This document shows, piece after piece, positions 1 to 64,000 of a DNA stretch of 64,000 nucleotides. The translations under genes were made by a program, and so were the position numbers. Positions within the stretch are counted from its first letter, which is position 1. Each line of letters begins with the position of its first letter. Source of the DNA: Mobula hypostoma (taxonomy: Eukaryota). The notes under the pieces are model-generated. The model searched no databases, was not told where the DNA came from, and was given only the letters and a program-made list of their open reading frames with translations. The stretch covers positions 135,286,001 to 135,350,000 of the forward strand of contig NC_086097.1 of the NCBI RefSeq assembly GCF_963921235.1, in the 5' to 3' direction.

Positions 1-807
1 TCTAACAACATATTCAAAGTTTGCTGATGACACCACTGTTGTGGGTCAAATCAAAGGAGGTGATGAATCAGCATACAGGAGGGAGATTGAAAATTTGACT
101 GAGTGATGTCATAACAACAACCTCTCACTCAATGTCAGCAAGACCAAGGAACTGACTGTAGACTTCAGGAGAGGGAAACCAGAGGTCCATGAGTGAGTCC
201 TCATCAGAAGATCAGAGGTGGAGAGGGTTAGCAACTTTAAATTCCTGGGTGTTACTATTTCAAAGGACCTGTCTTGGACCCAGCATGCAAGTTCAATTGC
301 GAAGAAAGCACATAAGTGCCTCTATTTCCTTAGGAATTTGTAGAGATTTGGCATGACATCTAAAACTTTGACAGACTTCTATAGATGTGTGGTGGAGAGT
401 GTATTGACTGGCTGAATCACAGCCTGGTATGGAAACACCAATGCCTTTGAATGGAAAATCCTACAAAATGTAGTGGATTGGCTCAGAACATCATAGGTAA
501 AGCCTTTCCAACCAGAGCAAATCTACATGAAATGGTGTCTTAGGAAAGCAGCATCATGCATCATCAGAGATCCTCATCACCCAGGTCATGTTTCTTTCTC
601 ACTGCTGCCTTTGGGTAGAAGGTACAAGGACCTCAGGGCTCACACCACCAGGTTCAGAAACAGTTACAAACTCGCAACCACCAGGCTCTTGTGCAAAGGG
701 GGATAACTACACTCACTCGCCCAACCATTGAGATGTCTCACAACCAATGATCTCACTTTAAAGGCACTTTGTCTTGTTATCTCATGTTCTCATTATTTAT
801 TGCTATC
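1..807 (+). mobile_element. Rex1/Babar-type LINE 3' part (degraded), interrupted by Tc1; 3'UTR continues at 2415-2590
   Basis: RT motif [27 protein letters not shown] with stops. The 3'UTR resumes after the Tc1 and ends in (ctttgaa) repeats. Confidence 0.85.
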
Positions 808-809
808 TA

Positions 810-2412
810 CAAACCCTATTTCCAGAAAAGTTGGGATATTTTCCAAAATGCAATAAAAACAAAAATCTGTGATATGTTAATTCACGTGAACCTTTATTTA
901 ACTGACAGAGGTATAAAGAAAAGATTTTCAATAGTTTTACTGACCAACTTAATTGTATTTTGTAAATATACACAAATTTAGAATTTGATGGCTGCAACAC
1001 ACTTAACAAAAGTTGGGCAGAGTTAAAATAAGATTGAAAAGTACACAGAATATTCAAGTAACACTGGTTTGGAAGACTCTACATTAAGCAGGCTAATTGG
1101 TAGCAGGTGAGGTATCATGACTGGGTATAAAAGTAGCGTCCATCAAAGGCTCAGTCTTTGCAAGCAAGGATGGGTTGTGGCTCACCCCTTTGCGCCAAAA
1201 TTCGTGAGAGAATTGTTAGTCAGTTCAAAAGGAATATTTCTCAATGCAAGATTGCAGAGAATTTAGCTCTTTCAACATCTACAGTACATAATATTGTGAA
1301 AAGGTTCAGAGAATTCAGAGACATCTCAGTGCGTAAAGGGCAAGGTCGGAAACCACTGTTGAATGCGCGTGATCTTTGAGCCCTCAGGCGGCACTGCCTA
1401 AGAAACCGTCATGCTACTGTGACAATTATAGCCACCTGGACTTGGGAGTACTTTGGAAAACCATTGTCACTCAACACAGCCCGTCGCTGCATCCAGAAAT
1501 GCAACTTGAAACTGGATTATGCAAGGAGGAAGCTATATATCAACTCTATGCAGAAACGCTGGCGAGTTCTCTGAGCCCGAGCTCAACTCAGATGGACCAA
1601 AAGACTGTGGAACTGTGTGCTGTGGTCAGATGAGTCCACATTTCAGCTAATTTTCAGAAAAAACGAGCGTCGAGTTCTCCGTGCCAAAGATGAAAACGAC
1701 CATCCAGATTGTTATCAGCGAAAGGTGCAAAAGCCAGCACCTGTGATGGTATGGGGGTGCATCAGTGCCCACGGCATGGGTGAGTTGCATGTATGTGAAG
1801 GTACCATTGACTCTGAGGCGTATATTAGGATTTTAGAGAGACATATGTTGCCATCAAGGCGACGTCTCTTCCCAGGACGTCCATGCTTATTTCAGCAGGA
1901 CAATGCCAGACCACATTCTGCACGGGCTACAACAGCGTGGCTCTGTAGACACAGAGTGCGTGTGCTTGACTGGCCTGCTGCCAGTCCAGATCTATCTCCT
2001 ATTGAAAATGTATGGCGCACCATGAAAGGGAGAATCAGACAACAGAGACCACGGACTGTTGAGCAGCTGAAGTCTTATATGAAGCAAGAATGGACAAAAT
2101 TTCCAATTGGAAATCTACTACAATTAGTATCATCAGTTCCAAAACGATTAAAAAGTGTTATTAAAAGGAAAGGTGATGTAACACAATGGTAAACATGCCT
2201 CCGTCCCAACGTTTGTTGAGTGTGTTGCAGCCATCAAATTCCAAATTTGTGTATGCTTACAAAATACAATTAAGTTGGTCGGTAAAACTATTGAAAATCT
2301 TTTCTTTGTACTTTTGTCAGATAAATAAACATTCACATGAATTAACACATCACAGATTTTTGTTTTTATTGCATTTTGGAAAATATCCCAACTTTTCTGG
2401 AAATGGGGTTTG
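810..2412 (+). mobile_element. Full-length Tc1-like DNA transposon (DD34E, IR/DR type)
   Basis: TA target duplication (808-809, 2413-2414) and ~210-bp terminal inverted repeats starting CAAACCCYATTTCCAGAAAAGTTGGG. Length 1603 bp. Confidence 0.97.
1170..2192 (+). pseudogene. Tc1 transposase, 340 codons, two premature TGA stops
   Basis: Single frame with HTH region, GRKP motif, WSDES, QQDNA and SPIEN (34 residues between the second D and E). Stops at 1377-1379 and 1572-1574. Confidence 0.95.
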
Positions 2413-2802
2413 TATTTATATTTGCATCTGAACAGATCATTGTCTTCTGCACTTTGGTTAATCTTTCATTGATCCTGTTGTAGTTACTATTCTGTAGATT
2501 TGCTGAGTTTGCCCACAGGAAAATGAATCTCAGGGTTGTATATGGTGACATATATGTACTTTGATATTAAAATTTACTTTGAACTTTGAAGTTCCGTCTG
2601 CCATTCTTTGGCCCACTTTCCCTGTTGATCTGATCTCCAGGAACCCATTTCACTGATCACTACACCACCACTTTTCTGTCATACACAAACTTACAGATCA
2701 TGCTAACTACAGTTAAAAGACAGCTCAGGATGAGCAATAAACATTAGCTACTCCAGTAACACCTAGATTCTGAAAATTAATAAACAAATCCTTTACAAGG
2801 GC

Positions 2803-5793
2803 TCAAGCAACACACATCAAAGTTGCTGGTGAACGCAGCAGGCCAGGCAGCATCTCTAGGAAGAGGTACAGTCGATGTTTCAGGCCGAGACCCTTCGTCA
2901 GGACTAACTGAAGGAAGAGCTAGTAAGAGATTTGAAAGTGGGAGGGGGAGATCCGAAATGATAGGAGAAGACAGGAGGGGGAGGGCTGGAGCCAAGAGCT
3001 GGACAGGTGATTGGCAAAAGGGATATGAGAGGATCATGGGACAGGAGGCCCAGGGAGGAGGAAAGGGGGGGGGAACCCAGAGGATGGGCAAGGGGTATAG
3101 TGAGAGGGACAGAGGGAGAAAAACGAGAGAGAGAAAAAGAATGTGTGTATATAAATAAATAACGGATGGGGTACGGGGGAGGTGGGGCATTAGCGGAAGT
3201 TTGAGAAGTCAATGTTCATGCTATCAGGTTGGAGGCTACCCAGAAGGAATATAAGGTGTTGTTCCTCCAACCTGAGTGTGGCTTCATCTTGACAGTAGAG
3301 GAGGCCATGGATAGACATATCAGAATGGGAATGGGACGTGGAATTAAAATGTGTGGCCACTGGGAGATCCTGCTTTCTCTGGTGGACAGAGCGTAGGTGT
3401 TCAGCGAAACGATCTCCCAGTCTGCATCGGGTCTCGCCAATATATACAAGGCCACATCGGGAGCAACGGACGCAGTATATCACCCCAGCCGACTCACAGG
3501 TGAAGTGTTGCCTCACCTGGAAGGACTGTCTGGGGCCCTGAATGGTGGTAAGGGAGGAAGTGTAAGGGCATGTGTAGCACTTGTTCTGCTTACAAGGATA
3601 AGTGCCAGGAGAGAGATCAGTGGGAAGGGATGGGGGGGGGGAAACAAATGGACAAGGGAGGCACATAGGGAGCGATCCCTGTGGAAAGCAGAGAGAGGGG
3701 GGAGGGAAAGATGTGCTTAGTGGTGGGATCCCGTTGGAGGTGGCGGAAGTTACAGAGAATAATATGTTGGACCCAGAGTCTAGTGAGGTGGTAGGTGAGG
3801 ACAAGGGGAACCCTATTCCTAGTGGGATGACAGGAGGATGGAGTGAGAGCAGATGTATGTGAAATGGGGGAGATGCGTTTGAGAGCAGAGTTGATGGTGG
3901 AGGAAGGGAAGCCCCTTTCTTTAAAAAAGGACATCTCCCTCGTCCTGGAATGAAAAGCCTTATCCTGAGAGCAGATGCGGCAGAGACAGAGGAATTGCGA
4001 GAAGGGGATGGCATTTTTGCAAGAGACAGGGTGAGAAAGGGAATAGTCCAGATAGCTGTGAGAGTTCGTAGGCTTATAGTAGACATCAGTAGATAAGCTG
4101 TCTCCAGAGATAGAGACAGAAAGATCTAGAAAGGGGAGGGAGGTGTCGGAAATGGACCAGGTAAACTTGAGGGCAGGGTGAAAGTTGGAGGCAAAGTTAA
4201 TAAAGTCAACGAGCTCAGCATGCGTGCAGGAAGCAGCGCCAATGCAGTCGTCGATGTAGCGAAGGAAAAGTGGGGGACAGATACCAGAATAGGCACGGAA
4301 CATAGATTGTTCCACAAAGCCAACAAAAAGGCAGGCATAGCTAGGACCCATACGGGTGCCCATAGCTACACCTTCAGTTTGGAGGAAGTGGGAGGAGCCT
4401 AAGGAGAAATTATTAAGAGTAAGGACTAATTCCGCTAGACGGAGCAGAGTGGTGGTAGAGGGGAACTGGGTAGGTCTGGAATCCAAAAAGAAGCGGAAAG
4501 CTTTGAGACCTCCCTGATGGGGGATGGAAGTATATAGGGACCTGACATCCATGGTGGAAAATAAAGCGGTGGGGGCCAGGGAACTTAAAATCATCGAAAA
4601 GTTTAAGAGCATGAGAAGTGTCACGAACATAGGCAGGAAGGGATTGAACAAGGGGGGATAAAACCGTGTCGAGATATGCAGAAATGAGTTCGGTGGGGCA
4701 GGAGCAAGCTGAGACAATAGGTCGGCCAGGACAGGCAGGTTTGTGGATCTTGGGTAGGAGGTAGAAACGGGAAGTGCGAGGTGTGGGAACTATAAGGTTG
4801 GTAGTAGTGGATGGGAGATCCCCTGAGCGGATAAAGTCGGTGATGGTGTGGGAGACCATGGCCTGGTGCTCCTTAGTGGGGTCACGATCGAGGGGTGAAT
4901 AAGAGGAGGTATCCGCGAGTTGTCGCTGTGCCTCGGCAAGGTAGAGGTCAGTACGCCAGACTACAACAGCACCCCCCTTATCGGCAGGTTTAGTAATAAG
5001 GTTAGGATTAGTGCGGAGGGAATGGAGAGCAGAGCGTTCCGAAGGAGTGAGGTTGGAATGGGGACAAGGTGCGGTGAAGTCGAGACGGTTGATGTCCCGT
5101 CGGCAGTTGGCAATAAAGAGATCCAGAGCAGGCAGAAGACCAGAGCGGGGTGTCCATGAAGAAGAGGAGGGTTGAAGACGGGAGAAGGGGTCATCGGTGG
5201 GGGTGGAAGAGTCCTTGCCGAAGAAGTAGGCTCGGAGACGGAGACGGCGGAAGGAGAGTTCCGCATCGTGACGAACACGGAACTCGCTGAGGTGTGGGCG
5301 AAGGGGGACAAAGGTGAGGCCCTTACTGAGAACAGAGCGCTCTGCCTCCGACAGTTGAAGGTCGGAGGGGATGGTAAAGACCCGCACGGATGAGAGCTGG
5401 GATCAGAGGGGGGAGGGGGGAGGCTGGGGTGTCAATGGAGAGGGGAGGGTTGGGGTGAGAGGAAGATGGAGCCTCTGAGGACCCAGGAGCTGACGGTGGG
5501 ATCTGAGGGAGACGGGGTTGCAGAGTATTGGTGGGGGAAGGGGAGACGGGAGTCACAACAGCAGCACATAAAGACCCGATCTGAAGTTCAAGGCTGGAGT
5601 CGCAGTTGGTGGTTGCGCAATCGCTTTGAATGTCTCCATGGTCGTTGCTGGAGTCCGGGTTTTGAATATGCCCTGAGGTGTTGGAGCCGGCGAGATCAAT
5701 GGCAGAGGCTGCAATCTGAAGTTCATGCCTGCTAGCGTCAGGGCCAGCAGGTTCCAGGATCATAACTAATATGAGTGAGGACAGCAACGGCAA
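2803..5793 (-). mobile_element. Penelope-like retroelement (RT + GIY-YIG endonuclease), near complete, frameshifted
   Basis: ORF pieces 5323-5793, 4413-5387 (PADKGGAVVV, LPKIHK, GRPIVS), 3617-4717 (GVAMGTRMGP, RYIDD) and 3190-4086 (GVIYCVRCSRCGLVYIGET). Purine/pyrimidine-skewed 3' pLTR with a hammerhead motif at 2870-2905. Confidence 0.95.
2870..2905 (-). ncRNA. Minimal hammerhead ribozyme motif in the Penelope 3' pLTR (one stem III change)
   Basis: AGTC-CTGACGA-AGGGTCTCGGCCT-GAAAC-ATC-GACT. Confidence 0.65.
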
Positions 5794-6084
5794 GATATTG
5801 ACAACGAACGAATAAGCAGAAGTGTAGAGTGGATCTGACAGAGTTTATAACTGTATTGCTGCGTGGGGGCTATGGTAATTGGGGGTGCTGTTTCACTAGA
5901 TCAACTGGAGAAACAAGCTGTATTCAAAACTAGACAGAGAAAGCAGCTGCAAATTGTATCTCAAATTTCAGTTAATTTCTTGGTGGTGCTATTGTAATTT
6001 CTGCTCTTGCTATAGCACCAGCAAGCATCACCTCAGCGCTGCCACTGCCTATAGTTTTGCTATGCTTTCTGACACCAACGTAGC

Positions 6085-6260
6085 ATGTCCACAATTTACT
6101 AACAGTAACTTGTACATCTTTAGAGAGTGAATGGAAACCAGGCCACCTGGAGGAAATTCAGTCATGGGTAGAATGTACAAATTCCTTACAGAGAGCGGCA
6201 GGAAATGAACCCTGATCGCTGATGCTGCAAAATATTGCACGAGTCACTCTGCCACTGTTC
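6085..6260 (-). mobile_element. HE1-like V-SINE remnant (other copies ~9310-9440 +, ~18148-18370 -, ~42060-42250 +)
   Basis: Degenerate V-domain-like core (gtttcctcc...ggtttcc...ccaaagac) recurring in the four copies. Confidence 0.55.
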
Positions 6261-6313
6261 TGCCCTATTTCTTTCGGTGATATGACATGAAATTTAAAAA
6301 GTAAAGCACGTAC

Positions 6314-6416
6314 TTTTAAGTGATTGCTTGTTAAATGGAGTTTCTCACACATTTCAGTGAAGTACGGGAAAATGCATTGGTCCTGCAACAGGTAAACGGT
6401 CACATTCTGCTCATAG
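6314..6416 (-). pseudogene. fam83a: 5'-truncated exon 2 of fam83a
   Basis: YEQNVTVYLLQDQCIFPYFTEMCEKLHLTSNHLK|gtacgt aligns without gaps to human NKRGVFVCVLLDQGGVKLFQEMCDKVQISDSHLK|. The first ~21 codons of the exon (MDVFTD region) are absent after the acceptor cccctctctcccag. Confidence 0.85.
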
Positions 6417-6619
6417 CTGGGAGAGAGGGGTGGAATTACCAGGGTCAGAAGTTTGAACTTTTATTTGGTTTCAGTTCTGTGGAGAAATTGGGGAAGCTAG
6501 GATTGCTTGGAGAAGGTTCAGATCGAAATGTAATGGGATATGTTCAAACTCATAAAAGGTTCAGTTAAAATAAGTAGCTTCTAGTGGCAATACATAACAG
6601 TGAGCAGAGGAGACTCAGT

Positions 6620-7330
6620 GAAAGAGAATGGCAAAATAGCTAGAGGGCAGAATGTTTTTACATACTAAGTTTGATGTACAGAGGCATCTTGGAGTGGAAG
6701 TCCACAGCTTCCTGAAAGTGGAAACACAAGCCAATAGCGTGGTAAAGCTGAACAATATACCTGCCTTAATCGGCCAGAACGTTGAGTATAAGAGACAGGA
6801 AGTCGTGTTCAAGTGTATAAAACTTTGGTTAGACCACATTTGGATTATTATATCCAGAAGGGTGTGGAGGCTTTGGAAAGGGTGCAGAGGAGCTCACCAG
6901 GATGTTGCCTGGTCTAGAGTACATTAGCTATAAGGTGAGGTTGGATAAATTTGGGCTGTTTACTCTGGAGTATTGGAGGCTCAGGAGCAGCTTGATAGAA
7001 GTTCATAAAATTATGAGAGGTATATGTTGAGTTGTATTCCCAGGGTGGAAATGTCAAATACAAGAGCTTTACGGTGAGAGGGGTAAAGTTTTAAGGAGAC
7101 CTAGGAGGCAAGTTTTTGTTTTGAAGCACAGAAAGTGGTGTGAGCCTGGAATACGCTGTTAGAGGGGTAGATAGAATAAAAATGTTTCAAACAAAACATT
7201 TAGGCAGGCAGCTGAAGAGACAGCAAATGGAGGGAGGGATACGGACCATGTGCAGACAGACGTGCAGTTTAAATTGGCATCGTGGTTGGCACAGATATCA
7301 TGGACCGAATGCCATGCTCTTGATCTGCAT
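6620..7330 (+). mobile_element. Old CR1 LINE 3' fragment
   Basis: Degenerate LGVEVHSFLKV...TRMLPGLE motifs and CR1 3'UTR. Confidence 0.75.
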
Positions 7331-8151
7331 TGTTCCATGTCGAGATTTTGTGTGTGCAGGCAGTGGAAGCAAATTCAACAGGAGCTTTCAAAAGTAAACT
7401 AGAAATGTTTGTCTGGCTATGGCGGAGCTCCTTCAAAGAACAGACCCTTAATCCCCAGGGATCCCTCATTTATTATCTCCTCAGTCAATCCAAGGTAAGG
7501 ATTGAGAAAGAAACGAAAAGAGAAAAATCTGGACAGATCTGAGACAAATCATGAATGGAAAGAATCAAGAGGGAAATACATTTCATATTTTAAAAAATCA
7601 ACACTGAAGCTTAAGAACCTCAAGAAACAACTCACTGTAGGTTCTACAGTTTCAATTGGTCCTCTTCTGGGTCAGAGAGGTCGAGTGGCTTGTGAAAAAC
7701 TAAATCTTCTCATTAACAGGGGTGTTATTTCCAGAAGACCATAAGATATAGGAGCAGAATTAGCCCATTTGACCCATTGAGTCTGCTCCACCATTTTATT
7801 ATTTTCTCACTCAGCCCCAATCTCCTGCCTTCTCCCTTTATTCCTTCATGCCCTGACTAATCAAGAATCTATCAACCTTTGCCTTAAATGTACCCAATGA
7901 CATGCATTTTCTATCTCCCATTGTAATTTGCGGACCACCTCTTTACTACCGTTTGGGGGTCTGTAAATAACTTCCATCAGAGTCTTTTCATTCACTTCCA
8001 ACTCTAAAATCACAGCCATTCACAGCTCAGTACACACCTCTCTTTGGCCCAAGCTGCTGGAGATTTTTCGTGGATCACTTAACTGGGCTGTGGTTCACGG
8101 CAGGTTCAAGGTTTATTCCCTACCCGTGTCGCTATGAAATAAAAGTATTAC

Positions 8152-8504
8152 CTCAACAGCCTGGATGATGTAAAACCGTAATACGTCTTTGGTGCTGTGA
8201 GCCATCTTGGTTGAATGTAGACGCTGATATTTGAGGGCTCCTTCAGGTCGTACTGCTTGTAGGACATTGGCCGGCACTGGTCAGCCTCTCCCTAACAGAA
8301 GTACATTGCAACATGGGAGTTAGAGACCAGCTGGAGATCAGGTACTGATACATCTGACCTCCCATTCCACTGCAGGCTATCCAAGCGTTCTCAGTCAACC
8401 TGAGAGATTGCATCCACCTCAGTAGGTTCACCAACTTGTAATTTGTTTCCTTATTTTGCTTTTTTAGGTTATATCAAAGCGGGGATGTTTTTATGAATAT
8501 TCAT
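8152..8504 (-). pseudogene. fam83a: Decayed exon 1 of fam83a (DUF1669 N-terminus)
   Basis: Fragments SKIRKQI, ENAWIA, MYFC*, LKEPSNISVYIQP and MAHSTKDVLRFYIIQAVE|gtaata occur in shifting frames. They parallel human FAM83A GKIRKRL, ESARLA, TYFP, LKEKSSATVYFQ and HNNIRDLVRRCITRTSQ|. Stops at 8428-8430 and 8292-8294, frameshift near 8207. Syntenic position after tbc1d31. Confidence 0.75.
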
Positions 8505-8589
8505 TTTTTTTACTTTTTAAATTATTTGCACCATTTTAAATGATTGAGTAGAGAATCAAAGACTTTTGATAGCAGCAACCTGTTAAAAA

Positions 8590-8782
8590 GCCATTGGACT
8601 AATCCAGAGGCAGGCCCCCCCCCCCGCCCCCTGGCCCAAGGCGACCTCACTACTCATGGTCCATTGAATGAACAGCCATGACAACCAAGCCTCCAGCACA
8701 GTTTGTTCTACAGGGCCATCGGAGTATGTAAGGGCAAGTTGAGCCCAATCTGCCACTCCCCACCCGCCCCCCCCCACCACTT
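8590..8782 (-). promoter_or_regulatory. Putative residual fam83a proximal promoter
   Basis: CCAAT (minus, 8593-8597), GC box CCCCGCCCC (~8622-8630) and a CACCC/GC cluster (~8752-8780), clustered just upstream of the exon-1 remnant in non-repeat DNA. Confidence 0.4.
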
Positions 8783-9869
8783 GTCCATACTGTTAATTTG
8801 GCATCTCTTTTGTCTGCAAGGTAAGCTTCACTGCTGTGACATGAAAGGCTAGAGCAGATTTACCCACACTAAGATTCCAAAAAGCAGAAATATGATAATG
8901 GGCAGAACATCTGCAAACTGTGCCCAAAGTTGTACTAGTTTTGGGGAAATATTCTATACCTTTTCTCATTCACACTTGCTCATTTTATGTCATAAGAACA
9001 AAGTGCAGTGAGCCTGTACAATAAGACAGTCTTCAAGAATATTTTAAAATATATTATTAGAAATTGTTGCTTGACCCTGTTGGGCATCAGACTGGTGTCA
9101 TTTGAGAAATGTAGGTGAAAATAAGACTATCAAATCACAAGCATTTTAAATGATCTACTGCAGAACCTACGGGTCACTGGATTAAAAAAAAATCACAATA
9201 GCTTAAAAACTAACGAGGAAGACCTATTTAATTATTTCATTCTGCGGTATTTGGAATCAACTTCCTGGTAAATTTATAAATTGCATTCGAAAACATCTAA
9301 GATGCTCCAGCAACTGGGTTCAATTCTGCTGTAGTCCACAAGGAGTTTCTACGTTCCCTCTGTGGGTTTCCTCCTACATTACAAAGATGAACAGGCCATA
9401 GGTTAATTAGTCACATGGGAGTAATTGGGCCAGAAGGTCGTTCAGCAAGACAGACATTTGTAACAGAGAAATTTATGTCTAAGCATTTCAGCAAAGAGCC
9501 ATAAAAGTGGACAATTAACAGAATTAATTCATTCTGTGATGGGTCATTTTGTGACCAGGGATTGTGGAAACCATTTTTTGTGAAAGAGTTTTTATACTTA
9601 TGAGTCTTTAAATGTTTGAACTGGATTCTCTGATTTTTGGTAAACACAGCCCCACCAATACAGATCTGATACTCCAAGCTTGTCTTTTAACGTGACACAC
9701 AAGATGCTGGAGGAATTCAGCTGGTCAGGCAGTTGACATTTCTGGTGGAGACCCTTCATCCAGTCCATTTCTCCCCCACAGATGTTGTTTGAGTGGTTAA
9801 AGTTCCTCCAGCATCTCATCTGTTGCTCCAGATTCCAGCGTCTGCGTTTCCGTGTCTTCATAACTGGGA

Positions 9870-10085
9870 GATAAAAGACAGGGAGAAGTCCCACTGATCT
9901 TCAGAACAGTGCCATTTACATTTATCTAAAGGACCAAGATGGATTAACATCTCACTGGAAACACCATACCTTTGCCAGTGCAGCACACCCTCAGCAATGC
10001 CTTACCATGTTGATATAATATTGATTCCGAGGCTGAAAACCATACACTGAGGGCTTGACATATAATGAACAATGGACAGTGAGGA
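9870..10085 (-). mobile_element. Ancient DeuSINE (SacSINE1-like) remnant
   Basis: Reverse complement contains gagggtgtgctgcactggcaaaggt...gagatgttaa...ggcactgttctgaaga, similar to the copy at 41488. Confidence 0.5.
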
Positions 10086-10344
10086 AACTCATGACTGATA
10101 CTTCCCCCAACAACCAGCTGGCATTGGGAGAAGTGTGAATGCTCGGGGTCCAACAGGAAACACCAACATTCATCCTGAACGATAGCAGGAGATGTTAATC
10201 AAGTGGCTTTTCGGGACCACCACCCAGAAAAGATTTTGAGCATGTGATAATACTGATTCCGTGCCCTACTTGAAGAAAGGGCAGCATAAATCTCATAATG
10301 GTCAGTAATTGCATTACTTTGCATATTAATATGGCAAAAATACA

Positions 10345-13300
10345 GAGGTGTTCAGAGACATCCTGAATGCTAAAAAGAGGGTGTTTAGAGATGATTTCCA
10401 TCTCTAAACGGGAGGAGCTGAGGACGATACAAAGGAACCTGAAAGCCAGGATCAGGGAGGCTAAAGACAGGTACGGGGGAAGCTTGAGTGGAAACTCCAG
10501 CAGAACAACATGAGAGAGGTCTGGAGGGGGATGAGGACCATCACTGGGTTCCGGCAAACTAGCAACAGAGGAGCTGAGGGCAGTGTGGACGGGGCCAATG
10601 AACTTAACCTGCTCTTTAACAGATTTGACATTGTGGCCCCTGCCCATCCCCCACATGAGTCATCTGTTGTCGGCCCCCAAACAACACATGTTCCACTCTC
10701 CCCTCCTACCCCTCCTCACAGCCCCCCACCCTGCTCTCATGACTACACCCCTCCCCCACATGGAACCACCACAGCTGAACGGGTGAGAAGACGGTTGAAA
10801 CGTCTCCACCCAAGCAAGGCTGCAGGCCCGGATGGTGTCAGCACCAGGGTGCTCATAGCCTGTGCCCCCCAGCTATGTGGAGTACTTCACCATATCTCCA
10901 ACCTGAGCCCGAGTCTCCAGAGGGTTCCTGTGCTGTGGAAGACGCCGTGCCCCAGTGGCTTCAATGACTACAGACCGGTGGCATTGACCGCCCACATCAT
11001 GAAGACCCTGGAGAGACTTGTTCTGGAGCAGCTCCGGCCTATGGTTAGGCCACACTTAGACCCCTCCAGTTCGCCTACCAGCCCCGACTAGGAGTTGAGA
11101 ATGCCATCGTCTACCTGCTGAACCGTGTCTATGCCCACCTGGACAAGCCAGCGAGCACTGTGAGGGTCATGTTTTTTGACTTCTCCAGTGCATTCAACAC
11201 CATCCGCCCTGGAGGAGAAGCTGACAGCGATGCAGGTGGATGCTTTCCTGGTGTCATGGATTATTGATTACCTGACTGGCAGACCACAGTACGTGTGCTT
11301 GCAACACTGTGTGTCAAACAGAGTGGTCAGCAGCACTGGGGCTCCACAGGGGACTGTCTTGTCTCTCTTTCTCTTCACCATCTACACCTCGGACTTCAAC
11401 TACTGCACAGAGTCTTGCCATCTTCAGAAGTTTTCTGATGACTCTGCCATAGTTGGATGCATCAGCAAGGGAGATGAGGCTGAGTACAGGGCTACGGTGG
11501 GAAACTTTGTCACATGGTGTGAGCAGAATTATCTGCAGCTTAATGTGAAAAAGACTAAGCAGCTGGTGGTGGACCTGAGGAGGGCTAAGGCACCGGTGAC
11601 CCCTGTTTCCATCCGGGGGTCAGTGCGGACATGGTGGTGATTACAAATACCTGGGGATATGAACTGACAATAAACTGGACTGGTCAAAGAACACTGAGGC
11701 TGTCTGCAAGAAGGGTCAGAGCCGTCTTTATTTCTTGAGGAGACTGAGGTCCTTCAACATCTGTCAGACGATGCTGAGGATGTTCTATGAGTCTGTGGTG
11801 GCCAGTGCTATCATGTTTGCTCTTGTGTGCTGGGGCAGCAGGCTGAGGGTAGCAGACACCAACAGAATCAACAAACTCATTCGTAAGGCCAGTGATGTTG
11901 TGGGGATGGAACTAGACGGTGGTGTCTGAAAAGAGGATGCTGTCTAAGTTGCATGCCATCTTGGACAATGTCTACCATCCACTACATAATGTACTGGTTG
12001 GGCACAGGAGTACATTCAGCCAGAGACTCATTCCACTGAGATGCAACACTGAGCATCATAGGAAGTCATTCCTGCCTGTAAAGAAGGCTGGTTGCTGAAG
12101 GTAGATGATTAATTTTATAGCATAGTATAGAAAATTATTTGGGAAATAGATGGGGAAGGATTTTTGAGTTAAAGCAGAGATAGCAAGTTCCACCACTTCG
12201 ATGGCATTTCAGACTGCACACGGCATCTGAAAGCAGTCGCCCCAAGTCTGAGGAGCTGGGCCCTTTCAGCAGTTGAGCCAGTGATCAACGGAACAGTTTG
12301 GAAGGGGGTGCCACTGGGGAGAGGTCCGTGCAGATATTTGCGTAGAGGCCACCCCAACCCCTTCCTGTACATCAATGAGAGAGCCCGTGGGTGCTCCTGG
12401 AAGGAGAGTTTCAGCGACCAGAGGATAAAGGGCCGAAGACAAAGGAATGTGATTAAGATGCAGTCAGCCTGCAGGCACATGAAAGGAGCTGCATTCCTAA
12501 AGACTTGGAACAGCCTCTCTGCTTAACATTTGGTAGGTAGCGATTAGGGAATGCTAGGATAGATATCCAGGTACATAAAATTGGGGGGAAATTCTGAGAC
12601 AGGGCATTTTTGCTGCCCTATTTGAGCAGATCCTCCAAGGTTGGCCTTTCCTGATACAAATTTAATTTGTCCAGGAGGGCCAAGAGGAGGGACTGTTAGA
12701 GTGGATTCTTTTGGGTAGATGATTTGTTAACACTTAAATGACTTTGGCCACCAGACTTCTATTTTAACTGTTTGACAAAGGACTGTGGATTGAGTCCACC
12801 ACAATGGGCTTCCCAAAAGGAGTGAATACCAGATGCTTCTGGTGCCTGATGCTGTAGTTTTGAAGGCAGTATCACCTATACATTATAAATATTAATTGTA
12901 TGAATTGTCTTCTATGTTAGCACGGAAAATGCCAAATAAATGTATTGTAGACTTAACTTACATTCCTAAAGGCTGTAGATACCAACCCAGATATGTTGGC
13001 GTCAGGAGGAAAGGATGGTGGAGATTTTGTATGTAGCTTCAATAGGAAGCATTGTCTATGCATTGCCTGTAACTTTTTAAGTAGCGATTGCCTTTGTGTT
13101 TAGCATATAAATATCGAGCCCACATTTAGCTAGCAGACCTTTCTATGGAAAGCGTCTCCATCCGTTAAGATGCCTGCTGTACCTTGTGTCGAATAAAGAA
13201 GCTGCTTTGAATCTACCAGTGACTGTCTCTCCGGTAATTTCATCCACGCTACAACACTGCCTGTGGCCATCAAACTTTACAACTCCTCCCTTGGAGGGTC

Positions 13301-13457
13301 AGACACCCTGACTTATTTCCATCTGGCATAATTTACATATTATTATCTAATTATTTATGGTTTTATATTGCTATGTTTATACTCTATTCTTGGTTGGTGC
13401 AACTGTAAGAAACCCAATTTCCCTCAGGATCAATAAAGTATGTCTTATCTTATCTTA
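10345..13457 (+). mobile_element. Rex1/Babar LINE, 5'-truncated, split by a solo LTR
   Basis: KAAGPDGV, NDYRPVALT, GAPQGTVLS and KFSDDSAIVG motifs; 3' AATAAA plus (tctta)n tail. Sequence resumes at 13257 after the LTR. Confidence 0.9.
12077..13256 (+). mobile_element. Solo LTR, 1180 bp (ERV or LTR retrotransposon)
   Basis: TGTAAAG...CTACAACA termini, 5-bp TSD CTGCC (12072-12076, 13257-13261), TATAAA at 13106 and AATAAA at 13192. Confidence 0.88.
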
Positions 13458-13639
13458 CTTGTTAGTTTTGCCGAAAAGTTGGTTACTACTGTGAAGGATG
13501 AATGCATAAAATTTTCTGGAAAGAAGCTGGCATGGATAACAGAGTGATAGCAAAGTGAAGATCCATGGAGCTCCAGCCACTGGGAGCCTACCACTTGCCT
13601 TTGACCTCCATCATTAAGAAGGATTGCAAAGAAAGCTTT

Positions 13640-14222
13640 TGGCACATTCAAAGTGTTGAGTGCAGGAGATGGGATATCATGATGAAGTTGTATAATATGT
13701 TAACGAGGCTTAATTTGGAGTATTGTGTGCAGTTTTGATCACATAACAGGAAAGATATAAATAATGTTCAAAGAGTACAGAGAAAATTTACAAGGATGTT
13801 GCTGGGAGCAGAGAACCTGAATTATAAGGAATGATTTAATAGGTTAGGACTTGGAGTGTAGAAGATTGAGGAGAGATTTGATAGAGGTATACAAAATTAT
13901 GAGGGGTATAGATAGGGGAAATGCAAGTGGGTTTATTCCACTGAGGTTGGGTGGGACTACAACTGGAGGTCATGGGTTAAGGGTGAAAAGTTTAAGAGGA
14001 ACTTGAGGGAAAAACTTTTTCACTCAGAGGGTTGTGAGAGTGTGGAACAAATTGCCAGTGCAAATGGTGCCTGTGAACTTGATTTCAATGTTGAAGAGAA
14101 GTTTGGATAGGTACATGGATAGTAGGAGGGAAAGAGGGCTATGGAGTAGGTAGTTTAAGTGGTTTGGTATGGACTAGAAGGGCCAAAGGGGCAGTTTTAG
14201 TGCTGTACTTTTCTATGCTCTG
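13640..14222 (+). mobile_element. CR1 LINE 3' fragment
   Basis: LEYCVQF...RVQRKFTRML...FFTQRVVRVWN-like coding remnants and 3' tail. Confidence 0.8.
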
Positions 14223-14896
14223 TAATGTGAGTATTAGGTTGGCTGCGAGACTCTGGAACTAGAGCTTGTGATGACATAGACACAAGAAAGAATGCAGATG
14301 CTGGAAAATCCAAAGTAACACACAAAATGCTGGAGGAATGCATTATATTTTTTGATAAAGTGTTGCATTGGGAGGGGAAGCTGAGCTTCTTATCTCTTTA
14401 GAAATCCAGTACATTGTTAAAAATGCAGTGAGTCCCTCTCAACCAAATTCAGAAGGAGGATGAATTAGTAATCAAGCAAGCAAAGCCCTTCCAACACGGA
14501 TGAAAATTCCCCATGAAATCTGGCAGCAACAGGCCAGTGCCTGGGGGGTTGGACAACAAATGTTTTGGATAGTCAGCAGTGCTCACATACTGTGAGTAGA
14601 TTTTCAAAAATATCACCTCACAAGAAAGGCATGATTGACCTCCAACTCTGGATTTTGTGAGCTTTCTGTTAAGTTTTAAAATCGTTACAATTATGAATTC
14701 AGATAATTGAAACAAGTAAGCTGGAAGAATAACTGGAGTTGAAAAAGTGTGGGGGATACAATATTTTGAACTAATTTCTGCAATTACGATTAATTCACTG
14801 ATCCCCCAGTTGATGGGAGGCTCACAACTCTCAATTCATCACTACCCATGAACCAGAACAATCACCTCTATTTTTATAGCTTTGAGAAAGCAATGT

Positions 14897-17045
14897 TTAA
14901 AGTTCAAAGTAAAATGTATTATCAGAGTACATACACATCACCACATACAATCCTGAGATTCATTTTTCTGCAGGCATACTTAGCAAATCTATAGAACAGT
15001 AACTGTAAACAGGATCAATGAACAACAAACTGTGCAAATGCAAATATACATAAATAGTAATAAATAATGAGCATGAAATAACAAGGTGAAAGAGTCCTTA
15101 AATGAGTGTAGTTATCTTCTTTTATTCAACAGCCTGATGATTGAGGGGCAGTAACTGTTCTTGAACCTGGTGATGTAAGTCCTGAGGTGCTTGTACCATC
15201 CACCTGAGCGAGAAAAGAGCATGGCCTCGGTGGTGAGGATCTTTGATAATGGGTAAACACGAGGAAATCTGCAGATGCTGGAAATTCAAGCAACACACAC
15301 AAAATGCTGGTGTAAGGCAGCAGGCCAGGCAGCACCTATAGGAAGAAGTACAGTCGACATTTTGGGCCGAGACCCTTTGTCAGGACTAACTGAAAGAAGA
15401 GATAGTAATAGAGTAAGAGATTTGAAAGTGGGAGGGGGAGATCCGAATGATAGGAGAAGACAGGAGGGGGAGGGATGAGGCTAAGAGCTGGAAAGTTGAT
15501 AATGGGTGCTGTTTTTCTATGGCATCGTTTCATGTAGATGTGCTCAATGGTTTTACCCATGATGTACTGGGCCAAATCCACCACTTTTTGTAGGATTTCC
15601 ATTCACAGGCATTGGTGTTCCCATACTAGGCCGTGATAAAGCCAGTCAACACACTCTACACCACACATCTATCAAAGTTTTAGATGTCTGCAGACTCCTA
15701 AGGAAGTGGAGGCACTGATGTGCTTTCTTTGCAATTGCACTTGCGTGCTGGGACCAGGACAGATCCTCTGAAATAGTAACACCCAGCAATTTGAAGTTGC
15801 TAATCCTCCCCACCTCTGATCCTCCAGTGAGAACTGACTCTGATTTCCCTCTCCTGAAGTCTAGTCAGTTCCTTAGTCTTGCTGACATTGGGTGAGAGGC
15901 TGTTGTTATGACACCACTCAGCCAAGTTTTCAAACTCCCTCCTGTATGCTGATTCATCATCCCCTTTGATACGGCCCACAACAGTGGTGTCATCAGCAAA
16001 CTTGAATATGGTGTTGGAGCTGTACTTAACCACACAGTCATAGGTGTAAAATGAGAAGAGCAGGGGGCTGAGCACACGTCCCTGTGGTGCTCCTGTGCTG
16101 ATGGAGATTGTGGAGGAGATGTTTTTGAGTATCTGAACTGACTGGGGTCTGCAAGTGAGGAAATCCAGGGTCCAATTGCACAAGGGGTATCGAACCCAGG
16201 TCTTGGAATTTACTGATTAGTACTGAGGGGTTGATGGTGTTAACTGCTGAGCTGTAATCAATAACGAGCATCCTGATGTATACACCTTTACTCGCAAGAT
16301 GTCCCAGGCTTGTGTGAAGAGCCAACAAGATAGCATCTGCTGTAGACCTGTTGCTTCAGTCGGTGAATTGGAGCGGGTCCAAATCACCATTCAGACAGGA
16401 GCTGATATGCTTCAACACCAGTCTCTCAAAATACTTCATCACTGTGGATGTAAATGCCATTGAACGATTTAGGCAGATTACCACACTCTTTTTGGGCACT
16501 GATACAATGGAAACCTGCTTGAAGCAGTTGGGTACCACACATTGCTGGAGTGAGAGGCTGAAGATATCAATGAATACACTAACCTGTTGGTCAGCACAGG
16601 ACTTCAATACTCAGCCAGGTACTCTGTCCGGACTGTATGTTCTCCTTGGATTCACTCTCCTGAAGGCAGCTCACAGGTCATCTTTACAAACTGAGCATAG
16701 AAGACATTGAGCCCATCTGGAACCAAAGCTCTGCTGTCCCCCCTGTCGCAAGATTTAATTTTTTGGGAGGCTATGGCAGTCAAACCCTGCTACAGCTGTT
16801 GAACATCCCTTGTTGATTCCAATCCAGTTTGGAATCCCCACTTTGCCTTGAGATGGCTTTCCAGAGATCATACCCGCAACTCTTGTAGCAGTCTTGATCT
16901 CCAGTCTCGAATGCCTCTGATCTGGCTTTCAGCAGATTCCAGATTTTATTGTTCATCCAGGGCTTCTGATTGAGGGAAAGTCTGATCTATTTTGTGGGGA
17001 CACACTCAGCCACAGCTGTTTTAATAAAGTCTGTAACAACCCTGG
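14897..17045 (-). mobile_element. Rex1/Babar LINE, degraded, containing a Penelope 3'-end insertion
   Basis: [24 protein letters not shown] and DLDPLQF motifs; same family as 1-807. Confidence 0.88.
15255..15495 (-). mobile_element. 5'-truncated Penelope pLTR/3'-end insertion
   Basis: Homologous to 2803-3010. Flanked by direct repeat TTGATAATGGGT (15243-15254, 15496-15507). Degenerate hammerhead at 15352-15387. Confidence 0.88.
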
Positions 17046-18632
17046 TGTCGTCTAAATTAAAGTGTCATTTTAAACTGAAAGCTCACTGGAGTAAATACGT
17101 GGTGGAGCAAGTGTTGTTCCCCTGAGGTCTGATGCATTGTCAACTTTTAACACCAACCAGTTTGAGTACCTGCTTCTGAAAACTATCACACATCATAAAC
17201 CCTGACTTTTTTCAAAGTGTCATACATATTTTCAGGCTGAAATGCCATTAGTTCCTTCTAATTTCTTTTCTTTAAACCTCCACCATCCTTTAATGAGCAT
17301 TTCCATTCCTGATAACTCTGAAAAATAGTTCTCGTCAGTGTCCAAGATCTTTTGCTGACATGTTAAATCTGGGATCTCTGATTATTGACTTATGTCGCTT
17401 CATTAGAACTTATCCTTGTGAAACAATAAACCATTTCTATTTTGAATTTCCCCCTATCACCTTCTCATACTGAAGTCCCAGTAACACCTTAGAAAGCAGA
17501 CACAAGCTTTTACATCCTTTCTGAGAAGTGGTGCCTTGAATTAACCATGATTCTCCGGTTGAAACCTAACAGCAGTTTGCAGTATAATGAGAAGCCCTTT
17601 TAAAAACCCATCCACTAGCCTCATCTTGTGTACATGGAGACCCACCGGGTTTGTTTGCTCAACTACAGGTGGCTGTTTAGAGTACATTGTTTTTCCACAT
17701 TAATTGTTCTAAGAAGGTTCAGGATCTCCCAGTAATGAAGTGAAGTAGCTTTTCAGCCCAATCATAGAACCTTCATTTATTTAGTATTTAAGTGTAGAAA
17801 GCAATACCACCCCTGCAGCTTACCTGGCCATTCAAAAAGATGAATTCAAATTTCATCATACCTCAAGATTTCCTTTGTACTTCAATTGTGATGGATATTC
17901 ACTTCGTGGACCAGGGGACGTCATGTTTTGCCAAGCTCAGCTTTCTAAACACAACAGCTGTCACTTGTAGAATCAAACAGTGCAAATAAACTTCTAACTA
18001 AAAGTTGTTTAGCTTCTGGCCATAAACAGGAGCCAGTCTTCAGCTTAAATAGCAAGCAGTCATCAGCTTGAAGTTAAAAACACAGTTTTGCAAACAAGCT
18101 GTCTATAGAGCAGACTGCTAGCCCACATCACCTGTCTTAAGATCTTTTATTTATTGAGATACAGCACAGAATAGGCCTTTCTGGCCATGCGGTCCAGCAA
18201 CCCTCAATTTAACCCTAGCCAAAATACTGGATAATTTACAATGTCCAATTAACATGCCAACCAGTATGTCTTTGGTCTGTGGAAAGAAACCAGAGTGCCT
18301 AGAGGAAACCCATGTGATCATGGAGGAAACATACCAACTGTTTACAGGCAGCAGGAGGAATTAATCTGGCCTGTTTCAAAATAGATGTTGACCAAGTTGC
18401 TTAATTTAAGGAAGCTTGCAGGCCAGATAGATACAACAATTTAGCTATCAATAACTGATCTATTAGTGTTGGAAGTTTTATGTACTCAATGGACTTGACA
18501 GCATTGATCATTGGTAGCCGGGAATTGTGTCTCCAAAAAGCTTTTAGACCATTTGAGTAAAAGGGGCATCCTGGGAAATATCATGTGTGCGTAAAGCCAG
18601 CCAAGTAGCAGAAAAACGGTGAAAATGTAGAG

Positions 18633-18971
18633 AGCAACACATATAAAAGTTGCTGGTCGCAAGGCAGCATCTCTAGGAAGATGTACAGTCCATGTTTCGG
18701 GCTGAGACCCTTCATCAGGACTAACTGAAGGAAGAGCTAGTAAGAGATTTGAAGTGGGAGGGGGAGGGGGGAGATCCAAAATGATAGGAGGAGACAGGAG
18801 GGGGAGGGATGAAGCCAAGAGCTGGACAGTTGATTGGCAAAAGGGATATGAGAGGATCATGGGACAGGAGGCCTAAGGAGAAAGAAAAGGGGGAGGGGGG
18901 GAAACCCAGAGGATGGGCAAGGGGTATAGTGAGAGGGACAGACGGAGAAAAAGGAGAGAGAGAAAAAGAAT
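18633..18971 (-). mobile_element. Penelope pLTR/3'-end fragment
   Basis: Very similar to 2806-3142; hammerhead-like motif at 18687-18722. Confidence 0.9.
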
Positions 18972-19277
18972 TATTCTACATTTTATAGTTCCCTTCCTAA
19001 TCCAACAATTTGCATTACATCCCACCTCCAGTATAGTAACCTCTCACAGGAATGCCCTCAAAATTCAGGGTCTGGGTACATAACACAAGATTGGATTTTT
19101 AATATAATCAAGGCTCATTGAGAGGAACTCAGAATTTAAAGCTTTGGATTATCTCACTATCTATCCCATCCCATGATATTGGAAGACTTCCACCAATCAA
19201 TGACATGGTTAATTTGTTGAGAGGAAGTCCAGACTGTCAATATAAAAACTACAAGAATGACTGACAATGACTCTTTT

Positions 19278-20040
19278 CATAGAAACATAGAAAACCTACT
19301 GTACAATACAGGCCCTTCGGCCCAAAGTTGTGCCGAACATGTCCCTATCTTAGAAATTATTAGGTTTACCTATAGCCCTCTATTTTTCTAAGCTCCATGT
19401 ATCTATCCAAGAGTCTCTTTCTTAAAAGACTCTATCATATCTGCCTCCACCACCACTGCCGGCAGCCCATTCCAAGCACTCACCAACCTGAGTGAAAAAC
19501 TTACCCCTGACATCTCCTCTGTACCTACTCCCCAGCACCTTAAACCTGTGTCCTCTAGTGGCAACCATTTCAGCCCTGGGAAAAAGCGTCTGACTATCCA
19601 TACGATCAATGCCTCTCATCATCTTATACACCTCTATCAGGTCACCTCTCATCCTCCGTTGCTCCAAGGAAAAAAGGCCGAGCTCATTCAACCTATTCTT
19701 GTAAGGCATGCTCCCCAATCCAGGCAACATCCTTGTAAATCTCCTCTGCACCCTTTCTATGGTTTCCACATCCTTCCTGTAGTGAGACGACCAGGACTGA
19801 GCACAGTACTCCAAGTGGGGCCTGACCAGGGTCCTATATAGCTGCAACATTACCTCTCGGCTCCCAAATTCACTTCCACGATCGATGAAGGCCAATACAT
19901 CGTATGCCTTCTTAACCACAGAGTCAACCTGCGCAGCTGCTTTGAGGGTCCTATGGACTCGGACCCCAAGATCCCTCTGATCCTCCATACTGCCAAGAGT
20001 TTTACCGTTAATACTACATTCTGCCATCATATTTGACTCT
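19278..20040 (-). mobile_element. CR1 LINE 3' end (an older CR1 fragment follows at ~20180-20580)
   Basis: RDLGVRVHRTLK...LVRPHLEYCAQ...RRMRGDLIEVYK; (tctatgtt) tail. Confidence 0.92.
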
Positions 20041-21652
20041 ACCATTTTCCTCACACCTCCTTTCAAGATGATGAGGACCTGTAAATTATATGGAAAATTG
20101 AGAAGACTGCCGTAATAAGAGTTCAGTTTTGAATCTGCTGCTGATGTCAGCATCTGCCTGGGAATGACAAGTTTTATAGATTTATACAGTATGGAAACAA
20201 GACCTTCAACCCAATTCCTCCATGTGGACAAGATGCATTCCTGAGCTAGTCCCATTTGCCTTCATCTGATGCATCTCCCTCCAAAGGTTTCCTATCCATG
20301 TACCCAACTAAATGTCTTTAAAATGTAACTGTGCACTCTTCTATCACTTCCTCTGGCAGTTCATTCCATATACTCACCTCCTTCTATGTGGAAAAACTTG
20401 CCCTCAAGTCTCTTTTTAAGCTTTTCCTCCTCACATTAAATGCATTCCCTTTCCTACCCTGGGTAAAAGACAGTGACTGTTTACCCTGTGCATGCCCCTA
20501 GTCATTTTATAAACCTCTGTAAGGTCACAATTTAACTTCCTACACTCCAGAGAAAGCAGTCCCTGTCTATCCAGATATGCAAGAGAATGTAGATGTTGGA
20601 ACTCAGCTGGTCAAACAGCATCTGTGAGAAGAAAAGGCTGCTCGGTTTCAATCCAATTTGTTTCCCCATAGATGCTGCTCAACACAGTGAGTTACTCCAG
20701 CAGATTGTTGCTCCAACCTACTCTTACAATTTAAACCCTTCAATCCAGGTGACATTGTTCTGAATCTTTTCTACATTCTTTCAGGCTTTCTATACGAGCT
20801 TTTCTGTGCAGTGGAAAGGGAACTAAAATGGTTCCACATAATTGAGTTAATTATCTGACAAGTTCTATCATAGGGCAGGCTAAATACGTTTGTAGGAATT
20901 GGATTTGTCCACGGAGAGGGGAGCGAAAAACAGAAGGAACCGAAGACTGGCTTCCCGAGGCAAGCAGCAGCCTCTTCTGCTACTCTAAATTAATTGAGCC
21001 AGCAGTTTTAAAACCTGAAGTTCATTGGGATTTCCCACTGCACAGGCTGATGGGTTATACTGTACAGACACAGCTTTCTGAAACAATACATTAACTTTGT
21101 GCCATTTGCTTTATTTAAAATCTCTTCACATCACAACTAACTCAATGCTGCTGATTCTACCCCTCTTCTGACAACAAACATCCTGGGACCCCAAGACTCA
21201 TCAAATTCTAGATGTCTTAAATCTGTAAGCCCACATCAGCCAGTTAAGCCCTAAACTGTGGCAAAACTGTTGATTGTATCTTATTAAAATTCCTTCTCAT
21301 GAGACATTGGAATAAAAAAAAGATTAAGACTTTAATTACAAGCATAAAACTATTTTCAAAATAGGCAATTTTTTTAAAATCCCCAATTTTGTCTGATGAA
21401 TTACATGATATGCACATTTCAGCAATTCTATACATAACTATAAAGCCAAACCTTAATTTTGTGTTAATCAGATGAAAACAGTAGACCATTTAATACAAAT
21501 ATAATAAAAAGTCAATAAATAGATTCAAGTTATTAAATATTACGAAAACCAAAACACTAGTGTAACAGTGGCAAAGGGTCAATGCGATGTTAAACTTCGT
21601 TTCTCTTGAACAGATTCTGCCTGACCTGCTGAGGGTTCCTGGCGTTTCTGTT

Positions 21653-21658
21653 TTTATT
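21653..21658 (-). terminator. Candidate polyadenylation signal of tbc1d31 (another candidate at 21110-21115)
   Basis: AATAAA on the minus strand about 20 nt after the stop. The region is AT-rich, so usage is uncertain. Confidence 0.3.
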
Positions 21659-21677
21659 ATTAAATGACATAATTGCT

Positions 21678-21817
21678 CTATATTGTACTGTCTGTGAGGG
21701 AGTTAGTTGAATATGCCTGGAGAGCTCGCATTGCAAGTTTTTGTCTCAGCTCCCGTACGCCAGTCATTAATTCACGCTCCTTTCTTTCTAGGTCCATTTT
21801 TCCTCTATCTGAAGACA
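21678..21817 (-). CDS. tbc1d31: TBC1D31 terminal coding exon with TAG stop
   Basis: ttttttcttgtag acceptor; (L)SSDRGKMDLERKERELMTGVRELRQKLAMRALQAYSTNSLTDSTI*. Resembles human NLIKKVRNLRQRLTARA. Confidence 0.88.
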
Positions 21818-22722
21818 CTACAAGAAAAAAAACACAAATTAAAATGAACAATATGTTCATTTGTCAGGAATTACCAAACGTTCTTTCATGAAATATTGAG
21901 CACTAAAATCCGTTACAATCATTAACTATATTTGAGGCATATTTTTTGTTTTGGTGGGGGGTGGCCAAGGATGGAATAACGAGAGTGATACATAAAAACT
22001 TTCTCATTCAGCACAGAAACAGGCCTTTCAGCCCAACTCATCCATACTGACCAGGATTCCTAACCTCAGTAAGTCTTATATTCCCACATTCAATCCATAT
22101 TCCTCCAAACCTTTCCCATCCATTCCCTGTCCAAATGCCTTCTAAATATTGTTAATGGATCTGCTTCAACCACATTTCCAAAGTCTTGAGAGAAAGTCAC
22201 ATTGCACCCCCTTGGCCATTCAACAAACAATGAAGTTTGGGCAATTATTTTCCAAATTTAGATGAAGGAACAAGCAGAAAATCCCTTCATCTACAGTAGA
22301 GGCAAGATGCCTAAGAATCTTGCACAGTACTGTAATAACTTTATGTATTGCACTATTCTGTTGCCAAAATAAAAACAAATTTCATGACATACGAGTCATA
22401 ATAAATCTGATTCTGATATGGGTCTCTAATGTGGACTAAGAGTGGGAATGGGCAGGACAATCATGGTTGGGAAAAGGGGAAGGGGAAGGGGGAAGGAGGG
22501 AGTGGGAAGTATCTGTAATGATCAATAAACCAACTGTTTGTAATCTAACGACTTTGCCTGGTGTCTCTGGGCTGTGTGTCTGCATCCTTGTCACACCCCA
22601 CCACAGCACTCCTTCTCTGCCACCTGCTCCACACCCCTTTCGTGGCACTCCAACCTTGCCGTTCCCAACATCCTTTGCTTGCATTAGATTTACAAATGCT
22701 CTCTACTCTACGTTGACTAATA

Positions 22723-22790
22723 CAATACTGTGCAAAAGTCTTAGGCACCCAAGCTATGTACATGTATCCAAGACTTTCGCACTGAACTAT
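22723..22790. mobile_element. Tiny Tc1-type MITE-like palindrome (a related end at ~22309-22333)
   Basis: caatactgtgcaaaagtcttaggcac ... ccaagactttcgcactgaact imperfect inverted repeat, flanked by TA. Confidence 0.45.
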
Positions 22791-23814
22791 ACGTTACATT
22801 TTTTAAAAAAAATTAGAAGTACTATATTTGTAAGGATTTTTAAACATCATGACAAGAAAAGCAGTTCCCCATCAATGCCAGGTTGTGAAATAATATACAT
22901 CTTGAAATAAATTAAAATTAACAACAATCAGAATAGGGAGAAGGGAGTAGGCAGTTTAAATGGTTTGGCACAGACTAAATAAGTCAAAAGGCCTGTTTCT
23001 GTGCTGTACTTTTCTATGACACTATAAGAGAAACAGAAATTGTCTAATAGATGAATATGTGATTTGGGAAAAGAATACATTTGAAGGTAGGATAGAATGA
23101 GACAAAAAAGGTAAACTAAACGATGCGAAAGATCTGATAAAACAGATGCCAACTGTCTCGTGTTGGTGGAGGTGATGTACAAGGGAATTAACCTGTTTTC
23201 CAATCAGGTGGCTTTCAGTTTGATGACAAAGAAAATAGCAAAACTAGTTCATGTGATCTCTATAAGTTCGTAATGTGGACTTCTGCCACTAGTATACAAA
23301 TCTATCCCTCCCACTTCATTGTAATTTACATGAAATGGGATATCAGAACTGAACAATTTTCTCCACAATTAACAATTTATGAAATGTGTAGACTTGTGCA
23401 GTTTTGTCAGAAGCAGATTTCACTGCCCATGTTTCTCCATTACCTACACATAGGTGGAGGACATTCAGTAAGAACAAGTTTACCTCTCTTTCTAAGACAC
23501 CCAGCTACAGGGGGTGTCATTTATATTTACTTTAGACATGAATGTTTATTTGATTAAACTTGTGTTATACAAAAGGTTACTCTTTGTTAATGGAGGAGAC
23601 GAGATTACTGGAGAATAAAAAGCTGTTTTAAGATAATCTGCTTTTAGAAATTAGTCACACTTGTAACAAATTTTTAAGATCATACACAACTGGCGTGCAA
23701 CATTTTGAGAAGGAATGAAGGAAAAATCTCAATTGCATAAAATGTGAGTGTACATAAAAAATACAGTATTCATAGTTATGAACAGTTTGACACCAACTTC
23801 CGCCACGTGCTTAC

Positions 23815-23940
23815 ACTGAATTGAAGAGTCCAATGACATGTCATTCAAACACAGACTGGTATGCTTTTGGTCCCCACTGCCCAGTAACAGATCCCGTTCT
23901 TGTTTCGTTGGACCTTCAGGTCTTGAGTCATAAAGTCTCT
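23815..23940 (-). CDS. tbc1d31: TBC1D31 penultimate coding exon
   Basis: 126 nt, ttttctttccaag/gtaagc, (E)RLYDSRPEGPTKQERDLLLGSGDQKHTSLCLNDMSLDSSIQ. The end resembles human SQLNDSSEMDPSTQ; phase 1-1. Confidence 0.78.
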
Positions 23941-24138
23941 CTTGGAAAGAAAAGAAGCACAGTAAATCATTGAAACAGAACTCAATGTGGAACTGTTCAA
24001 GGAGCAAGGTGCCATCATCACACAAGAAGCAGGAACACTGCGCATAAGTATGGCGCGGTCTCTCTTTTCAGTTCTTTGACTCCTTCACATGCTCCACAGT
24101 GACAATTTTTTTCTGACAGGTGACAGGCTTTCACTAAC

Positions 24139-24156
24139 CTCTACCATGGCCTCCAA
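24139..24156 (-). CDS. tbc1d31: Candidate 18-nt microexon of tbc1d31 (adds VGGHGR)
   Basis: atttgctttcttgctttttttaag|TTGGAGGCCATGGTAGAG|gttagt. Frame-preserving phase 1-1, no stop. Confidence 0.4.
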
Positions 24157-24569
24157 CTTAAAAAAAGCAAGAAAGCAAATTTGATGGGGAAACAGATCTC
24201 TTTCTGTCCTGTACTCCAAGTCTGAAACCAATAGGACGTTACCTCAATTGACAGTCTGAACTCACACTGGTGATTGCTCTTCTCACACGCTTATGCTTGG
24301 CTAAGACCCAAAATTTTCACTGAGGAATAAAATCTTGATGTATCACTCTGAAGAATATTTTGGCATCCACTTTATCAAAAGTAACTTTGCAGCTGAAACT
24401 CCTTAGCTTATAAATTACTTCCTCTGTGCCTTGTTGAAATCGTTCAGAGTACACATCATTTATATTCTGTATTACAGTGGATCACTGCCTAACTCAATGT
24501 TATTCCAAAAATTTCAATATTAAATAGTTAAAAACTAAAGTGGTTCCTTAAGGTTGTTGTAACAAGAGT

Positions 24570-25130
24570 AGTTGTGGGTTTAAGCTCCTACTACCTATTA
24601 CGTGCTCCCAATGGCGTGCGACTCAAATAGCCTCTGACAAGCAAGTCTAGCTCTTGGCTTTCAGGTCTGGCTTAGCAACTAAGCCTGGTGGAACTGTTTC
24701 TACTGACAGGAGAAGAAGCAAGGGTGGACTACTGGCGCTTTAAAACCAGTTGCTTCGGGCAGATGGGGCATGTCAGCCGTGGTTGGCAGCTCACCTAGGA
24801 GAAGGAAAACTGATTTCAAACATCCGCTGCCTTGCAGCTATACCCACTCATGGGGAAGGCTTCGGGAGTAAATCTAGAGGGGAAATCCGGAGCTGGAGTC
24901 CCTAAAGCCGTCCTACGTTGAGTTCAACGCTGACTGGCAACGCTTGTGACAAACTGTCTCTGTAGGTCTCTGCCATTCCTTTGAGTTTATCAGATGCCTG
25001 GATAGGGGGAGCTTGCTATATGGGCAACAGCTTGCTCTCCATATCGTAATGCCCTTGCTTGCGTATTTAGACAGTTAGGATGCAACATCCATGATCGACC
25101 TTGACCAACAGAGGCCTCAACTCAACAACT
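24570..25130 (+). mobile_element. RTE-related non-autonomous retroelement
   Basis: Shares gatttcaaac..ccgctgccttgc..ctatacccactc..ggagtaaa..aaatccggagctggagtccctaa with the copy at 48315-48690. No ORF; (caact) tail. Confidence 0.55.
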
Positions 25131-25366
25131 CAAAAAGCAAAAGTGAGCTTGTAACGTCTGCAGTTTAGACCACAAGTGGTTGCTGACACCATTGTGAAAA
25201 TAGCCTATTTGAGATCTTGATATCAATCCACTGTTCTTTCTGAACCACACCACTCATGTCCCTGAACAAGATGGTCCCACCAAAGGCTTACAACCAAAGT
25301 GTTGGCCTTCCATTTCAAGCATGAAACTCTGTTTCCAATAAGCTGAGAAATGGTTTGGACGTTTAC

Positions 25367-25520
25367 CAAATGGATTGTAGGAGTTTCTGTGCATGCGATC
25401 ACCAATTTCCATGCCACCATTCACTCTGTCAGGCAACAACTGATGTCTCCAAGCAGGACCGTCACCTTTCTCTTGCTGACAAAATTGCTGATGAGTGGGA
25501 TTTGCAGCAACCTTCGTCCA
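25367..25520 (-). CDS. tbc1d31: TBC1D31 coding exon (divergent C-terminal region; donor position uncertain)
   Basis: Strong acceptor ttgtttccttgtacag. Begins with W as the human exon does: WTKVAANPTHQQFCQQEKGDGPAWRHQLLPDRVNGGMEIGDRMHRNSYNPF, then G|gtaaac (phase 1, as the next exon requires). Confidence 0.7.
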
Positions 25521-27383
25521 CTGTACAAGGAAACAAGATAAAATAGGCTTTCAGATTGGGAATGAAATTAAGGTTCCTCCCTGTAACCACAATTCACATC
25601 TCAACTCTAACATCAATGGTAAATTATTGGAAGGGATTTAGAGGGACAGCAGCTATCAACATTTGGATGGGAAAGGCTTAATTAGGGACAGTCAGCATGG
25701 CTTTGTATATGGGAAAATGTCTTACAAAACCCTTGGTGTATTTCCAAAGAGGTAACCAAATCATAAGGGTGAATAGTACTTTTCCCAAGGAAGGAAAACT
25801 AGAAACTAGAGGGCACAGCTTTAAGATGAAAGGCACCTTCTTCACACAGAGTGGTGCATCTATAGTATGAACTGTCAGGGAAAGTAATGAGGCAGGTACG
25901 ATAACAACACTTAAAAGATATTTGAATTAGTAAAACAGGGGTGTAGAGGCATAAGGACCAAACAGAGGCAAATAGGACTACTGTAGTTTGGTGGGCACCA
26001 TAGTCAGCAAGTTCGATTTAGGCTGAAGGACCTTTTCCCATATTATATTATTCTATGATTCTATATTATATGTTATATGGGTATATTGAAGCCACTGTTC
26101 ATTTGCATCATCAGATATCAATCTGTGGAAATAGCAAAATTTCCCTCATGTTGAAGAATTTACATCATAAACCAAAAAGACACAGGAGTAGAATTAGGCC
26201 ATCAGCTCACCGAATCTGCTCCTCCATTTCATCATGGCTGATCCATTTCCCTTTCAACCCCACTCTCCTGCTTTCTCTCCATAACCTTTCATGCCCAGAC
26301 TAATCAAGAACCTTTGCCTTAAAAGCACCCAGTGACCTGGCTTCCACAGAATCTGTGGCAACAAATTCCACAAATGCATCATCCTCCAGCTAAGGAATTT
26401 CCACCTCATCACAGTTCGAAATAGACGTCCCTCTATTTTGAGGCTGTGACGTCGGGACCTGAACTCCCCCACCAAAGGAAACACCCCCTTCACATCCACT
26501 CTATCTCGGCCCTTCAACATTCAATAGGTTTCACTGAGATTCTCTTCATTATCCTAAATTCCAGTGAGTACAGGCCCAGAGCCTTCAACACTGCTCATAT
26601 GATAACCCTTTCATTCCCAGAATCATTCTTGTGAACCTCCTTGAACCCTCTCCAATGTTAGCACATCCCTTTTTAAAATGAAGAGCACAAAATTGCTCCG
26701 TGAAGCCTCATCAGTGACTTATACACCTCAACATTCCATCCTTGCTTTTATATTCTAGTCCTCTTGAAATGCATTCGTCTTCGCCTTCCTCATCACCAAT
26801 TCAACCTGCAAATTAACCTTTAGGGAATCCTGCATGAGTACTTCCAAATCCCTTTGCACCCCAGATGTTTGAATTTTCTCTCCATATAAAAATGTTCTGT
26901 GCTTTTATTCCTTCTACCAAAGTGCATGACCATACACTTAGAACATAGAAAACGTACAGCACAATACAGGCCCTTTGGCCCACAATGCTGTGCTGAACAC
27001 GTACTTACTTTGGAAATTACCTAGGGTTACCCATAGCCCTCTATTTTTCTAAGCTCCATGTACCTATCCAGGAGCCTCTTAAAAGACCCTATTGTATCCG
27101 CCTCCACCACTGATGCCGGCAGCCCATTCCACACACTCACCACTCTCTGTGTAAAATACTTACTCCTGACATGTCCTCTGTATCTGCTTCCAAGCCCCTT
27201 AAAACTGTGCCCTCTCATGATAGCCATTTCAGCTCTGACTATCCACACGATCAATGCCTCTCATCATCTTACACACCTCTATCAGGTCACCTCTCATCCT
27301 CCGTCGCTCCGAGGAGAAAAGACCAAGGCCACTCAACCTATTCTCATAAGGCATGCTCCCCAATCCAGGCAACATCCTTGTAA

Positions 27384-27515
27384 CACACATAAAAGTTGCT
27401 GGTGAATGCAGCAGGCCAGGCAGCATCTCTAGGAAGAGGTGCAGTCGACGTTTCAGGCCGAGACCCTTCGTCAGGACTTGCTTGAATTTCCAGCATCTGC
27501 AGAATTCCTGTTGTT
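27384..27515. mobile_element. Penelope pLTR mini-insertion with inverted 3' tail
   Basis: 13-bp TSD AACATCCTTGTAA (27371-27383, 27516-27528). Body on the minus strand, 37-nt tail on the plus strand. Confidence 0.88.
27443..27478 (-). ncRNA. Minimal type I hammerhead ribozyme motif (Penelope pLTR), intact core
   Basis: AGTC-CTGACGA-AGGGTCTCGGCCT-GAAAC-GTC-GACT: stem I AGTC/GACT, CUGANGA and GAAA boxes, stem II, palindromic ACGT stem III, GUC cleavage triplet. Confidence 0.75.
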
Positions 27516-30500
27516 AACATCCTTGTAAATCTCTTCTGCACCTTTTCTATAGTTTCCACATCCTTCCTGTAGTGAGGTGACCAGAATTGAGCACAGTACT
27601 TCAAGTGGGGTCTGACCAGTGTCCTATATAGCTGTAACATTACCTCTCGGCTCTTAAACTCAATCCCACAGTTGTTGAAGGCCAATGCAGCACATGACTT
27701 CCTAACCACATAGTTAACCTGCACAGCAGCTTTGAGTGTCCTATGGACCCTAAGACCCCTCTGATCCTCCACACCGCCAAGAGTCTTACCATTAATACTA
27801 TATTCTGCCATCATATTTGACCAACCAAAATGAACCACCTCACACTTATCTGGGTTAAACTCTATCTGCCACTTCTCAGCCCAGTTTTGCATCCTATCGA
27901 TGTCTCACTGTAACCTCTGACAGCCCTCCACACTATCCACAACACCCCCAACCTTTGTGTCAGCAGCAAATTTACTAACCCATCCATCCCTCCACTTCCT
28001 CATCCAGGTCATTTATAAAAATCATGAAGAGAAGTGGTCCCAGAACAGATCCCTGAGCCACACCACTGGTCACCGACCTCCATGCAGAATATGACCTGTC
28101 TACAACCACTCTTTGCCTTTTGTGGGCAAGCCAGTTCTGAATCCACAAAGCAATGTCCCTTTGGATCCCATGCCTCCTACCTTTCTCAATAAGCCTTGCA
28201 TGGGGTACCTTATCAAATGCCTTGCTGAAATCCATATACAGTACATCTACCTTCAATGCGTTCAGTCACATTCTCAAAAAAATTCAATCAGGCTCGTAAG
28301 GCACAACCTGCCTTTGACAAAGTCATGCAGATTATTCCTGATCATATTAAGCCTCTCCAAATGTTCATCAATCCTGCTTCTCAGGATCTTTTCCATCAAC
28401 TTACCACTGAAGTAAGACTCACTGTATAATTTCCTGGGCTATCTCTCCCTCCTTTTTTGAACAAGGGAACAACTTCTGCAACCCTCCAATCCTCTGGAAC
28501 CTCTCCCAACCTCATTGATGATGCAAAGATCATTGCCAGAGGCTCAGCAATCTCCTCCCTTGCTTGGGGTGTATTTCCTCTGGTCCCAGTTACTTATCCA
28601 ACTTGATGCTTTCCAAAAGCTCCAGCACATCCTCTTTCTTAATGTCTATATACTCAAGCTTTTCAGTCCACTGTAGGTCATCCCTACAATTGCCAAGGTC
28701 CTTTTCTGTAGTGAATACTGAAGCAAAGTATTCATTAAGTACCGCCGCTACCTCCTCCGATTCCTTACACACTTTTCCACTGTCACACTTGATTGGTCCT
28801 ATTCTCTCATGTCTTATCCTCTTGCTCTTCACATACTTGTAGAATGCCTTGGGGTTTTCCTTAATCCTGCTTGCCAAAGTCTTCTCATGGCCCCTTCTGG
28901 CTCTCCCAATTTCATTCTTAAGCTCCTTCCTGCTAGCCTCATAATTTTCTAGATCTCTATCATTACCTAGTTTTTTGAACCTCTCCTAAGCTTTTCTTTT
29001 CTTCCTGACTCGATTTTCAACTGCCTTTGTACACCATGGTTCCTGTACCCTATCATCCTTTCCCTGTCTCATTGGAACGCGCCTGTGTAGAAAGTCATGC
29101 AAATATCTCCTGAACATTTCTGCCGTACATTTCCCCAAGAACACCAATTACTAATTTATGTTTCCAAGTTCCTGCCTAATAGCTTCATATTTCCCCTTAC
29201 TCTAACTAAACATTTTTCTAACTTGACTGTTCCTATCCCTCTCCAATGCTATGGTAAAGGAGATAGAATTACAATCACTATCTTCAAAATGCTCTTCCAC
29301 TGAGAGACCTGGCACCTGACCAGGTTCATTAAAATTAAAATCCCCCATCACGACAACCCTGTTATTACTGCACCGTTCCAGAATCTGTCTCACTATCTGC
29401 TTCTCAATGTCCCTGTTACTATTGGGTGGTCTATACAAAACACCCAGTAGAGTTATTGACCCCTTCCTGTTTCTAACTTTCGCCCACAGAGACTCAGTAG
29501 ACAATCCCTCCATGACTTCCTCCTTTTCTGCAGCCGTGACCCCATCTCTGATCAGCAGTGCCACGTCCCCACCTCTTTTGCCTCCTTCCCTGTCCTTTCT
29601 GAAACATCTAAAGCCTGTCCTCTTTGTACAGGTCACTCCTACCCCAAAAGAGGTCCCAATGATCCAGAAATCTGAATCCCTGCCCAATCCCTCAGCCACG
29701 CATTTATCCTCACCTCACTCTATTCCTATACTCACTGTCGTGTGGCATTAGCAGTAATCCGGAGATTACTACCATTGTGGTCCTGCTTCTCAGCTTCTTT
29801 CCTAACTACCTGCAGTCCATTTTCAGGACGACCTCCCTTTTCCTACCCATGTCGTTGCTACCAATATGTACCATGACCTCTGGCTGTTCACCTTCCCACT
29901 TCAGGATATCATGGATGCGATCAGTAACATCCTGGACCCTGGCACCTTGGAGGCAAACGACCATCTGTGTTTCTTTCCTGCGTCCACAGAATCGCCTGTC
30001 TGACCCCCTAACTATAGAGACCCCTATCACTGCTGCCATCCTCTTCCTTTCCCTACCCTTCTGAGCCACAGGGCCAGACTCTGTGCCAGAGGTGCAGCCT
30101 CTGTTGCTTCCCCCACGTACTCAAACAGGAGAACTTATTGTTAAGGGGAACAGCCATAGGGGCACTCTGTAGTATCTAACTCCTGCCCTTCCCTCTCCTG
30201 ACTGTTACCCACTTATCTGTCTCCCGAGGCCCTGGTGCAACTACTTGCCTAAGCTCCTCTCTATCACCTCCTCACTTTCCTTGACTAGACAAAGGTCATT
30301 GAGCTGCATCTCCAATTCCCTAACCCGGTTCCTAAGGAGCTGCAGCTCAACGCACCTGGCACATGTATGGCCATCCGGCAGGCTGGGAGTCTCCCGGACA
30401 TCCCACATCTGACACCAAGTAGAGAACACTGGCCTCACAGACATACTTCCTGTTTCTTTTCTTCACAAGTAACTTACGTGTTATTGCCGACCACCTCCTA

Positions 30501-33319
30501 ACAGTTCATTCTTTCTGCCACCTCTTCGCCCATTCTCCGAATCCAAGTACTTCTGCAGCCTCTCTGCTTCCTCAACACAACCTACCCACCTTCCACCTAC
30601 TTATCTTCATATCGTCCACAAACATAGCCACAAAGCCATTAATTTCCTCATCCATATCGTTGACATACAACATAAAAAACAGCAGTCCCAACACAGACCC
30701 CTGTGGAACACCACTAGTCACTGGCAGCTAATCAGACAAGGATCCTTTTATTCCCATTTTTTGCCTCCTTCCAATCAGCCAATGCTCTACCCGTGGTAGT
30801 ACCTTTCCTGTAATACCCTGGGGTCTCATCTTGTTTAGCAGCCTCCTGTATGGCAACCTTGTCAAAGGCCTTTTGAAAATCCAAGTAGTCAAAATTCTCC
30901 TTTGTCTATCCTACTGGTTGTTTCTTCAAAAAATTCCAACAGATTTGTAAGGCAAGATATTCCCTTGAGGAAATCATGCTGATTTTGGCGTATTTTGTCA
31001 TCTGCCTCCCAGTGCCCCGAAACCACATCCTTAACAATCAACTCCAACATCTTCCCAGCCACTGAGGTCAGGCTAACTAGCCTATAATTTCCTTTCTTCT
31101 GCCTCCCTCCCTTCTTGAAGAGTAGAGTGACATTTGCAATTTCCGTCTCCTGGAACCATGCCAGAATCTACTGGTTCCTGAAAGATCATTACTAATGCCT
31201 CCACAATCTCTTCAGCTACCTCCTTTAGAACCTTGCAGTTTAGCCCATCAAGTCCAGGTGACTTATCCTCCTTCAGACCTTTCAATTTGCCAAGCACCAT
31301 CTCACTAGTAATAGCAACTGCACTTTAATCTTCTTCATGATAACATCAAACTTCCAGCATACTGCTAGTGTACTTCACAGCGAAGACTGACCCAAATACT
31401 TGTATAGTATTGCCTTTGAAACACTTCCTGTTCTTTGGGATGATGCATCTATCCTGTGCCTTCCAAACTGCTCACAGAAACTCCAGCCATTGCTACTTTG
31501 CTATCATCCCTGCTAGTGTCACCTTCCAATCATCTTTGGCTAGCTCCTCTCTCATGCCTCTGTAGTTCCCTTTACCCCACTGTAATACGGATACATCTGA
31601 CTTTAGCTTCTCCCTCTCAAACTGCAGGGTGAATTCTATCATATTATTATCATTGTTTCTTAAGTGTTCCTTTACCTTAAACTTCCTAAGCATATCTGGT
31701 TCACTACACAACACCCAATCCTGAATTGCTGATCTCTGTGTGGGCTCAACCATAAGCTTCCCCAAAAAGCCATCTCGGAGGTATTCCACAAATTCTCTTG
31801 ATTTTTCCAAATCTATCAGCATATTGAAATCTTCCACGACTAACGTAACATTGCCTTTTTGACATCCTTTTTCCATCTCTTGCTGTAATTTGTAGACCAC
31901 ATCCTGGCCCATGTTTGGAGACCTGTCAGGGTTTTCCTACCCTTGCAGTTTCTTAACTCTACCTACAAGGATTCTACATCTTCTGATCCTATGTCACCTC
32001 TTTCTAAAGATTTGACTTAATTTTTTTTTAATCAGCAGGGTCATACCTCTTCCTCTGTCTATCTGCCTGCCCTTTCGATAGATTGTGTATCCTTGGATAT
32101 TAAACTCCCAACTACACTCATCTTTCAGCCATGACTCCATGATACCCACAACGTCGTAAGATCATCTACCTTATTTTGTATACTGCATGCATTCAAATAT
32201 AACACCTTCAGTCCTGTATCAATTTTGTCCCCCTTTACACTGCAACCCATCCCACTGACTGCATTTTGCACTATCATCTGCCTGTCCTTCCTGACAGTCT
32301 CACTATACACTACCTCTGCTTGTAAACCAACATCCCTATACTCTGATTCCCAATCCCCTTGTCAAATTAGTTCAAGATCTCCTCAACAGTTCTAGCAAAC
32401 CTATCCACAAGGATATCAGTCCCCCTCAGGTTCAGGTGTAGCCCATCCCTTTTGTACAAGTCATATCTTCCCCAGAAGAGATCCCAATGATCCATAAATC
32501 TGAAACACTACCTCATGCACCAGGTCCTCAGTCACACATTTATCTGCCAAATCATCCTATTCTTGCCCTCGGTGGCATGTGGCACAATCCAGAGATCGTT
32601 ACCCTAGAGGAGCTGCTTTTCAGTTTTCTACCTGGCTCTCCAAATTCTCAACTTAGAACCTCCTTTTCTTTCCTATGTCATTGGTACCAATATGTACTAA
32701 GATGTCTGGCTGGTCACCCACCACCTTCATAATGTTGTGGACACGATCCGAGACGTCTCTGACCCTGTTAAAGAGCAGAGCAAAAACACAAAGTTGCAAG
32801 TTTCACCTGGGAGGCAACATACCATCTGGGTCTCTCTATTGTGTTCACAGACTCTCCTATCCACACCTCTAACTATGGAATCTCCTATCACCACTTCATT
32901 TCTCCTCTGCCCCCTTCCCTTCTGAGTCACAGCATCAGGCTCAGTGGCAGAAACCTGGTTACTGTGGTTTCCCTCGCTAGGTTCCCTCCCCAACAGTATA
33001 CTTGTTATTGAGGGGAATGGCCACAAGGCTACTCAGTACTGTATGCCTATTTCCCTTCCCTGACAGTCTGTCTCCTGAAATCTAGGGGTGATTACCTCCC
33101 TGTACTTCCTATCTATCATCTCTTCAGTTTCCCTTATGAGCCAAAGGTCATCAAACTGCAGCTCCAGTTCTTTAACATGTTCCCTGAGGAGCTGCAGCTT
33201 GGTGCATCTGGTGCAGATGTGGTTACCCGGGAGGCTGGAGGTCTCCCAGGATTCCTGGGATTTATGTACATTTTGTTCTAGAACACAGACCAGTATTGCT
33301 TGGGAATTATCAGTATTAA

Positions 33320-33935
33320 AGAGCACCCAACGCGGACACTCTTATCAAAAAGGCTCAGCAGAGGTTGTATTTCCTACGTCAACTCAGAAAGTGCAACCTA
33401 CCTAAGGAGCTGCTGATTCAATTCCATTCAGGAATAATTCAGTCTGTTCTCTGTTCGTCCATCACTGTCTGGTTTGGATCAGCTACCAAACAAGACAAGA
33501 ATAGACTCCAAAGAACCGTCAGGGCTGCGGAAAGGATTATTGGTGTGAAGCTGCCCTCAATCCAGGACTTATATGCATCTACAGTCAGGAAGCGAGCAAG
33601 CAGCATCATTGTAGACCTATCACACCCTGGACATCACCTATTCCAACTCCTTCCTTCTGGTAGGTGTTTTAGATCACTGTATGCCAGGACAAATAGGTAT
33701 AAGAACAGCTTCTTTTCGTATGCCATCAGTCTTATGAACACTTGAATTTTAGTCTATTGTAAACCAAGTCCACCTGTACATACACAGGTATACCTCATTG
33801 TATATAGTTCACGATTATTTGCACTATTCTTTTGTTTGCTTTTTGATTCTGTACAGCGAGAGCTCAGGGAAACCAGCATCAAATTCCCTGTATGTGTCCA
33901 CATACTTGGCGACAATAAAGGATTCTGAATCTGAG
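33320..33935 (+). mobile_element. Rex1/Babar LINE 3' fragment (distinct subfamily)
   Basis: YFLRQLRKCNLP...SITVWFGS...HPGHHLFQLLPSGR; AATAAA plus (ttctga) tail. Confidence 0.85.
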
Positions 33936-34957
33936 CAAAAACACGAGGTTGAAAGTTTCACATACCAAGGATATCCCAAAGCCACTATCTACAGGATTCA
34001 GTTTTTCCAAGGAAACAACTTGAGTATCAACATTCCAGTTTACTATTGCATGTCTGATTAGTTGAAAATAATCAAGCTGGGCTTCTCCCTTTGAATTGGA
34101 GATCAGCAATATTCTACTAACTCCTGAAGGATAGTTAGAATTACTTGCCTAAACAGTTATGATTTAAAACAATGTTAGTGCAAGTCATTTGTTAAAGTGA
34201 GATTGAGAGTTCGTCCCCAGGGATAAAATGACTAAACAAATGCTTAAAAGTATTTTGCATACGTGTAAGCCCTGACATCTGCCTATACTGATCTTGAGAA
34301 GCAAAATCCATCCATAAACAACCAAGTAATAAATCAAAGGAAAGGTCTGAGCTGTAGTATTGTTTACAATTCTAGACATTACACTTTGGAAGAGTCGTTA
34401 TGGTCTGGAAAATCTCTCATTAAATGGGCCATGAAATCAGCCTGAATGACACTTCTGCAAAATAAATACACAAATGGAGAATGGTAAGAGGACTGCAAAG
34501 AACTGCATTGAAAGAACCAGTAAAGGCATGACTGGCTGGATGGTCGTCTTCTGTACTTTTTAAATACATCAAAAATTTGGAGTATGCATTCACCCAGAGG
34601 AGATGACTCTTTTTCGCTGGCAACCAAATGTCAGCACCCGAACAATGAGTGGGCTGCACGATTGCACAGAAATGCAAAAGTTGTTGTCATTTGGCTCATG
34701 TTAACCTTATAATTTTCATTCACTTCACATTTGTATTACAGATCCAGTTGATAAGTCTGTCCCTCCCATCTTTTGTCAAAACGATGTAGTATTCTACAAT
34801 ACTTTAACTATTTGATGCCAAGCAACATGTTGATGTTGCCTGGAACTCTTTTCCCCCATTATGAGAGCAGAGGTGATAAGGACAACAGGATGTAGTTAAA
34901 GCACTGGTGGATAGGAATCCATTAAAAAAATTTCTTCCGCCTTTTCAATTGACTTAC

Positions 34958-35152
34958 CCGCTTATCTTCAAGTTCATTCATCATATCCAAAAGCTTGGCC
35001 TCTTTTTCCTTATTCTCACTGGCAAGACATGCCAATTCTGCCTGGGATTTCTTTTGATTTAAACTGTATTCCCTTTGTTTGTTCAGTATCCGTGCTTGCC
35101 AGTCCTCATTATTCGATAGCTGATTGGTTCTGGCCAACTCCTCTAAGGTGTT
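34958..35152 (-). CDS. tbc1d31: TBC1D31 coding exon
   Basis: 195 nt, cag/gtaagt, NTLEELARTNQLSNNEDWQARILNKQ...ENKEKEAKLLDMMNELEDKR. Confidence 0.88.
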
Positions 35153-35289
35153 CTGGTCAGGGAAGTAACAAATTTACATTAATGTTCTTGTTCTCTGCAG
35201 GTCTTATTTTTCAATCTGTAAAACGCTTACAGAGAGTATTTGTGAATTAAAATACTGCAGGGAAAACATAGTTGTCTCATTAATTCTGG

Positions 35290-35490
35290 AGGCAACAAAA
35301 ACTGAAACATTGGAGGAACTCAATGTAGAGGGAAATGGATATTTAACATTTCAGGCTGAGACCTTTAATCCTGATGAAAGGCCTCAACCTGAAATGTTGA
35401 CTGTCCATTTCCCTACACAGATAGTGCCAGACCCAATGAGTTCCTCAAGCATTTTGATTTTTGCTCCAGATTCCAGCACCTGCAGTTCTG
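35290..35490. repeat. Palindromic Penelope-pLTR-derived element with a central hammerhead-like motif (similar at ~9695-9850, ~20580-20715, ~35585-35730, ~35930-36130)
   Basis: ttggaggaactca...agggaaatgga...aacatttcaggctgag / ctcaacctgaaatgtt...tccatttccct...tgagttcctcaa arms; CTGATGA...GAAA at 35371-35394. Confidence 0.65.
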
Positions 35491-36692
35491 ATGGCTAGTG
35501 CAGCAACACTGGGTTGGACAGTTTCTCAATCCCCTACTGATCCAAACAAGACTAATAACCTAATAAAGCGAGTGACTACCTTAAAAAGACACAAGAGAGA
35601 CTGTAAATACTGTGAATCTGAATCAACGGACACAATGTGTTGAATGGTTTCAACCCAAGATGTCAACACCTCATTTTCTTCCACATATGTTACCTGATCT
35701 GCTGAGTTCTTCCAGAATTTTCTGTGTTGACTACTTTAAAGATCTAACAGAAAACAAAGTGTCTGTGTGTGATACGAGTTCCATGTTAAAGTACAAAGAA
35801 TTTAAACATAAGTATCTAAATAAAGCACGTTATTAAGAACAGCTTCTTTCCAAGTCTCGTCAAAAAGTAATTTGATAATAATAATCCAGATAAAAAGCAA
35901 TTAATTTCTGAAATACATAAGAATTCATATCGATACACTAGACACTGGAATTTGAGCAACAAATCATCTGTTGGAGGAACCCAATGGGTTGAGTGAGTCC
36001 AGTGGGAAAAAAATTGTTGAGCTTTCAGGTCAAAACTCAACAATGCAGGGTTTTAACTCAAAGTGTTAACAATTCCTTCCCTCCCACCCACTGCCTCACA
36101 CAACAAATCTGTTCATTCTACATTCATCTCCAGCAATTTCACTTTGAGTTTTGATTTTGAACCTTCATGATGACAAAGTAGTGCAAGTAATTGCTGGATC
36201 AATTAATTGCTTGATTGGTCCCAACAACAACATTTTCCCAGTTCTGTAAAAATTCAGAGGCTGGGCCATCCTTACATGATGTGAGGGTTTTTAAAGAGCT
36301 TCCACAACCCGTAAGATTGCTCATGGCTGCTTGTTTTGGAGACAAGTTTGTAATTTAACTACTACTGGCATTACTAATTTTTCTGCTTTCTTTTTGCATG
36401 ATTAAATATTTATGTTCAAGTACTACCTTGCATCAGCATCAATTTAAGACACAATGATCCTGAACAAAGCAAGTGCCTATTCAGCCAGCATATTAGCCTA
36501 AAGCACCTTAGAGAAAGGTGCTTATTAATCCAGGGAATAAATCAAAATGCAAATGTTTGATCACGGCAATGTGGCATGTCTTTGTGAAGGAGCTATTTGC
36601 TGTGGGCGTAAATAAAACTGGGGGACTTGCTTGAACTGAATTGCACACAATGAATGTTCCAAGAACCTCATCACCTAATGAATGTGCTTCAC

Positions 36693-36833
36693 CTTATATT
36701 CCTCAACATCTGGACGTTGGTCCATTTCCAACTGGTTCTTAAACTCTTGTTCTTTGATATCGCCTTTGATCCAGTTGATACCCAGCTGTCCTTTCACGCT
36801 TCGTGTCATAGCTTCTTGCTCCTTGGCAAATTG
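36693..36833 (-). CDS. tbc1d31: TBC1D31 coding exon
   Basis: 141 nt, cag/gtgaag, QFAKEQEAMTRSVKGQLGINWIKGDIKEQEFKNQLEMDQRPDVEEYK. Phase 0-0 fits its neighbours. Confidence 0.85.
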
Positions 36834-37261
36834 CTGCAATTTAAAATAACAGGAGTTACACATTTAGAAAATACAAATGCCTTTTAATTATCTGTTTATT
36901 GCAGATTGATTATTTTGTGATGGATAGTCGACGTCCAGGGCCTGGTGTGTCTTATTACCGAGCTTAGCTTTATAACATAGTATTTGACTCTTCCATAGTA
37001 TTTGCTCAGCTTCTTGTTGTAAACAAGAACCAGTCTTCAGTTCTTAATGTAAATTGCAAGCAATAATCGGTTTGAAGTTACAAGGACAGCTTTGCAAACA
37101 AACAGCACTGTCTCTACAGCATAGGGTCTAGCTGCTCAAGAGATGCAATGTAAAACAATGGGGTTATGTTAATTGGACCTGCATCAAACCAGATAACAAT
37201 TGCGAAGTTATTTAGATCCAGGAAGCTTACAGAGCAAATTGATATGTATTATCACTTAGCA

Positions 37262-38467
37262 CAGGGGTCCCCAACCTTTTTTGCATTGCGGACCGGTTTA
37301 ATATTGACAATATTCTTGTGGACCGGCCGACCGGGGAGGGGTAGGGTTGCCAACGGACAAGAATAGCAGTCAAATGCATTGTTTACCCAGAAAGACTACA
37401 ATGACCATGAAGCCTTGCGCGTGCACCCCAGTGCGCATGCGCTTCGTGACCTGCCGATTCCCCCCCACCAGCAAATCCTTTTTGGCGATTCTGTTTGTGG
37501 GGGTGGGTGTTAATCACTACTGGAATATAGGCGATAAGTGGGTAATACACTCAATTTTGTTTCTAAAAGGGTTTATCTAACAAATTTAATATGAAACACA
37601 CAGCGCATATTTTCCTCGCATGAATATAGTGATAAGTCAATTATCAGGGGAGCATGAAGTAAGTGTTGAACAAACTTCCAGTAGAAGTGGTAGAGGCAGG
37701 TTCGATATTATCATTTAAAGAAAAATTGGATAGGTATACGGACAGGAAAGGAATGGAGGGTTATGGGCTGAGTGCAGGTTGGTGGGACTAGTTGAGAGTA
37801 GCGTTCCGCACGGAATAGAAGGGCCGAGATGGCCTGTTTCTGTGCTGTAATTGTTATATGGTCACTTATAAGTCAATAGCATCATAACATTTTTAGGAAC
37901 ATTTGGATATTAAACACACAGCACATATTTTCCCCGTATAAATATATAAAATCATTGCAACACACCAATATCGCTGAATCAGTGGGAGCCCTGGGCTTGT
38001 TTCCCTGCAACAACACGGTCCTATCGAGGGGTGATGGGAGACAGCGATACTCGAAGGGGGTTCCTTATGTCCAGTCTATTCCGCAATTTAGTTTACATTG
38101 CATTCATTGCAGAAAACTCCACTTCGCAGAAAAATGGAAATGAAAGCAACGTTTTCAGTGCTTTCATGGCTATCTCAGGATATTTAGCCTTGACTTTGAT
38201 CCAAAATGCTGACAGAGATGTTATGTCAAACATGCTTTTCAGCCCGTCGTCATTTGCAAGCTCCAGGAGTTGATCTCCTTCCCACCCTGACACAGATGAC
38301 GCGCGGGTCATGACCTCGCATGCGTAATGGCTGATCAGTGGCCGTGACAGGGAATGAGGAAAGGTGCAGCAGACTCATATCGCCAAATCATATCGCTTCC
38401 TCGTGGCCCGGTAGCGCATGCTCTGCGGCCCGGTACTGGTCCGCGGCCCGGTGGTTGGGGACCGCTG
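37262..38467 (-). mobile_element. hAT-Charlie non-autonomous DNA transposon with transposase C-terminal remnant and an embedded CR1 fragment
   Basis: TIRs CAGGGGTCCCCAACC / GGTTGGGGACCGCTG and 8-bp TSD ACTTAGCA (37254-37261, 38468-38475). FWIKVKAKYPEIAMKALKTLLSFP...CEVEFSAM hAT dimerisation-domain remnant. Confidence 0.93.
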
Positions 38468-39305
38468 ACTTAGCACATCAAGTAGCTGGTCTATCAATAG
38501 TTGGAAGATTTATGCACTCAAAGAGTAATTTTGTGTGTCTGGGATCTCTGCCCCAAAGGTTTTTAGACCATTTATGTAAATTTCCCAGCAAAGATATTTG
38601 AAAAATATCACGTGTGTGAAGTCACCTAGTAACAAAAATAATATATAATGTAAAAGAGCAGTTAGACTTGTTCGGAATGGTCAAGGAACGGTAAGAAGAA
38701 TGCCAGAAAGATGGGGTGACTAAAATCCACTCCTCTGCCTTCAGCTTCTCCAATGGATTACTTGTTTGGCTGCAGCTCATTGGTATGTCTTTTTAGCTTA
38801 TAGGAATTGTGTTATTACAGCCTTTAAATCCTTTGTGCTTTTGAAATCGTTTGTAATTTGGAAATCTTTTATAAGATAGAAAGCTTCTGAGTTTAAAGGT
38901 GTTTTAAGAAATTTATCTAAATTTAAACATGTATCACTAAAAATAAATGAATTGTGTTTAAACTAGTCCATTAGCTGAAAATATCTTCTCCTTGGTAGGG
39001 AGGATGGACCCACCGTTCAAGTAGTGAGTACTGGCAGCTAAACTCACTGTGCAGGATAAACAGGGAAGGATCTAGCCTTTGAGGAGTAGCGTAACTTCCC
39101 TTTACTGAGGGTATCTGTAGCTGTCTATATCAGGTAGAGCTCAAGATCTTTGTTTGAGTTCAGAATTTCACGGACCGCAAACCCAATAGCATTACAATTC
39201 AAACTTGACACAACTAAATATATATACAAAATTTAAAAGTACATGGCTACTCTCTCAAATACTTAAAATTCCATGTAAATGCTGCAATACCATGAACACA
39301 CCCAC

Positions 39306-39870
39306 AAACACAAGAAATCCTGCAGATGTTGGAGATCAAAAGCAACACACACAAAATGCTGGCGGAGCTCAGGTCAGGCAGCTTCTATGGAAATGAATAA
39401 AGAGTCGAAATTTTGGGCCAGGACCCTTCATCAGGACTGAAAAGAAAGGGGGCTAGTAGCAGGAACAAGGTAGGGGGACCATACAAGAAGCTGGAAGGTG
39501 ACAGGTGGAAAGGTAAGGGACTGGAGAAGAAGGAATCTGATAGGAGAGAAGAGTGGACCATGGAGAAAGGGAAGCAAGAGGAGCATCAAGAAGAGGCGAT
39601 AGGCAGGTGAACAGAAGAGGCAAGAGGAGGGCCAGAATAGGGAATTGAAGGAGAGGGAAAGAGGAGGGGTAAAATGACCAGAATTTGGAGAAATCAGGTT
39701 GGAGGCTACCCAGATAGAATATGAGATGTTACTCCTCCAACCTGAGTGTGGCTTCATCATGGAAGTACAGGAGGCCATGGACCAACATGGCAGAATGGGT
39801 ATGGGGATTGGAATTAAGATAGTTGGCCACTGGGAGATCCTGCTTTTTATGGATGAAGCAAAGGTGCTCA
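39306..39870 (-). mobile_element. Older Penelope 3' fragment
   Basis: Homologous to 2803-3400, including the GIY-YIG C-terminal coding part; degenerate hammerhead at 39403-39438. Confidence 0.85.
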
Positions 39871-40323
39871 TTTCCTGAAAGACTAGCATGGAAATGTATC
39901 TGATTGTGTTTTCTTTCCCTTTAAACTTTACTGTATAAATATAATACTTTGTACAATTTATGTACAACTTATATTGTGTCGTGTCTATTATCTGCCTGTG
40001 ATGCTGCTGCAAGTTCTTCATTGTATTCATACTTGCCCACATGGCAATAAACTAGACTTTCTTTTTTTAAATAGGCTATGCTTAAACCAAAGTCTGCAAT
40101 GCACAGAAACTACGTGTATTTAATAAGATACATATTTAATTTAACAAATATTGAAGAACCATGTTTATTCCAGTGGAAGTAATCAGAACTGATATTCATT
40201 GTATTTTCACATCAGTGTCTTAAAATTTATACTGTATTAAAAAAAAGACTAATAGTAAGCTTTTTATCTATGCTGATTCTCCAGACATACTATACTATAA
40301 GAACAGTAAAGGGCAATTCATAC

Positions 40324-40416
40324 TTGCTCAAATATTCGTTTTTGCATCTCCAGTTCCACATTTCTCACTTCGATGTCCTGAATTAATGCAGCAGTTTCCT
40401 TTTCCCGGAGAGCGAT
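40324..40416 (-). CDS. tbc1d31: TBC1D31 coding exon
   Basis: 93 nt, aag/gtatga, IALREKETAALIQDIEVRNVELEMQKRIFEQ. Confidence 0.92.
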
Positions 40417-41073
40417 CTTAAACCAAAATGAAAGACAATTTTTGTTTATCCATGAAATTCACTTTGAACTTTAAACAGACAAGATACTGACAAGTTTGAA
40501 GAGAGTGGGTGGGGTGGGGAGGAAAGTATTTTGGATTCTTTTATATATTTACTTGAAGCAGATTCTTTTCTAGCAGAACAGATTTGATGGACCGAATGGC
40601 CTACTCCTGTTCCTTATTATTTATTTAATTCATGAACACGATGGCAGAAATTTATTCAAAGCTCATAATACCCATGATGCATTGGGAGAGGAGGGGAAAG
40701 GATCATTCAAGCGGTGTGGAACATCATTGCTTAATATTGGTTCCACAAAGACAGCAGGAATTAAGCCAATAATTTGTTTTGTGGTTAAAACTTCCACACT
40801 TCCACAGGCTACAGACTTAGAATGGCCAAGTCTACCCATCTTTATTCCAGTACTATCCACTGAGTCTCTAAAAAAGACCACTCTTCATGGCTGGTTATAG
40901 AGGGGCAAAGGCAATGGAGCAGGTTGGCAAACCTGCCAGGGAACGCCAAGAAAGTCAGTATGTGGAGTTGTCTGCCAAGACTTTGGAGCGGGGCCACAAC
41001 AGATTTTGCAGATCCAGGCCACAAACAAATCTCACTGTTTTTACAGAATTAAAGAGGGGAGAATTTCACAGAC

Positions 41074-41209
41074 CTTTCTATCAATTTCATCATCCAGCCG
41101 CCTCAATTCAGATTTCTGTTGCTCTTGTTGATGTTTCAGAAGGCGCTTTTGTGCTGCATCCAACACTTGAAGTTCTTTTATCTTCAATTCACGATTCACA
41201 GCAGCAAGT
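41074..41209 (-). CDS. tbc1d31: TBC1D31 coding exon (coiled coil)
   Basis: 136 nt, aag/gtctgt, LAAVNRELKIKELQVLDAAQKRLLKHQQEQQKSELRRLDDEIDRK. Confidence 0.93.
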
Positions 41210-41487
41210 CTTCAGAGGGAGAAAAAGCATATTCAGTAAAGAGAGACACTAACTTTGCAGCCAGTTAAGATGTGCACTTTGATAGTTACTTGTCCCTTAC
41301 TGGAGTATGTCTATTCATTTTCAACAAAGAATTAAAACCTACCATGTACACACACACACACAAAAATATCTAGTCAAGTGTTACAACTTGCAGTGTTTGG
41401 ATTTCCCACTTCTGATTTGGAAGGCACTTGCAGAGGAATTGCAGTAACATTGCAGGGACTTGAACATTTATCATACACTGTCATTCA

Positions 41488-41710
41488 GAGGGCAATACTG
41501 AAAGGTGTTGCACTTTCAGAGGAGCTGCCTTTGAATGAAATACTGAATTGAGGTCTTCTCCACTTTCTCAGGTACATGTAAAAGATCCTATAGGACTGTG
41601 TGAAGGAGAGTGAGGAGTTCTCTCTGGCATCCTGACAAACATTTCATTCCAGGCAAATTATCTGATTGTTTATTGTGGTTTATCAGATTTTGCTGTGAAT
41701 AAACTGGCTG
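41488..41710 (+). mobile_element. Ancient DeuSINE (SacSINE1/AmnSINE-like Deu domain)
   Basis: ctcaggtacatgtaaaagatccta...gaaggagagtgaggagttctctctggcatcctgacaaacattt resembles the remembered Deu-domain consensus. Confidence 0.65.
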
Positions 41711-42802
41711 TAGAAAGCTTTGGAACATGGAGGGTTTGAAAGACTGAAGTTGTATAACTGCAATTTCTTTACTGATTTCTTTTTGTAGATGATTTCCCTC
41801 AGCATAATAAATGAAATAAGCACAACTTTGATCAATTTATTAAATGAATTTTAATGTTTAAAAGCATATCAACTCCCAAGATCAGTGATTTGCTGTGACT
41901 GCATACAATTCCCTCCTCCAGTATTGCACAGAAGTGCTGGCCTGGTTTATGGATTCTGTTGACTGGATTAGGACATGAACAGATATGGTTCTGACTAGGA
42001 GGTTCTGAGCTAAAGTTAACATTCGGAGGGGGAGGAGATCTACATAAAAAAAACGGGGGACAGAATGGTGGTGCAGCAGATAGTGCAGCTTTCCCAGTAG
42101 TCCAGCAATCTGGGCTCAATCTTGACCTTTGGTGTTCTGTGGTGTTTTGCAGGTCTTTTGACTGAGCGTGTTTACCCTGCATACTCTTTCCTCCACATCC
42201 CAATAATGTATTAGTAAATAGGTTAATGGGCAACTGTAAATTACCCCTCATTCTGGTGACAGGAAAACCTGAGTGGTAAGAGAGAGGATGGGTGGAAGGA
42301 GAATTAGTGGGAGAATGGTATTGATGGGATTGCTCCAAGATTCATGATAGACTCAATGGGCTCCTATGCTCTGAGGAAAAATGAAAACATTACTTTTTTG
42401 GAAAATATATAATGAAGAAATTTGAAGTGAAAAATAATTTGCAAGAAAGTCAGTCACAAATTGTAAAACATACTGTAGTGTTCTATGACTCTATATTTAA
42501 GAGAAACTTGGATAGGTATATGTATGAAAGGAGTATGGATGGCTATGGTCCGGGTGCAGGTCGATGGGACTAGGCAGAGTAATGGTTCGGCACAGACTAG
42601 ATGGGCCAAAGGGCCTGATTCTGTGCTGCAGTGTTTTACGGCCCTATGAATATTATTAGACAACAGAAATCTGACCAATGGCTGACAGTAAACTATAAAG
42701 AGGGGATATAAACAGAAGGGATGACAAGACGGCCTACAGGGATGAGGTCCAGCACCTGGCTGCATGGTGTGCCGACAACAATCTGGCCTTTAAACAACCC
42801 GG

Positions 42803-43996
42803 CATATAGATGAGGGTAGTGCAGTGGATGTGATCTATATGGATTTTAGTAAGGCATTTGACAAGGTTCCACACGGTAGGCTTATTCAGAAAGTTAGAAG
42901 GCATGGGATCCAGGGAAGTTTGGCCAGGTGGATTCAGAATTGGCTTGCCTGCAGAAGGCAGAGGGTGATGGTGGAGGGAGTACATTCAGATTGGAGGATT
43001 GTGACTAGTGGTGTCCCACAAGGATCTGTTCTGGGACCTCTACTTTTCGTGATTTTTATTAACGACCTGGATGTGGGGGTAGGAGGGGGGGGTTGGCAAG
43101 TTTTCAGACGACACAAAGGTTGGTGGTGTTGTAGATAGTGTAGAGGATTGTCAAAGATTGCAGAGAGACATTGATAGGATGCAGAAGTGGGCTGAGAAGT
43201 GGCAGATGGAGTTCAACCCAGAGAAGTGTGAGGTGGTACACTTTGGAAGGACAAACTCCAAGGCAGAGTACAAAGTAAATGGCAGGATACTTCGTAGTGT
43301 GGAGGAGCAGAGGGACATGTCCACAGATCCCTGAAAGTTGCCTCACAGGTGGATAGGGTAGCTAAGAAAGCTTATGGGGTGTTAGCTTTCATAAGTTGAG
43401 GGATAGAGTTTAAGAGTCGCGATGTAATGATGCAGCTCTGTAAAACTCTGGTTAGGCCACACTTGGAGTATTGTGTCCAGTTCTGGTCACCTCACTATAG
43501 GAAGGATGTAGAAGCATTGGAAAGGGTACAGAGGAGATTTACCAGGATGCTGCCTGGTTTAGAAAGTATGCATTGTGATCAGAGATTAAGGGAGCTAGGG
43601 CTTTACTCTTTGGAGAGAAGGAGGATGAGAGGAGACATGATAGAGGTACACAAGATATTAAGAGGAATAGATAGAGTGGACAGCCAGCGCCTCTTCCCCA
43701 GGGCACCACTGCTCAATACAAGAGGACATGGCTTTAAGGTAAGGGGTGGGAAGTTCAAGGGGGATATTAGAGGAAGGTTTTTTACTCAGAGAGTGGTTGG
43801 TGCATGGAATGCACTGCCTGAGTCAGTGGTGGAGGCAGATACACTAGTGAAGTTTAAGAGACTACTAGACAGGTATATGGAGAAATCTAAGGTGGGGGCT
43901 TATATGGGAGGCAGGGTTTGAGGGTCAGCACAACATTGTGGGCCGAAGGGCCTGTACTGTGCTGTACTATTCTATGTTCTATGTATGTTCTATGTT
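42803..43996 (+). mobile_element. CR1 LINE, 5'-truncated
   Basis: [39 protein letters not shown]; (tatgttc) tail. Confidence 0.93.
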
Positions 43997-44593
43997 ACAT
44001 AGAAACAAAGAAAATAGGTGCAGGAGTAGGCCATTCGGCCCTTCAAGCCTGCACCGCCATTTATTATGATCATGGCTGATCATCCAACTCAGAACCCTGC
44101 ACCAGCCTTCCCTCCATACCCCCTGATCCCCGTAGCCACAAGGGCCATATCTAACTCCCTCTTAAATATAGCCAATGAACTGGCCTCAACTGTTTCCTGT
44201 GGCAGAGAATTCCACAGATTCACCACTCTCTGTGTGAAGAAGTTTTTCCTAATCTCGGTCCTAAAAGGCTTCCCCTCTATCCTCAAACTGTGACCCCTCG
44301 TTCTGGACTTCCCCAACATCGGGAACAATCTTCCTGCATCTAGCCTGTCCAATTCCTTTAGGATTTTATACGTTTCAATCAGATCCCCCCTCAATCTTCT
44401 AAATTCCAACGAGTACAAGCCCAGTTCATCCAGTCTTTCTTCATATGAAAGTCCTGCCATCCCAGGAATCAATCTGGTGAACCTTCTTTGTACTCCCTCT
44501 ATGGCAAGGATGTCTTTCCTCAGATTAGGGAACCAAAACTGCACACAATACTCCAGGTGTGGTCTCACCAAGGTCTTGTACAACTGCAATAGT
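43997..44593 (-). mobile_element. CR1 LINE 3' fragment of a different subfamily, tail-to-tail with the previous copy
   Basis: ORF 44089-44649: LVRPHLEYCVQFW...FFTQRVVNLWNSLP. Confidence 0.93.
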
Positions 44594-45962
44594 AACACCC
44601 AGAAGACCAAGGAGATCATTGTGGACTTCAGGCATGCTAGGAGCCACACTCACGTCCCCATCTCTATCAACGGAACTGTAGTGGAGCAGGTATCAGGCTT
44701 CAAATTCCTTGGTGTCCATATTTCCAAAGATCTAACCTGGTCCCTGAACTCCTCCATCCTGATCAAAATGACGCAACAGCACCTTTATTTCCTGCGGAGC
44801 ATCAAGAAAGCTCACCTCTGTCCCAGGATACTGATGGACTTTTACCGCTGTACCGTTAAGAGCATACTCACCAATTGCATCTCAGTGTGGTACGGCAATT
44901 GTCCCATATTGGACCACAAAGCACTCCAGCGTGTAGTGAAAACTGCCCAGCAGATTATCAGCACCCAATTGCCCACCATTGAGAACATCTACCATAAACG
45001 CTGCCTGGGCAGGGCGAAAAGCATTATCAGTGTTGCATCTCACCCTAACCATGGACTTTTTACTCTCCTCCCATCCAGTAGGCGCTACAGGAGCCTCCGC
45101 TCATGCACCAGCAGGCACAGGAAGAGCTTCTTCCCTGAGGCTGTGACACTGCTGAACCTCTCATCACAGCGCTAAGCAGTATTGCACCCATATTGTACTG
45201 TCTCAGTACTTTTATATTTGTGTGCTGTAGCACTTTTTTTATTCGCAGTTATTTTGTAAATAACACTATTCTTTGCATTTCCGGTCAGATGCTAAATGCA
45301 TTTCATTGGCTTTGTATCTGTACTCGGCTCAATGACAATAAAGTTGAATCTAATCTATCTAATCTAATCTAAATGGTGTTCAGTATCAGATTATAGTCTG
45401 TTCAATACTTCATTGTCATTTTGATGCCACCTATACCCTAAGCTTGAGTGCAATAAATGAATGTTCAAGTGACAGCAGTGTCACAGTCCAGACAGTCTGA
45501 TGGTAGAAAGTAAATTATAGAAAAAACACTACATCCAAGCTAAATTTTAAAGGCCATCAGGAATGCATCTGTTTTTAATGGCTCTTCATGGCATACACTG
45601 ATTAACTGAAGCATTATTAAAGGAAACTGTCTATAGAATGTATTTGACCTGAATGTTAAAAGCACAGACTGATGCAAAAACTTTCACCCAGCAATCTGAG
45701 TTTGAGAAAGGATCTGTGCAATAATGGTGTATAAACTGGAATATACGGACAGGTGAGAAATATTCTTAACACTGAGCTATATTGGAAGATTTAAATAAAG
45801 CAAATACTTCAATGGCATCATACAACATCTGGTGTGTAGCAATGTAGCAGGCCATTAAAAATAGATATTTGTAGAGTCTTCCTTAAAGATATTATCACAT
45901 ATCTTGGCTGATCTTCCAGCCATTTTGCAATATTTCACACTGAAAACAGAGATGTAAATTAC

Positions 45963-46115
45963 CTCACTCTCTGTTCCACAAGCTTCTGCTCCTCTTCATA
46001 TAGGATTTTTCTTCTCTGTTCTTCAGCTTTCTGGAGTAACTCCTGCTGCCGATACCAGGCAGCATTCTCAGCCTGCCTCCTCACACTCTCAGCCTGAAGC
46101 TCATGGGCCAATTGC
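45963..46115 (-). CDS. tbc1d31: TBC1D31 coding exon (coiled coil)
   Basis: 153 nt, tag/gtaatt, QLAHELQAESVRRQAENAAWYRQQELLQKAEEQRRKILYEEEQKLVEQRV(R). Confidence 0.93.
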
Positions 46116-46755
46116 CTAGCAGACCGTGACAGCAAAAATTAATGCACTACAGTGAAATTTACACTGGACCATGAGCAGGAGAACTATAAAAACAACTTTT
46201 CATCCATTGAACAATGAGTTTCCTGAGCTGAACCACCCCTAGAATGGATCATAGCTTCCTTTGCTTGAACTGGATCAGGATTCCATACTATGCTCATCCA
46301 ACACAATTTTAAAATCTACCACATATTCCCCAAATGAGTACACAAGCAAATCTCCTTCCACCGTACCCTACTAAAATGGTTTGGATTAGATCATTTAACC
46401 TTTGAAACTCAAGACGAGACTACTGAATTGTCTTCATAATTTAAACACCGGTGTAAGGGAATAATCTGGTCTTAGTGTGAGTGTGAGGTAGAATCTTGGG
46501 AAAGTCAACAGGAATAGGTTACAGGAAAAATTAATGGGGGGAATGAAATTGCTCAGCAGGAGTCAATGGAGTGAATGTCCTGCTACTTTTCACATTATAT
46601 ATTAATGATCTGGAAGATGGATTTGTGGCCATGTTTGTGGATGATACAAAGATAGGTGTTGGGGCAGGTAGTACTGAGGAAGTAAGGAGTCTGCAAAAGG
46701 AATTGGCTAGATTAGGAGAATGGGCAAAGAAGTGGCTGGTGGAATATAGTCACAC

Positions 46756-46873
46756 AAACAACAGGAATTCTGCAGATGCTGGAAATTCAAGCAACACACA
46801 TCAAAGTTGCTGGTGAACGCAGCAGGCCAGGCAGCATCTCTAGGAGGAGGTACAGTCGATGTTTCAGGCCGAG
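46756..46873 (-). mobile_element. Penelope pLTR 3' tail fragment, adjoining a CR1 RT fragment at ~46575-46750
   Basis: aaacaacaggaattctgcagatgctggaaattcaagcaacacacatcaaagttgctgg..., truncated inside the hammerhead. Confidence 0.85.
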
Positions 46874-47131
46874 TACATCACAGAGGCAAAGAAAGGACTC
46901 AAACTAAAGTGGATTACCAAGTTTCTCTGAAGTTGTTGGGTCTGAAGCCACACTGGAATTATCCATGCAGTAACATTACATGTGTTAACATTCAGCTCGT
47001 CAACTTTTTTGCACTGGGATTTACTATGCAATGGGCAAGTATGACAGATCTAGATTAACTTGTGAGCCTGCAATAAAACTGCACAATGAAGAATGACACA
47101 GCTCTCTTTTAAAATTAATTGTCACATTTAC

Positions 47132-47364
47132 CTTTCCTTTAAGTATTCCAACTCTTCCTGCCAAATCCTCTCTCGTTCTTGAGTCTGATAGTTAATAATA
47201 AATGTTGGATATTTATTAAATATTGGATACTGGCCCTTGGTTAATGGTACAAAGTCATCCAGCATACGCTTGGGATGAACATCGTCAGGTGTGGTATCCA
47301 TTAGATGGTATGCTTCCTTGATTACTGCTTCGAGGTCCAAGTTATTGCGGTGATGGAAGAAATT
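47132..47364 (-). CDS. tbc1d31: TBC1D31 coding exon
   Basis: 233 nt, tag/gtaaat, NFFHHRNNLDLEAVIKEAYHLMDTTPDDVHPKRMLDDFVPLTKGQYPIFNKYPTFIINYQTQERERIWQEELEYLKE(R). Confidence 0.95.
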
Positions 47365-48314
47365 CTACAGCAGATAAAAGATCATTTGAACTTTCTATTT
47401 AATGTACAAAACTTTTATAACATCTTTTTCTCATTCCCAAACATTCTCATACTGTATATAGTTATATTAGAAAAGGCCTTGCATTCCTGTAGTACATGAC
47501 ACATCCTTTCCACAAAACATTAAAATATTTCCGAAGTGTGGTCACTATTACAAAATATGGCAACCTGTTTGGACACAACCATCTTCCATAATCAGTCGGG
47601 TGATGACAATAATAACTTTATTTATATAGCTCCTTTCATACATTAAGATGCAGGCTCAAAGTACATAGATTTTAAAGATAAATCAATATAATCATAAGAA
47701 AATGAGGCAAAATTAAAAATCATAAGACAAAGATTATATAGAATAAAATGTAATCAAATATAGAAAGTTATATAAATATAATCAACAACAGGCAGCAATT
47801 AATCCTCTAAGTGGGCCAAATTAAAAAGTAGGTTTTTAGAAATGTTTTGAAACATTCCGAAGTACTAGCCTGGCATACCTTAGTCAGTAGAGTATTCCAT
47901 ACTTTTGATGCATAAAAGCAAAAGGACAGTTCTGTATGTTTGACTCCAGGAACACTAAGCAAACCAGTATTCGCGGATCTAAGATTGGGGATAGACACTC
48001 CAAAATATATAGAGGAGCTAGATTATTCACAGCCTTATATACAATTAAGAGTATTTTAAAATTTATCCTAAACGACACAGTCAGCCAGTGTAATGATGCC
48101 AAAGCTGGCGAAGTGTGTCTCAGATTTTGTTTTTTTTTGGCTAAGATTCTTGCTGCTGCATTTTGAACAAGCTGCAGCTGATTTACATCTTTCTTAGGCA
48201 GTTCTGAAAAAAGAGTGCATTACAGTAGTCTAATCGGCTAAAAAAAAAGTATGTACCAATTTTTCTGCATCTTGAGATGTTATAAGAAACTGAACTTCTT
48301 TAAATGAAAGAATG

Positions 48315-48690
48315 GAGGTGGCATCCATTAGTCTCATGAGACCATGGATCTGCGACTGGAAAGGTTCTCCAAGGCACAGGCCTGGGCAAGGTTGCATAGA
48401 AGACCGGCAGTTGCCCATGCAGCAAGTCTCCCCTCTCCACGACACTGATGTTGTCCAAGGGAAGAGCAAGGGCCAATACAGCTTGGCACCAGTGTCATCG
48501 CAGGAGTTGCCAGAACGAGATTGAAGGCAACGTCGGACTGCCTTAGGGACTCCAGCTCCGGATTTGTCCTCAGGGTTTACTCCCAAAGCCTTTCCCGTGA
48601 GTGGGTATGGCCGCAAGGCAGCGGAGGTTTGAAATCAGAGTTTTACCCTCTGATTAGATGAATTGCCTTCCCAGGCTGATGAGCTCCATC
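48315..48690 (-). mobile_element. RTE-related non-autonomous retroelement, 5'-truncated
   Basis: Flanked by 13-bp direct repeat AAATGAAAGAATG (48302-48314, 48691-48703). Related to 24570-25130; 3' hairpin atccatggtctcatgagactaatggat. Confidence 0.75.
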
Positions 48691-48838
48691 AAATGAAAGA
48701 ATGCAGTCTTAGTAATATGGTTAATGTGATATGAAATTTAGCTCAGTCAATATTAAAGCCTAAATTCTTTACTTAGGGCTTGATTTGTAAAGTCAGATGA
48801 TCAGTTTATTTCTCGGATTGATGCTTTTTTATTACTAC

Positions 48839-49700
48839 TGTGACGAGAATACACATAAAATTAAGATGTTTGCTGGCCTGGGCTAGCATCAGTGACATCA
48901 GCAAGTGGTCTGCCACCTGCCCTCAGGGGAAGGAGAGATAAGGAACAATGGAGCAGCGTCTGGAGATGTGTAATGAAGGAACGGGGGAGAGAGAGCTGTC
49001 TGGAGCGGCTCCCCTCTTTGAACCTTGAACTGTTTGAAGTGATGGACAGGCGATGCCCCAGCAGGGGGATAAAAAGGGACAGGTTCGCTAAGGCAGGACA
49101 CACACGCCACCCGAGGTAACGAGACCCTGGAAGCGGTACGCCTCTCACGAGTGGGTGAGAAGTATCAGACAACGACCAGGGTGGAAAGGTACGATCAGCG
49201 GGAACCCGGTGTGTGTCCGCCCTTGCCTGGGTGCCGGGTTCACTGCAGAGGATCGACCGCATCTGGAGGAGGGGTCACAGTCGGTGACCTCAGGTGACAT
49301 CACCAAGGACCTGCCCAAAAGCTGCTTGTGAGCAATATCGCCGGTCTGTGAGTGAAGCTGTGCTGAATGATCAGTTGTTCCCGTTCTATCTCTCTCTCCC
49401 CCCACGTTGTCCATCGCCATGGCAACGATTACTGCGAACTGAACTACTAAACTGGACTGAACTTTGAGTCACTTTGAAATTTGGTCATTTACCCCTAGAC
49501 AACGATAGAGCTTGATTGATGCTGTTATCTTAATTCTGTGCACATGTGTGGTTATCATTGCTGAACTGTTGCATTTATTATCCTTTCGATTACTGTGTTG
49601 CTTGTTTCTTTAATAAAACTTTCTTAGTTCTAGTACTCCAGACTCCAACTGAGTGATCCATTTCTGCTGGTTTGGCAACCCAGTTACGGGGTACGTAACA
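48839..49700 (+). mobile_element. Solo LTR, 862 bp (Gypsy- or ERV1-type)
   Basis: TGTGACG...CGTAACA inverted termini, 4-bp TSD CTAC (48835-48838, 49701-49704), AATAAA at 49612. Confidence 0.9.
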
Positions 49701-50859
49701 CTACCAATAACCATAATGATGAGAATCTATTTTGGAAATATGTCAAGGATAAACATTAGCTTGGACAATAGGGATAACGGCTCCACTTTGCCTTCCTTTG
49801 CTTATATCTACGCAAGAGGTAATATGCCTCCATAGATTAACTATCATATCACCAGAGAGCAATGAAATTCATTGGTATTTGTGTGAGGCTAACAGAGCAA
49901 ACAATAGTCATGCTAGCAGTGCAAACAATAGTCATGCTAACAGTACACACAACAATAATTACAAGGACAAGTGCAAATAGACCAGAATGGTGCAACAATC
50001 GTAATTCAAAGTGAAGACGCAATAAAAATCGCTGAAGTGCAAACAGAAGAATAACAGAGGTAGAGTTAAGAATACGAGAATGTGGCAACACCACAAGAAT
50101 GGGGTGTGAAAGAGGGGCTTGTTCATTCCTTCAGTGTTGTATTCTCACAGTACTAAAGTATCAGTCATTTCAGTACTACAAAGTCAGAAGTGGGAGTTGA
50201 ACCCACAACTTTCAGCTCGGAGGTGAGAATGTTTCCTGCAGAACACTTCCTGGCATAATATATAGGTTCATAACAGAACCACTCTGCAAAGAAAATATTC
50301 ACTTGAAACCATTTAAAAATCATATCAGGACCTTAGGGCCATTAACAATGAGGCAACAATCAATGGGACATGTAAAGCAATATAACATGTGAACAGCAGC
50401 ACCTTCAGCAGGTAAGTGAAACAGGTGATTGGTTCAGGAGTCTCACAGCAGTGGGATACTGAGAAGACCCACTGAAAAAATACAGAGGGCAACCATTGAA
50501 CTTCACGTTAATTCCAAAGTCCCTACAGATAATTAGATAATTCGCAATCACACATTGTACTCTTCATTCATTTCTAACGAAATCGAGGACAGTCTCTCAG
50601 TGGGAGTGGAACAAACTATTAAAGTGACAGGCAACTGACACCCTTGCTGCTTGATGGACCTATTCTGTAAATACAGATTATTTTCTGTGTTTGATTTGAG
50701 ATTATGCCACAGGACTTGAGTTCACACAGAATCTTTATGTATTTATAATAGAGTCTGGAAGAATTCTGTTATTAACAGAACATCCTTCAGTGTGTTATCC
50801 ATTGGTGCAAGACTGAAGCTTGCATCCATGGTTTGTTTTATGCAAATATCAGCAAGCAT

Positions 50860-53730
50860 TAGAAACATAGAAAAACTACAGCACAATATAGGCACTTCGG
50901 CCTACAATGCTGAATATGTACTTACTTTAGAAATTGCCTAGGGTTACCCATAGCCCTCTATTTTCCTAAGCTCCATGTACCTCTCCAAGAGCCTCTTAAA
51001 AGACCCTATTGTATCCGCCTCAACCACCGTCGCTGGCAGCCCATTCCACGCACTCCACCACTCTCTGCGTAAAAAACTTACCCCTGACATCTCTGTACCT
51101 ACTTCCAAGCACCTTAAAAACTGTGTCCTCTCATGTCAGCCATTTCAGCCTTGGGAAAAAGCCTCTGACTATCCACAGGATCGATGCCTCTCATCATCTT
51201 ATATGCCTCTATCAGATTACCTCTCATCCTCCGTTGCTCTGAGGAGAAAAGACCAAGTTCACTCAACCTATTCTCATAAGGTATGCTCCCCAATCCAGGC
51301 AACATCCTTGTAAGTCTCCCCTGCACCCTTTCTATAGTTTCCGCATCTTTCCGATAGTGAGGTGACCAGAACTGAGCACAGAACTCCAAGTGGGGTCTGA
51401 CCAGGGTCCTATACAGCTGTAACATTACCTCTTGGTTCTTGAACTCAATCCCATGATTGATGAAGGCCAATACACCGGAAGACTTCTTGACCACACAGTC
51501 AACCTGCGTAGCAGCTTCGAGTGTCCTTTGGATTCGAACCCCAAGCTCCCTTTGATCCTCCACACTGCCAAGAGTCTTACCATTAATACTATATTCTGCC
51601 ATCATATTTGACCTACCAAAATGAACCACCTCACACTTATCTGGGTTGAACTTCAAATGTCACTTCTCAACCCAGTTTTGCATCCTATTGATATCCCACA
51701 GCAACCTCTGACAGCCCTCTACACTATCCAAAACACCCCCAACCTTTGTGTCATCAGCAAATTTACTAATCCATCCCTCCACCTCCTCATCTGGGTCATT
51801 TATGAACATCACAAAGAGAAGGGGTTCCAGAACAGATCCCCGAGGCACACCACTGGTGACCGACCTCCATGCAGAACATGAGCCGTCTACAACCACTCTT
51901 TGCCTTCTGTGGGCAAGCCAGTTCTGGATCCACAAAGCAAGGTCCCCTTGGATCCCATGCCTCCTACCTTTCTCAATAAGCCTTGCATGGGGTACCTTAT
52001 CAAATGCCTTACAGAAATCCATATATATTACATCTACTGCTCTACCATTAATGTGTTTAATCACATCCTCAAAAAATTCAATCAGGTTCATAAGGCATGA
52101 ACTGCCTTTGACAAAGCCATCATATTATACCACTCCAAATGGTCATAAATCCTGCCTCTCAGGATCTTCTCCATCAACTTACCAACCACTGAAAGACTCA
52201 CTTTTCTATAAATTTTCTGGGCTATCTCTACTCCCTTTCTTGAATAAGGGAACAACATCTTCAACTCTCCAATCCTCTGAAACTTCTCCCGTCCTCATTG
52301 ATGATGCAAAGATCATTACCAGAGGCTCAGCAATCTCTTCCCTCGCTTCCCACAGTAGCCTGGGGTACATCTCCTCCGGTCCAGGCGACTTATCCAACTT
52401 GATGCTTTCCAAAAGCTTCAGCACATCCTCTTTCTTAATGTATACATGCTCCAGCTTTTCAATCCACTGTCAGTCATCCCTACAATTGCCAAGGTCCATT
52501 TCCGCAGAGAATACTGAAGCAAAGCATTCATTAAGTACCTCTGCTACCTCCTCCGGTTCAATATACGCTTCTCCACTGTTACACTTGATTGGTCTGATTC
52601 TCTCACGACTCATCATCTTGTTCTTCACATACTTGTAGAATGCCTTGGGGTTTTCCTTAATAATGCTCGCCAAGGCCTTCTCATGGCCCCTTCTGGCTCT
52701 CCTAATTTCGTTCTTAAGCTCCTCCCTGCTAGCCTCATAATTTTCTAGATCTCTATCATTACCTAGTTTTTTGAACCTTTCGAAAGCTTTTCTTTTCTTC
52801 TTGACTAGATTTTCAACTGCCTTTGTACACCACGGTTCCTGTACCCTACCTCATTTCCCTGTCTCATTGGAATGTACCTATGCAGAATGCCATGCAAATA
52901 TCCTCTCAACATTTGCTACATGTCTGCCGTACATTTCCCTGAGAACATCTGTTACCAATTTATGCTTCCTGTCTGATCGCTTCATATTTCCCCTTACTCG
53001 TTTTAAACGTTTTCCTAACTTGTCTGCTCCTATACCTCTTGAATGCTACGGTAAAGGAGATAGAATTGTGATCACTATCTTCAAAATGCTCTCCCACTGA
53101 GAGACCTGACACCTGACCAGGTTCATTGTAGGCTTGTAGGCTCATCTACATATTGTGTCAAGAAACCTTCCTGAACACACCTAACTAACTCCATCCCATC
53201 TAAACCCCTTGCTCTTGGGAGATGCCAATAAATCTTTGGGAAATTAAAATCTCCCACCGCAACCCTGTTGTTATTACTCCCTTCCAGAATCTGTCTCCCT
53301 ATCTGCTCCTCGATGTCCCTGCTGCTATTGGGTGGTCTATAAAAAAACACCCAGTAGAATTATTGACCCCTTCCTGTTTCCAACTTCCACCCACAGAGAT
53401 TCAGTAGACAATCCCTCCATGACTTCCTCCTTTTCTGCAGTCATGACTATCTCTGATCAGCAGGCCACACTCCCGCCTCTTTTGCCCCCCTCCCTGTCTT
53501 TTCTGAAACATCTAAAGCCTGGCACTCTTAAGTAGCCATTCCTGCCCCTCAGCCTTCCAAGTCTCCGTAATGGCCACAACATCATAGCTCCAAGTACTGA
53601 TCCACGGCTCTAAGTTCATCTGCTTTGTTCATGATACTCCTTGCACTAAAATAGGAACATCTCAAACCATCAGTCTGAGCACATCCCTTTTCTATCACCT
53701 GCCTATCCTCCCTCTCACACTGCCTCGCCT
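50860..53730 (-). mobile_element. CR1 LINE ORF2 (APE-RT), 5'-truncated
   Basis: ORF pieces 53123-53350, 52470-52673, 51660-52091 (KFADDTKVGG) and 51114-51656. Confidence 0.93.
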
Positions 53731-53774
53731 GGCTATTGTTAAAATAAAATGTAGCAGACCAAGTTTTTTGAAGT

Positions 53775-55825
53775 GAAGTGGTTTTTACTTCAGTGGTTGG
53801 TAAGTTGATGGAGAAGATCCTGAGAGGCAAGATTTATGAACATTTTGGCAGACATAATATCATTAGAAATAGTCAGCATGGCTTTGTGAAAGGCAGGTCG
53901 TGCCTTATGAGCCTGACTGAATTTTTTGATGATGTGACTAAACACATTGATGATGGTAGAGCAGTAGATGCAGTGTATATGGATTTCAGCAAGGCATTTG
54001 ACAACGTACTCCATGCAAGGCTTATTGAGAAAGTAAGGAGGCATGGGATCCAAGGGGAAATTGCTTTGTGGATCCAGAACTGGCTTGCCCACAGAAGGCA
54101 AAGAGTGGTTGTAGACGGGTCATGTTCTGCATGGAGGTCGGTCACCAGTGGTGTACCTCAGGGATCTGTTCTGGGACCCCTTCCCTTCATGATTTTTATA
54201 AGTGACCTGGATGAAGAACTGGAAGGATGGGTTAGTAAATTTGCTGATGACACAAAGATTGGAGGTGTTCTGGATAGTGTGGAGGGCTGTCAGAGATTTC
54301 AGCAGGACATTGATAGGGTGCAAAAATGGGCTGAGAAGCGGCAGATGGAGTTCAACCCAGTTGTGAGGTGGTTCATTTTGGTAGGTCAAATATATTGGCA
54401 GAATATAGTATTAATGTTAAGACTCTTGGCAGTGTGGAGGATCAGAGGGGTCTTAGAGTCTGAGCCCATAGGATACTCAAGGCTGCCGCGCAGAATTACT
54501 CTGTAGTTAGGAAAACATATGGTGCATTGGCCTTCATCAACAGTGGGACTGAGTTTAGGAGCCGAGAGGTAATGTTGCAGGAGAAGAAGATGGTGGTGAG
54601 ACGGCAGCATGTGCAGCCACTTCGGTGGTGATATCTGTTATCTGTCAAGTAGGGGACCGTGCACAATTCTGATTTGACGGAGACAGACGTGAGAGCACAG
54701 AGGAACATCTGGAAAACTTCTGAAATGCCCGCTTCGCTGCCGCTGCTACTGTGTGGTAACCGGAATCTCCAGAGCAGAAGGCCCCGAAATCCTCGGCTTT
54801 GCGTGTTTCAGCGGCCGGGGCGAGGTCGATGGCGCTCGGGAGGCTGTATCGCAGAGGCTGGTCAGAAGCTCGAAGTTTTCGGATGGATGGACTCAGTGTT
54901 GGCTGTGGTCAGCTGCTTCCGAGGCATTGGCACGTTGACGGTGCCTGGGGGTTTATGGCAGGGAGTTTCTCCCTTTTGCCGCCTGCTATCGGGGACTTGG
55001 AAGTCGGTTGACTCTGGGACTTTTGAGACTTAATTTACCGTGCCCATGGTTTGTTCTTCATCAAATTATGGTATTGCTTTGCACTGCTGTAACTATATGT
55101 TATAATTATGTGGTTCTGTCAGTGTTAGTCTTTGGTTTGTCCTGTTTTCTGTGATCACTCTGGAGAAACATTGTATCATTTCTTAAAGCATGTATGCATT
55201 TCTAAATGACAATAAAAAGAGGACCGAGTGTTCTCATCATCTAAAAAGAGTGTTCTCATAATCTATATAGGACCCTAGTCAGACCCTACTTGGAGTACTG
55301 TGCTCAGTTCTGATCGCCTCATTATAGGAAGGATGTGGAAAACATAGAAAGGGTGCAGAGGAGATTTACAAGGATGTTACCTGGACTGGGGAGCATGCCT
55401 TATGAGAATAGTTGCATGAACTTGGCCTTTTTTCCTTGGAGCGACAGAGGATGAGAGGTGACCTGATAGAGGTGTATAAGATGATGAGAGGCATTGATCG
55501 TGTAGATAGTCAGAAGTTTTTTCCCCAGGGCTAAAATGGTTACCATAAGAGGACAGAGGTTTAAGGTGCTGGGGAGTAGGTATAGAGGAGATATTAGGAG
55601 TAAGTCCCCCCCCCCAAACAGAGAGTGGTGAGTGCGTAGAAAGGACTGCTGGCAACGGTGGTGGAGTCGGATACGATAGGGTCTTTTAAGAGACTCCTAG
55701 ACAGGTATATGGAGATCGGAAAAATAGAGGGCTATGGGTAACCCTAGGTAATTTCTCAGGTAAGGACATGTTCGGCACAGTTTTGTGGGCTGAAGGGCCT
55801 GTATTGTGCTGTAGGGTTTCTATGA
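53775..55825 (+). mobile_element. CR1 LINE RT/3' end, inverted relative to the previous copy and interrupted at 54581-55262
   Basis: ORF 53778-54506 ([28 protein letters not shown]). CR1 resumes ctatataggacc at 55263. Confidence 0.93.
54581..55262 (+). mobile_element. Non-coding ~680-bp LINE-mobilised element (probably Rex1-dependent)
   Basis: Cleanly interrupts CR1 (gttgcag|...|ctatatagg). CpG-rich 5' part starting GAGAAGAAGATGG, then gacaataaa and an aatct-type tail. Confidence 0.7.
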
Positions 55826-56081
55826 AGTACTCAGACCACCTGATTGCAAGAGTGCTGAATGGGTTTAAAAAGGAGGAAGAAAATTAAGAGACAGAAGAAT
55901 GGGCAGAAGAGGAGAAAACAGCAAAAAAAAAAGCAGGGGATGGCTGTGTACGTAGTTCTGTTGAAAAGGTATATTTTAACATTTAAATAGAATAATTTTA
56001 AAAAGAAAACAATGTTAAAACTAAATTTACAAGTAACAGCAAAGTTTGGAAAATAACACAATCTACAAGAGTTTAAAATAC

Positions 56082-56261
56082 CTCAAGGTCTTCTTTTATA
56101 TTGCAATGAAGCAGTGGAACTCGAGAACAAATTAAATAGGCTGCTACTGCCATCAACAGGAAGGATGGATGATTGGAAAAAATGTTGTCAAACAGCTTCA
56201 GCCACTCGTTTCTTGTCAGTACCTCAGAAAACAGTGTCTCAAGAAGCGGCCAAGCATAGGA
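56082..56261 (-). CDS. tbc1d31: TBC1D31 coding exon
   Basis: 180 nt, cag/gtattt, SYAWPLLETLFSEVLTRNEWLKLFDNIFSNHPSFLLMAVAAYLICSRVPLLHCNIKEDLE. Confidence 0.95.
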
Positions 56262-56319
56262 CTGTTGACAGAAGCAAGAACAGCAATCTTAGAAATGTTA
56301 CTCAGATAAATAACAAATG

Positions 56320-57490
56320 AAAAAGAAGTCATTCTATTGGGACTTGGACATATTTCAGAACTCTTCAGTTCTGTTAGTACTGTTTGTTGATTATACCTCA
56401 CCATTCAACAGCATCACCCCCTCACTACTAATAACCTACCTTAAACCCTGGGCCTCTATATCTCCCTTTGCAACTAGATCCTTGAATTCCTTAACTGGGA
56501 GATCACAATCAGTGCAGATTAGTAATAAGATCTCCTCCTCGCTGACCATCACAGATGTGCCCCTTACTACACTGCTCTACTCTCTCAACACTCATGACTG
56601 TGTGGCTAAGCAAACCTCAAATGTCATCTGTAAGTTCACTGACAACACCGCTGATGTTGACAGAATCTCAGGTGGCAATGAGGCAGATTATGGGAGTGAA
56701 ATCGGCGGTTTCAGGGGTGTTGCAACAACAAACTCGCACTCAACCAGCTACACCAAGGAATTGATAGTCAATTTGAAGAAAGAGAAATTGGGAGAGCATG
56801 CACCGTCCTCATTGAGGGGTCAGTGATGGAAAGGGTGAGCAGTTCAAGTTACTGAGTCAACATCTTGGAGGATTTATCCTGCGCCCAACACATGTAGAAG
56901 GCACAAATGGCTCTACTTTGTTAGGAGTTTGAGGAGATTTGGTACACCACTGAAGACTGACTAACCTCTATGGATGTACAAACAAGAAAAATCTGTAGAT
57001 GCTGGAAATCCAAGCAACACACACAAAATGCTGGAGGAACTCAGCAGGCCAGGCAGCATCAATGGAAAAGAGTAAACAGTCAACGTTTCAGTCCTGATGA
57101 AGGCCTGAAAGCATTCAGACTGGTTACATCATGGAATGCTGTGGAAGCTCCAATGCACAGGATTGCAAAAGGCTGCAGAGTTTTATACTCAGCTAGCTCC
57201 ATCCCCACCAAAGAACATTTTCAAGAGGCAGTGCCTCAAGAAGGCAGGATTCATTCAGAACCCTCACTATCCTTTTCTCATTACTACCATCAAGGAGGAA
57301 GTAAAGAAGCCCAAAGACCCACAGTCAATGATTTATGAACAGCTTCTTTCTCTCCATCATCCCTTTTTGGACTATTTATTCACTTTTGTAATTTATTCAT
57401 ATATATTTCAATGTCTTTGCACTGTAATGCTGTCACAAAACATATTTCACACATCATACATCACTAATAATAAATATGATTACAATTCTC
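56320..57490 (+). mobile_element. Degraded Rex1/Babar LINE with a Penelope-tail insertion at ~56980-57110
   Basis: LFVDYTSPFNSITP, KFTDNTADV and TKELIVN motifs; Penelope pLTR sequence inside. Confidence 0.8.
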
Positions 57491-58027
57491 AATGAGAAGA
57501 ACATAGTACTTTGAAAATTAAACTAATTGTGCTGATTTGACATTCTGGGGTAATTTCATACAATTTACTGAAAACTGGATCATTATATTTAATACTGGAA
57601 CATATAGCTTTGAAACTGGCATTTGAGCTTACATGATGAAAAATAGTTATAAGATGCAAGTTTCCTTTTTATCTATAAAAAGATAGTGAAATAACCTTGC
57701 ACAGGTTATTTATAATCAAAATGATATCGTAACACTTGTAAAAATAAAAAGTACTCAGATTCAACATTAAATTTCTGATCTGTTCATGAGACTATGGGAA
57801 AAAAAAACTACTGTGGGAATGTCACTCAAGTAAAATAGGAAGCTTTTTTATGGTTTGTATCTAGGTACCTTGGACTAAAGAATGGGTTTCTTTGGAATTC
57901 AGTTCTATGCCTGGTATAGAACTCTACACTATACTCTGCATTACAGCCACGATGTGTTTAGCAAAACGTCATAAACACACAATAGAAGATAATCTGCTCA
58001 ATCAAAATTACTTAAATGCTTAACTAC

Positions 58028-58161
58028 CTGTGAGGTTATGTTGTAGTTCACCAAATGCTGCAATAGCTCCTTGTCATGGTGGGCCAGAATGTTCTCAATC
58101 ATACCCAGGAGATTTATTGGAGGATTTGGAAAATATTCAAACCAATGCTGGCACCAGTTTA
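58028..58161 (-). CDS. tbc1d31: TBC1D31 coding exon
   Basis: 134 nt, tttttag/gtagtt boundaries, (V)NWCQHWFEYFPNPPINLLGMIENILAHHDKELLQHLVNYNITSQ. In frame with the previous exon across a 111-nt intron. Confidence 0.95.
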
Positions 58162-58272
58162 CTAAAAATGTAAAGTTAACATTCAGTTAACATTCGCAGT
58201 TTTACATTCAATATCAAAACTTTAGTTTAAAAAATGAAGTAACTAATCAAAAGTGCTTCCCCTCCTACTTAC

Positions 58273-58406
58273 CTATGACAGTAGCAACAACTTCAAACCC
58301 AATCAACTGGTTATTCTGAAAGAGTTTTACAAACGGGAATGCTAGTAGTGGAAGATAAGAGACTTCACTAAAGATGGTTGACCAATGAGCCATAGCCGAC
58401 AATATC
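58273..58406 (-). CDS. tbc1d31: TBC1 domain family member 31 (WDR67), internal coding exon (TBC domain); earlier exons not found in the window
   Basis: AG...GT-bounded 134-nt exon translating ILSAMAHWSTIFSEVSYLPLLAFPFVKLFQNNQLIGFEVVATVI. Matches remembered human TBC1D31 (LSALAHWSVIFSDTPYLPLLAFPFVKLFQNNQLICFEV). Confidence 0.95.
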
Positions 58407-59539
58407 CTGATGAACAAAAACAGTGTAATAAATTAAAATAATAATTTTATTTCCTTTCAATTGAATCTCTCTGCAATGGACATGGTTTCTGAAACTCAAT
58501 CATGTCTATAGTACCTTTCCAAAAGAGATTAAACCACCTCCTAATCTATGATAATGATCAAATTAATTCAGACTATAAAGAACAGTTCAACTTTTCATGA
58601 AAAGGTTATGTAATTTTTTATAATAAGTAAGAGCCCAAATCAAATCTAACTGTAATACTAATGCAATTATCCTAATTTAAATCTTATCAATGGGTAAGAA
58701 GTGACTGCATGGGGAGAAATTCATCTCTAGTACTAAATAATTACATCAGTTAAACTCACCCTCACTGAAAGGCCAGACTCATGCACTGCCTTGGAGCTAG
58801 ATTTCTTTCCCAAAGCATCCACCCTCATTAGACATGGAATTTCACCACCCATAAACTGGCAGTGGGTTGTCTTAGGAATTGGAATCCCTAACACAGTTCA
58901 TAACCTTGGGAAGGAACAATTTGAGCACTTGAATTGATCTGTTATATTTTCTAAATTGCTCTCATTCTGACTGAGAAACTATCCATTCAGTTCAATCTGA
59001 AATAATGCTCCCTCAACCTTTGGTATATAGAGTGCTCCCCATAGTTCACTTCATCTGCCAAATAATGTGATGAATTAGACTCATTATTTTACTTCTATTC
59101 ATAGATATACACAACTGTATCCAGCATTTATCAATGATCTAGTTATTATAAATCAACAATTATTGGGATGGCCTCAGATAACTCATTTAATGCTGACCTA
59201 CTGTAGTTATTTTATAATTGTACACCTAGGAAGCATATTTCATTATGGATTAATTATTTCATATAAACAAAATGGTCAAATTTTTCCTCCCTTCTTAAGT
59301 CAATGCTTGTGATTAATGGTGCAGCCGCACAGTGCTAGACAGGAAATTCCAAAGTGGTGACGGAGAGACAGTGAATGCTGGAAAAACACTCAGCATTTCA
59401 GGCAGCATCTTCGAGAAGAGAAAAAGAGGTAATGCTTTCATCAGCAGTGGGAAAAGTTTAAACCGAGCATGGTGTAGAGCTGGTGGAGAGAACCAGCTAT
59501 GGCATGACGAAGAGAGATTAAATGTGAAAACAAAATATT

Positions 59540-60055
59540 AAGACCATAAGATATAGGAGTAGGATTAGGCCATTTGGCCCTTCAAGTCTGTACCGCCATT
59601 TGATCAGGGCTGATCCATTTTCCCCCTCAGCCCCAATCTACTGCCTTCTCCCCATATCCTTTCATGCTCTGACCAATCAAGAATCTATCAACCTCTGCCT
59701 TAAGTATACATAAAGGCTTGACCTCCACAGCCACCTGTGGCAAAGAATTCCACAGATTCACTACTCTGTAGCTACAGAAATTCCTCCTCATCTCCATTCT
59801 AAAAGGACATCCCTCTATTCTGAGGAAGTGTCCTTTGGTCCCAGGTTCTCCCACCATAGGAAACATCCTCTCTACATCCACTCTATAAAGGCCTTTCAAC
59901 ATGTGATAGGTTTCAATAAGGTCATCTCTCATTCTTCTGAATTCCAGTGAATACAGGACCAGAGCCATCAAAAGTTCTTCATATGACAAGCCGTTTAAAC
60001 CTGGAATCATTTTCGTGAGGCTCCTTTGAACCCTCTCCAGTGACAGCACATCCAA
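59540..60055 (-). mobile_element. CR1 LINE 3' fragment
   Basis: ORF 59627-60055: LERVQRSLTKMIPG...RVVNLWNSLP. Confidence 0.9.
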
Positions 60056-60454
60056 CTGCTGACAGTGTGGAGGAGAATGAAGATTGTGGAAAGAACAAGC
60101 AAAAATAAGGCTAAAACCAAAAGATAATAAAATATTTCAGTTGCTGAAAATCTGAAACAAACAGTTAAGGCACTACAATTTGGAAGTGAAAAAATGAGTG
60201 AACATTATACTGTATGTTGATGGCATACAGAGATAGCCAGTCACAAACAGAGAATGCCGGTTACCTGAAGGTGTTGACTTCAATGTTATTTATGGGACAT
60301 GGCATGCCAACATGGAAGACTAGATCCTGATTCTTGGGCTCACATGTATGCTGTCTGAGTATTCCCAAGACTTCTTTTTTCAGTAATACAGCATCTGCAA
60401 TTTTTTTTTGCCTTTTGATTACTTGTCAGCATTAAGGGATGGCTTAGACCACGA

Positions 60455-62820
60455 GACATAGAAGCAGAATTCAGACATTCGGTCTATCAAGTCTGCTCTG
60501 CCATTCTATCATGGATGATTTATTTTTCCTCTCAACACCATTCTTCTGCCTTCTACCCTCTACCCATAACCTTGCACACCTTGACTAATCAAGAACATAT
60601 CAACCTCTGCTTTAAATAAACCCAATAACATGGCCTTCATAGCCGCCTGTGGCAATGAATTCCACAGATTCATTATCCCCCGCTGAACAAATTCCTCACT
60701 GTTCTAAATGGATGTCCCTCCCTTCTGAGGCTGCACCCACTGGTTCTAGACTCACCCACTGTAGGGGAAAAGCCTTCTCTACATCCCCTCTATCTAGGCT
60801 TTTCAATATTTGATTGGTTTCAATGGGACACCCCACCCCCCACCAATTCTTCTCACCTCCAGCAAGTACAGGCCAAGAACGTCAAACACTCCACATATGT
60901 TAAGTTGCTAATTTCCAGAATCATTCTCATGAACCTCCTCTGGATCCTCTCTAATGCCAGCACATCTTTTCTTAAAGAAGGGGCCCAAAACTCTGACCAA
61001 TGCCTTCTAAAGCTTCAGCATTACATCCTTGCTCTTATATTCTAGTCCTCTCAAAATGAATGCTAACATTGCATTTCCCTTCCTTACCACTGACTCAACC
61101 TGCAAGTTAACCTTTAGAGAATCCTGCACACAGATTCCCCAGTCCCAAATTGAGTATTTTCCCCTTGTTTAGAAAATCGTCTGCGTTTATTCCTTCTACC
61201 AAAGTGCATGACCATACACTTCCCTCTACTATATTCCATCTGCTATTCTTTGCCCATTTTCCCAATATGTCTAAGTCTTCTTCAGAATCCTTGCTTTCTC
61301 AACACTACCTGCCCCTCCACCTATCTTTGTATCATCTGCAAACCTAGCCACAAAGCTATCAATTTCATCATCCAAATCACTGACATCTAATGTGAAAAGA
61401 AGCAGTCCATATACAGAACACCACTAGCACTGGCAGGCAACCAGAAAAGGTTTCCTTTATTTCCACTCCTTGCCTCCTGCCAGTCAGCCAATCTTCTATC
61501 TATGCTCGTATATTTCCTGTAACACTATGGGCTCTTATTTTGTTAAGCAACCTCATATGTGGCACCTTGTCAGAGGCCTTATGAAAATCCAAGTAAACAG
61601 CATCTACTGTCTCTCCTTTGTCTATCCTGCTTGTTATTTCTTCAAACAACTCCAACAAATTTAACAGGCAAAATTTCTCCTTCAGGAACCATGCTGACTT
61701 TGGATTATTTCAGGGATACTGATTGTGGATGATCAGCCATGATCACAGTGAATGGTGGTGCTGGCTCGAAGGGCCAAATGGCCTACTCTTGCACCTATTG
61801 TCTATCATCATGTGCCTCATCTTTCATAATGGACTCCATTATCTTCCCAACCACTGAGGTGAGGCGAACTGGCTTATCATTTCTTTTCTTCTGCTCCCCT
61901 TTTAAAGAGTGGGGTCACATTTGCAATTTTCCAGTCCTCAGGAACCATTCCAGGATCTAGTGATTCTTGAAAGATCATTACTAAAGCCTCCACAATCTCC
62001 TCAGCTACCTCTTTCAGAATACGAGGGCGTAGTCCATCTGGTCCAGATGACTTATCTACTTTCTGAACATTCAGCTTCCCAAGCACCTTCTCCTTAGTAA
62101 TAGCAACTACACTCACTTCTGTCCCTGAAACGCTTGAATTTCTGGCATACTGCTAGTGTCTTCCACTGTAAAAACTGACGCAAGATACTTAATCAGTTTG
62201 TATGCCATTTCTTTGTGCCTCATTACTACCTCTCCAATGTCACTTTTCAGTGGTCCAATATCCACTTTCACCTCTTTTTCTCTTAATATATCTGAAAAAA
62301 AAACATTTTGCCTTCCCTTTTATACCATTGGCAAGCTTACCCTCATATTACTGCTTTTTTAAGTTGCTTTCTGTTGGGTTTTTTTAAAAGCTTTCCAATC
62401 CTCTAATTTCCCACTTACTTTTGCTATATTACATGCCCTCTCCTTTGCACTTATGTTGTCTTTGGCTTCCCTTGTCAGCATTGGTTGCCTCATCCTTCCT
62501 TTAGAATACTTCTTCATCTTTGTGATGTATCTATCCTGTGCCTATCAAAAGGCTCCCAGAAATTCTAGCCACTGCTGTTGAGCCATCATCCTTGCTAGTG
62601 TCCCCTTCCAGCCAAGTTTGGCCAGTTTCATGCCTCTGTAATTCTCTTTACTCCACTGTAATAATGATACATCTGACTTTAGCTTCTCTCTCTCTCTCAA
62701 ACTGCAGGATGAATTTTATCATATTATGATCACTACATCCTAAAGTTTCCTTCACCTTAAGCTCCTTAATCAAATCTAGTTCATTACAAAGCACGCAATC
62801 TAGAATTGCTTTTCCCCTCA
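60455..62820 (-). mobile_element. Degraded CR1 LINE ORF2, with a short opposite-strand CR1 tail at ~61711-61805
   Basis: KSSGPDGLRPRILKEVAEEI and EDWKIANVTPLFK motifs plus CR1 3'UTR. Confidence 0.88.
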
Positions 62821-63194
62821 TGGGGTGAATGACAGCTGTTCTCAGACAGCTCTAAAAACTTCAAGGGATTAGTGATCATCTGAATCACCTGCTGCATTTA
62901 TCACTCCAGATGGTAGAGCTTATGGTATTGCAAAGTCCCTTCGTGAGCTGCTGCAGTGTACCAACAGAGAAGCATGCAATGCAACAATGATAGGAGGTTG
63001 GCTAGTTCAAAGACTTGTAGCAGCTTAGTTTATATGAACAACTTGAAGCATGTAATTTCTTCACAAGCTAATCTGTTCATTTGTAGCCTTTAAAATCTGG
63101 ACAACTCAAATCAATGGTTTTTGAACAATTATATTCAAGTGCCTTTAATTCCCTCAGAGGTTCATCTCAATGATGCTCAACATACAGCTGTATT

Positions 63195-63860
63195 AGAATC
63201 AGAATCAGGTTTAATATCACTGGCATAAGGCATGAATTTTGTTGTTTTAAGGCAGCAATACACATTAAAAACTATAAATTACAGTAAGTGTATATAAAAA
63301 AGAGAATTAAGTAGCACAAAAAGAGAAGAAAAAATACTGAGGTAGTGTTCATGGGTTCACTGTCCATTCAAAAATATGATGGTGGAGTAGAAGTAGTCAA
63401 TCCTGAAATGTTGAATTTGTCCTCAGGCTCCCCTACCTCCTCCTTGATGGTAACAATGAGAAGAGAGCATGTCCTGGGTCCTTAACGATAGATGCGACCT
63501 TTTTGAGGCATTACCTTTTGTAGGTGTCCTGGATGCTAGGGAGGTTTGTGCCCGTGATGGAGCTGGTAGAGTTTACAAATTTCAGCGGCACTTTTCAATC
63601 CTGTGAGTGGCTCTTCCATACCAGACGGTGATGCAACCAGTAAAAATACTTTCCACTATATATCCAGAGAAATTTGCAAGTGTTTTTGGTGTCATACCAA
63701 TTCTCCTCAAACCCCTAATGAAACACAGCCACTGGCGATCCTTCTTTGCAATTGCATCGATATGTTGGGCCCAGGATAGATCTTCAGAGATGTTGACACC
63801 CAGGAACTTGAAACTGCTCACTTCTGATCCCTCAATGAGGATTGATTAAGTTCTCTCAAC
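63195..63860 (-). mobile_element. Rex1/Babar LINE 3' fragment; a CR1 3' end follows at ~63864-64000 (-)
   Basis: SSFKFLGVNISEDLSWAQHI...CITVWYG; (gattct) tail at ~63195-63208. Confidence 0.85.
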
Positions 63861-64000
63861 TTTCAATAGACAATAGGAGTAGGTCATTCAGCCCTTCGAG
63901 CCAGCACCGCCATTCACTGTGATCGTGGCTGATCATCCACAATCAGTATCCCGTTCCTGCCTTCTCCCCATATCCCTTGGCTCCGCTATCTTTAAGAGCT

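Follow-up and report, generated by a model that had tools for sequence, protein, structure and literature searches.

The FAM83 proteins, which have been studied mostly in cancer, are said, in the available part of PMC11495952, to occur in all jawed vertebrates. Their DUF1669 domain is necessary and sufficient for binding casein kinase 1 (CK1), all eight FAM83 proteins bind CK1-alpha, and CK1 binding requires an Asp (pseudo-HKD) together with the first Phe of an F-x-x-x-F motif, as stated in the available sections of PMC6008594. For FAM83A itself, excerpted text on the mouse protein reports that it supports white adipocyte differentiation and mitochondrial upkeep (PMC9493395). The human gene order is given as TBC1D31, FAM83A, C8orf76 in the portion of PMC6368290 at hand, and the Zhx1/Zhx2 block, including TBC1D31, FAM83A and C8orf76, is called stable across vertebrates in the accessible text of PMC7144352. 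Lineage-level gene loss in cartilaginous fishes has been described for the shortwave opsins (PMC12361510, partial text).

The locus analysed here lies in a 64,000-nucleotide stretch of the Mobula hypostoma genome (assembly GCF_963921235.1, contig NC_086097.1, positions 135,286,001 to 135,350,000), which is hereafter called the window and is numbered from its first letter. The locus resembles human FAM83A (PF07894, PDB 4URJ) in that its remnant is collinear with chain residues 7-21 and 62-97 and adjoins tbc1d31. In contrast to human FAM83A, the remnant has no full-length frame, its exon 1 is blocked and short, the 5' third of its exon 2 is deleted, and exons 3-4 were not found within the window. 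Compared with the shortwave opsin losses, as far as these are covered by the text available (PMC12361510), the likeness would be one of lineage-level gene loss in cartilaginous fishes, whereas the gene is a different one and the FAM83A case in rays comes without an adaptive link; the ray remnant keeps its intron, splice sites and syntenic position. Overall, we consider it quite probable that fam83a was lost at the orthologous locus in one old event, likely in an ancestor shared by several rays, and this is likely to be a fairly ordinary gene loss.

Synteny and family membership of the remnant

The 3' exons of tbc1d31 (residues 483-1088; 21678..58408, minus strand) provide the syntenic anchor. 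They were recovered as 11 tblastn pieces that run in order from 58408 to 21681 on the minus strand, with the stop codon at 21678. Across nine tbc1d31 exon cores (451 aa), a single mismatch was seen against Mobula hypostoma XP_062912312.1, compared with 7 against M. birostris, 22 against Hemitrygon and 28 against Hypanus. The FAM83 remnant begins 13,174 nt beyond the tbc1d31 stop, downstream and on the same (minus) strand, so the original prediction of a position next to tbc1d31 with matching orientation is confirmed, with tbc1d31 upstream. The remnant thus adjoins tbc1d31 on the downstream side, as expected of a fam83a orthologue, and the c8orf76 side falls beyond the window edge. We take human TBC1D31 and FAM83A to share this same-strand orientation. 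Additionally, one tbc1d31 piece (25523-25362, minus strand) matched Pristis at 57% and had no Carcharodon match at the cut-off used; it is far less conserved than the neighbouring pieces, which match Pristis at 76-95% with the exception of the two-exon first piece.

The exon-2 remnant (6314..6418, minus strand) consists of the 3' 35 codons of the exon in an open frame and encodes a SACK1/DUF1669 fragment. Its match to Pfam PF07894 (SACK1), with 25.1 bits against a cut-off of 21.4 (E 1.6e-5) over profile positions 162-195 of 274, assigns it by domain sequence to the FAM83/SACK1 family, as a fragment only, and it gave the one SACK1 match in the 75 windows scanned around the locus. When the same piece was searched against PDB (177,635 sequences), the sole match at E<=10 was human FAM83A (4urj_A, residues 62-97, E 0.24), aligned over 36 columns without gaps, in agreement with the ungapped alignment that had been proposed for this piece. 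A profile that pooled an exon-1 piece with exon 2 placed FAM83A first in PDB (18.3 bits, E 0.017) and FAM83B at 12.4 bits, these being the only two paralogues to appear, and it set the exon-1 motif at 8255-8211 on 4urj_A 7-21, collinear with and upstream of the exon-2 match. The other four pooled profiles were weaker in PDB, with FAM83A second in one, third in one and absent from two.

The remnant belongs to the FAM83 family and most likely represents the fam83a orthologue. The predicted orthology stands as regards the family, the best match (FAM83A) and the syntenic position, and it is drawn mainly from synteny because the sequence scores are weak. It is highly unlikely that the remnant derives from another FAM83 paralogue, or that the supposed exon 1 is unrelated and only exon 2 is real. 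Such a reading would draw on the weak scores, on the use of only FAM83A and FAM83B as comparators and on the want of Pfam support for exon 1; however, FAM83A came first both with the exon-2 query and with the pooled profile, the motif in exon 1 lies collinearly and on the right strand, with a GT donor 59 nt after it, and the synteny points to the same gene.

A dead duplicate, with an intact fam83a surviving elsewhere, either moved or duplicated in tandem beyond the left window edge, is also unlikely. The left-hand neighbours lie beyond the window and the comparison was confined to its 64 kb, which leaves room for such a copy, but the remnant occupies the human-syntenic position, a scan of 60 windows from the parts of 1-6420 outside transposons gave the exon-2 control as its one SACK1 match, and the accessible text of PMC7144352 describes the Zhx1/Zhx2 block as stable across vertebrates. 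We therefore favour loss at the orthologous locus, and the pseudogene is probably unitary, with no other fam83a in the genome, a judgement drawn from synteny alone. Wider searches for an intact FAM83 homologue yielded no FAM83 protein from any species and are uninformative on which species keep the gene: phmmer over 1.84 billion representatives returned 0 matches, a word-index search gave 3 candidates with the exon-2 piece and 5 with a pooled alignment, of which 0 scored, in metagenome contigs 585 pattern matches were obtained and 0 confirmed, and the ESM Atlas gave no usable match.

Structure and lesions of the two exons

The two exons are separated by intron 1 (6417..8151, minus strand), a GT..AG intron of 1735 nt, and GT splice donors are present at 8150..8151 for exon 1 and at 6312..6313 for exon 2. 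The original prediction had named both of these minus-strand donors, the one after 8152 and the one after 6314, and had called the intron retained; both statements agree with the sequence. Because the intron has been kept, the remnant is not a retrocopy: the retained intron and splice sites identify an unprocessed pseudogene, and the syntenic position likewise differs from what a processed pseudogene would show. Within the intron lie a short repeat of very high copy number (~7735-7900) and, on the plus strand, a LINE reverse-transcriptase fragment (~6679-7176), over which relatives too have contigs that look orthologous.

The decayed exon 1 of the FAM83(A) gene (8152..8504, minus strand) has an uncertain 5' limit, which was taken at the ATG at 8504, and the original start may differ. 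All three frames are blocked, with 4, 4 and 9 stops, and the exon measures 353 nt when counted from the ATG at 8504, versus the ~417 nt (~139 SACK1 profile positions) expected before exon 2 by inference from the profile, which bears out the shortening that had been proposed. A complete N-terminal DUF1669 in one reading frame is consequently absent, with stops in 3/3 frames of exon 1 and an exon 2 that is ~21 codons short.

The further proposal of a FAM83-like peptide in exon 1 was upheld for one 15-residue FAM83A motif in collinear position and found no counterpart in Pfam, where 50 exon-1 queries (4 + 28 + 18) gave no SACK1 match. This best-kept motif (8211..8255, minus strand) has 7/15 identities to human FAM83A 4urj_A 7-21 and scores 3.4 bits by itself; it was the top of 127,912 six-frame window positions (score 29, next 24), the motif having been picked after the match was seen. 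Two single-frame exon-1 queries against PDB gave chance matches only and no FAM83 match, an NCBIfam search of exon 1 gave nothing relevant, and the final 19 codons before the exon-1 donor had no match in any search made. A QLQ match to exon 1 (Pfam, E 0.08) was rejected as stray. Pieces further upstream in exon 1, in different frames, presumably resemble the human FAM83A N-terminus. On the sequence evidence, the one collinear motif weakly supports homology of exon 1 to FAM83A. From this motif (8255-8211) to the exon-1 donor there are 59 nt; for an intron in phase 0, which we take to be the phase of intron 1 of FAM83A, whole codons would need one nucleotide more.

Exon 2 is without ~64 nt (~21 codons) of its 5' end, a lesion that the original prediction did not include. 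At the deletion junction (6416..6418, minus strand), which was recognised from the relatives' contigs, the pyrimidine tract and AG are fused to mid-exon 2, and the deletion may have arisen via short homology at the acceptor AG.

When 8291-8152 is joined to 6416-6314 (minus strand) at the surviving GT/AG, the reading is in frame, with an ATG at 8267. This splice leaves a short open reading with four stops upstream and the domain core missing, and the in-frame joining is read as chance. No CK1-anchoring protein would be possible from these two exons.

Exons 3-4, which we take to carry the CK1-binding Asp and Phe of FAM83A beyond the matched part, gave no SACK1 match when 1-6420 outside its transposons was searched with Pfam in 60 windows, exon 2 serving as the control. 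They may be situated beyond the left edge of the window, or they may be too decayed; the latter would be in keeping with a limit of Pfam itself, because exon 1 escapes Pfam as well.

Reads of the same species and its relatives, and the age of the loss

Four of 24 sequencing runs, aligned to 6150-8900 at 80% likeness, represent organisms A, B, C and D, and the relatives' substitutions and indels are those placed among the alignment rows listed. Organism A is the same species (X1) and probably the assembled individual, and four organism A runs have 0.93-0.95 of sampled words in common (one sample). The divergence from the window is 1.5% for organism B, 4.6% for organism C and 6.9% for organism D.

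Read-level contigs of organism A over 6180-6727 and 7909-8900 show 0 differences and 0 gaps, with both exons exact, and therefore an assembly error is very unlikely. Organism B crosses the exon-2 5' junction ungapped, i.e., it has the same ~64-nt deletion as A; it has no exon-1 cover and is uninformative there (84% of the run read). With raw-read contigs that match exactly and a second species that has the same exon-2 deletion, the probability that an assembly error hides an intact gene is negligible. The lesions of the probably unitary pseudogene are accordingly real, and the raw-read check that had been proposed for them came out in their favour.

At the exon-2 junction, organism D has 91 letters versus 27 in the window (+64 nt); its match to the intron reaches 6418, and that to the exon resumes at 6390. 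Organism C breaks at this junction too, with 120 letters left over, and we infer that the extra letters of C and D are exon sequence. Replacement of the 5' half of exon 2 by a LINE was considered and rejected, as in organism D the intron match continues as far as 6418 and 64 additional letters follow. A deletion of 10 nt, at 6320 within exon 2, is private to organism D.

In exon 1, organism D over 7951-8272 has a single gap, which is intronic, and no indel in 8152-8272, so that the 3' length of its exon 1 equals that of A. Organism C over 8046-8389 has 11 deleted letters compared with A, placed no more closely than this segment, and no insertion (net -11). Further upstream, organisms C and D both have 3 extra letters at 8460, and their alignments are interrupted over 8390-8410; this suggests additional deletions on the A side. 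In one organism D contig (X10 record 14), 1990 letters left of 8411 are unplaced, possibly as a large insertion inside exon 1.

The spacing of exon-1 motif and exon-2 match is 126 nt in human FAM83A (4urj numbering) and 60 nt in the window, and in organism D it would be 124 nt, provided that the splice sites are the same and no lineage-specific indel intervenes. The difference between 124 and 126 nt, together with the private 10-nt deletion, argues that organism D is broken as well. Organism D is likely to share an exon-1 frameshift with A, and from its own 10-nt deletion and its exon-1 3' length equal to that of A, the loss likely predates these splits. The inactivation in the original prediction is borne out, but the breakage is not confined to this species, and the loss is older than had been implied because the most distant relative aligned (organism D, ~7% diverged) is also broken.

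The comparison of exon-bearing with non-exon pieces gave 6/552 (1.1%) versus 9/473 (1.9%) for organism B (Fisher p 0.31), 30/503 (6.0%) versus 50/1231 (4.1%) for organism C (p 0.10) and 47/709 (6.6%) versus 102/1455 (7.0%) for organism D (p 0.79). To any significant degree, divergence of the exon-bearing pieces was not lower than that of the non-exon pieces in B, C or D. The exon-bearing pieces are only 19-69% exon, and the neutrality test is weakened because they mix exon and intron. Decay since the loss has probably been neutral.

These comparisons also bear on whether the Mobula line and organism D lost the gene independently rather than in one old event, which appears quite unlikely. The two clearest lesions are indeed private, namely the 64-nt deletion of A and B and the 10-nt deletion of D, and the lesion in common (the 59 nt before the donor) hangs on phase 0 for the intron and on the human spacing. 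Against two events, however, the length of D equals that of A over 8152-8272, over 8046-8389 organism C has 11 gaps, a net change of -11 and hence no insertion when compared with A, and the exon-bearing pieces show no constraint in the comparisons with C or D. Under the single old loss that we prefer, the gene would have been inactivated ahead of the split between A and D and would then have decayed further as private deletions were added, and the lesions would be layered, with the older ones in exon 1 (common to relatives 5-7% diverged) followed by the exon-2 deletion.

Meaning of the loss and neighbouring elements

The loss was likely tolerated because of redundancy among the eight FAM83 paralogues, all of which bind CK1-alpha, and losing one of eight is not very surprising; no trait is tied to the loss yet. 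Survival of a lineage that lacks FAM83A would mark this paralogue as dispensable and would open the way to tests of compensation by other CK1 anchors. Additionally, the layered indels could serve as rare markers in ray phylogeny.

In a broader scenario, which we consider unlikely, a single early loss would have removed FAM83A from rays but not from sharks, and a whole vertebrate clade would then amount to a natural knockout of this CK1 anchor and proto-oncogene. Given the part of mouse FAM83A in white-fat differentiation and mitochondrial upkeep, such a loss would reflect relaxed selection in fishes whose lipid is stored in the liver rather than in fat cells. The link of the loss to ray lipid storage is speculative and was not found in print. 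A published account of FAM83A loss in rays was likewise not found in open-licence full text, and the supplements of PMC12361510 and PMC7144352, in the parts available, contained no match for this loss, which is apparently unreported.

Left of exon 2, the window holds mostly transposon remnants. A DDE_3 transposase fragment (1575-2192, plus strand) is open over 205 aa, with a Pfam E of 3e-17, and is presumably Tc1/mariner-like. A retroelement with overlapping long frames occupies ~3190-5400 on the minus strand; its RVT_1 match is weak and below the cut-off (24.3 versus 29.6), and we take the element to be Penelope-like.
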